Origin: Scyliorhinus canicula
Taxonomy: Eukaryota
Assembly: GCF_902713615.1 (NCBI RefSeq)
Contig: NC_052154.1
Location: 80,951,072-81,015,071 of the forward strand
Direction: 5' to 3'
Length of the DNA: 64,000 nucleotides
Shown: piece after piece, positions 1-64,000 of the stretch
Position numbering within the stretch: the stretch's first letter is position 1
Layout: the number at the start of each line of letters is the position of its first letter
Translations under genes and position numbers: made by a program
Notes under the pieces: generated by a model
Told to the model about the DNA's origin: nothing
The model's database searches: none
What the model saw: the letters and a program-made list of their open reading frames with translations, nothing else

Positions 1-2789
1 GGAGAGATCATGGAGAGCATTAGCTTCATGCAGACGGGGAAGGCGCCGGGACCGGACGGATTCCCGGCGGACTTCTACAAAAAATTCGCTACAGCGCTGG
101 CCCCGCACCTGCGGGAGATGTTCACAGACTCGCTAGCTAGGGGCACACTGCCACCCACGTTAGCACAGGCCTCAATCTCGCTGATACCTAAGAAAGACAA
201 AGACCCAACGGAATGTGGGTCATACAGACCCATATCCCTGCTGAACGCAGACGCCAAAATACTGGCCAAAATCCTAGCCAAAAGGCTAGAAGACTGTGTA
301 CCTGAGGTGGTCACAGAGGACCAGACGGGCTTCGTCAAAGTTAGACAGCTTACCGCGAACATCAGGCGCCTGCGGAACGTGATAATGACCCCCTCCGGGG
401 AGAGAACACAAGAGGTGATCGTCTCCCTGGACGCAGAAAAGGCCTTCGACAGAGTCGAATGGAAATACCTCATAGAGGTACTGGAGCGGTTCGGGCTTGG
501 AACAGGGTTCACCGCTTGGGTAAAGCTCCTATACAACGCTCCCATGGTGAGTGTACGGACCAACAATACCAACTCCCAATACTTCCAGCTGCACAGGGGC
601 ACCAGACAAGGATGCCCACTGTCCCCGCTGCTGTTCGCACTAGCAATCGAACCGCTAGCAATCGCGCTCAGGGCAGCAAAAAATTGGAGGGGGATCCGAA
701 GGGGAGGTAGAGAGCACAGAGTCTCACTCTATGCGGATGATCTGCTCCTCTATATCTCGGACCCACAAAGCAGCATGGACGGAATCATAGCGCTCCTGAA
801 AGAGTTTGGAGCCTTCTCGGGCTACAAACTCAACATGAGCAAAAGTGAGATCTTCCCAGTACACCCGCAAGGGGGGGGGGGGGGGGGGGGGGGGCAGCGC
901 TAAAGGGCCTGCCGTTCAAACAAGCCCGAAATAAATTCCGCTACCTGGGGATCCAAATAGCCCATGACTGGAAAGGGGTCCACAAATGGAACCTCACCAG
1001 CCTGACGGAGGAAGTTAAAAAGGACCTGCAAAGATGGAACACACTCCCGCTCTCCCTCGCGGGGAGAGTCCAGACGATCAAAATGAACGTACTGCCAAGG
1101 TTCCTTTTCCTGTTTAGATCCATTCCGATCTACATCCCCAAGGCCTTTTTCAAAGCGCTGGACAAACATATCATGGCGTTCGTATGGGGGGGTAAAAATG
1201 CTAGGATCCCAAAGAAGGTCATACAAAAAACAAAATCCAGGGGGGGGCTAGCCCTCCCGAATCTACAATTCTACCACTGGGCGGCAACAGCCGAGCGAGT
1301 AAGGGGATGGATCCAGGAGCCAGAAGCCGAGTGGGTGCGTGCGGAGGAGGCCTCCTGCATGGGAACCTCCCTCCGGGCCCTCGCCACGGCAGCACTCCCA
1401 TCCCCACCCAAAAAACACTCCACCAGCCCAGTGGTGACAGCCACCCTCCAATCCTGGAACCAACTGCGGCAGCAATTTGGCCTGTACAAAATGTCGGACA
1501 AGGCTCCCATCTGCAACAACCATAGGTTCAAACCAGCACTGACCGACGCCACCTTCAAAAGGTGGAGGCAGGACGGGGGGACACTGACAGTCAGGGACCT
1601 ATACACGGACGACAGGATCGCAACACTGGACGAACTGACAGAGAAATTTCAGCTAGCTGGGGGGAACGAGCTACGGTACCTGCAGCTCAAAAACTTCCTA
1701 CGAAAGGAGACAAGGATGTACCCACAACCGCCACGCCAGACACTATTGGAAGACCTACTGGACACAAGTATCCTAGAGAAAGGGAACTGTAGTGACATGT
1801 ATGACCGACTGGTAGACAGGGACGACACCGTACTGGACGCAACAAGAAGGAAATGGGAGGACGACCTGGGGATGGAGATAGGGTGGGGACTCTGGAGCGA
1901 AGCACTGCATAGGGTCAACTCCACCTCCACGTGCGCAAGGCTCAGCCTGACGCAACTAAAAGTGGTACATAGAGCCCACTTAACGAGAAACCGTATGAGT
2001 AGGTTCTTCCCGGATGTGAGCGGTGCCAGAGAGGCCCGGCCAACCACGCCCACATGTTCTGGTTTTGCCCCAGACTTGTGGAGTACTGGACAGCCTTCTT
2101 CGAGGCTATGTCCAAAGTGGTGGGGGTGAGGGTGGAGCCATGCCCGATAGTGGCGGTCTTCGGGGTTTCAGACCAGCCAGATCTATTCCTGGGGAGGAGG
2201 GCGGACGCCCTTGCCTTTGCCTCCCTGATTGCCCGCCGTAGAATCCTGTTTGGCTGGCGGTCAGCAGCACCCCCAGAGCTGCAGACTGGCTGTCCGACCT
2301 CTCGGAATCTCTCCAAATGGAGAAAATCAAATTCGCCATCCGAGGGTCGGACGACGGCTTCCACAGAACGTGGGAGCCATTCATGCAACTGTTCCGGGAC
2401 CTGTTTGTGGCCAACGTACATGAGGAAGAATAGTCGGGTGGCCAAGAACCGGGGGAAAATGGGCGGGAATCGGGGGAAGGTAGCCAGGGGGAGGGGGGAG
2501 GGGGGGGGGGGGCTACGGGCTCGGTATGGGGGTTTGATGGCAAGCCAAGGCCCAAAACCAAACTATAAATAAATGCCTATAAACATGTGCCTCGGCCATA
2601 TTGGGGAATGTAAAATATGTATGCTGGCTAAAGGGGGCGGCCACAATTATTGTTATGAAGATGCTTACCTGTAAATATTCATGTAAAAAAATTTTGTGTT
2701 TTCCTTTTTTTTTTCTCTCTCTCTAATAACTTGTAATTTGTCATATATAAAATATGAAAACTCAATAAAAAAACATTTATAAAAAAAAA
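1..2789 (+). mobile_element. L1/Tx1-clade LINE, 3' part (ORF2 RT and C-terminal region, 3'UTR, poly-A); 5' end outside window
   Basis: ORF 10..903 has LINE RT motifs (GKAPGPDGF, YRPISLLN, GTRQGCPLSP, LYADD). It continues after a G-run frameshift in ORF 1083..2129 and later frames. AATAAA at about 2764 precedes the A-tail at 2781-2789. Confidence 0.95.
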
Positions 2790-3387
2790 GAAATGGATGT
2801 TTGGGCAATGTACGTTTAAGAAAATGAGCAGCTCATATTACTGAAGTGATGTCAGAGGGTGGGGGTAGCTGAGTTGAGCTCACTTCTGCTTTTAGTTTCA
2901 GTTTGAGAGAGCAGCTGAAAAGTGCCTTGCTGGTTTGCGGAGAGTTGCATGAAGAAAAATAGCTTGGTGTGTCTGTGTTTGCAGTAAGCTGGATCTGCTG
3001 TGATCCCTGCCAGGAAAGACTATCTCTGAATCATTTGGGTGATTTAAACTCATAATAGTAATGTCTTTAACCGGATGTGTTTCTGTTTCAAGGTGTTAAG
3101 TCTTTTGGAGGTTTGAAGGAACATTTTGAGGGATTATTTAGTGTTGTATTATTTTCGGGGTTATCTTTGAAGTAAAGGGTGTTAAGGGATCCAATGTTTA
3201 TTTAAAAAGGGTAAGTTGAATTCATGGAATAAACATTGTTTTGTGTTTAAAAACCCACATGTCCATAATTGTAATACCACACCTGGAGACCAAGCCGTGT
3301 GCTTCAAAAGCAACAATACATTAAAGGGAGAGGTTGGTTGAACTCCATGATACATTTTGGGGTTCTGAAAACTCCGCTCCCATAACA
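2788..3387 (+). repeat. Gypsy 5' LTR (first ~20 bp displaced by the L1 insertion)
   Basis: Matches the 3' LTR from aagaaatggatgtttggg onward and ends CCCATAACA at 3387. It is followed by ttgggggttc, a degenerate tRNA-Pro-like PBS. Confidence 0.92.
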
Positions 3388-3503
3388 ATTGGGGGTTCAA
3401 GGGGGTTAAAAGTCTATCTATTGGATTGGCTTTTGTGAACTTAAGACAGTGAAGGATTGTTGCTTTTCCGGTGTGGTATTTTAGTTTAAGTGTGTTGTGG
3501 ACA

Positions 3504-4990
3504 ATGGCTCTTTCAGAGGCTCAGATGTTTTTCGGGTGAAGAATGTCACACGCAGTACCTTATGGATAGAGACGAAACGCAGACTGTTAGATTCGGCAAA
3601 AACATTGCAGTTAACATTACCTGACAAAATGCGAAAAGATGAGGTAATTATGGTGGTTGTTAAGCATTTAATGTTGCCTGAGATAGAGTCTGACTCATTG
3701 GAAATGGCACAAATTCAGTTGCAAATTAAACAAATGGAACATGAGAAAGAATTAAAGTGGCTTGAATACGACAGAGAGAGAGAGAGATGAAAAAGAAAGA
3801 GAGGGGGGGGGGGGAGAGAGAGAGGAAAAAGAAAAGGAGAGAGAAGAGAGGAGAAAAGAAAGAATAGCCCTAGCAGAACAGAAAGAAAACGAAAGGGAGA
3901 TAAAGATCATGGGAATAGATAAAGAGAGGGAGTTTGAACTTCAGGAAATGGCCATGAAACGTGAAAGTCAATTATAATTGGCAGGCATAAAGTTGGATGA
4001 TAGTGATGAGGATAGTGAGAAGGAGCGCCATAGTCGAAGGCTTGGTGGGAATCTATTTAAATATGTCCAAGCATTGCCAAGGTTTGACGAGAAGGAAGTG
4101 GAAGCCTTTTTCATTTCATTTGAGAAGGTAGCTAAACAAACGAAATGGCTACAGGACATGCGGGTATTACCGATTCAAACAAAGCTGGTAGGTAGAGCCA
4201 GTGAAGTGTTTGCATCACTACCGGAGGAGGTATCTAGAACGTATGAGGAGGTGAAGAAATCCATCTTAAGTGCATATGAGCTAGTGCCTGAAGTTTATAG
4301 ACAACGGTTTAGAAATTTAAGGAAATAATTTGGTCTTACATACATGGAGTTTGAAAGGCTCAAACAGAGTAATTTTGATAGGTGGATAAGAGTTTTGAAA
4401 ATAGACCAAACGTATGAAGCTCTCAGAGAAATTATACGTCTGGAGGAGTTTAAAAATTAAATTCCTGATGTAGTGAGAACTTATGTGTAAGAACAGAGGG
4501 TTAAAACTGCGAGATTAGCAGCAGAAATGGCAGATGATTATGAAATAGTTCATAAATCAAAGATTGGTTTCCGATATCAGTTTCAGCCGGTGAGGGATCG
4601 AAATTGGGGACATGGGAAATACCCAAGTGGTAAACGTAAAGGTGATCTGATGGGAGACAATAAAGAGAGTGTACCTCAGATTAAAAAATAAATCCAGAAG
4701 GGTAGAAAAGAAATGAAAAGTTTCAAATGTTTTCACTGTAATAAACTAGGCCATGTAAAGTCACAGTGTTGGTGGTTGAAGAAAAGCACTGGGAAGGCTG
4801 ATGTGGTAAAACAGGAAAAGACAGTGGGATGTGTTGGAGTGATAAAGGAAAGCCCAAGGGAAGCGAAGGAGCTGCAAATGATTGCACAACCTGTTCAAGA
4901 AGTAATTGTTAAGAACGTGCCAGATGTCTTTAAAGAATTTAATTGTGTGGGTAAAGTTTACTCATGTGTATCAGGAGGAGCAAGTAAATA
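3504..4990 (+). pseudogene. Gypsy gag remnant with SCAN-like segment and CCHC knuckle
   Basis: YELVPEVYRQRFR is followed by FDRWIRVLKIDQTYEALREIIRLEEFKN*IPDVVRTYV*EQ (about 4350-4540) and CFHCNKLGHVKSQC (ORF 4713..4991). Several stops and frameshifts. Confidence 0.85.
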
Positions 4991-4994
4991 AGTC

Positions 4995-5230
4995 ACAATT
5001 TTAAAAGATACAGGGACTAGTCAATCTTCAATGGTAAGAGATGAGTAATTATGTAGTTTGGGAAGAATGTTGCCAGAAAAGGTGGTGATATGTGGAATTC
5101 AGAGTGAGAGGTGTAGCGTTCCATTATATAATGGAAAGTCCAGTGAAGAGTGGTGAAGTGGTAGTAGGAGTAATAGAGAAATTATCTTGTCCAGGAATAC
5201 AGTTTATCTTGGGTAATGATATAGCTGGAT
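4995..5230 (+). pseudogene. Gypsy aspartic protease remnant
   Basis: ILKDTGTSQS, with D-T-G at 5007-5015. Confidence 0.75.
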
Positions 5231-5598
5231 CGTAGGTGGGAGTGATGCCTACTGTGGTTGATAGGCCAGCGGAACATCAGACAACTGAAGGGTTGAAAGA
5301 CGAATATCCTGGGATTTTTCCGGATTGTGTAGTAACCCGGTGGCAAAGTCACAGGTTAAGACAAGAGGAGAAATCAAAGAGTGAAGGTGAAGTTGAAGTG
5401 CAATTATCAGAAACGTTTTTTGATTAGATAGTTGAAAAAGAACAAGAACAGGTGGAGGATGAGGCAGATATTTTCAGTTCAGGAAAATTGGTGGAGTTAC
5501 AACAGAAAGATGTAGAAATAAAACGGATATATCAGAAAGCACTTACGGAAGAGGAATCTGAGTGAATACCAGAGTGTTATTACCGTGAAAGTGATGTC

Positions 5599-6630
5599 TT
5601 GATGAGAAAATGGAGACGTGTACATATGCAGGCGGATGAAAAGTGGGCAGACGTTCATCAAGTAGTATGGCCGGTAGGGTATAGAAAGGAGGTGTTGCGA
5701 GTTCAACACGAGGTACCAATGGGAGGTCATTTGGGAATCAGGAAAACTCAAGCTAAAATCCAGAAACATTTTTATTGGCCTGGACAACATAAAGATGTAG
5801 TTATATTTGGTCAATCATGTCACACATGTCAAGTGATAGGGAAACCTCAAGCAGTGATAAAACCAGCGCCCTTAATACCCATTCCAGCATTTGAGGAACC
5901 TTTTACGAGGATCCTAATTGATTGTGTGGGGCCGCATCCTAAAACAAAATGTGGGAATTAATATATTTTGACTATAATGGTTGTGTCTACTAGATTGCCA
6001 GATGCCATTCCAGTACATAATATTACAGCTAAAAGGATTGTGGAGGAGTTACATGAATTCTTTGCCAGATATGGACTACCGACAGAAATTCAATCGGATC
6101 AAGGATCAAATTTTACTTCAAAGTTATTCAAAGAAGTTATGGATTGTTTAGGAATAAAACAATTTAAATCAACTGCGTATCATCCAGAATCGCAGGGAGG
6201 TTTGGAAAGGTGGCATCAGACATTAAAGACAATGTTCAGGGCGTGTTGTCAAGATTATCCAGAGGATTGGGATAAAGGAATTCTATTCGTATTGTTTGCA
6301 ATTAGGGATACACCTAATGAGTCTACCAAATTTAGTCCTTTTGAACTAATTTTTGATCATGAGGTAAAAGGACCATTTAAGTTGATTAAAGAAAAATTGG
6401 TGGGTGAGAAATCGGAAATTACACTATTGGATTACGTGTCAAATTTTAGGGAATGATTAAATAGAGTAGGTGAATTGGCTGGACGACACTTGAAAGTTGC
6501 ACAAAATGTGATGAAACGGGTAGTGGACAAGAAATCCAAAGTTCGTAGTTTTGTCAGTGGGGATAAAGTTTTAGTGTTGTTACCAGTGGTAGGTGAGCCT
6601 TTAAAAGCTAGGTTTTGTGGACCGTATTAG
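5599..6630 (+). pseudogene. Gypsy integrase remnant, upstream of RT
   Basis: HEVPMGGHLG...SCHTCQ zinc finger; ILIDCVG / IQSDQGSNF / ESQGGLERWH catalytic D,D,E; ARFCGPY (GPY/F) at about 6610-6628. Confidence 0.92.
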
Positions 6631-7053
6631 ATGGAAATGAAATTAAGTGAGGTGAATTATGTGGTTAAAAACACCAGATAGAACGAAGACTCACCGAGTG
6701 TGTTATGTGAATATGCTTAAAAGGTACTTTGTAAGGGAAGGGGAGAAAAAGGAAGTTTTAATGATTCTAACTCAAAGTGACGAACCAAATCCAGATGACT
6801 GTGAATTTGACATACCTTAAATAAAATTGGAAAATGAGGATGTTCATAAAAATTGGGATAAATTGGTGAGTTACCTTCCAGAGGAAAAACGCACTGACCT
6901 GAAAGACTTATTGATATCACATGGGCAAGTTTGTAGAGATAAATTGGGAAGTACTAAAGTGGCTATACATGACGTAGATGTGGGAAATGCTGTTCCTATC
7001 AAACAATATCCATATAAACTTAATCCTTTGAACTTGGCACAGGTTAACAGAGA

Positions 7054-10000
7054 ACATAAGAACATAAGAACTAGGAGCAGGAGTAGTCCATCTGGCCCCT
7101 CGAGCCTGCTCCGCCATTCAATGAGATCATGGCTGATCTTTTGTGGACTCAGCTCCACTTTCCGGCCCGAACACCATAACCTTTAATCCCTTTATTCTTC
7201 AAAGAACTATCTATCTTTACCTTAAAAACATGTAATGAAGGAGCCTCAACTGCTTCACTGGGCAAGGAATTCCATAGATTCACAACCCTTTGGTTCCTCT
7301 TAAACTCAGTCCTAAATCTACTTCCCCTTATTTTGAGGCTATGTCCCCTAGTTCTGCTTTCACCCGCCAGTGGAAACAACCTGCCCGCATCTATCCTATC
7401 TATTCCCTTCGTCATTTTAAATGTTTGTATAAGATCTCCCCTCATCCTTCTAAATTCCAACGAGTACAGTCCCAGACTACTCAACCTCTCCTCATAATCC
7501 AACCCCTTCAGCTCTGGGATTAACCTAGTGAATCTCCTCCGCACAACCCCCAGTGCCAGTATGTCCTTTCTCAAGTGAGGAGACCAAAACTGAACACAAT
7601 ACTCCAGGTGTGGCCTCACTAACACCTTATACAATTGCAACATAGCCTCCCTTGTCTTAAACTCCATCTCTCTAGCAATGAAGGACAAAATTCCATTTGC
7701 CTTCTTAATCACCTGTTGCACCTGTAAACCACGTTTCAGTGACTCATGCACCAGGTCTCTCTGCACAGCGGCATGCTTTAATATTTTATCTTTTAAATAA
7801 TAATCCCGTTTGCTGTTATTGCTACCAAAATGGATAACCTCACATTTGTCAACATTTTATTCCATCTGCCAGACCCTAGCCCATTCACTTAACCTATCCA
7901 AATCCCTCTGCAGACTTCCAGTATCCTCTGCACTTTTCGCTTTACCACTCATCTTAGTGTCATCTGCAAACTTGGACACATTGCCCTTGGTCCCCAACTC
8001 CAAATCATCTATGTAAATTGTGAACAATTGTGGGCCCAACACGGATCCCTGAGGGACACGACTAGCTACTGATTGCCAACCAGAGAAACACCCTTAATCC
8101 CCACTCTTTGCATTCTATTAATTAACCAATCCTCTATCCATGCTACTACTTTACCCTTAATGCCATTCATCTTTATCTCATGCAGCAACCTTTTGTGTGG
8201 CACTTTGTCAAGGGCTTTCTGGAAATCCAGATATACCACATCCATTGGCTCCCCGTTATCTACTGCATTGGTAGTATCCTCAAAAAATTCCACTAAATTT
8301 GTTAGGCACGACCTGCCCTTTATGAACCCATGCTGCGTCTGCCCAATGGGGCAATTTCTATCCAGATGCCTCGCTATTTCTTCCTTGATGATAGATTCCA
8401 GCATCTTCCCTACTACCGAAGTTAAGCTCACTGGCCTATAATTTCCTGCTCTGCGCCTACCTCCTTTTTTAAACAGTGGTGTCACGTTTGCTAATTTCCA
8501 ATCCACCGGGACCACCCCAGAGTCTAGTGAATTGTGGTAAATCATCATTAGTGCATCTGCAATTTCCATAGCCATCTCTTTTAACACTCTGGGATGCATT
8601 CCATCAGGAGACTTGTCTACCTTTAGCCCCATTAGCTTGCCCATCACTACCTCCTTAGTGATAACAATCCTCTCAAGGTCCTCACCTGTCATAGCCTCAT
8701 TTCTATCAGTCGCTGGCATGTTATTTGTGTCTTCCACTGTGAAGACCGACCCAAAAAACCTGTTCAGTTCCTCAGCCATTTCCTCATCTCCCATTATTAA
8801 AACTCCCTTCTCATCCCCTAAAGGACCAATATTTACCATAGCCACTCTTTTTTGTTTTATATATTTGTGAAAACTTTTACTGTCTGTTTTTATATTCTGA
8901 GCATGTTTCCTCTCATACTCTATCTTACTCTTCTTTATAGCTTTTTAGTAGCTTTCTGTTGCCCCCTAAAGATTTCCCAGTCCTCTAGTCTCCCACCAAT
9001 CTTTGCCACGGTCGATTTTCCCTCTTTCTACCGTCCTTCCTTTTTGTTGGTATAAACCTTTGCTGAGCACTGTGAAAAATCGCTTGGAAGTTTCTCCACT
9101 GTTCCTCAACTGGTACACCATAAAGCCTTTGCTCCCAGTCTACCTTAGCTAGTTCTTCACTCATCCCATTGTAATCTCCTTTGTTTAGACACAAAACACT
9201 AGTATTTGATTGTACTTTCTCACCCTCCATCTGTATTTTAAATTCCACCATATTGTGATCGCTCCTTCCGAGAGGATCCCTAACTATGAGATCATGAAAC
9301 AATCCTGTCTCATTACACAGGACAAGATCTAGGACTGCTTGTTCCCTCGTAGGTTCCATTACATACTGTTCTAGGAAACTATCGTGGATACATTCTATAA
9401 ACTCCTCCTCAAGGTTGCCTTGACCGACCTGGTTAAACCAATCGACATGCAGATTAAAATCCCCCATGATAACTGCTGTACCATTTCTACATGCATCAGT
9501 TATTTGTTTGTTTATTGCCTGCCCCACCATAACGTTACTATTTGGTGGCCGATAGACTACTTCTGTCAGTGACTTTTTCGCCTTACTATTCCTGGTTTCC
9601 ACCCAAATGGATTCAACCTTATCCTCCGTAGCACCGATGTCATCCCTTACTATTGCCCAGATGTCATCCTTAAATTACAGAGCAACACCACCTCCCTTAC
9701 CATCCACTCTGTCCTTCCGAATAGTTTGATACCCTCGGATATTTAACTCCCAGTCGTGACCATCCTTTAACCATGTTTCAGTAATGGCCACTAAATCATA
9801 GTCATTCACGATGATTTGTGCCATCAACTCATTTACTTTATTCCGAATACGACGAGCATTCAGCTAAAGTACACTTATGTTGTTTTTTTTACTTCCTTTT
9901 GCTTCTGTACCTTCCAACTGCCTGCATCGGTTCCCACCCCCCTGTAACATTAGTTTAAACTCTCCCCAACAGCTCTAGCAAACACCCCCCCCCCCCAGGA

Positions 10001-11606
10001 CATCGGTTCCAGTCCTGCCCAGGTGCAGTCCGTCCGGTTTGTACTGGTCCCACCTCCCCCAGAAACGGTCCCAATGCCCCAGGAATTTGAATCCCTCCCT
10101 CTTGCACCATCTCTCGAGCCATGCATTCATCCTATCTATCCTGACATTCCTACTCTGACTAGCTCGTGGCACTGGTAGCAATCCTGAGATTACTACCTTT
10201 GAGGTCCTACTTTATAGTTTAACTCCTAACTCCCTGAATTCCGCTTGTAGGACCTCATCCCGTTTTTTACCTATATCGTTGGTGCCTATGTGCACCACGT
10301 CAGCTGGCTGTTCACCCTACCCCCCCCCCCCCCCGGAGAATGTCCTGCAGCCGCTCCGAGACATCCTTGACCCTTGCACCAGGGAGGCAACATACCATCC
10401 TGGAGTCTCAATTGCGTCCACAGAACCGCCTGTCTATTCCCTTTACGATCGAGTCCCCAATCACTATAGCCCTGCCATTTTACTTCCTGCCCTGCTGTGC
10501 AGCAGAGCCAGCCACGGTGCCATGAACCTTGCTGCTGCCTTCCCCTGGTGAGCTATCTCCCCCAACAGTATCCAAAGCGGTATATCTGTTTTGAAGGGAG
10601 ATGACCACAGGGGACACCTGCACTGCCTTCCTACTCTTGCTCTGTCTTTTGGTCACGCATTTGCTATCTCCTTCAGTAACTTTCACCTGCGGTGTGACCA
10701 ACTCACTAAACGTGCTATCCACGACCTCCTCAGCATCGCGGATGCTCCAAAGTGAGTCCATCCGCAGCTCCAGAGCCGTCAAGCGGTCTAAAAGGAGCTG
10801 CAACTGAGCACACCTCTTGCACGTGAAAGATCCAGGAACAGTGGACATATCCCTGAGCTCCCACATCGCACACGAGGAGCATGACACGGGTCTGGGATCT
10901 CCTGCCATGTCTTAAACCCTAGTTAACTGATACAACTACAATTTCAAAATAAAAATTAATAAATTAGACAATGAAAAGAAAAACAACTTAACAGTCACTT
11001 ACCAGGGTTAAAAAGCACCTCCGAAAAAGCACCTTCCCTCACTCTGCATCGAATTACCTCACTGCACCAAATTACCAAGTTGCAATTCCCACTCTGGGTG
11101 TGCTTACTCCGGATGTGTCTCCTTGAAAAGCGCAAGCTTACTGAATGCCCTTTCTGTCTGTCTTTTATGCAGACCTCAGCTAACCGATGACTCAAAACAT
11201 ACCTAAACTTCAAAGAGAAGAATACAATGTGCCCTTTGTGCCCCTAAACAGGCCTCAGGTGACTGAAAGATAACTGCCTCTCAGCAATTAAGGTGGGGGC
11301 AGCTTCAACCAATCATGCACTAAGCTACACACTGCACTTTTAACTGAAAAACAGCAGAATTAGATTTTCCACTTACCTTTCCTGATTACCTCACTGCACC
11401 AAATTACCAAGTTGCAATTCCCAATCTGGATGTGCATCACTCCGGATTTGTCTCCCTGAAAAGCGCAAGCTTACTGAGTGCGCTTTCTGTCTGTCTTTTA
11501 TGCAGACCTCAGCTAACTGATGACTCAAAAAGTACTTAAATTTACAGGGTTAAAAAGCACCTCCGAAAAAGTACCTTCTCTCACTCTGCATCGAATTACT
11601 TCACTG
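7054..11606 (-). mobile_element. Near-full-length CR1 LINE with target-site duplication
   Basis: 3' tail (TTCTTATG)n at about 7054-7070; RT ORFs 7149..8845; endonuclease ORF 8985..9602; ORF1 9975..10908; CAGAGA repeat at 7048-7053 and 11607-11612. Confidence 0.95.
9975..10908 (-). pseudogene. CR1 ORF1 (Cys-rich zinc finger/coiled coil plus SGNH esterase-like domain), frameshifted
   Basis: MAGDPRPVSCSSC...CKRC...LLLDRLTALELRMDSL at the N-terminus; NAWLERWC...DGLHL esterase-like block in ORF 9975..10181. Confidence 0.85.
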
Positions 11607-12452
11607 CAGAGAGATTGAGAGTACGCTGAAAAATGGCATAATTGAAGTGGGTTGCAGCCAATGGAGCTCACCCATAGTGATGGTACCTGAACCAGATGGT
11701 ACCCAACCGTTGTGTGTGGACTATCAAAAGGTGAATGCATTTACAAGAACGGACTCTTACCCTATCCCATGTTTGAAGGATTGCATTGAGAAAGTGGGAC
11801 AATCTGCTTTTATTTCCAACTTCCAGACGTGGAAAGAACATTTAAAACATCGTATGGAGTTCTTCGATCAACTTCAGGAGGCAGGTTTGGTGATGAACCT
11901 AGCCGAAAGTGAATTTGGAGAAGCCGAAATCACTTTCCTTGACGAATTTCTGATACCCTCAAGATGAAGGGATATAATGAGATTTCTTAGCATGAATGGA
12001 TTTGATCGAACCTTTGTGCAAATGTTTTGTGGTGTGATTACTCCACTGATGGACTTGCTGAAGAAACATCAAAAATTTCAATGGACAGCGGACTTTCAAC
12101 AGGCATGTGACTGCCTGAAAGCTGTGATAACCGATGTTCCTGTATTGGAGAATTGCAAGGGACTCTGTGATCAGATTGAACTGAAGTATCTTACTTTCAA
12201 GAGAATTGCTGAGGCGTAGAGGAATGGACGGATCGTGCACTGACTTTCTTGTTCAAAGAGACTGTCAATCGAGAAGGATTTCCATTGGAGGAAGAAGAAC
12301 AGGAAATATGGACTTCATTATTATGCCTGTTTGCGTGTGTTTTTGTTTGTGAAACGAAAACGTATATTTACTGTGTACTTTCTTAGTGGATGGTGCAAAA
12401 GTGTAAAATGAAACCATCTTGAAGTTGATGGGGTTTTGTTCTTGGGGGGCGG

Positions 12453-12918
12453 TGTCATGTGAGAGTACCTTTAAGAAATGGATGTTTGGGCAATGTGCCT
12501 TTAAGAAATGGAGCAGCTCATATTCCTGAAGTGATGTCAAAGGGTGGGGGTAGCTGAGTTGAGCTCACTTATGCTTTTAGTTTCAGTTTGAGAGAGCAGC
12601 TGAAAAGTGCCTGGCTGGTTTGCTGAGAGCTGCATGAAGAAAAAGAGCTTGGGTGTGTCTGTGTTTGCAGTAAGTTGGATCTACGGTGAGCTCAGCCATG
12701 AAAGACTATCTCTGAATCATTTGGGTGATTTAAACTCATAATAGTAATGTCTTTAAAGTGATGTGTTTATGTTTCAAGGTGTTAAGTCTTTTGGAGGTTT
12801 GAAGGAACATTTGAGGGATTATTTAGTGTTGCATTATTTTCAGTGTTATCTTTGAAGTAAAGGGTTGGTTGAACTCCGCGATACATTTTGTGGTTCTGAA
12901 AACGCCGCTCCCATAACA
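12453..12918 (+). repeat. Gypsy 3' LTR (about 150 bp internal deletion relative to the 5' LTR)
   Basis: TGTCATG...CATAACA directly after the PPT; lacks the segment matching about 3180-3329. Confidence 0.93.
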
Positions 12919-12920
12919 AT

Positions 12921-14107
12921 AGGAACCGTGGCTATGCAACACATGCTATTTTTCAGGTTGTTGCACTCACCATCTAAATCTATTCTGCTGCAGTAGAGAT
13001 GGACTATTGAACCGTGTTCCTTATTTAGCTTTTCAGGCCCAGGCGTCCGTGTCAATATTTAGCAATGTGTGTGTTAGTAACAGCAAAACACCCGCCAACA
13101 CTTCAGCTTGTCTCATGAATACGTTGACCTTTCCACTTCTGTTCGTGCATGTGTCCGATGTTGTTGAGAGTTTAATCTATTTTAGTGGACACCAAAATCA
13201 GTCTACCTAAAATATACTGGATGCTTCAGGAATGAAAATATACCGTCCTCACCCGCTGTGGTTTATGTGTGACTGCAACGCCACAGTAATGTGTTTGTCT
13301 CTTAGCTGTGGTCTGAATTGAACAAGTACCCAATACTATCAAACTACCACAAAAATAGTTGAGTTGAGTCCTGAACTCTAAAAATTTACAAAGTGTGAAA
13401 TATGAACGTACAGAGCCACGTGGCTCAGTGTCATTGCAGCAAGAGGCGATGTTCTTATTTTGCCATACAAACCTCTGTAGCATTTGTGTAATCCAATGCT
13501 GATTTCTTCAGCATGCCCAATTTGAATTGTGCCTCCATTGGTGACCCTGCCTTCATTGGTATCTCTAAAGCTGGCTGGTTTAGCACACTGGGGTAAATCG
13601 CTGGCGTTTAAGGCAGGCGAGCAGCACGGTTCAATTCCCATACCAGCCTCGTGACAATAAGCGATTTTCTTTCTTTCTTCTTTCTAAAGCACGGGCATTA
13701 TCTTCCTAATCCATTCCGCCTGCATACGTCAGCATTACAAGCGAAAATATCAAGAAACCATCCGAATTTAATGAGGATATTGCCTTTGCTGCAATTACAC
13801 TGATCTCGAGGCATTGGAACCGTTGCTATGCAACACTTGCTAATTTTATGGTTGTTGCACTCACCATCTAAATCTATTCTGCTGCAGCAGAGATGAACTA
13901 TTGAGCCATGTTCCTTATTTAGCTTTACAGGCCCACGCGTCCATGTCAATATTTCGCAATGTGTGTTAGTAACAGCAAAACACCCGCCAACACTTCAGCT
14001 TGTCTCCTGAATGCGTTGACCTTTCAACGCCACAGTAATGTGTTTGTCTCTTAGCTGTGGTCCTAATTGAACAAGCAAGTCACCCAATAGTATCAAACTG
14101 CCACAAA
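12921..14107. repeat. Local tandem duplication (copies about 12921-13354 and 13817-14107)
   Basis: Long near-identical blocks (ggaaccgt..gctatgcaacac...gacctttc; aacgccacagtaatg...ccacaaaa). Copy 2 lacks about 145 bp. Confidence 0.9.
13570..13675 (+). mobile_element. Short tRNA-derived SINE (deleted copy)
   Basis: A-box-like ggtttagcacactgg, B-box-like ggttcaattccc, tail gtgacaataagcgattttc; same family as 49190-49358. Confidence 0.6.
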
Positions 14108-14199
14108 ATGAGTGCAGCAACAATAAAACACGACCAGCGGCTCAACATCTAACTGAGCACTGGAATTAAACATGAGGAAAACACACCCAACTCACTCTA

Positions 14200-17100
14200 A
14201 AGCACAAAGAATAAAGAACAAAGAAAAGTACAGCACAGCCCTCCAAGCCTGCACCGACCATGTTGCCCGTCTAAACTAAAATATTCTACCCTTCCGGGGT
14301 CCGTTTCCCTCTATTCCCATCCTATTCATGTATTTGTCAAGATGCCCCTCAAATGTCACTGTCGTCCCTGCTTCCACCACCTCCTCCGGCAACGAGTTCC
14401 AGGCACCTGCTACCCTCTGTGTGAAAAAGATGCCTTGTACATCTCCTCTAAGCCTCGCCCCTCGCACCTGAAACCTATGCCCCCTAGAAATTGACCCCTC
14501 TACCCTGGGAAAAGGTCTCTGACTATCCACTCTGTCTATACCCCTCATAATTTGGCAGACCTCAACCTCCTTCGTTCCAGTGAGAACAAACCGCGTTTAT
14601 TCAACTTCTCCTCATAGCTAATGCCCTTCACACCAGGAAACATCCTGATAAATCTCTTCTGCACCCTCTCCAAAGTCTTGACATCCTTCCGGTGGTGTGG
14701 TGACCAGAATTAACTCTAACCCTAACCCTAACTATCCTCCAAGTGTGGCCTAACTAAGGTACAATACAGCTCCAACATGCCTTGCCAATTTTTATACTCA
14801 ATGCCCCAGCCAATGAAGGCAAGCATGCCATATGCCTTCTTCAAAACGTCCTCCACCTGTGTTGCCCCTTTCAGTGACCTGTGGACCTGTACACCAAGAT
14901 CTCTCTGACTGTCAATACACTTGAGGGTTCTACCATTCACTGTATATTCCCTACTTGTATTCGATCTTCCAAATGCATTATCTCACATTTGCCGGATTAA
15001 ACTCCATCTGCCATCTCGCCGCATAAGTCTCCAAATGATCTAAATCCTGCTTAATCCTCTGACAGTGCTAATCGCTATTCGCAATTCCACCAACCTTTGT
15101 GTCGTCCGCAAACTTACTAATCAGACCAGTTACATTTTCCTCCAAATCATTGTTATATACTATGAACAGCAAAGGTCCCAGCACTGATCCCTATGGAACA
15201 CAACTAGTCACAGCCTTCCAATCAGAAAAGCATCCTTCCATTGCTACTCTCTGCCTTCTATGACCTAGCCAGTTCTTTTTTAAAAATTATTTTTATTGAT
15301 GCATTTGGAAAATTGTTATAACAGTAACAAACAAAACCATAATAACATAAACATAAACATGATAAACTAGACATTTCCCACCCAACCCCTTCTGTACATC
15401 CCTTAACCATATTGCACCTATCCACACCCCCCACCCCCTCCCTCCCCTTCAGGATGCTTCTTCTGCTGACATTTTAATTTTCCCAGAGAAAGTCAATGAA
15501 CGGCTGCCACCTCTGGGAGAACCCCAACATTGCCCCCTTCAAGGCAAACTTTATTTTCTCCAGCTTGAGAAAACCAGCCATGACACTGACCCAAGTTTCC
15601 ACACTTGGGGTCTTCGAGTCCCTCCACATTAACAGGATCCGTCTCCGGGCTACCAGGGATGAAAAGGCCAGAACGTTGGTCTTTTTCACTCCCTGAACTC
15701 CCGGGTCTTCTGATTCTCCAAAGATCGCTATCTCTGGACTCATCACGACCCGCGTACCTAGCACCTTGGACATTGCCTTGGCAAACCCCTGCCAGAATCC
15801 TCCAGGCTTCGGGCATGCCCAGAACACATCAACATGGTTTGCTGGGTTTCCCGCACACCTTGCACATCTGCCTTCTACCCCAAAAAATGTGCTCATCCTC
15901 GCCGCCGTCATGTGGGCCTGGTGTACCACCTTAAACTGTATTAGACTGAGCCTGGCACATGTTGACGAGGAATTAACCCTGCTTAGGGTGTCTGCACACA
16001 GACCCACCTCTAACTCCCCACCAAGCTCCTCCTCCCACTTGCCGTTCAGTTCCACCACCGGGGTCTCCTCCGCCTCCAACAACTCCTGTTAGATATCCAA
16101 CAGTTTCCCCTTCCCCACCCAGGTACCGGCCACTACTCTGTCCTGTATCCTCCGTGGCGGGATCAGCGGGAAAGCCAACACCTGTTTCCTCAGAATGTAC
16201 CGGACTTGTAAATATCTGAAAACAGTCCCCAGCGGCAGCTTGAACTTATCCTCCAGCGCCTTCAGACTGGGAAAACTCCCGTCTATGAATAGATCTCCCA
16301 TCCGTCTAATTCCTGCTCTCTGCCAACTTCGGAACCTGCCATCTATCCTGCCTGGCGCGAACCTGTGGTTATTGCAAACCGGGTTCCAGACTGATGCACC
16401 CTCCACCCTCCTATACCTCCTCCATTACCCCCAGATCCTCAATGCCGCCACTACCACTGGGCTAGTGGTGTAACAGGCTGGCAAGAATGGCAGAGGTGCC
16501 GTTACCAGTGCTGCCAAACTGGTGCTTTTGCATGACTCTGCCTCCATCCGCTCCCATGCCAACCCCCTCCCCTATTATCCACTTCCTAAACCACTGCTCA
16601 GCAGTAGTTGCAGAAGTTCGGCAGCGCCAGCCCACCCTCCCCCCAACTGCGCTCCAACAACATTTTCTTCACCCATACAAAGCCCGAAATAATCTTGTTT
16701 ACCCGGTTGAAAAAGGCCTTAGGGATGAAGATGGTGAGGCACTGGAAGATAAACAAAAGTCTGGGGAGCACCGTCATTTTCACGGTCTGCACCCTCCCCG
16801 CCAGCGATAGTGGGAGCATATCCCATCTTTTAAAGTCCCCCTCCATTTGCTCCACCAGCCGGGTTAGGTTGAGCCTGTGTAATGCCTCCCATTTCCGAGG
16901 CAGCTGCATTGGCAAGTACCGAAAGCTCCTCTCTACCATCTTGAGCGGCAGCTTCTTCAGTCTCCTCTCCTGCCCCTTTGCGTGGATCATGAACAATTCA
17001 TTTTTTCTAATGTTCAATTTGTACCCTGAGAACCTGCCAAATTCCCCCAAGATCTGCATAATCTCCCCCAACCCCTCCACCAGGTCCGAGATGTAGAAGA

Positions 17101-20100
17101 ACAGATCGTTTGCATACAGCGAAACCCGGTGCTCCACCCCACTCCAAACCAGCTCCTGCCACTTCCTTGATGCTCTCAGCGCCATGGGCAGCGGCTCTAT
17201 AGCCAAAGCAAACAGCAATGAGGAGATGTGGCACCCCTGCCTCGTCCCTCGGTGTAGCTTAAAGTACCACGACCTGAGCCGATTTGTGCACACACTTGCT
17301 ACCACCGCCTGGTAGAGCAATTGCACCCAGTCGATGAAGCCCTCACCAAACCCTAACCTTCCCAGCATCTCCCAAAGATGCTGCCACTCCATCCGATCAA
17401 AAGCCTTCTGCGTGTCCACTGCAACCACCACCTCCGCCTCCTCTCCTTCTGAGGGCATCATAATTACATTCAAAAGCTCCGAACGTTAGCATTGAGCTGT
17501 CTACACTTAATGAATCTGGTTTGGTCCTCCCCTATCACCCCTGGGACACAGTCTTCTATCCTAGTGGCCAAAATTTAAGCCAGCAGCTTGGCACCTACAT
17601 TCAAAAGTGAGATCTTCCTATATGACCTACATTGCTCCGGGTCTTTTTCTCGCTTAAGGATAAGCGAAATCGAGGCCTGTGACATCGTTTGGGGGGGGGG
17701 GGGGGAGGGGGGCGGAGGATTGCCCTCTCTTTAGCCTCATTAAAGGTTCTCATCAGTAGCAGGCACAATACCTCTGAGAACTTCTTAGAAAATTCTACCG
17801 GGTAACTGTCCATCCCCGGAGCCTTGCCCGACTGCATGCCCTCCAGACCTTTAACAATTTCCTCTGCTTCAATCGGGGGCCCCAGCCCCTCGACCAGGTC
17901 CTCCTCCACCCTCGGAAACCTCAACTGATCCAGGAACTTACTCATCCTTTCTACACCCAGCGGGGATTCCGACTCATATAGTTTGCTCTAAAATTCTTTA
18001 AAAACGTCATTCACCGCCCCCCCCCCCGGGTCCAAGACCATATTACCCTCCCTATTCCTCACTCCCCCAATCTCCCTGGCCACTTCTCTCTTCCTAAGCT
18101 GGTGCGCCAACATCCTGCTCGCCTTTTCCCCATACTCGTAGACCATCTCCCTTGCCCTCCTCAACTGCTCCACTACCCTCCCGTGGTCAACAACTCAAAC
18201 TCAACGTGTAGTTTCCGACACTCCCTCAAGTGGCCCGCGTCCGGAGCCTCCGCATATCTCCTATCCACGCAAAGTATCTTCTCCACTAATCTCTCCCTCT
18301 CTGCTCGTTCTACCTTTTCTCTGTGGGACCGAATCGAAATTAGTTCCCCTCTTACAACTGCTTTCAGAGCCTCCCTGCTGATACCTCACCCGTATCGTTT
18401 GTATCCAGGTAATTCTGAATGGACTCACCTGCCTGCAGACTGCTTCCTCTGCTAACAGCCCCACATCCAGCCTCCAGAGCGGGCGCTGTCCTCTCTCCTC
18501 ACTCAACCGCAAATCCACCCAATGCGGGGCATGATCAGAGAATGCAATCAACGAATATTCCGTCCCCACCACCTTCGGAATTAGTGCCCTATTAGAACAA
18601 AATAATCAGTGCAAGAGTAACTTTTATGGACATGAGAAAAATACGAAAACTCCCTCGCCCTCAGCCGCTCGAATCTCCACGGGTCTACCGCCGCCCCCCA
18701 CCCCCCCTTGCTCCATGAAAGCCCTAAACTCCTTTGCCGTGGCAGGTCTCCTTCCGGTCCTGGATGTTGACCGGTCCAGATCAAGATTAATGACCGTGTG
18801 AAAGTCCCCCCATGCTCAATCCATGAGACTCTACGTCTGGGATCTTGCCTAACAGCAGTCTCATAAATCCCACATCGTCCCAGTTCGGAGCATATACGTT
18901 TACAAGCACCACCCGCACACCGTCCTGCTTCCCACTCACCATAATATATCTACACCCCCTTATCTGCCACAATTCTTCCAGCCTCAAACGCCACCCGCTT
19001 GCTAATCAATGTAGCTACCCCCCTGGTCTTTGAGTCCAGTCCAGAGTGAAACACCTGACCAACCCGCCCTTTTCCCAATCTCGTCTGATCAATAATCTTT
19101 AGATGTGTCGCCTGAAGCATTGCTATCTCTGCCCTCAGCCTTGCTCAGGTCCAGCGTTTCCTTTTTCAGCTCAGCGAAACAGTCCTTAAAGAGCTTTATC
19201 TGCTGCTCTTTAGACCACTGAGCCACCACTCCCTGGTCCTGACCCTCAGCCATGCTGCACCGCGATACCAGCTCCGACTGCTTCACTCTATCAGGGCTGA
19301 GTCTTTTCACATGGCCACTTCTAGTCCAATTAGCCATACATCGGAGAGGGAATCCTTCTTAATATTGTCCACTTCACAGATCTATCCCATAAAGTCCGAG
19401 AAAGGTCTGGAAAATAAGTCCGAAAGTCAGTTTCAGGTGGGAGCTATCGAATGTGTGACCAACTCCTCCATGAGCGCCACCGGAAGTCCGACCTAGTTAG
19501 TTCTGCATCCATCTAGGCAGCTCACTCCTGACAACATCCACTACCCTACCTGCACATCTTTGTGACCTCCTCGAAAATCTCTATCAAGCTAGTGAGACAC
19601 GACCTCCCCTTCACAAACCATGCTGCCTCTCGCTAATACGACCGCTTGCTTCCAAATGGGAGTAGATCCTGTCTCAAAGAATTCTTTCCAGTAATTTCCC
19701 TACCACTGACGTAAGGCTTACCGGCCTGTAGTTCCCTGGATTATCCTTGATACCCTTCTTAAACAAAGGAACAACATTGGCTATTTTCCAGTCCTCCGGG
19801 ACATCATCTGAAGACAGTGAGGATCCAAAGATTTCCGTCAATGCCTCAGCAATTTCCTCTCTTGCCTCCTTCAGTATTCTGGGGTATATCCCATCAGGCC
19901 CTGGGGAGTTATCCACCTTAATATTTTTCAAGACGCCCAACACCTCATTTTTTTGGATCTCAATGTGACCCAGGCCATCTGCACACCCTTCTCCAGACTC
20001 AACTTCCACCAATTCCTTCTCTTTGGTGAATACTGATTCATTTAGTACCCCGCCCATTTCCTCAGCCTCCACACATAGACTCCCTCCCCTGTCCTTCAGT

Positions 20101-20745
20101 GGGCCAACTCTTTCCCTGGCTACGCTCTTGCTTTTTATGTATGTGTAAAAAGCCTTGAGATTTTCCTTAACCCTATTTGCTACTGACTTTTCGTGACCCG
20201 TCCAAGCCCCTAGCACGAAGTGAGTCCCAGTCAATATTGGGGAAGTTAAAGTCTCCCATCACAGCAACCTTGTTGCTTTTAATCCTTTCCAAAATCTGTC
20301 TACCTATCTGCTCCTCTATCTCCAGCTAGCTGTTGGGAGGCCTGTAGTAAACTCCCAACATTGTGACTCCACCCTTCTTATTCCTGATCTCTACACATAT
20401 AGCCTCACTGCCCTCTGAGGTGTCCTCCCGCGGTACAGCTGTAATATTCTCCCTAACCAGGAGCGCAACCCCTGCACCCCTTTTACCTCCCCCTCTAGCC
20501 CACCTGAAACATCTAAATCCTGGAATGTTTAACTGTCAATCCTGTCCTTCCCTCAACCAGGTCCTGTAATGGCAACAACATCATAGTTCCAAGTACTAAT
20601 CCAAGCTCTAAGTTCATCTGCCTTAACTGTTATACTTCGTGAATTAAAACAAATGCACTTCAGGCCACGAGTCCCGCTGTTTTCAGCAACATCTCCCTGT
20701 CTGCTCTTCCTCAGAGCCACAGTGGCCCTATTTCCTAGTTGTACC
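14200..20745 (-). mobile_element. 5'-truncated, internally deleted CR1 LINE interrupted by an L1
   Basis: (TTCTTT)-like tail at about 14200-14225. RT fragments in ORFs 14276..14940 and 19674..20234. Endonuclease start (GLKCICFNSRSI) at about 20670. Sequence is continuous across the L1. Confidence 0.9.
15277..19489 (-). mobile_element. L1/Tx1-clade LINE with intact termini, internal deletions and a 15-bp TSD
   Basis: 5' end GGACTTCCGGTGGCG; ORF1 N-terminal stub; endonuclease and RT fragments (ORFs 16598..17473, 15474..16082); AATAAA and A-tail; TSD gacctagccagttct 15262-15276 versus gacctagttagttct 19490-19504. Confidence 0.93.
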
Positions 20746-20749
20746 TCAA

Positions 20750-23190
20750 AGGCCAGAGGTTCTTCACAGTAATATCAGCGAAATTGTGCCAAACGTTGAT
20801 AAGCTCTTCCGCAGATGAATGAATCAAAATACTGACATGATCATACTCACAGGACTATATCTACTTGCCGATGTTTCATACACTTCCAGCACCATTCCCA
20901 TGAATATACTTTCCAATATCAGTGCGAACGCACTAATGTTGGCAGTACAGCGGTAGAGTGGAGCGGGAGTAGGTCTTAGGTTCTTTATTATTGAGTCTGG
21001 ACCCAAAGATGACTTATGGCATTAGATCACACTTGGGCAAGAAAATATCCTGCAATACCAGCAACCCTCGGTTGATTCATGAATCATCCTCCAGATTGAA
21101 AGTAACTAGGAGGAAACATTGAGGTCTGCAAATGCAGACAATATCTTTCGGTAGGACAATTCAATGTTCATCAACAAGAGCAGCTGGAGAGCTTCATTAT
21201 TGAATGAGATCTCTGAGACTTGAAGGACATAGTTGCCAGGCGTGACTTGTGGCATGTGGTGCAATAAACAACAAAATAAACAGCCTACTCGATCCCTCCT
21301 TCATTCATGATTCATGTAGAGATGCATCAATTCAGATTAGAATTGTTATTGCACAGTACATGTTAGGCGAAAGTCTCATCTTCCATTGTCTTGTTTAAGT
21401 AGCAAGAGTGTGCACGATAAGGTAAATTCAGAAGCATAGCCTGTGGTTTCATGATCCACCATATCGCTCATTGTTGCACGCCAGGAGAGCAATCCTGTTT
21501 CAGTGAGTAGCATACTACAGCATCCAAGATGTTCCTAGAACTGAGATGCAAACGTCGTGAATCTGTACAACAAGCTATGCGTGTATTGGGCAATTGAATC
21601 AGCACGGTGTGGCCTTAGATAAACGATGGCCATAAGCAATCTATTGATAAAAGCTCTGCGGGACATCCACATTGGATCGTGAGTGATTTCGCTCAACCAA
21701 AAGCTAACGGAAATTAACAATGAACTATCCACACTGAGGTGGAAGCCAACAGTTGAGTGCAAAAGTCGAGGCTGTAGCATCAACATCTTTTCCAGTCAGA
21801 AATGTAATCTGGATGATCCATCTTGGCTTCCTCCAGCCTTCTCCACGGTCACACCAGTTAGTCCTCATCCAATTTAATTCACTCAATATGACATCATGTA
21901 ATGGTTGAGCCAACTGGATACCTAAGCGGCCAATAACATCTTCACTGTGCTGCTGAAGAAAGTATTTCAAAATAGGCACATATCTATCCAACATGTTTCA
22001 GTACAGTTACAACAGCAACATCGACCCAGCAAAGGGCACAAATCGCACAGGCATATCTTTTCCTCGAAAAATAGGGAATTCTGATCGAGCTAGCCATTCC
22101 CCATCTGTCTCCGCTGAATTATCATGAAGCTGATGGGAGATGAGTTCTAACACCACTCGCCTTGATTCAAACAGTGAACAAAAGCTGAATTCCGGAGCTG
22201 AGTGCAAGTTCAAGGCATTATTTGGACGAGCGTGAAATCTAAGGACTCAACCTAAGTTGATGCACTAGGATGGAAAAAATCTCCAATGGCTGGAGTCATG
22301 CCTGACTCGCGAAAATATCGCTGCGGTCGCTAAAAGCCCATCATCGCAGCCCCGAACATGTTTGTGCCCTAGCATCCATACAGTGCAGAAGATGGCCATT
22401 CGGCCCATCGAGTCTAAGCCGATCCTCTGAAAGAGCACCCTACCTATACCCATGCCCCTGCCCTACCACTGCAACCCCATCTAACCTTTTGGGCAATTTA
22501 GCATATCCAATCCACCTAACCTGCACATCTTTGGACTGCGGCAGGAAACTGCAGCACTCAGAGGAAATCCACGCAGAAACGGAGAGAACGTTAAAAGTCC
22601 ACACAGTCACCTGAGGTCGGAACTGAACTCATGTTCGTTGTGCTGTGAGGCAGCAGTGCTAACCACCATGCCACCGTCTGATTGCGAAACATGGTCATCT
22701 CCTTGATCAGGGACTGCAGCTTTTCCACGAGTACCTTTGTCAAGATAAATATAATGGGCAAGGAATGGTGGACCTGCCACATGTCATATCCCATCAATGA
22801 ATAAGAATAATTGAAAAACTTAGCAATCACAGGATCAGAAGTGCGGATGTTTGATAACAATTGCATCATGTTGTGTTCCCAAATTACTAGAACATTATGT
22901 AGTCCGTGCCCACATGCAACCTGTATTGGACAATATTTAGGTTTGCTACAATTTCCAAACAATAACCATTTCCAACAAGAGAGAGAGAGCGTAACATTTT
23001 CTTTTTTCACAATCAACAGCCTCACCCTCGCTAAGCTTTTTCCGATCAAGATTTGGACTTCCGTCAGTGACCGGAACCTGAACGGGACATGTCAGGCAGC
23101 CACTATGATGACAAGAGCAGGCCAGAGGCTTGGTTTCCTGTTGCCAGTGGTTCAAACCCTGTCTTTCCAAAAATGTAAACCACCTAGATG
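20750..23190 (+). mobile_element. Very old degraded CR1/L2-like LINE remnant
   Basis: Recognisable endonuclease-region DNA at about 20940-21180 and RT-tail DNA at about 22950-23170 (acaagagcaggccagaggct); no intact ORF. Confidence 0.55.
22375..22675 (-). mobile_element. V-SINE (HE1-like tRNA-derived SINE)
   Basis: Reverse-complement tRNA-like head and conserved central V-domain (ctaacctgcacatctttggactg). Confidence 0.85.
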
Positions 23191-24876
23191 TAGTTAAAGT
23201 GTATGATAAATGCTTACCCGGAAATAGAGAGTCGGTAGCAGGAGTGGAACTGAGAGGAAGAGGGAACGGGAAAAGATAAAAAGAGCATGTCATTTACGTG
23301 GAAAGCAACATTGGACTTGAGAGGAAGTGGATGCAGCTGGTGGAAAAGAAATCAATACCCAAACTCGGGTCCTACGAGTTATCTGGAGAGGGGCGGTCGG
23401 CAGCAGGAGGAATATGCTCCAGCTTCAAAAAGTTAAAAACAAAAAAAATGTGACTTTACAAGAAATCCATAATTTGAATCATTGGTGAGTTGCAGCTTTC
23501 ATTCCCTCTCTGCGCTACCTGAGAATTCCAAGGCTTTTTTCCACATACAGTAAAGCCACAGATGGGCTCCTACTCCATGTTTTGGAGGTTGAGTTACACC
23601 TGACGTCATTGTGATCCATCTGCGGTTATGCATTATTCATTGCAACCATGTTTGAGGAGTGATTGCCTCTCAGTTTAAGTGCGTGCAGACATAGAGAGCC
23701 TGGGTACGTGTCAGATAGCCAAAAATAAACAAACCGATTAATAAGGTGGGCCGAGGTAGGGGGATCTTTCGGAGATTAGTGCATACTCGGTTGGCCGAAT
23801 GCTCCCCTTCGACATTTTAGGGATTCTATGGACGAGAAATCTCAAGTGAGCAATAGTTACAGGAGAGGAAGGCGTTTCCATGTCATCGGAAGTGATTCAA
23901 GGATGTATTGCTTTGCTAGTGCCTGTTCAGGATCTCACTAAACGGCTACAGAACGTTCTGAGGGGCAGGGTGAGCAAGCAGAGATCATGTTCCACAGTGA
24001 TACCAATAATATAAAAAGAAAGAAGGATTGCCATTCCCCAGACACATTTTGAGTTGGTACGAAAGAGATGATCAATAATATATTAAATTATCCCGTCACT
24101 TACTTAGAGTAGTAATCTCCGGATTGCAACTCTCGGTGCATTTGCCCGCGTTTGCAATCCAAAGGCACTGTCTCTCCCTACCTTGTTGTCTCAGTCTGCG
24201 GGATCCAGTAGCAGCATAGCGCCACCAGCCCCCCCCCCCCCCCTCCTCCTTCGCGGCTGCATCCGCGTGGACTCGCAGGGAAGAAAGACATGCCTTTTTT
24301 AATGATATTTGCTGCCGTAAAGGAGTTAACAGGGACAATTTAGAGGGAGAAGGTAGGTCTCAAAGGTAAGTGGTCCTGTCAATCGGGATGGGTGAGGTGG
24401 GGCGGGGAGGTGGTGGGGGAAGACCGAGAAGAAGTGGGGACGTGTCGGTCGGGGGTGCTGGTTGAGGGAGCAGGACGGTATGGGGGCGGGGGCGGATGTC
24501 GGGCCAGAAGTGGGTGGCTGTCCGCGAAGGGGGGCTGGAGCAGAAAGGATATCGACTGGAGCGGGAGTCAGACCAGAAGGGAGATCAGTCCAGGAGGTGC
24601 GCCATTTGACCGGGGGAAGGAGGGGCTTGGAACGGGAGCAGGAGTCTGGCAGGGAGGGGGAGGGGTTCTATCGGAGGGTGGGGGGGGGGGGGGGGGGATG
24701 CCAGATTCGAGTGGATGGGTTCGTACAGGAGGAGGGTGTGAGTCTATGGGTGGGACCGGACCCAGAGGGATGGTTGGACCGGGTAGGGGACAGATTCAAG
24801 GAGGACATCAGAGTGGGAGGAAGGTGGCCAGCCACTGGAGGGATGGGGGTTGGACGGGAAGGAGGATTACATAACA

Positions 24877-25540
24877 ACATAAGAACATAAGAACTAGGAG
24901 CAGGTTGAGGCCATCTGGCCCTACGAGCCTGCTCCGCCATTCAATGAGATCATGGCTGCTCTTTTTTGGACTCAGCTCCACTTTCCAGCCTGAACACCAT
25001 AACCCTTAATCCCTTTATTCTTCAAAAAAAACTATCTATCTTTATCTTTAAACCATTTAATAAAGGAGCCTCTACTGCTTCACTGGGCAAGGAATTCCAC
25101 AGATTCACAACCCTCTGGGTGAAGAAGTTCCTCCTAAACTCAGTCCTAAATCTACTTCCCCTTATTTTGAGGCTATGCCCCCTCGTTCTGCTGTCACCCG
25201 CCAGTGGAAACAACCTGCCCGCATCTATCCTATCTATTCCCTTCATAATTTTATATGTTTCTATAAGATCCCCCCTCGTCCTTCTAAATTCCAACGAGTA
25301 CAGTCCTAGTCTTCTCAACCTCTCCTCGTAATCCAACCCCTTCAGCTCTGGGATTAACCTAGTGAATCTCCTCTGCACACCCTCCAGTGCCAGTACGTCC
25401 TTTCTCAAGTAAGGAGACCAAAACTGAGCATAATACTCCTGGTGTGGCCTCACTAACACCTTATACAGTTGCAGCATAACGTCCCTAGTCTTAAACACCA
25501 TCCCTCTAGCAATGAAGGACAGAATTCTATTTGCGTGTGA
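24877..25540 (-). mobile_element. CR1 3' fragment, same subfamily as 7054-11606
   Basis: acataagaacataagaactaggagcagg tail; ORF 25022..25570 closely matches ORF 7149..7766. Confidence 0.92.
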
Positions 25541-26139
25541 ATCTCTCAGAGGGATTGCCCAGCAGATCATTGGCGTACCCCTAATTGTGACTCTGGGGCA
25601 CCAGGACGCTCTGGGTCGATGTGAGAACTACTCCATCCGTCATGCATTAGTGATACAAAAATAAAAGAATAGAACTGGTGTACACATTGCTGGAGAGCTA
25701 GTGTAGGTGGGAGAATTTTGAATTCTTGGGCCATGTGGATCCTTTCTTGGGAAGCTATTATTTATACATGCTGGATATATTGCATTTTAACAGGGCCAAG
25801 GCCGACACAAAGGTTATTGCGAGTAGTTCTGTGAGTACTGTTCGTACAGGGGCTGAGAAGGGGGAGGTACCGGTCCGGGTGGAGGTAGCCATCATGGAGT
25901 TCTGCACTTGCTAGGCATGGAGAAGAGAAGTTGAGTGTAGATTAAGAAGTTGGAAAACAAGAGGTTTGAAGGCAGACTAAATAAAGGTTGGAAAATTGCT
26001 TTCCAAATATCTGTTTTTGCTTATTGCTAGATGTCTAAATGCAGGAAAAATAGTGAATAACTATATAAACTGCTCTTGCAGCCATATTGCTTATTTAGTT
26101 TGTCCAGTTAACTTCTGGTCAATGAGGCACATTGGAAAC

Positions 26140-28945
26140 AGACCCAGATTGGTTCCAGGCGGACTTCTACAAAAGATTTGCAGCAGCATTGCCCCTGTAC
26201 CTGCGGCAGATGTTCATAGACTCGCTGGCTGGGGGCACACTGCCACCTACACTAGCACAGGCCTCAATCTCGCTGATACCTAAGAAAGACAAGCACCCAA
26301 TGGAATGTGGGTCAGACAGACCCATCTCACTACTAAACATAGATGCCAAAATACTCGCCATGATCCTAGCCAAAAGGCTGGAGAACTGCTTTCCAGAGGT
26401 GGTCGCAGAGGACCAGACGGGCTTTGTCAAAGTTAGACAACTAACATCGAAGATCAGGTGCCTGCTGAACATGATCATGACTCCATCCGGGGAAAGAACA
26501 CCAGAGGTGATCTTCTCCCTGGATGCAGAAAAGGCCTTCAACAGAGTCGAGTGGAAGTACCTCATAGAGGCACTGGAGCGGTTCAGGCTTGGAACAGGGT
26601 TCACCTCCCAAGTGAAGCTCCAGTACAAGACTCCCATGGTGAGCATATGGACAAACAATACTAGCTCGAAGTACCTCCAGCTGCACAGGGGCACCAGGCA
26701 GGGATGTCCGCTGTCTCCGTTGCTGTTCACCCTAGCAATCGAACCACTAGCGATCACTCTCAGAACAGCAAAATACTGGAGGGGATTGAAAGGGGAGGTA
26801 AAGAGTACAGAGTCTCACTGGGGTTCCAAATCACTCTTGACTTGTCGAGGAAGTCAAAAAGGACCTGCAAGGATGGAACACAATTCCACTCACTCTCGCG
26901 GGGAGAGGGCAGACGATCAAAATGAATGTGCTGCCCAGGTACCTCTTCTTACTTAGATCCATCCCGATCTATATCGTCAAAGCCATTTTCAACTCACTGG
27001 ACAAGTTAATCATGGCTTTTGATGGGGGTGGAGGGGGGGGGGGGGGTGCGGGGAGGAATCCAAAAGAATGTCCTACAGAAAACAAAGTCCAGGGGAGGGA
27101 TTAAGGAGCCAGAAGCAGAGTGGGTGTGCGCAGAGGATGCCTCCTGCAGAGGGACCTCGCTCTGGGCCTTCGGCATGGCGGCACACCCATACCCACCCAA
27201 AAAACACCCCAGCAGCCCAGTGGTGTTAGCCACCCTCCAGAATTGGGAACCAATTATGGCAATAATTCAGCCTGACCGAAATGTCTGTCAAAGCCCCCAT
27301 CTGCAACAACTATAGGTTCGCACCCGTCCTCACTGACATCACCTTTAAAAGGTGGAGGCAGGACGGGGGGGGGCACTGACAGTTAGGGACAAATACACCA
27401 TCGGCAGGATCACAACACTGGATGAGCTGACGGAAAGATTGCAGCTAGCTAAGGGCAACAAACTCAGAAACCTGCAGCTTAAAAACTTCCTACAAAAGGA
27501 GACAAGGGCGTACCCACGACCCCCACGACAGGTGCTACTAGAGGAATTGCTGGATGCAAACATTCTAGGTAGAGGACACTGTAGTGACGTGTACGAACGA
27601 CTAGTAGAGAGGGCCTGGACCCAACGAGGAGGAAATGGGAAGAAGACTTGGGGCTCGAAATAGGGTGGGGACTTTGGCACGAAGCACTACATAGAGTCAA
27701 CTCCAGCTCCGCATGCACAAGACTCAACCTAACGCAACAAAAGAAGGTACATAGAGCCCACTTAACAAGAACCTGAATGAGTAGGTCTTCCCGGAGGTGG
27801 AGGACAGATGTGAACGGTGGCAAGGCGGCCCGGCCAACCATGCCCACATGTTCTGGTCTTGCCCCAGACTTCCTGGATACTGGACTGCCTTCTTCGAGGC
27901 AATGTCCAATGTGGTGGGGATGAGGGTGGAGCCGTGCCCGAAAGTGGTGGTCTTCAGGGTACCAGACCAGCCAGACCTCTTCATGGGGAGGAGGGTGGAC
28001 GTCCATGCCTTTACTTCCCTGATCGCCCGCCTTAGAATCCTGCTAGGCTGGTAGTCGTCAGCACCAACTAAAGCTGCAGACTGGCTGTCTGACATTTTGG
28101 AATTTCTCTAAATGGAGAAAATCAAGTTTGCCATCCGGGGGTCAGAAGATTGCTTCCTCAGAAATGGGAGCCATTCACCAAACTGTTCCGCCGCCTGTTC
28201 ATGGCCAACGAGCAAAACAAATAGAGAAACAAGTAGCCAAGAGCAAGGGAAAGTAGCCAAGACATGAGAGAAGTGAGGGAAGGGAGGGAGGACCCGGGGG
28301 GGGGGGGGGGGGGGGGGGTTGGAGCAGTCTAAGAGGAGGTAGCCAAACACAGCTGAAAAGAAAGAGGAGCTGCAGAGAGGGGGTGGGGGTAGGGAGGAAA
28401 GGGGGCAAGGGGGGCAGGGAAGAGTGAAGGACAAGGGGAGGAGAACAGTAGAGGGGAGCCAGAGGGGAGCAAAGACGGGGGAACACAAACTGTAAGGAGA
28501 ACACTGTAAGGGAAACTACATCGACCACAACAAACATAGCAGGGCAAAAGAGAGTAAGAAAGTACAGGAGGAAGGAATGGCAGACAGCCGATGCGGAGGC
28601 AAGCGCACAGAAACAAAAGAAAACCGACTGGGAGAAGGAAGGGCTACTCAGGCGCTCCTCCCACCTAGTCTTGTTTTCCTTGTTCTGTATGTATTTTTTA
28701 TGGACAATAAACAAACAGAAAAGAAGGGAGAGAGAAAGCTCCCCCCCCCCCCCCCCACCCCCATGACATATATAATGGAATGTTCTCTTCGTTGCTTTTC
28801 TGTATATACTCCTCCACTGTTTTTATTTTACCACCCCTTGGTTTTTTTTGTTGTATAGTGTTCTTGTTATTTCTTTTTGGTTTCTCTCAGATTTCATCTG
28901 TAAATATACCTTGTATAAAACCCAATAAAAACATTCTTTAAAAAT
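26140..28945 (+). mobile_element. 5'-truncated L1/Tx1 LINE, same subfamily as 1-2789
   Basis: ORF 26132..26956 is highly similar to ORF 10..903; internal deletion at about 26820; ends cccaataaaaacattctttaaaaa. Confidence 0.92.
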
Positions 28946-29197
28946 ATTGATTTCTGGTCAATGATAACATTTTAAGAAATGTTATGTTAAAGGCTTGAGC
29001 GTCCTTGAAACCAGATCAATTGTCAAAGCGGGATGAAATATACCCGAGGCTTTGAGTTAATTATGGAGGCTCTAACCATCATATTTCAAGCCTTCAGAGT
29101 TAAAAGAATTCTGCCAGAAGTAGGGACGATTGTCCGATTTTGCCGTTGCTTATAAGAGGGGGGGGGGGGGGGGGGCATAACCCGAGTAATTATAGAC

Positions 29198-29429
29198 GTT
29201 TTTCTTCTCTTTTTTGGTAAATTTAGAGTACCCAATTAACTTTTTCCAATTAAGGGGCAATTTAATATGGCCAGTACAGCTAACCTGCACATCTTTATGG
29301 TGTAGGGGCTGAACCCACACGGACACGGGGAGAACGTGCAGACGGACAGTGACCCAGAGTCAGGATCCAACCTGGGACTTCGGCGTCATGAAAGAACAGT
29401 GCTAACCACTGCACCACCATGCTGCCCCC
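29198..29429 (-). mobile_element. V-SINE with 13-bp TSD
   Basis: TSD agtaattatagac at 29185-29197 and 29430-29442; head gggcagcatggtggtgcagtggttagc on the minus strand. Confidence 0.92.
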
Positions 29430-29559
29430 AGTAATTATAGACTTGTTGCGTAACATTGATGGGGAGCAAATTATAGGAGTCAATTCTAAAGACGAGTTCA
29501 TACTTCATATTGGAAGACATATCTAAATAAAGAAAAATAAACTAATATTGGGATTGGCA

Positions 29560-32325
29560 TAAAATAGGAATTTACTGACACATGCAGTAAAGGAACATCT
29601 GCAAATATGGATGATTTAAATCTGCATATAGATTGGACAAAACATATTAATCACAATACCATAAAGAAGGAATTGCTTGAGTGTTTATGGAATGGTTTCC
29701 TGGACCAATACGTTCAGGAACCAATTTGTGGACAGACCATCCTAGACTGGGTGCTGTTTAATGAGAACGCATTCAGTGACAATCTAGTTGTAGGAGAAAC
29801 CTTGGGGATGAGCGACCATAATACCTATTATTTTTCATCAAGATGCAGAGTGACGTAGTCGATTCTGAGACTAGGATCCTTAAGCTTAATAAAGGAAACG
29901 ACGATATGTGGCTCGAGTTGGCTATAGTCGATTGGGGAATATTACCTTAAGGGATGATTAGGGGTTGGCAATTCCAAATATTCAAGTTGCGCATGGAGGA
30001 AGTGCAACAATTGTTTATTCCAGTCTGACACAAAAGTAAAAACACGCCTTTTCAATGGCTCACAAGGGAAATTAGAGATAGCGCCTGAAAAATGGAAGGA
30101 GCTTACAAATTGTCCAAGAACATCAACAGGTCTGAGGATTGGCAGAATTTAGAATTCAGTAAAGGAGACCAAGGGATTGATTAACAAGGGGGAAATAGAG
30201 TACGAGCGTCAGCTTGCTCAGAACAAAATAAATGACCAGAATTTTTAATAGGTACGTGAACAGATAAAGATTGGTGAAGATAAATGTAGGTCCGTTACAG
30301 TCAGAAACGGTAAGTTATAATATAGGAAAAATAAATGGCTGAACAACTGAATACATACTTTGCTTCTGTATTCACAAATGAGGACATAAATAAGATACCA
30401 AAAATGTTGGGAACGGAGAGTTTATTGAGAGGGAGGAACTAAAGGAGATCAATGTTAGTAGAGAAATGTTTTAATAATCATCTTTATTATTGTCAAGTAG
30501 GCTTACATTAACACTGCAATGAAGTTACTGCAAAAAGCCCGAAATCGCCACACTCCGGCGCCTGTTTGCGTACACTAAGGGAGAATTCAGAATGTCCAAA
30601 TGAGCTAACAGCACGTCTTTGGAGGAAACTGGAGCACCCGGAGGAAACCCACGCAGAAGCAAGGAGAACGTGCAGACACGGCACAGACTGTGGGCCAAGC
30701 CAGACCTGGGACCCAGGCACTGTGAAGCAACAGTGGTAGCCAGTGTGCCACCGTGCCGCCCCTATTGGAGACATTGATGGGATTGAAGGCTGATCAGTCC
30801 CAACGGCCTGCTAATCTACGTCTCAGCTATTTAAGGAAGTGGGTCTGGAAATAGTGAATGCATTGCTGGTCATCTTCATAGAGTGTATACACTCTGAAAA
30901 CTTTCCTCCAGATTGAAGGGTAGCTAATGTGACTCCACTATTTAAATAGAGAGGTATAGAGAACATAGAGAATTATAGACTAGTAAGCCTGAGGTCAGTA
31001 GTGGGGAAAGTTCTAAAATCCATTATCAAACATTTTACAACAGAGCACTTAGAAAACAGTAGCAGGGTTGCACATAGTCAGCATAGATTGATGAAGGGGA
31101 AATGTTGCTTGCCAAATGTACTGGAATTATTCGAGGATGTTACAAGTAGAGGGGAATACAGCGGATGTGGTCCCTTTGGACTGTCCGAAGACTTTTGACA
31201 AAGTCCCACATAAGCATGTAAACTAAAAAGGCATGGGAATCAGGATAGTTTATTGAGATGGATAGAAAACTGTTTGACAGGGAGGAAACAAAGTGTAGGA
31301 ATTAACTGGTATTTTTCCAAAGGCAATGAGTAGTGGGGTGCCACTGGGCTCGGTGCTGGGACACCAGCTATTCACAATATATATATATATCTTAATGATT
31401 TAGATGAGGTAACGAAATGCAAAATGTCCAAATTTGCAGATGGCACAACGTTGGGTGGGAGGGCGAGCTGTGAGGAGGATGCAGAGATCTTTCATTTTGA
31501 TTTGGACAAGTTGAGTGAGTGGGCCAATGAATGGCAGATGCAGTATAACTTGGATAAATGAGGGGTTATTCACTTTGGTAGCAAAAATGGAAAAGCCGGC
31601 TATTATTGGCATGGCATAAATTTAGAGAGGGGATGTTCAGCCAGACCTGTGTGTCCTCGTATGCAAGTCACTGAAGGCAAGCATGTAGGTGCAACAGGCA
31701 GTAAAGCAGGCTTGCCTTCAAACCGAGAGGATTCGAGAATAAGCACAGGGATGCCTCACTGCAGTTATACAGGGCCACACCTGGAATATTGTGTGCAGCT
31801 TTGCTCCCCTTATCCGAGGAGGGATGTTCTTGTTCCAGAGGGAGTGCAGCGAAATTTCACCAGTCTGATTCCTGGGATGGCAGGGCGGATGTATGAGGTG
31901 AGATTAAGTCAGTTAGGAATGTTTTCGCTGGATTTCAGAAGAATGAGGGGATTCTCATAGAAACCTATACAATTATAACTAGACTAGATAGAGTAGATGC
32001 AAGAAAGATGTTTCCGATGAACCAGAACCAGGGGTCACAGTCTGAGGGTACTGGATAGACCATTTAGGACAGAGATGAGGAGAAATCCTTTCACTCAGAG
32101 AGTGAGCCTATGGATTTCGTACCACAAGAAGTCGTTGAGGCTAAAACAATATATGCTTCGAAGAAGCAGTTAGAAATAGCACATGGGGCGAAGGGGGTCA
32201 AAGGATATTGGGGGAAGGCGGAATTAGGCAATTGAGTTGGATGATCAGCCATGCTCATAATGAATGGCGGAGCAGAATCGATGGCCGAATGACCTCCTCC
32301 TGCTTCTATTTTCTATGATTCTATG
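29560..32325 (+). mobile_element. Degraded CR1 LINE (endonuclease to 3' tail)
   Basis: MDDLNLHIDW / DWVLFNE endonuclease fragments, RT fragments (31001..31960), tail ttctatgattctatg. Confidence 0.85.
30468..30762 (-). mobile_element. V-SINE nested in CR1
   Basis: V-domain ggaggaaactggagcacccggaggaaacccacgc; head at about 30745-30762. Confidence 0.85.
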
Positions 32326-32914
32326 TAATGTCGTTAGGAGTGTATTGGCTGCATTTTGGTGTCCAAACTTATTCATTCCTCACGTTCGAATTATTACTTT
32401 GTGTGTTAGAAATCTTGCAGATCGAAGGAACGTGTCATAGGCAGATTTCACCGTCCGTGTTGGGGTGCAACGAGCACTTCAGGGACCCAAGACTGTTCTG
32501 GAAAGTAACATCAATCTGGGCACTACTGCTGCTCAATCTGGGCTTTAAATTGCGTTTTGATCACTTCCATTGCACAGATGCGTTTATTAGTAGCTAAATA
32601 CTGTTCTACAAATCTGTCTGGAGCAGAGTCCTCCCATTGACATTCGAAGGTCAATACTTTGCCAGTAAACATCCAGAGCTACTTTATATTTGTCACGCAT
32701 GCGTAGGTCGGTATATTTGCTTTTATGGCGTTTCCGCATACCCTTTTCAGCCATCTTTAGAATAATCATTAGCGTGTGCCTTAAAGGGAATGTTATGTGC
32801 CCAAAAGAGCTATTTTATATTCCTTCAGTGATGTAGCGGGTAATATCTCTCGAGATGTTACTATCTTCCAGGCCGCTTTTTATTGCACACTACTGAGGTT
32901 TGTATTCGCAAAAC

Positions 32915-33300
32915 CCGTGACGCAATAACATCCTCACTGGACGTGCAATCCAGAAAACCAACATATATGACCCGGGGTCCCGGGTACGAATCCTACCATG
33001 GCAGATTGCGAAATTTGAAGTCAATAACAAAAATATGGAATCAGAAAAAGTCGAATGCTGATCATGAAACCAGTGTCGTAAAAAAACACCTATTTGCTTA
33101 TCCCCTCTGGCGAGCGACATCTGCCAAACTGGACTGACCTAATGTGACTTCATAGCAATCGGTTCAATCTGAAGTGCCCTCAGAAATGGTTGAGCTAGGC
33201 ACTCAGTTGGGCAATGGCTGGATCCCACGAAATAATTAAAAATAAAAAAATGTCCGGGAAGAGGGATGTATCACTTGCCTATGAGTTTAAAAATTGGGAT
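32915..33300 (+). mobile_element. Old tRNA-derived SINE of a second family
   Basis: B-box-like gggtacgaatcctacc followed by gcagattgcgaaatttgaagtcaat; homologous to about 44400-44775 on the minus strand. Confidence 0.55.
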
Positions 33301-35182
33301 GCACTACCGCTTCTGAAAGAAACAGGTTTTCAAGATGACGCATTGGATTTTTATTTTACGAATCTGTTCCTTTATCATCTCCAGGTCCAATTCTATGATA
33401 TACAACAGGCAGTCAGGAACAATCTTAACGAGAAACCTTCTTCATAAACAGTCCAGAATTATGAATTATTTTGCATAAATTGGCTTTATTAGACGTTTTG
33501 TGACAAAATGCAAAAGCTACAGTTTATGTGTCAATGAGATCAATAATATAATACTTTAAGGCGTGAAAAAATGCATTACACGTGGAGGTTTAAAACTTAA
33601 CTTTACTAAAGCTTGTGCAATCATCAATAAGAAAAGGCAGACAGTGCATTTACGAAAATGCGTTTAGTCATATTTGAAAATTGAGTACATAATAGTGGGA
33701 CAAATGACATTAGACGAAATATTGATATTTTTTCCCTTTGCAATGATAGTGCGGATCGGAAAGTTACAGTCACGCTTATACAATAGAACATCGGTTTACG
33801 GTAATCATTGGGTGTTGCTATAATTACATATTGAAACACACAATGTAAAACAACTGTGGCTATTGAATGTTGGATACGCCCATAGCGTGTTGCAATATTG
33901 TTCCATTCTTAGAACCCATCCCTTCACATTTCGAGACGCGCAAGTGATACACGTCCTCTGCCAAGCTCGAATAAACAATTCACCTTGTCAATATTTAGCA
34001 ACACGTGTGTAGCTAAGACCAAAACATTACAATCCCTTGATAATGGTTTACACGTTATTAGAACTGTCAAACCACGCACAATCATCGGTTACATGCCGTA
34101 AATAGACTATTTCGGTTAATCAATTGTGAAAATGATCTGCACTTCTTTGTCTCCATATTGAATCAAAGCATGGTTTCAGGTAAGCAAATTAAATGTTAGG
34201 TTCAAATTGAAATATCATGACAAGTGAACAGCTGCCCATTTAATTGCATTATTCGGGATCTCTCTCTTTCGGTACAAACGTTCTCGTAGTAACATGAACT
34301 GAACGAGTCAAGTCCCCACAGATTTTTTTAAAAAGTAGATCGTACGTGTCTTCCCCTGCAGACGTATTTGAAGAAACAGCTATGGCAATAGAGAAAGGTA
34401 CTGCAGCAAATGTCGATGTCATGGAAGTGAAAATAATGATAATTTAACGCTAAAGGTTAATGATGCATGGATGAGGGATACATGGAGTACATTTCAGAAT
34501 GGAATTCGATGTATACTTAAAAAGGAGAAACTGGATGAGCTCGGGAACGTATCAAGAGTGGGAACAATGGGGAAACTCTTTCAAAATTTCAGCACTGGTC
34601 AGTGGACAGTATGTCTCCTTATCAGTTATATGAATACATAATTCTACATGGTCCATGTGGAGCTAGATATTTGCAAAGTAAAAAACAACTCGAAACTCAT
34701 TTAAGTAAATTGAGGGACACGTTTGTGCACTACAGCCTCGCGTAGTTTGTATCAGACAGGCTCGAGGTCAGAATGCAGTCACGGGATATGGAAACCAACA
34801 CATTGTGTTTCCGATGTTACGCAACAAAGTGAGCACTAATGGTTAACTTGCAAGAAAAAAATCCAATATAATCGATTTTTATTGATTACAGTTAATTAAA
34901 TGCCACGAGACTTTTGGCTTATCATTGTAGCTGAAAGAAGAGATGAGTCATTATATTTTTTAAAACTTATTTAACATTAACGTATGTCAGGATATTTACG
35001 TTTTTCATAAAATTAGCGAAAATAAAGCTCTTCAAATAAACTAAATAGCAAGTGACTACCACATATCGTGTGAGAGGCACGGTGTCGCACAGTACACATA
35101 CAGGTGGTGCCCGTCCGGCGGAAGGAAGCGATCGGCACAGACAACCGGTTGATTTTTGTCTCCAGTTGCCAGCCTCTTTCAC

Positions 35183-35308
35183 TCAACTTTGCTTTTGTAT
35201 CCGCAGTTGGGCATACTCTGTGCCCCTTTCGTTAGGTTTGCCTCGGCCTAAGTCAGTCAGTGCGACACTCGCGAAAATCGGATCGTCACCGGCTTTCCTC
35301 TGTTGCGC
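35183..35308 (-). CDS. Ig receptor gene 1, terminal cytoplasmic exon (AQQRKAGDDPIFASVALTDLGRGKPNERGTEYAQLRIQKQS*)
   Basis: Acceptor ttttccaaatattgatcttccag, phase 0, open to TGA at 35183-35185; ITSM-like TEYAQL at 35204-35221. Confidence 0.8.
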   Translation of the reverse strand, partial: AQQRKAGDDPIFASVALTDLGRGKPNERGTEYAQLRIQKQS

Positions 35309-35523
35309 CTGGAAGATCAATATTTGGAAAATATGGTTCACTTGTCGTTTTCCAAGTTCCCTGGTGAATTGTTGAAAACATTCACCAGAAGGACTCGCAA
35401 ATAATCTTTAGACAATATGCGGGCAAAATCCACTGAGACATATACGCTGCCTTACCGCATGAATGTTGATGTTACATGTGAGTTTATCTAATGTGTCAGT
35501 CAGGCATACCTGAGCATACTAAC

Positions 35524-35595
35524 CTCTTCACGTTTACACCTTGGAGTTTTGCTCAAATCTAATGTGGCATAATGCAGACATTCAGATGCTGTACC
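35524..35595 (-). CDS. Ig receptor gene 1, cytoplasmic ITIM exon (GTASECLHYATLDLSKTPRCKREE)
   Basis: Acceptor gttttcctttttgtaccacgcag, donor gttagt, 72 nt, phase 0-0; canonical LxYxxL at 35560-35577. Confidence 0.8.
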
Positions 35596-35635
35596 CTGCG
35601 TGGTACAAAAAGGAAAACATCGATTACACGGCGCG

Positions 35636-35985
35636 TTCATTGAATTCCTCAAGTGCAGACGGAGGCCATTCGGCCCACAGAGTCTGCACCGATCTTCTAA
35701 AAGAGCACATTACTTAGTCCCACTTCCCCTCCCTATTCCCGTAACCCCATGACCCCACCACACCCGCACATCTTTGGACACTAAGGAACAATCTTTCAGT
35801 ATGGCTAATCCACCTAATTTGCACATCTTTGGACTGTGGGGGGAAACCGGAGCACCCAGATAAACCCCACGCAGACGCGGGGAAACGTGCAAACTCCACG
35901 CAGTTTGTCACCCAAGGCCGGAATTGAACCCATGTCCCTTGCGCTGTGAGGAAGCAGTGCTAAGCACTATCCCAGCGTGCTGCCC
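35636..35985 (-). mobile_element. V-SINE (intronic)
   Basis: V-domain, tRNA-like head and ggccattcggccc tail. Confidence 0.85.
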
Positions 35986-36126
35986 ATTGTGCTCGGTATG
36001 CTCACCAGTTTACAGTCATGCTGATCAAACATTGAACAGATTTATTTGGGTTCGAGCTGAATTAAGCAAACATTTATATAAGTGCAGTGGCCACAATACC
36101 AAATATTAAAACCTGCAAATGCTCAC

Positions 36127-36149
36127 TCGACGTGATTGCTGCAGCAATG
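36127..36149 (-). CDS. Ig receptor gene 1, candidate 23-nt linker micro-exon (xLLQQSRR)
   Basis: cccatttcag acceptor, gtgagc donor; phase 1 to 0 bridges the TM exon to the ITIM exon. Confidence 0.55.
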
Positions 36150-36215
36150 CTGAAATGGGCTCATTACGTAAAATCGAATTTCAAAGGATAAATTAATTTA
36201 TGAATCGTTATTAAC

Positions 36216-36270
36216 TCGGTAGATTTTCAATGACATTGGTGGTTTTCTTTTCTGAGCATTTATCAATGTT
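36216..36270 (-). CDS. Ig receptor gene 1, alternative candidate linker exon (NIDKCSEKKTTNVIENLP)
   Basis: ctcgttcatttctgcag acceptor and weak gttaat donor; phase 0 to 1 fits only if the TM exon uses the donor at 37102. Confidence 0.4.
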
Positions 36271-37145
36271 CTGCAGAAATGAACGAGGTGGCAAGTAAAT
36301 TTCCATATCTGATCGGAATATCTGACCGGGACAGAACAAGTACTTTTATTAAATAGACTAAAACTGGTCTGACATGATTGTAACATTAACTTTCCATTCT
36401 ATCTATCGTTCCTGATATTTCAACAAACTGTCAATGAATGAATTAACGCACCAACTCCTCGCGCCGGTCCCCGCTTTTTATATGTTCTTCTTTATCTATA
36501 AATAATTGAAATTTAATTATTTATCATATTATGTTGTATTATAAAAAATATATTGAAAAAAAGACACTTACTTCATTTACATATCGGAGATGACAAAGAT
36601 ATGTGGATGGTAAGAAACACCCGGAGTATGCCAAAAATGTTTGAAATCCTAACAGTTTGTAACGGTCAGCAATAGACTACCTTTTGAATTTTCATCGGAA
36701 GCCAACGTATTATTTGAGGCGGCGGGAATCGAAGGACATAGAAATACAACGGGAGATATTGCGTGGCTTAGCACACCCGAAGAGCAGTATGGCCCACTCA
36801 TGCTCCCATCATATCTACCTATGTGTGCAACTATTGCTTAGCCACATTCAAACTAATTGCCCCTCCAATACGACGTGGTTTGCAAAGTGATTCTGTGTTA
36901 CGATACTCTTCATTTACCGTTTGAAACTTTTTTTTGAAACCACTGGATTTTTTTCTATTTTTGTTACAGTTATGAAGGCATCTCCGAGTTGTACCATATA
37001 ATTACAACAATTCGTACGATCTTAAAACCATAAGACTGTTTTCAACTTTAACTCCCATTCGGCTTCTCTTTCTCCTGCATTACCCGGAAACTGACATTCA
37101 CCTTGAGATTTTTTACAAAAATCAAGGGTCCACAGTAGATCCTAC

Positions 37146-37259
37146 CAACATTCTTCTGCAATCGGTTCCGCCACCCAATCACGATCAGAAACGCCACCAA
37201 GGCGAATCCAGCCACTGCACACCCTGGAATCCAATAGGAAACTGACATCGGGACAATAT
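37146..37259 (-). CDS. Ig receptor gene 1, transmembrane exon (alternative 3' end at 37102)
   Basis: aatcttgcag acceptor, phase 1; DIVPMSVSYWIPGCAVAGFALVAFLIVIGW then basic RNRLQK; donors gtagga (phase 1, 37146) or gtgaat (phase 0, 37102). Confidence 0.82.
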
Positions 37260-37866
37260 CTGCAAGATTAATTTTAACATGATGTCATAGCGGATGTTGA
37301 ATCCATAATAGGCGTCAAGGTAGTTCGTTATTTAAGCTAGAGTGATTATTTTACTAACTCTGCCGTAGTCAACAGGATGTTTAAAATGTTTAAATACAAA
37401 GTGTTAATTTTAGCTAAAATATCTGAAGCACTTTTTCCTCGAATAGATGACGCATTCTTGATTAATCTGCGAAGCGACCAACGATTACGGATCTCAAATA
37501 TATGCCTTTGGAGAGTTTCTAAGGAGGAGGGGTCTGTTTTTCATGATCAACAAACTGTTCTTAAAATTATTTATTAACGTACAGTTTGAGAAAATCGAGA
37601 TACTTTACACAAGCATTTAATCGATGTCCGCACAAAATCTGGACTGCAGCAATCGGTTAGAAATCCCCTTCAATTCTCTCGACCGTGGTTATCAAAGCCA
37701 GGATCCCATTGGAGGTGGACAGTTATCACGAGCATACTACCCTCCCAAACAGCCTAGCAAGTCACTCAGTTCAAGTGCAGTTCGGGATGCGGGATGAATG
37801 TTGGCCTTCTCATGGGTCTGCAGTTCCCATGACGGAATATGAACAGCCTTCTGCATTAAACTCTTA

Positions 37867-38170
37867 GGGGCAGCATGGTAGCATGGTGGTTAGCATAAAT
37901 GCTTCACAGCTCCAGGGTCCCAGGTTCGATTCCCGGCTGGGTCACTGTCTGTGGGGAGTCTGCACGTCCTCCCCGTGTGTGTGTGGGTTTCCTCCGGGTG
38001 CTCCGGTTTCCTCCCACAGTCCAAAGATTTGCGGGTTAGGTGGATTGGCCATGCTAAATTGCCCGTAGTGTCCTAAAAAGTAAGGGGGGAGGGGGGGTTA
38101 TTGGGTTACGGTATAGGGTGGATACATGGGATTGAGTAGGGTGATCATTGTTCGGCACAACATCGAGGGC
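37867..38170 (+). mobile_element. V-SINE (intronic)
   Basis: ggggcagcatggtagcatggtggttagc head, ggttcgattccc B box, V-domain. Confidence 0.9.
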
Positions 38171-38376
38171 ATGGACGGTGCGTCATAGAAGTTGGCCAGA
38201 GGATTGATTTCAGAACTCTGCATTGGAAGTAGACAAACGAGGGGCAGTATCGCGAGTTACATCGCGAGATGTCCGTGCACAATCAACTTGCCGACAGCTC
38301 CTGCTACGGTCTGAATGCAGGAAGAGTAGGCAATAGTAAATAATAAAACGCTCGACATAGAAAATAGAAACTGGCC

Positions 38377-38590
38377 GGCAGGGTAGCACAGTGGTTAGCA
38401 CAGTTGCTAACAATAACCCAGGTCATTGTGTTGAGTATAAACGTTCGCCCTGTGTCTGCGTGGCTCTCCTCCGGGTGCTCGGGCGTCCTCCCACAGTCCA
38501 AAGATGTGCAGGTTCGGAAGGTTGCCCATGTTAAATTGCCCCTTAGTGTCGAAAAAAAGGGGTGGGGTTACGGGGTTACGGGGATAGCTT
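38377..38590 (+). mobile_element. V-SINE (intronic, degraded)
   Basis: Head ggcagggtagcacagtggttagc and V-domain. Confidence 0.8.
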
Positions 38591-38977
38591 GAGGTGTCGG
38601 CTCAGGTATCCGACCTCAGCCGACACCTCAGCCTCCCCTGAGGTAGGGTTCTCTTTCCACTCTTCTGCAGTGTAGATTCTAATACTATATGATTAATAAC
38701 ATTCGGGTGAGGTCACGTTATACTGGGAAATGTGAACGGGTGTTTAATATATTTAAGTGCTGCACAAATAAATTCCAAAGCAAACATTGTTTGAGGGAGA
38801 ATGCTTATGTATCTGGCGATATAACCTAGTTTTGCAACACATCGGGTTAAATTCCCTTGTAAAGATACGACTTTGATGTTCGCATTGATAATTCCCACGA
38901 TGTTTCTGAGGCCAATTTCTGTATTATTAATATGCATGAACATATAACTCTATTCAAAAGTAGCTGGTGCTCCGTAC

Positions 38978-39280
38978 CTTTAGAAACAGTGTAGGGGGCC
39001 ACAGCTGGAGTCTTGAGGGACATATGCGATACCAAACAAGTATAGTTGCTGACTGTCCTGACAGTCGTCGACTCAATCAAAGTGCTCGAAACTTCAAACA
39101 GTCCATCTCTGTTCTTCACTTTAGTGGTGTTTATTCCGAGTGAAGTTTCCCTGCCATTTTTATACCAAGTGAGAGTGAAATTTTCTGGATAAAACGCAGC
39201 CGTTTCACAGACTAGAATCAAGGACGTAGACGATTTCAATTCAGATGTCCTGGAGTGAAGCTTCAATGGTGTTGGGGCCA
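38978..39280 (-). CDS. Ig receptor gene 1, C1-set Ig exon
   Basis: tgtcccgcag acceptor, gtacgg donor, 303 nt, phase 1-1; LVCETAAFYPENFTLTWYKNG, NRDGLFEVSSTL, YTCLVSH. Confidence 0.92.
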
Positions 39281-40314
39281 CTGCGGGACACACAATTAAC
39301 ATAGTTGAGCTACTGTGCACTATTGGAATAAATCAAATATATTTCTGATTGACTTTCGCTCTGTTTTCCTACATTAGGACCAGTGGCAATTCTAATCTCC
39401 TGTCTTTTTACTATTATGCACACCATCTAATTACAATTCACCTTTCTCTCTCATAAAGACCGCTTTCGGTTAACTTTACCATGGTGTCAAACCCAAAGTT
39501 CTCGAATTACTTGGAAAGCAAGGCGGAATGATTTGCTAACCAATGTTTGGTTTACATCGCCTGTAAACCAAGGCGATATAAATCAAACATCATTCGGCTT
39601 TGGTGGGCAAATCGGCTTACTGATTCCTCGATGTGCTTGATGTGTGGTGATAGTGAAAAAATAGGCATTTTCTTGACGATAAATGGAACGATTCATCGTC
39701 TCTGAACAATTCAGAACCCGAGCATGACCAATGGAAACAAATTATATTCAGTTGAAACTCTCGAGGTTTCATCAACATTGCCTCTCTGTAGTGTCGTATT
39801 TGTTGAGAAGTTCGAGACGTGACAAGCATACGTGTTTCAAACTCCAGTCCATTGAGTGAATCAACTGCTTTATAGTTAGCAGCACATTAGCATCCAAATC
39901 AATACCGTATCATCATGTGAGATTTCATTTCAGAAATATTAATCTCCAAGTGATTAATGAGGACAGACAGAATATCAAAACTGGACGAACAACCATGTAC
40001 ATTTTGGGAGAGGCCCGTTAATATGGACAATTTTCCGTCAGCTATATTTTAGGAATTCATTACAAATTTCTGCTATTAGTTAATTTATTTGTACTCATAA
40101 TTAGAAGCTAGTCGATTTATATTGCGAAGATATGCAAACTTCACCGTGTCACATCGCATGCATAATTAGTATTTCGATACAGAGCACCCAGATATACATT
40201 AACTTAACTTAAATATGTTCATAGACATGTTTTACTGACAGAAGTGATGCACAGCCACGATTGTTGTGTTTGATATATTTATAGCGGTCTCGTTCTCCTG
40301 TGCTCCAAACTTAC

Positions 40315-40635
40315 CATGCACAATTAGATGCGATCCGGTTCCATTTCTTCCAAGTAGTCCATGACGGATCACAGAGCAGTGATAGATTCCAGCGTCTTCC
40401 AATGTCGCGCCCAGCAACTGAAAGAACCCGCTCACTTTACCTTCCTGACCAAACCGTTTTCTCTTGTCTGCGCTTGAACGAAGGTATTCATTCTCGCCAT
40501 TCTTCCACCATAATATCCGGACCCAGGATTGTTCTTTAAAAATGGGTAATATGCAGTAGAAGGTGACGTTCCCCCCTCTGGATATAGTCACTTCTTCTGG
40601 TGTTTGAGACACACTGAAAGAAACGCGGTCCGCAG
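40315..40635 (-). CDS. Ig receptor gene 1, V-set exon with germline-joined J-like strand
   Basis: atttctgacag acceptor, gtaagt donor, 321 nt, phase 1-1; FYC, WWK, DAGIYHC, GRNGTGSHLIV. Confidence 0.93.
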
Positions 40636-40803
40636 CTGTCAGAAATATAGACAAACACAGGTTAATCGCATGAGCTAAGGCATGAGGATGGACGATCAAA
40701 ATTTAACCCAGACAAAGGAAATAAGATTAGCTAAATTATTATGAAAATTACCTAGGAGGAAGTTTATTAATTAAGGTAAGTGGGCAAATAAATAAATTAG
40801 TAC

Positions 40804-40858
40804 CTGTGTGACTAACCCCTCGGAGAATGATCCATATAAAAACCATACAAGTTGCCAT
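40804..40858 (-). CDS. Ig receptor gene 1, leader exon (MATCMVFIWIILRGVSHT)
   Basis: ATG, hydrophobic 18 codons + 1 nt, gtacta donor, phase 1; 168-nt intron to the V exon. Confidence 0.85.
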
Positions 40859-40916
40859 TTTTATCAATGGACCGAATCGTTGAGTCTCTGCGAGCGTGTA
40901 ACGGTGAAAAATAGTT

Positions 40917-40964
40917 TGCGGTTAGTTTTCTATCAGCGGCGTCACAATGACATCTGACATCCGG
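40917..40964 (-). promoter_or_regulatory. Candidate proximal promoter with RUNX/GATA/CRE-half/ETS-like motifs
   Basis: TGCGGTT 40917-40923, CTATCA 40930-40935, GCGTCA 40939-40944 and ACATCCGG 40957-40964 lie 60-110 bp upstream of the ATG; short motifs, so chance occurrence is possible. Confidence 0.35.
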
Positions 40965-42493
40965 CAACCGGGTGCTCAGAAATCAAGATTCGTTTTGTGA
41001 AGTGGGATTTTCTCATTTATGCAATTATTTTACATCTGGAATCACTTGTTTTACGGACATCGAAAGGTAAGGGAAATATAGATTTTCTAACTCTGAATTT
41101 ACTCACATCGCCGAGTCGGTTATGTTTCTTGGCAGCTAACGGCATTCTAACCAGGATGGAGAACAGCGGCGAAGCGCCGACCAATCGTGGCTTGCTCGAA
41201 TATGTCAAAGACTATATAGGGGTTGAGAACGGCCATATTCACAAATATTGTAATACTGGGCAGTGTATTTATTGTCTGTCTGATTTGGGAAACCGCACGG
41301 AGAGACTCAAAGGGGATCTGTGAGCTGACAACAGCTTGGCTGTCACCATGCACACGTGGAGGTTGGAGACGTGGTGCCAGTTTGGAAGGTGAGCGCAGTG
41401 AGTTAATTGAAAGGAGGGGTGACATTGGTTTCCAATGAGGCCGTGTCTTCGGAAAAACCCGCGCTTTATATCACAACTCTCTGATAAAAATCACCGGCTG
41501 CTTATTCCGCATTGGGACCACGCAGAACGAGCTGGGAATGGGGTAAGGCATGTTTAGAGGGTGCTTGCCGGAAGAAGAAAATACGTTTCTGAGGAACAGA
41601 GTATCTGGGATGTGGTCGGCTGTGCAAGAGAGTTTTGTTCCCGTAGACAAGTGTTAAAGTCTTTAAAATTATCTGTCACCAGACGAGAAGGATTTCACTT
41701 GCAGGTTGCGAGTTGCCGGGTGGGTGGTGGGCAGATCGGTGGGGGGGGGGGGGGGGGGGGGGTGCGCTAGGAGGTAGCGGTGGATGGTGAAGGTGAGAGT
41801 TGACGCTGGATAGGGAAGCAAATATTTGATTATCGTTACGCTCCACATGAGCGGGATCGGTGGCACACAGCCATAGCGCCATGGACCCGGGTTTGATTCC
41901 AACCTTGGGTGATTGCGTGTGTTTCCACCGGGTGCTCCGGTTTCGTACCACAGTCCAAATACCTGCAGGTTAGGTGGCGTTGCGGGGTTAAGGTGGGGCG
42001 AGTGCCTGGGTAAGGTGCTCTTTCGGAGGGTTGGTGCAGACTGTAGGGATTCTATGGATTCTGTTGATACCAATACATAAACAGTGAAGACTAATTGTTG
42101 CAAAGGTACCAAAACAACGAAAGTCATTTATCTGAATTCGCATAGCATTCGTAAAGAGGTTAAGGAAAGCATCACACTCATGGAAAAGTCACATAACCAC
42201 ACAAAGATAAATGACAAGTCAGTTGATTGGTCAGGACATAGCGAATGGCAAAGATTTACTAAAAGGTTAATCAGGAGGAATTAATTAGAATAAAAGAGGA
42301 TGTTACCTAGAAATGTAAAGGAAAACGACATTAATAATTTCTACAGATATTTAAAAAGGACAATTAAGTCAATTCAGTGTTGGTCCTCTGGAGGGTGACA
42401 TTGGGGAGTTAATAGTAGCTAATCAGTTAATAGCGGGTGAAATAAACAAATATTTTACTTCTGCCTTCATTATAGAGCACACAAAAACAATCC

Positions 42494-42620
42494 AGTAAGA
42501 AGTCTTACAACACCAAGTTAAAGTCCGACAGCTCGTGTTTGAAACAAACCTGTTGGACTTTAACCTGTTGTAAGACTTCTTACTGTGCCCACCCCAGTCC
42601 AACGCCGGCATCTCCACATC
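42494..42620. repeat. Short inverted-repeat Penelope-like terminal fragment
   Basis: agtaagaagtcttacaaca...ttgtaagacttcttact hairpin; same family as 49949-50346. Confidence 0.7.
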
Positions 42621-42924
42621 AAAACAATCCAGAAATAGCAGTAAATCACCAGGTGGAAGCGGAGAGGAATTTGGTGAAATTAGAATCACTAAGGAAGCAT
42701 TACTGAACAAACTGACTGAGCAGCAGGTGGACAAGTCTCCGGTTCCATGTGGACTTCATCTCAGGGACTTAAAACAGTGGTTACTGGGGTAGTAAAGGTG
42801 TTCCTGTTAATTTTCCAAAATTCGCAAGATTCTACAAAAGTTGCATCAGGCTGGAATGTAGCAAATATAGTCTCACTATTCAAAAGGGGAGAGTGGCAGA
42901 AAACAGGAAACTATAGGACAGTCA

Positions 42925-43228
42925 ACTTTTTAAAAAAAATAATCGTTATTGTCACAAGTAGACATTCAATAACACTGCAATGAAGTTACTGTGACACGCC
43001 CCGATTTCCACATACCGCGCCTGTTCGGTACAGAGCAGGAGAATTCAGAATGTCCAAATTACCAAACACCACATCTTTCGGGACTTCTGGGAGGAAACCG
43101 GAGCCCCCAGAGGAAACCCACGCAGAGAACGTGCAGACTCCACACATACAGTGACCCAAGCCAGGAATCGAACCTGGGACCCTGGAGCTATGAAGCAATA
43201 GTGCTACCCACTGCTACCATGCTGCCCT
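42925..43228 (-). mobile_element. V-SINE
   Basis: V-domain and tRNA-like head on the minus strand. Confidence 0.85.
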
Positions 43229-44399
43229 ATCGTAGGGCCACCTGTCGTAGAGAAGGTGTTAGAATAGACCATTAAGGAATTTATTGATGAACATTTTTTA
43301 AAAATCAATGTAATTGTGAAGAGCAAGCATAGTTTCAGGAAAATCAGCTTTGTTAACCAATTTATTGGAATTTTGAAGGAGTAAAATGTGCTGTGGAGAA
43401 GGGGCAGGGGATTTTAGATGAACTGTACTTTTTCATTTTCATTTTGATCAACGGGTCTTTGCAGAAAATAAAATCCCATCATGTAGAAAATAAAAGCCCA
43501 TCATGTTCATATATCTATGAACATGAATATATGATTTAATGGATGGCAGAAAACAGCGAGTATGGATTAACTGGCCTTTTTCTGATTGGCAGAATGTGGT
43601 GACTGGAGTCTCGTAGGGGTCTGTTCTGAACCACAACTTTCTACAATTTACGTCAATGGTATTGATGATGGAAGTGAAGGCATGGTAGCTGACTTTCAAG
43701 ATGGAGTGACGATAGGTAGGAAAGTATGATGTGAAGAAGACATGAAGAGCTAGCAAATGGATGTAGCTAGATTGAATGGTGGGGCAAATATCTGGCAAAT
43801 GGGGCACAATATGCAAATTGCGATGTTTTTCACTTTGGCAAGCGGAGTAAAAAAGGAGGTGTTACTTAAGCGGAGAACAACTGCAGAAGTCCGAGTATTC
43901 AAGTACAGCAAATAATTAAGATGGCTAATGGAATGATTGTCTTCATTATGAGATGAATTGAACGTAAAATTATAGATGCCATGATACAGTTACACGGAGC
44001 ATTGGCTTGGCCACATCTTGAATTCTGTGTGCAGTTTTGGCATCTGTATATATATAGAAGGTTTTAAATGCGTTGAAGGCGGTTCAAACGGTTTACTAGA
44101 TGAATACGTTTGTCTTAAAGAGGAAAAAGTAGGCGGATTAGTCTTGCTTCCACTAGATCTTAGACGAGTGAGAGATCACTTGTTTGAAGGATGAAAGATG
44201 TTGGACGTGACTGAGAAAGTGGACTACTATAAAATTAAAACAGTGCCCTTTTAGAACAGAGATCTCAGACAGTTATGCGTCACAGTAACCCTCTGCCTCA
44301 GAGAGCGTTGGAGACCGGGTCGTTGGTTACCTTCAAGGCAGAAAACGATGGATTATTGTTAGGCACGGTAATAATGGTTATTGGGGTGGAGGGATTTTT

Positions 44400-44775
44400 G
44401 TCGTTATTCTTTCCTAGGATGTGGTCGCAGCTGGCAGGGCCAGCATTAATAGCCCTAGCCAAATTCACTAGAAACTGAATGGCTGGCTATAACAGTTCAG
44501 AAGGCGTTTACGAAGCATCCACGTTTCTGTGGTTCTGGAGTTGCTTGCACGGCAGACTGGTTAAGCATGGTAGATATCATTCCCTAAAGGACAACAGTGG
44601 ACCAAAAATTTTTTTTATGACAATCGCCAATGGTTTCATGGTCATGACACTTCATCCCAGATTTGTTATCACTGAATTCAAATTTCACCATCTGCCGTGG
44701 TGGGCTTTGAACTCTTGTCCACAAAACAGTACGTTGTGTCTCTGAATTACTAGTCCACTGACAACACCACTGGGC
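44400..44775 (-). mobile_element. Old tRNA-derived SINE (second family)
   Basis: Minus-strand head with gagttcaaagccc B box; homologous to 32915-33300. Confidence 0.55.
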
Positions 44776-45479
44776 CCTCGCCTGTAAAACACAAGCCGAA
44801 CAGTTATGACCTTGTTGAATGGCGGAGAAGGCCAGAGGAGACGAATAACCTACTTCTGCCCCTATTTCGCATGTTTGCCCCTGTTCCATGCTTCGGTATT
44901 TAATTGACGAGGACATCGACAGGGAGATAGACAAGCAGGATGTGCATGTAACAAAGGGAATCTGTGGCAATGGATGCTGGGCTAACCGTAATCTCATTTC
45001 AGAGTTACAGAGCACACTATATCCTGCAAGCCAACTGCCCTCTCCATGTAGATCAAGAAGTGTCTCAATATCTGATAGTTCAAACAGGAAATGATGAAGG
45101 AATCTTCCTCTGAGGTACTCACGAGACGCCTCTATAAAGCAACAATAGTAACCTCATCAAAGATAATTAGGTGGCCTTCAGGCATAACGCGGACTTCATT
45201 GTTCCCGAGGCCCTTGACCGGACCTCTTATAACACGAAGATTGGTGAGACGAAAATCACGAGGGTCATCCAGATACAACTGTTGCAGGGGCAGCATATCC
45301 ACAAGGATTACTTCAATGACGAGTCGTCACTATCCAAGAACGATGGCCACTGACACGTCCACAGGACAGTCTAATGCAAGCTCAGAGAAATGTAAGAAAC
45401 TTCAGTGAATCAGAAAGCAGACGAACCTCAGTAATATACCAATGCCAATGACTAAAAGTTATATTATGATACCCTGAAA

Positions 45480-47560
45480 TCTCTCTGCTGGCCCTAGTTT
45501 ACTGGCTCATCAACAATTCTCAGTGCTGTGCTCACATGCAAAGTTGAAGTTCGAGAAAGATGGCCACAGCTTGTAAAATACATTTTCAGTCAGTCTTTAT
45601 CCATCAATGAAGTATCGACCAACAGTATTCCACAGACTTACATGAAATATTTTCTTGCCGACCTTCTCTCACCCCCCCCCCCCCCCCCCCCACCTCCACA
45701 CTATGATGCTTTTAGGAACAATGAAAGACCTCTAGCTCCTGGATATCGGGAAAGCTCCAGGCACTGATGATACATCGACAGACATCAAAAAGCTGGGGTC
45801 AAGGGCTAATCAAGAAAGTCACTCTACTCTTTCAGCCTGTGTGAGAGCAAGGGACCATCCCACAAGAATAAAACAATGTCCCCATTTTTCACCTATGGAA
45901 ACGGAAAGAAGTTTTTCAATCTTGTGCTATCAAAGAAGAATACATTTCCTCTCTATAACTAGGTAAATCTTTACCCAAATCCCCCTGAAGTACTCGGTAT
46001 AACATCTTCAACAAGATGTTCCGTCAGAGAATCTGCGGTTTCAGAACAATGTCCAGGAACCACTGATATGGTGTTCTAGGTTGGATAGCTCCAGGAGAAA
46101 TGTGACAAAAACAGCATGAACATCAAACTGATGCATGTTGGACTGACCAGAACATCGACTCAGCCATAAGGGAATTGGAAGGTAATGTAGAAATTTGGCT
46201 ACCCTGACGAATTCAGCACAAAGGTTCGACAACGTGCCCTGAACGAAAGTGTGTCTTCTGACATCTACTGAGTCACTGAAGAGCTAAAGAAGGCTGCATG
46301 CTAGCAACAACCCTCTTGGCATGTTTTCCCTGCAATGCCTTCTCTAATACTTGCTATGACGTTGCTCCTTTCACCGAATTCAAATATTATACGGGCGGGA
46401 AGCGCTTCAATATGAGGCAACTCCGGGACATGGTTCACGAATTCCTGTTTATTGATGACTGTGTACAAACTGCAAGATTGGAGCTCAGCAACCAACATAG
46501 AATCATAGAATCCCTACATTGCAGAAGGAAGCCATTCGGCCCATCGAGTCAGCACCGACCCTCCAAAAATGCACCCTACCTCGGTCCAATCCCCCGCAAC
46601 CCTGTCTAACCTTTTGTCGGTTCGGGACAATTTAACATGCACAGTCCACCTAACCTCCACATCTGTGGACTGTAGGAGGAAACCGGAACACCCGAGGAAA
46701 CCCACGCAGAACCGGGGAGAATGTACAAACACCACATGGACAGTCCCCCAAGGTCGGATCGAAGAGGGACCCTGGCGCTGTGTGGCAGCACGGTTCGCCA
46801 CCGATTCACAGTGCCATATAGATTTGTTCTTTAAAGCATGTGAGAATTCATTATCAGCAGGAAGAAAACTGCAGTAATTTACCAGCCTGCTCCAGCGAAG
46901 CTCCGCTTCGAGTCCAATGTTTGAGTCCATGAGTTCGAACATGAGCAGTGTCTGCAGTGCAACGTTCGCTTATCTCAGCAGCATTCTCCCTCTCGATCTG
47001 CCAAGCTGAGATGAGGCACGTGCAATAATTTCGAAAGCTATTGTATCCGTCGGCAGTCTTCAAACAACAATCTGTGAATGACGGCAAGTCTGTCTCCCAA
47101 ACTGAAATTCTATAGAGCAATTTTCATGTCCCCTTTTCTCTATGCAAGGCGTTCACTGGACTGTGTACATGTATCATGCCAAGAAGCTTAATCCCTTTCA
47201 CTTGAGGTACCCTTGAAAGTTTCTAAATGTCATAAAGCAGTAGGCAAACACCAGAAACTGAGGTACATGCCCGTGTCATGCTAAGCACCCACAACTGAAT
47301 GAGAGATTCACAACAAGTCCGGATTGTGTATATGGGCAGAATTCCTGATACCCGCCTACCAAATGGAGTCTTTAATAGAGAGCTCGAGTCTGGGAAGTAA
47401 TCTCATGGTGGCCAAAGGCAGAGCTGCAAGGATATGATGAAAACATTGCTAAGGCGTTTTGACATTAACTCCGAGTCCTGGGTGAAAGTCAGCCAGGATT
47501 ATGACACCATGTGCAGCAACGCAAACATTGTGCAGTATTCTGTCCCATTTGCAATCCCCA
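45480..47560 (+). mobile_element. Degraded RTE-clade LINE (RT to C-terminus)
   Basis: Decayed matches to GKAPG, GTIPQE, FKYYTGGKRFNMRQL, FLFIDDC, PDTRLP, LLRRFDINSESW. Confidence 0.8.
46497..46810 (-). mobile_element. V-SINE nested in RTE
   Basis: catagaatcatagaatcc tail and V-domain. Confidence 0.85.
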
Positions 47561-48224
47561 ACGGTGCCTTCAGAACATACGAATATATGAAGAAGGAGCA
47601 AGAGTCGCTCATTCAGGCTTTCAAGCCTGCTGGGGCATTCAGTAAGATTATGCCAGATTTAGTATTTGCCTTAAATTTGCATTCCGGCTACGCCTAGTAA
47701 CCTATCGACCCGTTGCTTAGCAAGGATCTCTTCATGTCTGCCTTAAAAATATTCAAAGACTTCACATCCAAAATCTTTTCAGTAAGATTCACAACTCTGA
47801 ACAAATTCGCTTAATTTCCGTTATAAATGGGTGACCGCTTGTTTTTATACAGTGTCCTCTAGTTTTAGATTCTCCCACAAGGGGCGACATCCTCTCCATA
47901 TCCACCCTGACCAGACACCTCGGGATCTCTGATGTGACGCTTAATACGCTTCTTCATCTTCTGAACTCCATAGGAGCCTGAGTAACCTCCCCTCACAAAG
48001 CAATCCACCCATTCCAGGTATTAGTCTGGTAAACGTTCTCTGGACTGCTTCCAACACGTTTACATCATTCCTTCAATAAGCCGACCAATATTGTGCACAT
48101 CCAGATGTGGTCTTACTTGTGCACTGTGCAACTGAAGCATAACCTCCCAACTTTGTTATCAATTTCCTATGCATAAAATTATAACATTCCATACATATTC
48201 CGAATTACTTGATGAGCGGTATTC

Positions 48225-49750
48225 TTCGTAGGCCGACGCCAAAATCGGGAAACACGATTGGCTGACAATTGGTTCTGATGCCGAAATCGCAGCGGGCACT
48301 GATTTCATGCCAAATCGCAATTCTCCGTCGCATCGACAGCGGCCTTAATGCATTCCAGAATGCCTGTACAGTAAATGCTGTTTACATAACATTAGTGGGC
48401 CTGACCCGGTATTCTCCGAGGCCTCCGTCATTCAATGCATTCGATGGGCAGAATTCCCGATGGCGCACTTCACTTGTGTTTTTAACAATCGTGAAACCGG
48501 CGTTGTGGCTGATGACGGAGAGAGAGACGGTAAGACATAGAGGGGTGCGAATGTGGGCTATTGGGCCGGACAGTGGCCGGGCTGAATGATGTGGGAGGGC
48601 CCTGCCAGGGTCAGGGGGTGAAGGCGGAATGGGCAGTGTAGCCAGGGTGACCCCGATGAAACTGGGGCAGTGTCCATGAACGGACCACCATTACCAGGGC
48701 CTGCAAGGCAGCCTTCTTTCAGCGTACCCCACTGACTGCCCACCTTGGCCTTAGCTCTGCAGAGTGACACCGGACGTATGGGTACCCTCCCCCTCCACAC
48801 CACACCCAGCTTCTGCCATACTATGCACCAACCAACCGTCACCTGCTGGCAGGGCATTAGTTGGTCAACCAAGGACAATGAACAATGTAGCCCCTAAAGG
48901 GTCGCCAGGCAGGGACGGTGAAGCATACTGCTGGCATGGGCAGCACCAGCGGCTGGTACCCCTGGCAGCAGGGATCGGCACCAGGGCCACAGTTCCCAAA
49001 GTGCCGGGCACTGATGGGGCGAGGGGTTCGGGGATGGGGTGGGAGACATGACGGAGCACAGTCGGCAGAGCCAGCTGGGGATAGGATGTAGTCCATTGGA
49101 CTTGGTAGGGCACGGGAATACGCACTATGTTAACATGTTGGCATTTCACCCCCTGCAAAAATCGGATATTGGAATTCAACCACAATGAAATCAAATGAAA
49201 ATCGCTTATTATCACAAGTAGGCTTCAGTGAAGGTACTGTGAAAAGCCCCTAGTCGCCACATTCCGGCACCTGTTCGGGGAGGCTGGTAAGGAAATTGAA
49301 CCGTGCTGCTGGCCTGCTTGGTCTGCTTTAAAAGCCAGCGATTTAGCCGAGTGCGCTAAGGTGGCCTTCCTGTTAATTGCCTCAGCCCTGGGGATGCTCT
49401 ATGTCTGTACAAGCTGGCATTGGTCGAGGAGGAGAAAGCTGCAGCAGCAGAGCATGCAACAGGGGAGCGTACAGGATTGGAGCCTGCCCCAGAGGAACAG
49501 GAGGCAGACACCAAGATGGACAGATAGCATCCCAACAGGCGGAGGAAGAGGTGCCAAGGAGGCACCACATGAGGCCTCATATGTACCCGAAGAGCTTGAC
49601 ATTCGAGAACCTGCCAGACCAGGCATGTCGTTGAAGATTCCAGAACAGGGGAACAGTGCGATATATCTACCTGATCCTGGCACATCTGCCACCGTGGGTG
49701 AATGGGGGAGGACACCCGCTCCTGGAGCCATCAAGGTGATGGTTTGCCCT
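48225..49750 (+). mobile_element. PIF/Harbinger-like DNA transposon remnant (transposase N-terminal fragment at about 49565-49750)
   Basis: RPHMYPKSLTFENLPDQACR*RFQNRGTVRYIYLILAHL...GGGHPL resembles HARBI1-type transposase N-termini; a SINE is inserted at about 49190-49358. Confidence 0.55.
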
Positions 49751-49751
49751 G

Positions 49752-51330
49752 AGTGATTGTGCAAGACAATGAAATGTATATTCGGGAAATTAAACAAGAC
49801 GTTAAACAATAAACTGAGGGAAATGAAGAAACAAATCAAGCAGGATTAGATTTTGTGAAAATACTGGACGAGTATGCAAAAATGGTTAACCAAGAAAAGG
49901 TTCATGATTCAGGCCAGAATCAGAATTGAACTCTTTGCAGTATTTATGTAAATTATGATGTGGAGATGCCGGTGTTGGACTGGAGTGAGCACAGTAAGGA
50001 GTCTTACAATACCAGGTTAAAGTCCAGCAGGTTTGTTTCAATTTCAAACACTAGCTTTCTGAGCACTGCTCCTTCCTCAGGTGAATGAAATGGTATGTTC
50101 CAGAAAAATATATACAGACAAAGTCAAAGATGCAAGACAATGCTTTGAATGCGAGCCTTTGCAGTTAATTTAAGACTTAATTACCTGCAAATGCTCGCAT
50201 TCAAAGCATTGTCTTGCATCTTTGACTTTGTCTATATATATGTTTCTGGAACATACCTCTTCATTCACCTGAGGAAAGGGAAGTGCTCCAAATGCTAGTC
50301 TTTGAAACAAACCTGTTAAACTTTGATCTGGTGTTGTAAGACTTCTTTATGGAAATTGTTTGACAGAGGAAAAATGTGGAAGAATGTAATAAAGGATTGG
50401 TGCCATCATGGATTAGCAATGAGCAGTTACAAAACTTGACCAATAAGGACATTCACCCGAAAATTACAGGTGACAACTTAGACAGCTAACTAAAGTTTGG
50501 TTCAATTAAGATTGTAAAGTGATCAGTGGAAAAGCAATAGGGATGGTACTAGGGATTCCCATCATCCCACCTGACGAGTCCGGGGTGTGGGTCTTTGATT
50601 TCCATACAGGACCATACAGCACGATTTGCGAATGGGACACAAATGTACGCCCCTATGTGTGGTAGAACAGAATAAAACATGAGCAGGAACTATGCTGGAC
50701 AAATACAAACAAGCCAGAAAAATTATAATCTGTCCATATCCAATAAACCCCTCTGATCAAGCCAAGTGTGGATTTAAGTCAAATGAGAATGTCACTTCTA
50801 CCCCAGAGGTTAGAACCCAAAAAACAGATATCACAAACATCGTACTTGTAGGTAAAGAAAAATATTGTGTTACCACCTCAGTGAGAAGCTAACGGTATGG
50901 GACCAGCATATGTCCGTTGAGAACCTCAGGTTTTGCATAAAACCTCAGGTTTCAGCTAGAATTGTACAATTGAGTTAGTTGATACTTATAAACGAAAACA
51001 AGAGTGAATTGATGTCAAGGAGGAAATTAATTCGGAATTTAAGGATTATTGGGGAAAATATGTGACAAATATAGAACTGTTGCCAGAAATGTTAATAAAC
51101 GCCTTAAATATGCTTATATAACACACCAGCGGGTAGTACAATAAGTAAGTGTAATCAAAACCGACATAACTGAAATGAAGGAAACTAATTGGTAGGATGA
51201 TATTTGGAACTGGAGAACAAATATACAGCTTTACCCATGGAAATTAATTGTATCCAATTTATAATAATAACCATGCTTATTATTATATTGTTTGAAACTT
51301 ATTATAATTATGTCAAAGTACTGGAAAGTT
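49752..51330 (+). pseudogene. Decayed envelope/class I fusion glycoprotein gene (paramyxovirus-F-like), split by a Penelope-like insertion
   Basis: Across frameshifts: helical HR1-like block, GLVPSWISNEQL, GMVLGIPII, Cys-rich block (ORF 50692..50892), HR2-like block, W-rich NW*DDIWNW, then hydrophobic FIIITMLIIILF. Confidence 0.6.
49949..50346. mobile_element. Penelope-like inverted-repeat insertion (about 350-bp hairpin)
   Basis: Arms about 49995-50170 and 50177-50349 are near-perfect reverse complements; TTATG at 49944-49948 and 50347-50351. The family call rests on my recognition of a shark Penelope pseudo-LTR, not on coding sequence. Confidence 0.7.
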
Positions 51331-51556
51331 AAGATGGAAAAGAAATTAGACATGGAGTTGTGTTTGGAAAAACGGGAACGATTAATGGAAAAATGATATG
51401 CCAATGAATAATTATATATACATACATTGCTGCAATTGCTTTACGTAGTTATGATCAATTGTAACACAGCTTGGATTTGAATATCTACCTGATGGAAGAT
51501 CCGGCTAATGGTGTTTGTAACCCACTTCGCTCAATTTAGTGGATCAAATGGAGGAA

Positions 51557-52112
51557 TGAGGCCAATGGCTCACATTGTGTCGTGAAGCATGAGGGGAAAA
51601 GAGGCTAACAGTGGACATGAAGTTAAAAGAAAACAAGAGATTTGTGTGCACAAACTACAACTTAGTAGAATGAATACCGTGGGAACAGACAGGATAACTT
51701 GCAACTGGACTTTTCACTGAAAATACTTTGTTTTGAAACAGCAAAAACATGGTTCTTTCAAAGATGAATTAGGCACATGTGCTACAGGATTGTTTATATG
51801 AATGAACTATCAACCAAGAACTGAAATCATAGAAATAAAAAGTTTGGAGATTTCAGCAACGATAAGACTGGGATCAACATTCGCAAGACAAGACTTAAAA
51901 TTTGGAAACTCACCGCGCACGCACTCCAGAGCCAGCCTGGCCAGGTTCTCGCTATCGGGTAAGAATTTTAGTTCAAATTGTGTGTCTTGAAAATTACGTT
52001 ACTGTTTAAATGACAGCGAGTTCAGTGAGTTTAAATGTGTTCAATACAATAATAAATACTAATAATTGTGATTCAAGTTATATTAAAATTAAGCTGACTG
52101 TGATGACTTACA
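51557..52112 (+). repeat. Putative 3' LTR of the env-bearing element
   Basis: Purine tract aaatggaggaa (51546-51556) then TG; AATAAA at about 52050; candidate CA end at 52111-52112; no second copy in the window. Confidence 0.35.
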
Positions 52113-52779
52113 TGTCTGTTTCGTCAGTTGAAGCCAGCAGAGGGCAGCAACACTATTCGCACCACTTGCCTGATGAATGCAGCTTCAACGGCACTTATAA
52201 AGCCCCACATTGTCTAAGATAAAGGGCCCACTTGATTGGCACCACATCCACCACAGTCAAAACTTACTCTCTCCACCACCGGCAGCAGTGTGTACCATCT
52301 ACAAAATGCATTGCAACCACTCACCAAGTCTCAATTGACAACACCTTCGAAACCATTGACACCTGCTGGGTAGAAGATTCATGGAAACAGGACATCATTT
52401 AATTGTCCCTCCAAACCACACACCACCTTGACTTGGAAACATATCGCACGTCTCCTTGCAGCCGCTGGGTCAAATGCTGGAGCTCCCTTCATACTACTAA
52501 CGTGGCTGTCCCTACAACACATAGGCTACAAGGAAGTGGCTCACGAACACTTTCTTCAAGGGAAATTAGGGATGGACAGTAATTTTTTGCCTAGCTAGCG
52601 AAGCCCATATCCCAGGAATTAACACATTTTTAAAATGCTGGTCCATTGTGTATTTGTGGCTTACTTGTGGCTCCTTTTAAGGTTTGCAGTAATAATGCTC
52701 CCGCTGGGGTTCACTAACTGAAACATAGCTCCATAAAAACATACGACTTCGAGGCAGCAATAAGACATTTTGCCCTGCC

Positions 52780-53235
52780 AATCTGCGCCAACATTCAATA
52801 AAATTGTATTGTCTGGTTGTGGCCTCAACTGTACGTTGCTGTCTGTTCCGCAAAATCCTTGACTGTATCTTGAGTAAATTCAGTGACCCTGCTTCCATTA
52901 TCCCTTGGAGAAGAGAATTCCATGAACGGATGACAGTCTGAAAGAAATAAAAATGTCATCTTGTCCGTCTTAAAATAGAGACCTCTTACTCTTAAACGGT
53001 GTCCCATACTTCTCATGACCCCCGCAACTTGAAACATCCTTCCCGTATCTACCACGTCAAGCACCCCCCAAGAATCTTAAGTGTTTCTATAAGTGTTTCT
53101 GATCTCCAAGGGTTTAGGTCCGACCTCTTCAACCTTTCTTCACAGGATAACCGCTTCATTCCAGTAATGGGTCGAGTGAACACTCTGAGTACTGCTTCCA
53201 ATATCAGTTTTGCTTTCAAGTTAAGAGACTAGCCT
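52780..53235 (-). mobile_element. Old CR1 3' fragment
   Basis: ORF 52825..53064 resembles CR1 RT C-terminus (MFQVAGVMRSMGHRLRVRG). Confidence 0.75.
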
Positions 53236-54119
53236 GGGCACAGTATTTACCATGTGCTTTTATTCATATTTCAGGTGATGAATGAGGCACAAGGCAAACG
53301 AACTGCTTTCATATGAGTGAAGATGAGAGGTTCGACGGCAATTGGACCTGAACTCGTCCAGGGAAATGGGTCTTAATGCATAATATGTGATTTTTAGATA
53401 GCGGACAGACTTTTTGATGTCAGGATGTGAGAAACGTGTCTCAGAATTCCTAGCTTCTGCCCTCCATTTTCAATTTCAATATTTATTTGGCTGCTGCCGG
53501 TAGATCTCTGATCAATGTTGCCTCACAGCATGTTGACGATGGGTGATTCAGGGATGATAATTCCATTAAATGTTAAGGGCAAATTGTTAGGTCCCCGCTT
53601 GTTGGAGATGGTCCAAGTTAGACACTCCTGTGGTTTAAATGTTACGTGCGACTCATCAACTGAAGCGTGAATGTTGTCCAGGTTATTCGGCATATGGAAA
53701 CGGACTGTTTCATCGTCTGGTAAGCTTCATATAGACGAAAATTCTCTGCAACCATCAGCTAACATCCTATTTCAAACACATGGGTGCATTTACACCAACA
53801 TGGACTCCGCGTTTCAAGAAGACAGCTCCTCCCCACCTTCTGAAGAGCAATTAGGGGTTGTAACTTGACAGAGAGGCCCATATCCCGTAAATAAATGAAA
53901 AAGTATCTGAAAATAGGGCAATTAATGAAACTACCGGAAATGGTTGTGTGTTGAACATTGTCTCGTGGATCTCCTTCAGTAATCCCTGGGATCTGAAGAT
54001 AGATCTCCAGCAATCGCTCCCAATTTTCTTCGTGACAGATGTCATTCCGCGCAGTTGAGAGCTATGCCTCCCATTCCCACTGTCTTCGCTTTTACCATGA
54101 TGCCACACTCGGGTAAGTG

Positions 54120-55090
54120 AACATAGAACCTAGAACATACAGTGCAGAAGGAGGACATTCGGCCCATCGAGTCTGCACGGACCCACTTAAGCCCTCACTT
54201 CCACCCTATCCCCGTAACCTAATAACCCATCCAAACCTTTTTGGTCACTAAGGGCAATTTAGCATGGCCTCCTTCTGCACTGTAGATTCTATGATGACAA
54301 AATTTCAGGATTTTTCCCTACGATGGTTGGCGAATTTAGCAGGAACAATACGATTCTGCCAATTGTGACACATTTTGCTCCATTCAATAAACAGCAGTAG
54401 AATGGAATCTATCAGCGACTGTGCTATCAAGCGACTCAGTAATATCCTGCTCAATTATGCCCAGTTTGGGTTCAGCCAATTACACCCACCACTTTCCAAC
54501 CTTTGTCAAACTTGGACAAAAAAACTGAATTCCAGAGGCGACGTGGGATGACTGACGTTGACACCACTTTCAGGCAGCACGGTAGCACCTCACAGCGCCA
54601 GGGTATCAGGTCTGGTACCTGCACGTCTTTGGACTGTGGGAGGAAGCCCAAGCACCCGGAGGAATGGGGCTTCCGCAGACACGGGGAGAACGTGCAGACT
54701 CCGCACAGACAGAGGCCCAGCGGGCAATCGAACCTGGGCTGTGAAGCCACAGTGCTATCCACTTGTGCTACCGTGCTGCCCGAAAGTGCTGTCAATGTCA
54801 GTCATCTCACATGGCCTCTGGAATTCGTGACGGGAAGTTTGCCGTCATAGAATCTTCAGTGCAGAGTTCGGCCCATCGAGTCTGAACCGGCTCTTGGAAA
54901 TTGACCTAACCTTTGTGGACACTAAGGGCACTTTAGCATGGCCAATCCACCGAACGTGCACATCTTTGAACTGTGGGAGAAAACTGGAGCACCCGGACGT
55001 ATCCCACGTAAACTGTGACCGAAGCCGGGAATCGAACGTGGGACCCTGGAGCTGTGAAGCAACTACCCTAACCACTGTGCCACCCTGCTA
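54120..55090 (-). mobile_element. Cluster of V-SINE copies and fragments
   Basis: Tail fragments at 54120-54295; copies at about 54560-54782 and 54845-55090. Confidence 0.8.
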
Positions 55091-55098
55091 CCCTTATG

Positions 55099-55742
55099 AA
55101 TTAAGGGAAATCAAGCAACAATGGGTGCAATCCCACAAGTTTCTAAAATCCAAACTGCGTCTTTCTTCCCTATATGATAGCGTCACTGAACTCAAGTCAA
55201 TTGGATTTCGAACCCAATATTGGACACGATGATTTCAAGGGTCCGCTACAATAGTCTGTAAAAAAACACAGACCTGTTGTTTTGTCATGAGATAACATCT
55301 GTGAAACGTGGAACGCGTTCGCACATAGAATCTCTCTTGCCCATTTTGGCGCTTTCACGGAGCCATTCAGACAGACAAGGGAATATATAGGAAAGAATCA
55401 AACTACAGGTCATGCCGAAATTGCTCGCACAGGGGAACAATTACGGCCTGTTCCCATAGATCACGTTTCAGAATTGGATTGATTTAAAACATGGCACTGG
55501 GTTGTGTATTATAGTCTTATGTGGCAGTACTGAACTGAACGTCAGATAAAACTAGAATGCTGACCATGCAGAAAGTAAGATGTATGCTTAAACAATCACT
55601 ACATAAACACTAATAATTATCTGGATATTAAGTAAACTGCAATTAAGGGAAATCAAGCAACAATGGGTGCAATCCCACAAGTTTCTAAAATCCAAACTGC
55701 GTCTTTCTTCCCTATATGATAGCATCACTGAACTCAAGTCAA
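55099..55742. repeat. 102-bp direct repeat pair (55099-55200, 55641-55742)
   Basis: aattaagggaaatcaagc...gaactcaagtcaa occurs twice, with one mismatch seen. Confidence 0.95.
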
Positions 55743-56284
55743 ATAGAATTGAACAAAATGGACAAAAAGTCAACTGTGAGTTCTCAAAATTATTGTGAGG
55801 TCAAATATATCTCTCCCCCACCGCTGATACGACTTGTAATGCTGCAATCTTTATCATCTGGAAAAATGATACGGAAGTGAAAAAGATCGACTCATGACAG
55901 AAACAAATTACAGAATTTACATACTCATCCTGATCTTTTGGTCGAAAGCACACTTGAGTTATTCCAATGAGGAAAAAGAATAGATTTCGGCCATGTTGTC
56001 CCTCACAATCGAAAGCCTACCGTAACCAAGGGTGTTTAGATGAGCACATTGACGTCCCATACCAGCAGTGCAGTTCTCCGCTAACATAAAAGCAACACTT
56101 TCGGGAAACCAGGGGTGAGCACAGAAGGGATAAAAGTTAGAATCAAATATCCGGCAACCAGAAGCAACGCACCGGCATAAAACTCTAATGTCTGATAGAC
56201 CCACATCAAATACTCACAATGTTGCCATACTGTAATCTTGTAATATCGACCACACATTTGAATTAAATACCGTCCGGCCCGTAG

Positions 56285-56570
56285 AGACATAGAAAGGTAG
56301 GAACATAGGAAATACGAACAGGAGGTGGCCAGTCAGCCCTTCATGGCTATTCTGCCATTAAATTGCACTTTGCTGATCGTCTGCCTCAACGTCATTTCCC
56401 CACATTAACCCCATATCCCTAGATGTCTTTATCAACTATAAATCCATCGATGTCTGTCTTAAATATACGCAGTCACTGAGCCGCCACAACCCTCTGGGAT
56501 AGAAGATTCCTTAGATTTACCACACACTGAGTGAGACCCCTCTTGCTAATCTCTGCCGGAAATGAGCTAC
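56285..56570 (-). mobile_element. CR1 3' fragment
   Basis: gaacataggaaatacgaacaggagg tail and CR1 3' end sequence. Confidence 0.7.
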
Positions 56571-58199
56571 TACGCATTCTGACGCCCCCTCTCGCTTCAA
56601 CTGCTCCATCATCCCACCCCCGCCCACAACCAGGCAGGATAAATTAAGTAATTTCGCTATTATTATTAACGGTCATGGCAGTGACTAGAAAAAGAACTGA
56701 TGCGCATGTGCGATGATTTTTTAAAAAATTGTTTCACCGTGCAGGCAACATATTGTTTGAGAATCACGCCAGCAGCCTCCGACGCAGAAAATCTACAGCA
56801 ACTAAACAAATATTGTATACATGAAGCGGCGTTATTATCACCATAGATATATGTTTACGCGCTATTTTGTTCCGTCAGTCAGGTTTTACGCTCCCTCATG
56901 TTGTTTAGTCACTGTTCTTGTTAAATTGTTTAAATAATTCATTATTGGCTAAATCTGATGTATTTGTACACGGAAATAGGTACGACTGGTACAGTTGACC
57001 CTTGCTATGTCTTTCTCAACACTCTTTATTCCACGATTGAGTATCTAAATTAATCCCCATCTCATAACAGCTCACATCTCATCTTGTATCATCTGTTTCG
57101 TGGTGCCTTGATATCGTACCTGGAACATAGAGACCGCAATGGAAAACACCAGTTTGAACTACTTCATGCAAATATTAGCCTAATTGACTAGCTATTGTAA
57201 AATAAAGTATATGTTTCTAATTTTTAGCCCAACTTGTGAAATGTTTGTAAAAATACTGCGGTCAACTGACCCGACATGATGTATGCCACCTCGGTATTGA
57301 ACTAGATTGGATGACGAGAAATATTTCAGATCTTCACTTTATCTTTGGTGCTAAGAATAAATTTCAAATTGTTTTCCACTTTGCGAGCATATCTGCAAAG
57401 TAAACAAAAAATAAAAATGAAAAAGTAACCTCTTTGTAAAGTTGCAGGTTATAACAAATTATTTCAAATGTGCAAATCTATAGAATCTACAGAAGCACAG
57501 GCTGGCTGGATATCCATTATTCAAAGCCAACTAGCGTAAGATTTCATTGCCTATATTAGACAAATGTTTCTGTTATTTTGAGTTGAATGTTGTAAGGAGC
57601 TTTCCTGTTGACTCCCTTATATCCTATTTATTTTATTTTGACATGATCGTTTTTGCTCCATGGATGTTTAATGCAGACAAAGTACGTTTAAGTCGTGCAG
57701 AGAGTGTTAGGAACTCAAAAGCTGCAAAAGAGCACACTCTGCTACGCAGGATTAGATTTTCAACAGTAGAACCCAGGCTTTATGCGCCAAAGAGGTTGAT
57801 TCGGTTGGATTGATAGTGTGGTCGCCAGTTGGATTGGTAGGGTGGTGGCCAATGGACTGGCTAGGGACAGTATCTTTCCCGGTAACAGACAGCGATTGGG
57901 TCCTGCCAAGTAAGATGTTCAGAGGACGAAGCAGAAAGCTTCCGAACTCTGAAAGAGGAAACTGTGTTGGTCCCTCTTTCTCCATCTCTTTCTTTCACAT
58001 GTTGACTGCTTGTTTTTTCTGTGAATTTACAGAGAAGTCACTGGACTCTAAAGGTCGAACCAACGCTCTCTCTTTGTTCTGCTGCTTACAATCGAAAGGC
58101 AGACGTCTCTGGAGCCTGATGACTCTTCAGTGAAAACCATTACAGACTGAAAGCAAAGGCATCATCCAAATATAGGCCGAGACTGAAAAGATCCAACAG

Positions 58200-58870
58200 T
58201 AATTGGCAGAACCCTTAAGAATATTGAAGGCTGAGGGATCTGGGTGCACAGGTGCAGAGATCACTGAAGGTAGCAACGCAGATGGAGAGGGTAGTCACGA
58301 AGGCAAACGGTATGCATGCCTTCATTGGCGGGGGCCTTGAGTATAAAACTAGGCAAGTCGTGCTGCAGCTTTTGAACCTTAGATAGGCCATACTTGGAAT
58401 ATAGTGTTAAATTCTGGTCGCCACTTAACCAGAAAGATGTGGAGGGGGTACAGAAGATGTTTACCAGAATGAAGCCTGGTATGGAGGGCATTAGAGATGA
58501 GGGACTTGGATTGTTCTCACGGGGACAACGGAGCTTGAGGGGCGACGGAGCTTGAGGGAAGTGTACAAAATTATGAGGGCATGGAGAAAGTGGATAGTCA
58601 TAAGCCTTTCCCCAGGGTATAAGAGTGAATTACTGGGGGACATAGTTTTAAGGCACGAGGGGCAAAGTTTAGAGGAGAGTTGCAAGGCAATCTTTTTACA
58701 CAGAGAGTAGTGGGTGCCTGGCAGAGGAGTTGGAAGCAGGTAAGATAGAGACGTTGAAGGGGCGTCTTACGAGGGATACCGACTCCGGAAATGTAGACAG
58801 TTTTAGGTTAGATGGGCAGCATGGTCGGCTCAGGCTTAGAGGGCCGAAGGGCCTGTTCTTGCGCTGTACG
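58200..58870 (+). mobile_element. CR1 3' fragment
   Basis: RDLGAQVQRSLKVATQ and downstream RT C-terminal DNA up to the 3' end. Confidence 0.8.
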
Positions 58871-60825
58871 TTTCTTTGTTTTTGTTCTTTGGAGGACATT
58901 CATCTGACATCTGGATTCTGCGGTCTCCAAACTGTCTGTTTCTCGGCGGTGCGGTGGTTCACTGGCTGCGGGATTCTCTGCTCCCCCCGTCTTGTCAGTG
59001 GGAAAGCCACCCCATGCCGCCGGGAAACCTGCGGGCGAGGATGTGCTGCTGGCGGGACCAGAGAATCGCAATCGTTATTTATTTTGCATCCCTCTGTGTA
59101 TGTTTGCCTTCTGTGTGTATGGAGGGTGGGGCGAGTTAAATAGGAGGGTTGTTAGTAATTAGACTGCAGATAACCAGTTGTATTTGTTGCTTATTTAGTT
59201 ACCGTTACTTCAATAAGAAGAGATAATTGTGTTTAAATTTACAACGTTGGAGCCTGGAGTTATTGGAGACCGAAGACATCGGGTCGTTTAAAAATTAAGA
59301 GTTAATTTTAACTGTATTGCGATTCCGAGGCTGAAATTGACCGCGCACTAGCCAGTGTGTCGTAATAATATTGTAATATTACCAAGAGAACTTGCACAAT
59401 CCTCTACTATATTTATCTCACTCATCCTGAAGTGGCGGTGCGGCAAGGTTTCGTAATCTGATTAAAGGACTGCGCCGCGGTGGCAGGTGTGTTTAAATCT
59501 TTTCTCTTTAGGTTTCTAGTCGGGAAGATACGGTTGCCTTTCGGCAAGTGCTAATATAAAATCAACCGGTAAAACGTACTGTCAAAAATTTGTAGCATAT
59601 GATAAACCATGTACTGGCCATGCATAAATGTGCCGTGAGCCAAGTGATATTAGTCACAAAAAAACAATGGGTGAATAGACAGTGGTGCGTTCTGGTGCAA
59701 GGAAGGACTTTCGCCAGAGAAAACGTCTTGCCAATGAGATAGTGCAATTGACAGAACACAAACCTTTTGTTTTCTGAAGGAGGAAATTCTGTCGGTGCGA
59801 TTGTGTAATGTTTGTGTCACTGAACGCAATCTAACGAATGCTACTCGAGATCGCAGGAGAATAATTTGAGAAGTTGAAATAAGTTTAAAAATAAAACGTA
59901 ATGCAACAAGAAGCACGATTTTCTAAACAAACATCCGGTAAATTACTCTATGGATGTGACTAAACGTGAAAATAGGTGCTATCAGTAAACTTGTCCATGA
60001 CGGTGTTGGAATGTTGCAAAACTCAACTGTTGTGATGATAGTCGATGCGTTTTATTAACCAACTTTCCCTTCGGGAAACATACCTGGCCTCTGGACTATA
60101 CGTGACCCACAGGGAGTCTAATGCGATTGCTCTAGCATGTCCTCTGAAAAGGTTGAGTAAATAATTTATTTGAACGAAGCTTCAATGAGAAGATCCGGTA
60201 GCGCCGCCAACTCATGACAAAGCGACGAGCCCAAAATCATCAACAAAATGAGAATAAGAACATACTCAATAAGCTTCACTGATGATGTACGTTTAAACTA
60301 GTTCGCCTGCTTCAAAAATGAAGAAATCGATTTGAAACAATGTCGCTTACATTGTGCTCTTGGAAGTGAATCAGATGAGTTTTCGCTGGCACCATTGGGC
60401 CGCTAATCCGACTCGCCCTTAGCGAGATGACCATTTGTCATCTGTATTGGGCAAAATCATACAGTTAATTATTTCTGTAGCGTACTTCACCTTCACACTC
60501 ATGAGAGACCAGACGAAGACTCTTGGAGTTGCGAACAAGGCTGTTATTACAATTATAACGGGCCTCCTCGCACAACAAACAGCTCTGCTTCCCGCGTTGT
60601 CCAATTATAATTCACATTAAGATACAGAAAATTAGCATATATTAACCAGTTGTTACTATTTATCTATGTAACTATCGATTAGATTTACACCATTCATGAA
60701 TATGAGAATAATCAACCAATCGTATCAATGATTCGCAAGCTTAATTAAACCATTAAATCAATAAAAAGGCACATAAATGTTGTCTTCCAGTTATTTATCA
60801 CCGGATCCCCGTTATTAAGAATGTG

Positions 60826-61039
60826 AGGGCAGCACAGTGGCGCAGTGGGTTAGCCCTGCAGTCTCATGGCGCCGAGGTCCCAGGTTCGATCTCGGCTCTG
60901 GGTCACTGTCCGTGTGGAGTTTGCACATTCTCCCCTTGTTTGTGTGGGTTTCGCCCCCACAACCAAAAAGATCTGCAGGCTAAGTGGATTGGCCACGCTA
61001 AATTTCCCTTTAATTGGAAAAAATTCTAAATATAAAAAA
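60826..61039 (+). mobile_element. Short V-SINE with 9-bp TSD
   Basis: aagaatgtg at 60817-60825 and 61040-61048; A box tggcgcagtgg, B box ggttcgatctc; A-rich tail. Confidence 0.92.
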
Positions 61040-62744
61040 AAGAATGTGGCTATCATTCACCTACTTGTCTGCCTCTTCTGACTTCTAGTCCGTTTCCCAA
61101 GGTAAAACTGGTCTGCTGCAATAACGATTCTGGGTATTTATGTGTCCTTCCAAACAGATTGATCTCTTGTTATTTTCAATAAAGTCGATCTTATCTTTCC
61201 TGGCCCCATCTCCAGCGAGTTGTGACCTTGGGCATGCTTCCTATTGCTATCTTCAGCTAACCCGCTTGTGAGTGCACGACAGATCGACACAGAAGAGTTT
61301 TAACCGTGCAGTCAGCTTTTTTTTAACTACAATTATTCGGATATAATCAGTTCCCCCTCATCGCATCCATTAAGTCGAGATAGAACGTGACAATGAAACT
61401 GGAATTGACCCACAGGGTTCGTGCAAACATGCTTATAATTTGTAGCAGGCGTCATGAGTACAAAGTAGACACAGGTGGGAAATTAAATTTACGTCATGCA
61501 ATCTTATGAATATAAGTTGACTTCATTGCATTGTACAATTGGATGCATGATGCAGTACGGTATCTACCTTGTGGCCTGGATTGGGTTACACTCTTTTGTT
61601 GGCCAAGAAAAGAGCAGAATTACGAACAGGATATTTTCAAGTTAACCTGAATAATATGGGAGGACTAACGGGGCAAGGGAACACACAATGAACGATAGTA
61701 TGCTAGTAAGTGCAGAGGTCCAGCTGGACATTGGGGGGTGCATATACATAGAGCCATGCAGACACCATGACAGGAAGATAAGGTGGTTAAGAAAGCATAT
61801 AGGATACTTGTTTTTATTAGACTAAGTGTAGAATATAAGAACAGGGAGGTTATGATGGAGCTATATAAACGGCCACTGAGACCACAGCTGGAGTATTCTG
61901 TGCAGTTCTTGTAGCTACACTATCGGAAGGATGTGATTGCACTGAGGGGGTGTGTGGCCATCTGAGATGGCCATCTGCAAAGGACCATGGGAATTATGGC
62001 CAACCCAGGACTCAGAAAAATACAGATCTTTTGTGTCTTTGAAACGCAGGCAGCTAGACCTGATCGCAACCTCCGCTCGTTTGCATTCTAATGGCTCATT
62101 TCTCCAGAATAATAACCCTTGTGTATAAATAAACTATCTTTGAACTTGAACTGACTAACTGGCTGTGTGGTCATTTGACCGATAGACGGGAAAGCCTTGT
62201 GGTTCAGCTGTGGTCTCGAGAACGACAGATTGGCAGAATTATTAATCCTAATTGCTATTCCTGTGATTTTTGGGAGAATTATTGCTGTGTGGAGGCTGTT
62301 TGAAATCAGGATATCACTGCGCACGGAACGGGCAGGACGATATATTTACTCACTTTCGCTGCCTATACTCCTGAATGAAGGCCAGTCCCTCAGATGAGGT
62401 GCTGGGGAATTGCCCGCTCCTGGGGCCTGAATCGATATTATCAGCCACAATACGTAACTTTAATCATGTGGTATCCCGTGTCATGGTCACACATTCAATT
62501 TCTTAATCTATGAGATCAATTCCTGACCAAACCATTCAATGCATCATTCTGATTTGCTGCAAGTGGTCAAGAAACGTTTTTAAAATCATAAGGTTCCACC
62601 TCCTTATTTAGATTCTGCGTTGCAAATTAGATGCGATATATCTCAAATCCGATCGTTGCTGCTTCTTAATTGTTTCTGTATTTGACTTATCTTCGTTATT
62701 TTTTCTCTGACGGATGCAGTTTATCGTAGTTCTTCTTTTTCTCG

Positions 62745-62928
62745 CCGCAAAAGTAACTTCAAACAAAATGGAGCAATTCCCTAAACTTATGACTGTAGCC
62801 AGGGGGGACAATGTTTCCATATTCTGCACATTTTGCATATATGAATATGCTCCTGAAGTTTCTTGGTGGCGACGCGGCGCGGAACGTTTCTGGAAGCAGA
62901 CAACGGAAAGAGATCCACTCCAAAGAAA
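62745..62928 (+). pseudogene. Truncated duplicate V exon (pseudo-exon)
   Basis: AAKVTSNKMEQFPKLMTVARGDNVSIFC...WWRRGA matches the exon at 63334. Acceptor AG is replaced by CG (62743-62744), with a 1-nt deletion at about 62888; homology ends before the F-strand Cys. Confidence 0.88.
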
Positions 62929-63067
62929 GATGCTCTCTTTCAGTCATGTGACATCTCATGTCAGGGTCCCCCCGTTTCATATACTCAGAGACCTATTTCC
63001 TGCCTAAACCATTCAGAATACATCCTCCTGTGCAGCACCTACAATTATTTTCCTTTCCATTTACAAG

Positions 63068-63122
63068 ATGTCGATCAGAGTTACAGCTCAGTACATGGCT
63101 CTTCTGGGTCTGATGTGGCCAG
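63068..63122 (+). CDS. Ig receptor gene 2, leader exon (MSIRVTAQYMALLGLMWP)
   Basis: 55 nt, phase 1, gtatgt donor; same length as the gene 1 leader; 211-nt intron to the V exon. Confidence 0.8.
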
Positions 63123-63333
63123 GTATGTTGAGTTGTTTAATGTTGCCGTTGTAGAATGGCTTAAATGGTATTTTAAGTATACAACTGTATTGTTGTAAAA
63201 AAAAATAGTTGCTGCGCTTCTTCAATTCCACTGCTGGTGTTTCTTCATTGTTTTTGAATTTTCCTCCATTTAGTTATTTTCCTTCTCTGACGTATGCAGT
63301 TGTTATCCACATTCTTTTCTACTTATTTCCTAG

Positions 63334-63639
63334 CCGCCAAAGTAACTTCGAACAAAGTGGAACAGTTCCCTCAACACCTGACGGTAGCCAGGGGTGACAA
63401 TGTTTCCATGTTCTGCACGTTTTCCATATATGAAGATGCTCCTGAAGTTTCTTGGTGGAAACGCGGCGCTGAATCTTTGCTGGAACCAGACAACAGGAAG
63501 AGATTTAGTCCAAAGAAGGGACGGAGTACATTAGAAATTCTAAATGCGAGTATCACAGACTCCGGAATGTATTACTGCAAAGTCAAACATCAACAGGTCA
63601 AGATTGGGGATGGAAGTGGCTCCCAGCTCACTGTGTTTG
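63334..63639 (+). CDS. Ig receptor gene 2, V-set exon with germline-joined J-like strand; rest of gene beyond window
   Basis: ttctacttatttcctag acceptor, gtaagt donor, 306 nt, phase 1-1; MFC, WWK, DSGMYYC, GDGSGSQLTV. Confidence 0.92.
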
Positions 63640-63764
63640 GTAAGTGTAATTGTTCCAGGGAAAGACCGCTTTCCAGCTGTGTGTGATTTATGTAATTTTA
63701 GCTGTTATTACTAGTTGAAAATCCGGCGATAACGGATTCGTTTTACACTGCTGTAGGTTTTCAT

Positions 63765-64000
63765 AGAATCATAGAATTTACAGTGCTGAAGGAGGCCATT
63801 CGGCCCATCGAGTCTGCACTTGGAAAGAGCAACCTACCCAAGCCCACGCCTTTACCCTTTTCCAGTAACTCCACCAAAACCTTTGGACACTGTGGGAAAA
63901 ATTTGCACAGCCAATCCGCCTAACCTGCACATCTTTGGTCTGTGGGAGGAAACCGGAACACTTGGAGGAAACCCACGGATACACGGGAAGAACGTGCAGA
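63765..64000 (-). mobile_element. V-SINE (intronic, cut by window edge)
   Basis: catagaatcatagaa tail and V-domain. Confidence 0.85.

What the first reader, a model, noticed from the sequence alone, without database searches (positions are those of the whole stretch)
35183..40858. Complete non-rearranging VJ-C1 receptor with an ITIM and an ITSM-like tail
Seen in sequence: six exons with canonical GT-AG boundaries, plus one or two linker micro-exons. Leader, V, C1 and TM are joined in phase 1, as is typical for the Ig superfamily. The V domain carries a J-like G strand (GRNGTGSHLIV) in the same exon. A true C1 domain follows (FYP, YTCxVxH). The TM is uncharged. Two small cytoplasmic exons, absent from the ORF track, encode LHYATL (canonical ITIM) and TEYAQL (close to the TEYASI/TEYATI motifs of SIRP-alpha and PD-1). 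Established knowledge: C1 domains are largely confined to antigen receptors, MHC/tapasin, SIRP and B7-H6-like proteins, and germline VJ-C1 genes are discussed as relatives of the pre-RAG antigen receptor. Inference: this is an inhibitory, SHP-1/2-recruiting, antigen-receptor-like gene of a cartilaginous fish, possibly a poorly described family.
Basis: partly seen in the sequence, partly recalled or inferred. Interest (0 to 1): 0.8.

Follow-up and report, generated by a model that had tools for sequence, protein, structure and literature searches.

The report
Catshark germline V-C1 inhibitory receptor gene
This is a real, transcribed catshark gene for a membrane receptor built like one antibody or T-cell-receptor chain that needs no gene rearrangement and ends in inhibitory-type tyrosine motifs. 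It is one copy of a large, unnamed gene family of sharks, rays and chimaeras, so it is interesting but not unique.

Summary
On the minus strand, seven GT-AG exons give a 344-residue type I protein: leader, V, C1, TM, a 44-nt micro-exon, and two cytoplasmic exons.

- **Domains:** Pfam calls V-set and C1-set. AlphaFold models (pLDDT 89) match antigen-receptor-type V domains and MHC II beta2/UrIg2 C1 domains.
- **Transcripts:** spliced contigs from two independent studies join the TM exon, the micro-exon 36452-36495, 35524-35595 and 35183-35308.
- **No rearrangement:** there is no RSS, and V and the J-like strand share one exon.
- **Family:** relatives form a multigene family across Chondrichthyes. 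It carries only inconsistent automatic names (SIRP-alpha-like, tapasin-related-like, B7-H6-like). The tail pattern is conserved from chimaera to sharks: ITIM, VYAQ, ITIM, TEYAxL. This copy keeps only Y288 (LHYATL) and Y335 (TEYAQL).
- **Twin:** a catshark paralogue (XP_038661932.1) has a 95% identical V domain but only a 65% identical C1, an Arg in the TM and a 5-residue tail. That suits an activating partner.
- **Limits:** SHP recruitment is inferred.

The scan has already followed up similar genes elsewhere in this genome.

The parts
40804..40858 (-). Leader exon (ATG at 40858). Encodes MATCMVFIWIILRGVSHT plus one base; phase 0 to 1.
   Evidence: GT donor. The hydrophobic leader resembles that of the Heterodontus orthologue P0161. 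No RNA coverage was seen.
40315..40635 (-). V exon with the J-like G strand (GRNGTGSHLIV) in the same exon; phase 1-1.
   Evidence: Pfam V-set E 2.4e-7. AF2 model pLDDT 89. An X1 contig covers 40349-40635 and ends at the acceptor. No RSS heptamer or nonamer.
38978..39280 (-). C1-set constant domain exon (FYP, YTCLVSH); phase 1-1.
   Evidence: Pfam C1-set E 1.2e-12. Best PDB sequence hit is UrIg2, E 2.4e-20. AF2 pLDDT 89.5, and Foldseek matches MHC II beta2 and UrIg2. An X1 contig covers 39021-39280.
37146..37259 (-). Stalk, uncharged transmembrane segment (WIPGCAVAGFALVAFLIVIGW) and stop-transfer; phase 1-1.
   Evidence: Hydropathy scan. RNA contig covers 37146-37252 and joins to the micro-exon.
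36452..36495 (-). 44-nt cytoplasmic micro-exon (DKEEHIKSGDRREEL); phase 1 to 0.
   Evidence: Joints 36495/37146 and 35595/36452 in X1 and X2. Conserved in orthologues as ...NRSEEL.
35524..35595 (-). Cytoplasmic exon with the ITIM LHYATL (Y288).
   Evidence: RNA contigs in X1 and X2. It aligns with the family's first ITIM.
35183..35308 (-). Last coding exon. Holds a degenerate ITIM, PIFASV (Y to F), the ITSM-like TEYAQL (Y335) and the TGA stop.
   Evidence: RNA contig 35176-35308. TEYA[EQ]L is conserved from chimaera to sharks.
34883..35182 (-). 3' UTR, at least about 270 nt, with a poly(A) signal near 34883.
   Evidence: X2 and X13 contigs cover 34913-35264. Signal scan.
63068..63639 (+). Head-to-head neighbour: leader (63068-63122) and V exon (from 63334) of a paralogous VJ-type gene. 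The rest of the gene lies beyond the window.
   Evidence: tblastn gives 33% identity to this V. Pfam V-set/I-set. Leader and phase. 72% identical to P0063, a different subclade.

Best explanation
This is an intact, transcribed gene of a catshark (Scyliorhinus, most likely S. canicula). It encodes a 344-residue type I membrane receptor: signal peptide, a germline-joined VJ-type V domain, one C1-set domain, an uncharged TM, and an 89-residue tail with an ITIM (LHYATL, Y288) and an ITSM-like motif (TEYAQL, Y335).

It is the inhibitory-type member of a multigene family found in sharks, rays, skates and chimaeras. That family contains both long-tailed ITIM/ITSM forms and short-tailed forms with an Arg in the TM, so it is a paired-receptor family.

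Likely mechanism (inferred, not shown):
1. The V domain binds an unknown ligand.
2. Src-family kinases phosphorylate Y288 and Y335.
3. SH2-domain phosphatases of the SHP-1/SHP-2 type dock there and damp activation.
4. The near-identical-V twin (XP_038661932.1) would signal the opposite way, through an ITAM adaptor bound by its TM Arg.
For: - **Gene structure and reading frame:**
- **Domains:** Pfam V-set and C1-set. AF2 models with pLDDT 89 and 89.5. V neighbours are TCR V-beta, shark VNAR, VL, CD79b, NKp30 and PD-1. C1 neighbours are MHC II beta2, Ig delta C, B7-H6 C and UrIg2.
- **Transcripts:** spliced RNA contigs from two studies join TM, micro-exon, cyt1 and cyt2.
- **No rearrangement signal:** no RSS.
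- **Family size and range:** an exhaustive V search gave 72 proteins at E<=1e-10. All V+C1 relatives looked up are chondrichthyan, and they lie in clusters of consecutive accession numbers.
- **Two classes:** long tails with an uncharged TM, against short tails with an Arg in the TM.
- **Conserved tail:** ITIM - VYAQ - ITIM - about 20 aa - TEYA[EQ]L from Callorhinchus to sharks.
- **Twin:** P0001 has V 95% and C1 65% identical. Tree path lengths are 0.039 for V and 0.65 for C1.
Against: - No biochemical evidence exists for phosphorylation, phosphatase binding or a ligand.
- This copy has lost two of the family's four tyrosines: ITIM2 is PIFASV, and the VYAQ stretch is spliced out. The remaining two lie 47 residues apart, wider than the usual tandem spacing.
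- Contig depths are low (2-9), though contig depth is a poor measure of expression. Tissue is unknown because the runs are coded.
- The leader-V, V-C1 and C1-TM junctions were not seen in the RNA rows shown.
- The window's own product did not appear in the protein database searches. It may therefore be unannotated or modelled differently.
Confidence: 0.8

Rival explanations
1. It belongs to the NKp30 (NCR3) lineage, perhaps to the 'shark NCR3 family' published in 2021 (Kinlein et al., Immunogenetics). If so, the family is already described, or it is an NKp30 relative that has kept a C1 domain.
For: - NCR3 of four mammals ranks 3, 5, 11 and 13 among Swiss-Prot structural matches of the V model, and 3noi ranks 39 in PDB.
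- The family's G strand, GNGTGSxLxV, with an N-glycan sequon, resembles what I recall of the human NKp30 G strand. That is memory only and was not tested.
- V-only relatives with ITIM tails exist in the same clusters (P0006, P0027, P0106).
Against: - Identity to NKp30 is only about 20%. CD79b, Ig kappa V and CD8-beta score equally well.
- NKp30 has no C domain.
- No protein named NCR3, and none from the nurse shark, appeared among the named hits.
- The paper and its sequences (MT914154-61) were not available.
Confidence: 0.2
2. It is the chondrichthyan counterpart of PRARP, the pair of linked non-rearranging VJ(-C1)-TM-ITIM genes described in chicken, with orthologues in bony fish, amphibians and reptiles (Fu et al. 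2019).
For: - The architecture is the same, and the gene sits in a closely linked head-to-head pair.
- PRARP is cited as a VJ gene of the MHC or its paralogous regions (PMC10751288) and as a VJ-type family (PMC11599192).
- The best non-chondrichthyan V-C1-TM-ITIM hit is a teleost family (Anguilla P0138 and relatives), with 32% V identity.
Against: - C1 similarity to the teleost family is marginal (27% over 41 residues).
- I do not know that P0138 is a PRARP.
- The PRARP description is from my memory of the abstract; the paper is not held.
Confidence: 0.15
3. It is a true SIRP family member, as NCBI's commonest automatic name (PTPNS1-like / SIRP-beta-1-like) implies.
For: - SIRP-alpha and SIRP-gamma chains are among the better PDB sequence hits of the C1 domain (E 2.4e-13 and 2.9e-11).
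- The tail carries ITIM plus TEYAxx motifs, and paired inhibitory and activating forms exist.
Against: - There is only one C1 domain, where SIRPs have V-C1-C1. No second C1 exon is present in the window or in the orthologues.
- SIRP does not appear among the top 30 Swiss-Prot or top 50 PDB structural matches of the V model.
- The same family is equally often auto-named tapasin-related, B7-H6-like, CD276 or MHC II beta.
Confidence: 0.07
4. It acts as a B7-like ligand (V-C1, as in B7-H6) rather than as a receptor.
For: - PD-L1 V domains are among the best single-sequence PDB hits of the V exon (E 0.002-0.01).
- The B7-H6 C domain matches the C1 model at 30% identity.
- Some relatives are auto-named NCR3LG1-like or CD276 homolog.
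Against: - The J-like GxG...LxV strand and the antigen-receptor-type V neighbours.
- Conserved tandem ITIM/ITSM tails, and Arg-TM short-tailed twins. These are hallmarks of paired receptors, not of B7 ligands.
Confidence: 0.1
5. It is a decaying copy, transcribed at a low level but no longer functional.
For: - Two of the four family tyrosines are lost. A remnant of the VYAQ stretch (…RYA followed by a stop codon) lies just past the cyt1 donor.
- RNA depth is low.
- It is absent from the protein database hits.
Against: - The 344-codon frame is intact across seven exons, with canonical splice sites.
- All Ig-fold hallmark residues are conserved.
- It is correctly spliced in two studies.
- Its V domain is kept 95% identical to that of a paralogue.
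Confidence: 0.07

Closest known systems
UrIg / UrIg2 (elasmobranch non-rearranging VJ-C1 genes; PMC12227049, PDB 9dmx)
   Same: - A germline-joined VJ exon with a split leader, and C1-set constant domains.
- Restricted to cartilaginous fish.
- UrIg2 is the best PDB sequence hit of the C1 exon (E 2.4e-20 summed over three domains) and a structural match.
   Different: - UrIg has three C domains and is secreted by the liver. UrIg2 has 9-11 C domains. This gene has one C1, a TM and an ITIM/ITSM-like tail.
- Per-domain C1 scores are only 29-31 bits, at about 24-30% identity.
- The UrIg2 V domain is not among the V hits.
NKp30 (NCR3)
   Same: A non-rearranging VJ-type V domain. The V model matches NCR3 structures and models. 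The family includes an activating form with an Arg in the TM (P0001).
   Different: NKp30 has no C domain, and in mammals it is an activating single-copy gene. V identity is about 20%. This gene is inhibitory-type and sits in a multigene family.
SIRP-alpha/beta paired receptors
   Same: A V domain with a J-like strand followed by C1-set domain(s), ITIM plus TEYAxx motifs, and inhibitory and activating twins with near-identical V domains.
   Different: One C1 domain rather than two. No SIRP among the top V structural matches. The family appears to be chondrichthyan only. CD47 binding is unknown.
PRARP (Fu et al. 2019; cited in PMC10751288 and PMC11599192)
   Same: As I recall the abstract: a linked pair of non-rearranging VJ(-C1)-TM genes with ITIMs.
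   Different: PRARP was described from bony fish to birds.
Teleost NITRs and other paired Ig-like receptors (KIR, LILR, PILR)
   Same: The logic is the same: germline V-type recognition domain, ITIM-bearing inhibitory forms and charged-TM activating forms, all in gene clusters.
   Different: In NITRs the second domain is I-type, not C1. There is no detectable sequence relationship beyond the Ig fold.

Membership tests
Unnamed chondrichthyan V-C1 receptor family (auto-named PTPNS1-like, tapasin-related-like, NCR3LG1-like) | V domain with WWKxGE and GNGTGSxLxV, followed by a C1 with PPTPLK...FYP...LTWYKNG...YTCLVSH | tested here: met
   V is 65-68% and C1 62-69% identical to P0161, P0002 and P0162. 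It fits the consensus of 63 V and 66 C1 sequences.
Unnamed chondrichthyan V-C1 receptor family (auto-named PTPNS1-like, tapasin-related-like, NCR3LG1-like) | Tail pattern ITIM - VYAQ - ITIM - about 20 aa - TEYA[EQ]L | tested here: inconclusive
   The first ITIM and TEYAQL are present. VYAQ is spliced out, and the second ITIM is PIFASV.
Paired inhibitory/activating receptors (a kind, not a clade) | A twin with a near-identical ectodomain, a charged TM and a short tail | tested here: met
   P0001 (S. canicula XP_038661932.1) has V 95% identical, TM ...FRYTVGGLAF... and a 5-residue tail. Adaptor binding was not tested.
Rearranging antigen receptors (Ig/TCR) | V and J as separate segments flanked by RSS | tested here: not met
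   V and the J-like strand share one exon, which ends in a splice donor. There is no heptamer or nonamer. An RNA contig is collinear with the genome across 40349-40635.
SIRP | Three extracellular domains, V-C1-C1 | tested here: not met
   There is a single C1 exon between V and TM. tblastn finds no second C1 in the window. The orthologues are V-C1-TM.
SIRP | Binding of CD47 or surfactant proteins | not testable with these tools
   No ligand data.
NKp30 / NCR3 | A single VJ-type V domain with no C domain | tested here: not met
   A C1-set exon is present.
NKp30 / NCR3 | V domain groups with NKp30 in a phylogeny; MHC linkage | not testable with these tools
   There are only weak fold matches. 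The shark NCR3 sequences and the chromosome position were not available.
UrIg / UrIg2 | VJ followed by three or more C1-type domains; secreted, or with a long C-domain array | tested here: not met
   One C1 followed by a TM. For the UrIg anatomy.
PRARP | Architecture: VJ, C1, TM and ITIM, in a closely linked gene pair | tested here: met
   The family definition is from my memory of Fu et al. 2019, which is not held.
PRARP | Sequence orthology to chicken or bony-fish PRARP | not testable with these tools
   No authenticated PRARP sequence was available. The teleost family around P0138 has 32% V identity.

The most novel reading that the evidence does not exclude
This family may be a direct, little-changed descendant of the pre-RAG VJ-C1 antigen-receptor precursor lineage. 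It could be the NKp30 lineage with its ancestral C1 domain retained. It would have been kept in cartilaginous fish as clusters of paired inhibitory and activating receptors whose V exons are homogenised between twins. If so, it offers a living model of how an antigen-receptor-like chain signalled before rearrangement existed.
Probability: 0.15. Interest if true: 0.8.

Novelty: new member of a known kind. Interest (0 to 1): 0.5.

Why it matters
Germline-joined VJ-C1 genes are the class of molecule thought to have been split by the RAG transposon to create antibodies and T-cell receptors. Only a few such families are characterised: UrIg/UrIg2, NKp30, PRARP and SIRP.

This locus shows that catsharks transcribe a membrane-bound, inhibitory-type VJ-C1 receptor. 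It has an activating-type twin with an almost identical V domain. Both belong to a large family shared by sharks, rays and chimaeras, which databases label inconsistently.

The family deserves a proper name, a phylogeny against NKp30, PRARP, SIRP and B7, and a synteny check against the MHC and its paralogous regions. As a single gene it is one more copy of something this scan has met repeatedly in this genome.

Tried and rejected
- **C1 homodimer prediction:** no verdict (score 0.01). This is not evidence either way.
- **PDB profile searches with the family V and C1 alignments:** multi-domain chains such as titin and Ig heavy chains dominate the ranking, because their scores are summed. These searches could not place the family.
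- **Literature:** the key papers are not held. They are Kinlein 2021 (shark NCR3), Fu 2019 (PRARP), Ohta 2019, Flajnik 2012 and Flajnik 2023. Searches for PRARP, VJC1 and SIRP+shark+ITIM found nothing on this family.
- **DNA of the twin's locus:** could not be fetched because the file was too large. I therefore could not measure how far the V-exon homogenisation extends.
- **Alternative donor for cyt1 at 35541 or 35509:** considered and rejected, because the RNA contigs use 35524.
- **UrIg/UrIg2 membership:** rejected on domain number and weak per-domain similarity.
- **Rest of the window:** holds only LINE reverse-transcriptase debris, so it gave no synteny markers.

Full report
**1. Anatomy**

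The gene lies on the minus strand. Reading the sequence and translating the exons gives seven exons, all with AG acceptors and GT donors:

| Exon | Coordinates | Length | Phase |
|---|---|---|---|
| Leader | 40804-40858 | 55 nt | 0 to 1 |
| V | 40315-40635 | 321 nt | 1-1 |
| C1 | 38978-39280 | 303 nt | 1-1 |
| Stalk/TM | 37146-37259 | 114 nt | 1-1 |
| Micro-exon | 36452-36495 | 44 nt | 1 to 0 |
| cyt1 | 35524-35595 | 72 nt | 0-0 |
| cyt2 | 35183-35308 | 126 nt | ends in TGA |

The product is 344 residues long. It carries five N-glycan sequons. One of them is NGT, inside the J-like G strand.

Its 'one or two micro-exons' is a single 44-nt exon.

**2. Domains**

- Pfam assigns V-set (E 2.4e-7) to the V exon and C1-set (E 1.2e-12) to the next exon.
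- AlphaFold2 models built on family alignments are confident: pLDDT 89.0 for V and 89.5 for C1.
- By Foldseek, the V model is nearest to TCR V-beta, shark VNAR, VL, CD79b, NKp30 and PD-1 in PDB. In Swiss-Prot it is nearest to CD79b, Ig kappa V, NCR3 and CD8-beta. All of these are VJ-type V domains.
- The C1 model is nearest to MHC class II beta2 domains and UrIg2 in PDB. In Swiss-Prot it is nearest to Ig delta C, MHC II beta and the B7-H6 C domain.
- By sequence, the best solved relative of the C1 exon is shark UrIg2 (E 2.4e-20 over three domains, 29-31 bits each). IgA1, SIRP-alpha and MHC II beta follow.

So 'true C1' holds.

The V exon runs without interruption through GRNGTGSHLIV into a splice donor. 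No RSS heptamer or nonamer is present. The gene is therefore germline-joined.

**3. Transcription**

I laid contigs of three likely RNA runs and raw reads of one RNA run on 34910-40900.

- One 356-nt contig of run X1 (depth 9) reads 37146-37252, then 36452-36495, then 35524-35595, then 35176-35308.
- The joints on either side of the micro-exon also occur in run X2, from a different study. The skipped stretches have GT..AG ends on the minus strand.
- X1 contigs also end exactly at the V acceptor (40635) and at the C1 acceptor (39280).
- Contigs of X2 and X13 cover the 3' UTR down to 34913. A poly(A) signal lies at 34883.
- Contig depths are low, though contig depth is a poor measure of expression, and the tissues are coded.
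- The leader exon had no coverage. It rests on its splice donor and on its likeness to the leader of the Heterodontus orthologue P0161.

**4. Relatives**

An exhaustive phmmer search of 1.84 billion representatives with the V exon gave 151 hits at E<=0.001, of which 72 were at E<=1e-10. Look-ups and word-index searches show the following.

- Every V+C1 relative that I looked up is chondrichthyan. The genera are Scyliorhinus, Mustelus, Heterodontus, Heptranchias, Stegostoma, Chiloscyllium, Mobula, Hypanus, Hemitrygon, Narcine, Pristis, Amblyraja, Leucoraja and Callorhinchus.
- Their accession numbers are often consecutive on one chromosome, which points to gene clusters.
- The names are automatic and contradictory. 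They include PTPNS1 (SIRP-alpha)-like, SIRP-beta-1-like, tapasin-related-like, NCR3 ligand 1-like, CD276 homolog and MHC II beta-like.
- The closest full-length orthologues are P0161 (Heterodontus; V 65%, C1 65%, tail 50%), P0002 (Mustelus) and P0162, P0163 and P0166 (Heptranchias).
- The best non-chondrichthyan V-C1-TM-ITIM hit is a teleost family around Anguilla P0138. Its V identity is 32% and its C1 similarity is marginal.

**5. Paired-receptor pattern**

A hydropathy and motif scan of the family separates two classes:

- long-tailed forms with an uncharged TM (…GCAVGGLAFLVL…) and two to five ITIM/ITSM-type motifs;
- short-tailed forms with an Arg near the outer end of the TM, often with a DH pair at the inner end.

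S. canicula XP_038661932.1 (P0001) is of the second kind. Its V domain is 95% identical to this gene's, but its C1 is only 65% identical. Path lengths in quick ML trees are 0.039 for V and 0.65 for C1. This discordance is what exon-level homogenisation between an inhibitory receptor and its activating twin would produce.

An X2 contig with 10 differences over 40410-40675 encodes a third V variant. It may be an allele or a further paralogue.

**6. The tail**

I aligned the tails of orthologues from chimaera to sharks. The conserved pattern is:

1. ITIM1 (xxYAxL)
2. KTPRxKxEE
3. VYAQ
4. ITIM2 (LTYATL)
5. about 20 residues
6. TEYA[EQ]L

Conservation of TEYAxL over the whole class argues for function. 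This copy keeps ITIM1 (LHYATL, Y288) and TEYAQL (Y335). Its ITIM2 is PIFASV, with Y replaced by F. Its cyt1 donor lies upstream of the VYAQ stretch, and a remnant of that stretch, followed by a stop codon, sits in the intron.

The gene has, however, a reduced version of the family tail.

**7. Mechanism**

*Shown:* an intact, spliced mRNA for a type I V-C1 membrane protein with two tyrosine motifs.

*Inferred from established knowledge of ITIM/ITSM receptors (SIRP-alpha, PD-1, KIR and others):*

- Ligand binding by the V domain leads to phosphorylation of Y288 and Y335.
- This recruits SHP-1/SHP-2-type phosphatases.
- The Arg-TM twin would pair with an ITAM adaptor.

The ligand, the expressing cell type and the oligomeric state are unknown. 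A C1 homodimer prediction gave no verdict.

**8. Comparison with known families**

- It is not a rearranging receptor, because it has no RSS.
- It is not UrIg or UrIg2. It has one C domain against 3 to 11, it is membrane-bound with a signalling tail, and per-domain similarity is weak.
- It is not a SIRP by architecture, having one C1 rather than two. SIRP is also absent from the top structural matches of the V model.
- It is not NKp30 as defined in mammals, because a C1 domain is present. The V domain is NKp30-like at the level of fold and G-strand motif.
- It has the architecture that I recall for PRARP. Neither the paper nor the sequences were available to test this.

The same limitation applies to the published shark NCR3 family. 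No hit carried an NCR3 name or came from the nurse shark. That is only weak evidence that the families differ.

**9. Context and verdict**

The rest of the window is LINE debris. The exception is a head-to-head paralogue whose leader (63068-63122) and V exon (from 63334) lie about 22 kb upstream on the other strand.

Earlier notes of this scan report similar pairs 125 kb away and on other pieces of this genome.

It is a further member of a large, little-studied family, not a one-off.

Noticed in passing
window 63068-64000 (+): A head-to-head paralogue. It has a 55-nt leader (63068-63122) and a V exon from 63334 with the J-like strand IGDGSGSQLTV. It is 33% identical to this gene's V and 72% to P0063, so it belongs to another subclade. 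The rest of the gene lies outside the window.
   Followed up: partly
window 62747-62911 (+): A partial V-like fragment just upstream of the neighbour's leader. Its translated start closely resembles the start of the neighbour's V (AKVTSNKMEQFP… against AKVTSNKVEQFP…). It is probably a duplicated, truncated V exon.
   Followed up: no
window 41033-41143 (-): An upstream ORF (MPLAAKKHNRLGDVSKFRVRKSIFPLPFDVRKTSDSR) matches the N-terminus of the S. torazame RefSeq model P0164 and resembles that of Mustelus P0002. It has no signal peptide. Those models probably start in a 5' exon or UTR and miss the true leader exon.
   Followed up: partly
window 35710-36100, 37710-38710: SINE-like repeats in two introns attract enormous contig depth (up to about 890,000) and many spurious joints in the RNA runs. 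They are repeat families found in many transcripts, not part of this gene's mRNA.
   Followed up: no
window 40410-40675 (-): An X2 contig with 10 differences encodes a third V variant. It shares T11A, L29F and N45H with P0001 and has four changes of its own. It runs 40 nt past the V acceptor and carries 63 unplaced 5' letters. It may be an allele or another paralogue.
   Followed up: partly
window 35496-35523 (-): Just past the cyt1 donor, the intron reads in frame as VSMLRYA followed by a stop codon. This looks like a remnant of the family's conserved ERTVYAQ motif, so this copy seems to have shifted its donor upstream.
   Followed up: partly
window 10-903, 8066-9602, 16598-17473, 26132-26956: LINE fragments with reverse-transcriptase and endonuclease domains (Pfam RVT_1, Exo_endo_phos_2) fill much of the window. 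No other host gene was seen.
   Followed up: partly

What the first reader, a model, noticed from the sequence alone, without database searches (positions are those of the whole stretch)
49752..52112. Fossil paramyxovirus-F-like envelope gene with PPT/LTR: possible lokiretrovirus-like endogenous element
Seen in sequence: removing the Penelope-like insert (TTATG duplication) and reading across frameshifts gives, in order, an amphipathic helix, TLCSIYGNC, GLVPSWISNEQLQNL, GMVLGIPII, P-LCVVEQNKT*AGTMLDK[Y]KQARKIII-C-PYPINPSDQAK-C-GFKSNEN[V]-x24-C-VTTS...ICP..FC, an HR2-like helix, a Trp-rich membrane-proximal patch and a TM. If the bracketed Y and V are decayed Cys, the spacing is C-x8-C-x11-C-x7-C-x24-C. 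That parallels the paramyxovirus F1 cysteine block as I recall it for NDV F (x8, x14, x7, x23), and a Pro sits 18 residues upstream in both. A purine tract and LTR-like segment follow. Established knowledge: lokiretrovirus Env and errantivirus/baculovirus F are homologous to paramyxo/pneumovirus F. Inference: this is the env-3'LTR end of such an element. As I recall, lokiretroviruses were described mainly from lampreys, bony fishes, amphibians and reptiles, so a shark lineage would be notable. No pol is adjacent.
Basis: partly seen in the sequence, partly recalled or inferred. Interest (0 to 1): 0.75.

Follow-up and report, generated by a model that had tools for sequence, protein, structure and literature searches.

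The report
Shark retrovirus fossil, measles-type envelope
This is the broken envelope gene and right-hand end of an old, many-copy retrovirus in a likely shark genome; its envelope family is predicted to fold like the fusion protein of measles- and RSV-type viruses, but its polymerase groups with frog and coelacanth retroviral fossils and not with lokiretroviruses.

Summary
Window 49762-52152 is a dead env–PPT–3'LTR fragment of a multi-copy endogenous retrovirus. A 403-bp Penelope-like insert interrupts it, and a Harbinger-like repeat borders its 5' end. A family profile maps colinearly across it. Sibling copies add an RxKR site, a fusion peptide and gag-pol between LTRs. A full-length bamboo-shark homolog folds like paramyxo/pneumovirus F (Foldseek E 3e-10), so the F-type reading is right. 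The lokiretrovirus reading is not. The linked RT lacks the Loki motif, RT+Loki monophyly is rejected (AU p=0.017), and the RT groups with frog and coelacanth ERV Pols in the class III/snakehead-like grade. A sister relation to snakehead virus itself is also rejected, and no foamy RT was in the tree. This copy had no reads in four RNA runs. A young, env-less sister family has near-identical LTRs and is transcribed. F-type Env is already known in foamy viruses, Loki and errantiviruses. I found no paper on this pairing, but the scan reported it twice before in other shark genomes.

The parts
49362..49752 (+). Unrelated high-copy Harbinger-like (DDE_Tnp_4) transposon fragment at the 5' break of the provirus remnant; not part of the element
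   Evidence: 3813 first-look candidates, 40 scored, the 38 unlinked ones at 73-79%; the 3 copies tested each hit DDE_Tnp_4, E 1e-5 to 1e-17
49762..49948 (+). env remnant, piece 1: C-terminal part of heptad repeat A, up to the first conserved F1 cysteine. Signal peptide, F2-like part, furin site and fusion peptide are missing from this copy
   Evidence: sibling homology starts at 49762; profile positions 107-167; 2 stops
49949..50351 (.). 403-bp Penelope-like insertion forming a long inverted repeat, with a 6-bp duplication TTTATG
   Evidence: absent from 10 of 10 sibling loci, present in the 98.5% duplicate L002
50352..50934 (+). env remnant, piece 2: F1 core including the cysteine-rich block (domains I/II by analogy with F), broken by stops and frame changes
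   Evidence: profile positions 173 to about 360; cysteine columns conserved across the family
50935..51396 (+). env remnant, piece 3: heptad repeat B, Trp-rich membrane-proximal patch, transmembrane segment and short tail, with stops
   Evidence: profile up to position 514 of 523; translation
51546..51556 (+). Purine-rich tract directly before the LTR (likely PPT; one pyrimidine)
   Evidence: a similar tract precedes the 3' LTR of the young sister family
51557..52152 (+). 3' LTR, 596 bp, TG...CA
   Evidence: 54 matches from 40 scored candidates; shared boundaries at about 51557 and 52152 with unrelated flanks in many solo copies, and paired copies in L098 and L099

Best explanation
This is a 5'-truncated, broken env-PPT-3'LTR remnant of an old multi-copy endogenous retrovirus, whose envelope family is predicted to be a paramyxo/pneumovirus-F-type class I fusion protein and whose polymerase likely belongs to the class III / snakehead-like (clade Huo) grade rather than to lokiretroviruses. 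Shown: sibling copies have the layout LTR-gag-RT-tether-RNase H-IN-env-LTR (protease is seen in the young sister family), and env reads signal-like start, extra N-terminal domain, F2-like part, RxKR, fusion peptide, heptad A, cysteine-rich core, heptad B, Trp patch, TM. Inferred from F biology: the ancestral virus made a furin-cleaved trimeric Env that inserted its fusion peptide into the target membrane and zipped the two heptads together to fuse membranes, with the N-terminal domain as a likely receptor-binding module. After integration this copy lost its 5' part, took up a Penelope-like insert, accumulated stops and frameshifts, and was later duplicated with its surroundings. It makes no Env. 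A related lineage without env is still retrotransposing in this genome (inferred from near-identical LTRs and full-length transcription).
For: Repeat family and colinear profile. R-x-K/R-R before the fusion peptide in 7 of 12 junctions printed, including L099 of the window's own subfamily. In L099, RT, tether and RNase H lie upstream of an env 73-78% identical to the window, between two LTR copies. A profile search gave 50 homologs, among them full-length Envs; 8 of 10 looked up carry names, 6 shark and 2 frog. The Atlas places the ectodomain of the bamboo-shark homolog with PF00523 F0 (score 0.94, 10 of 10 best hits in one clan). Its AF2 model has block pLDDT mostly 70-95 over residues 180-260 and 340-600. 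All 44 listed PDB Foldseek rows are paramyxo/pneumovirus F, best E 2.8e-10. VIA-align: NDV F Z 10.3 (rmsd 19.3, 366 aligned), measles F Z 9.1 (rmsd 10.0, 283), foamy Env Z 7.7 (rmsd 5.4, 269). RT tree: the 9 genome rows form a clade (100/99), nested with frog and coelacanth Pols (92/91), away from Loki-motif rows; AU p=0.017 against RT+Loki. The window copy had 0 reads in 4 of 4 RNA runs in which the sister family had 935-3151 reads.
Against: The fold was obtained on a homolog (GCC29952.1; profile E 4e-42), not on the window copy. TM-scores are low (0.28 by query, 0.46 by target) and the Z values are middling for a helical protein. No family member hit Pfam PF00523 directly; the only F-related hit is Baculo_F at E 0.0011 in 1 of 22 proteins. 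A partial ORF first pointed to class III fusogens (recognition below threshold), and its model was poor. RT placement is only partly resolved: RT+snakehead virus as exclusive sisters is rejected (p=0.008), the wider group including it is merely not rejected (p=0.14), and no foamy RT was in the trees. The RT of the window's own subfamily (L099) is a short, long-branch fragment, and its two LTRs are only 68% alike, so env-pol linkage there rests on one old locus.
Confidence: 0.82

Rival explanations
1. It is a lokiretrovirus, extending that lineage to cartilaginous fish.
For: F-type Env with RxKR, fusion peptide, coiled coil and TM matches the Loki description. The layout resembles published Loki Env by eye. 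Dual RNase H is present. The closest Pol homologs are auto-named 'NYNRIN-like', and Loki IN is reported close to CGIN1.
Against: No RCPFG motif in any of the 9 family RT pieces. Lower identity to Loki-motif RTs than to frog, coelacanth or snakehead RTs in all 5 pieces compared. AU p=0.017. PMC7947760 found Loki in 0 of 6 chondrichthyan genomes. Loki Envs seen in the supplement lack the extra N-terminal domain of about 130-170 residues.
Confidence: 0.04
2. It is a foamy-like ERV of cartilaginous fish (the CmiFLERV/XtrFLERV group), and the F-like Env is the known spumavirus Env fold.
For: Best PDB matches of RT (164 bits, against 121 for the next retrovirus) and IN (107 bits) are foamy virus proteins. 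Foamy Env is F-like (PMC11468914 abstract) and ranks 4-5. PMC5512871 reports shark and Xenopus FLERVs clustering together, as these Pols do with Xenopus proteins.
Against: No spumavirus protease or Gag Pfam hit; Gag has a CCHC knuckle, and pol follows gag in frame after one TGA, unlike foamy viruses as I recall them. Env is about 720-750 aa, with no Foamy_virus_ENV hit, and scores better against paramyxovirus F. RT motifs match snakehead virus better than the FLERVs printed in the supplement, by eye. No snakehead or class III Pol appeared among the PDB hits, so foamy may be the best hit only by default.
Confidence: 0.1
3. The env is a class III fusogen (rhabdovirus G / herpes gB / chuvirus type) or has no relation to F.
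For: The Atlas search with a partial ORF returned Monjiviricetes_fusion and rhabdovirus G clusters at 0.90-0.94.
Against: That query scored below the recognition threshold. The full ectodomain gave PF00523, all listed PDB hits are F, and the furin site, fusion peptide and two heptads are class I features.
Confidence: 0.02

Closest known systems
Snakehead retrovirus (SnRV) and clade Huo / class III ERVs, incl. elephant-shark CmiERV lineage I (PMC4422223, part 1 of 2 read; PMC6001957, passages)
   Same: RT motifs are shared, with 48% identity for the young family. SnRV-related ERVs with a downstream env are already reported in a chondrichthyan. PMC11089739 (passages) says most cartilaginous-fish ERV RTs are clade III.
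   Different: Not the sister of SnRV itself (AU p=0.008); the nearest Pols are unnamed frog and coelacanth ERVs (56-59%). The passages read do not describe the Env fold. No SnRV Env was recognised among the 50 profile hits (10 were looked up), and its fold was not tested.
Lokiretroviruses (PMC7947760; parts 1-2 of 4 and supplement passages read)
   Same: F-type Env with RxKR, fusion peptide, coiled coil and TM; dual RNase H.
   Different: Different RT clade and motif; an extra N-terminal Env domain in most members; no separate smc gene seen.
Foamy viruses and foamy-like ERVs (PMC11468914 abstract and passages; PMC5512871 passages)
   Same: Env core related to paramyxo/pneumovirus F; RT and IN are the closest solved structures.
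   Different: Shorter Env, CCHC Gag, retropepsin-type protease hit, pol in frame after a stop.
F-type errantivirus and baculovirus F envelopes (bioRxiv 10.1101/2023.10.26.564294; abstract and part 1 of section 6 read)
   Same: Same fold class (BFVD hits to baculovirus F, E 3e-11).
   Different: Those are Ty3/gypsy elements of invertebrates; here pol is retroviral, with tether plus RNase H.

Membership tests
Lokiretrovirus | RT falls in the Loki clade, sister to all other retroviruses | tested here: not met
   Trees; AU p=0.017. Loki rows were labelled by the RCPFG[YF] motif seen in the paper's supplement, not by the published sequences themselves.
Lokiretrovirus | Env similar to paramyxo/pneumovirus F, with RxKR, fusion peptide, coiled coil and TM | tested here: met
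   (on siblings and a homolog)
Lokiretrovirus | Tether plus second RNase H in Pol | tested here: met
   RT_RNaseH_2 and RNase_H both hit; shared by all retroviruses, so not diagnostic
Lokiretrovirus | Integrase closest to CGIN1/NYNRIN | tested here: inconclusive
   Only automatic 'NYNRIN-like' names on homologs; no IN tree was built
Class I F-type fusogen (paramyxo/pneumo/foamy/baculo F fold) | F2/F1 core fold with domains I-III and two heptads | tested here: met
   AF2 model of homolog P0150; Foldseek E 2.8e-10; VIA Z 10.3, rmsd 19.3 over 366 residues
Class I F-type fusogen (paramyxo/pneumo/foamy/baculo F fold) | Trimeric, cleavage-activated membrane fusion | not testable with these tools
   inferred from the motif and the fold
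Clade Huo / class III (snakehead-like) ERVs | RT groups with SnRV and ERV-L/S-like elements, apart from gamma/epsilon, foamy and Loki | tested here: inconclusive
   Apart from gamma/epsilon-like and Loki rows. Group with SnRV plus frog/coelacanth Pols not rejected (p=0.14); exclusive sisterhood with SnRV rejected (p=0.008). No foamy rows.
Foamy viruses / FLERVs | RT inside the spumavirus clade | not tested
   No foamy RT was available as a stored sequence; only PDB scores and comparison by eye
Foamy viruses / FLERVs | Spuma-type Gag without CCHC knuckle, Spuma_A9 protease, separately expressed pol (features recalled, not from a call) | tested here: not met
   zf-CCHC and RVP-type hits, no Spuma families; in-frame TGA at the gag-pol junction in 4 of 4 young copies
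Gamma/epsilon-type Env | TLV_coat-type TM with immunosuppressive domain and CX6CC | tested here: not met
   No TLV_coat hit in the Pfam scans of env pieces and homologs; the fold is F-type
LTR retroelement | TG...CA LTR after a PPT, with paired and solo copies | tested here: met

The most novel reading that the evidence does not exclude
A compact F-type Env with an exchangeable N-terminal module (Ig-like in some lineages, absent in others) is the native envelope of a shark-frog branch of class III retroviruses. Together with foamy viruses, Loki and errantiviruses, this would make the F fold the ancestral retroviral envelope, and gamma- and beta-type Envs derived.
Probability: 0.35. Interest if true: 0.7.

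Novelty: new variant of a known kind. Interest (0 to 1): 0.42.

Why it matters
The locus itself is an ordinary dead fossil. The family matters because it fills a gap. F-type envelopes are reported on both sides of the retroviral root (Loki, errantiviruses) and in foamy viruses, and this family places one on a separate basal retrovirus branch of sharks and frogs. That favours ancient inheritance over repeated capture from negative-strand viruses. Natural full-length frames in bamboo shark and frogs allow a direct structural test and may include co-opted genes. The genome also holds old env-bearing copies beside a young, transcribed env-less family, a clean case for studying the shift from infection to retrotransposition.

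Tried and rejected
Pfam and PDB sequence searches of window pieces gave nothing useful; the beta-propeller hits are sums of repeat matches. The search for homologous proteins with the window peptide found 0 of 38 candidates, and with a sibling ORF 1 of 424. Profile searches of PDB with A1 and A2 gave no significant hit. The first fold, on a 272-aa fragment, had mean pLDDT 51 and no meaningful structural match; a missing match there is no evidence. The class III reading was dropped. The N-terminal 177 residues of the second model are under pLDDT 50, so the Ig-like module was not tested structurally. No indexed RNA holder was listed for the window stretch. The integrase at window 5.5-6.7 kb was considered as this element's pol and rejected: it is a separate gypsy-type element about 43 kb away. 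Tree rows: one search used 44 of the 120 listed Pol homologs, 9 genome pieces and one gypsy outgroup; one search used 25 homologs and 5 genome pieces; redundant gamma-like and Loki-motif rows were dropped by hand. Literature searches for the combination returned 0, 3, 1 and 5 papers (2 of the 5 listed), none describing it in the listings or passages seen; subscription papers are not covered. PMC9972966 (cartilaginous-fish endogenous foamy virus) is not held and may bear on the foamy rival. The Loki supplement is cut in the library and held no CmiFLERV sequence that I could find. CmiERV-I is given only as DNA in its supplement and was not compared. bioRxiv supplements are closed.

Full report
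Observation. The stretch is an interspersed repeat. DNA search gave 56 matches from 40 scored candidates: the window itself, a 99% duplicate 153 kb away, and others at 67-87%. The cysteine-block peptide gave 114 matches among 150 scored candidates. The window's homology to sibling copies starts at 49762. Upstream lies an unrelated Harbinger-like transposon fragment. A 403-bp insert with long inverted arms and a 6-bp flanking duplication splits the gene. None of 10 sibling loci has it and 6 are exactly empty there. The same repeat sits beside a GIY-YIG frame elsewhere, so it is likely Penelope-derived. A profile of siblings and homologs covers the window colinearly from position 107 to 514 of 523, through 12 stop codons. 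The LTR is 51557-52152, TG...CA, after a purine tract, with many solo copies sharing both ends and paired copies in L098 and L099.

The element. Longer stretches around sibling envs show gag, RT, tether, RNase H and integrase upstream. L099 belongs to the window's own subfamily (env 73-78% identical) and holds RT, tether and RNase H pieces and env between two LTR copies. Those LTRs are only 68% alike, so the locus is very old or rearranged. Siblings keep the part lost from the window: a signal-like start, an extra N-terminal domain, R-x-K/R-R in 7 of 12 junctions printed, a fusion peptide and heptad A. The window holds no pol of this family; its integrase hit at 5.7-6.3 kb belongs to a gypsy-type element.

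The envelope. Sequence alone did not reach F. No member hit PF00523, and only 1 of 22 homologs hit Baculo_F weakly. A partial ORF even pointed to class III fusogens, and its model was uninformative. A profile search of 1.84 billion proteins found 50 homologs, including natural full-length frames. Of 10 looked up, 6 are from sharks, 2 from frogs and 2 unnamed. For the bamboo-shark protein (profile E 4e-42), the Atlas returned F0/PF00523 first, with 10 of 10 best hits in one clan. The AlphaFold model is confident over most of the core. All 44 listed PDB matches are paramyxo- or pneumovirus F, best E 2.8e-10. VIA-align ranks NDV F (Z 10.3, rmsd 19.3, 366 residues), measles F (9.1) and Ghanaian virus F (8.4) first, then foamy Env (7.8 and 7.7). 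BFVD adds baculovirus F and lispivirus glycoproteins. TM-scores are low, probably because the model mixes conformations, and the result is transferred from a homolog. The three lines agree. That the protein was furin-cleaved, trimeric and fusogenic is inferred from F biology.

The polymerase. The env-linked RT found a young, abundant sister family with a stop-free Pol frame, which gave a clean query. Pol has a retropepsin-type protease, RT, tether, RNase H and integrase; Gag has a CCHC knuckle. Loki RTs in the PMC7947760 supplement mostly carry RCPFG; this family carries LPQGF[H/Q]N, like the snakehead virus entry. One homolog, P0020, matches the printed snakehead RT by eye. Identities for the young RT are 59% and 56% to frog and coelacanth Pols, 48% to snakehead virus and 36-40% to Loki-motif proteins. 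In the tree of 54 rows the 9 genome RTs form one clade (100/99) among frog and coelacanth Pols (92/91), away from Loki-motif and gamma/epsilon-like rows. AU tests on 30 rows reject RT+Loki (p=0.017) and also RT+snakehead alone (p=0.008), but not the wider group with snakehead (p=0.14); the last two groups were named after the first tree was seen. No foamy RT could be included, and the best PDB hits are foamy proteins, so a foamy-like placement is weakened by Gag and Pol organisation but not tested by tree.

Activity. The window's env-LTR had 0 reads in four RNA runs. The same runs gave 935-3151 reads along the young env-less family, which shows that related DNA is represented, though most reads are 95-99% alike. 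The young family has no env match between pol and LTR, and its LTR pairs are 99.4-100% identical.

Comparison with what is known. PMC7947760 (parts 1-2 of 4 and supplement passages) defines Loki by RT position and F-like Env and found none in 6 chondrichthyan genomes. PMC4422223 (part 1 of 2) reports a snakehead-related ERV lineage with env in the elephant shark. PMC6001957 and PMC11089739 (passages) place such elements in clade Huo / class III and call them the majority in cartilaginous fish. PMC11468914 (abstract and passages) shows that foamy Env is F-like. PMC5512871 (passages) groups shark and Xenopus foamy-like pols, with no env detected for the shark ones. The errantivirus preprint (abstract and part 1 of section 6) shows F-type env across invertebrate gypsy elements. 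Four searches for the present combination found no description; subscription papers and PMC9972966 were out of reach. Two earlier notes of this scan reached the same reading on other shark genomes; I had recorded my reading before seeing them, and they are not independent evidence.

Verdict. It works like a Loki or foamy envelope, but it is not a lokiretrovirus. The copy is a dead remnant; the family is a new variant of a known kind. Interest 0.42.

Noticed in passing
L131-L138 (e.g. G000:C1:164222185-164231977): Young env-less sister family: Gag of about 580 aa, an in-frame TGA, a Pol frame of about 1408 codons, about 1.6 kb with no env match, and LTRs of about 948 bp that are 99.4-100% identical in 4 of 4 copies. 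About 50 of 150 scored RT matches have the full stop-free frame (counted by hand). It is transcribed end to end in 4 of 4 RNA runs, mostly in one direction, with a poly(A) end inside the LTR; most reads are 95-99% alike, so other copies or another population may contribute.
   Followed up: partly
G000:C9:81153388-81158150 (L002): The whole region, including the insert and flanks, is duplicated 153 kb downstream at 98.5% identity; likely a recent segmental duplication.
   Followed up: partly
P0150, P0155, P0173, P0147, P0183, L087:7613-8218: The domain in front of the F2-like part differs between lineages. It is Ig-like by UniRef name in bamboo shark, has a weak V-set hit (E 0.045) in P0173, is a different Cys-rich stretch in this genome, and is absent in P0183.
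   Followed up: partly
window about 4400-6900 (+): Decayed gypsy-type element with gag knuckle, protease and then integrase (Gmr1-like order, name recalled); unrelated to the env.
   Followed up: partly
L081:8081-8959, L082:8090-8995: A second, more distant env subfamily (25-29% to the others) with long stop-free frames, by eye close to the Pristiophorus proteins.
   Followed up: no
BFVD hits: Walleye epsilonretrovirus Envs (WEHV-1 E 4e-9, WDSV E 1e-7) and a fish filovirus glycoprotein score well against the model, with low TM-scores; this may reflect long helices or a wider F-like core.
   Followed up: no
P0152: A predicted protein joins an F-box domain to a C-terminal piece of this Env; probably a gene-model artefact or exonisation.
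   Followed up: no
L004, L005, L007, L009 (C15, 85.9-86.2 Mb): Four near-identical old copies lie about 100 kb apart, suggesting a tandem segmental array.
   Followed up: no
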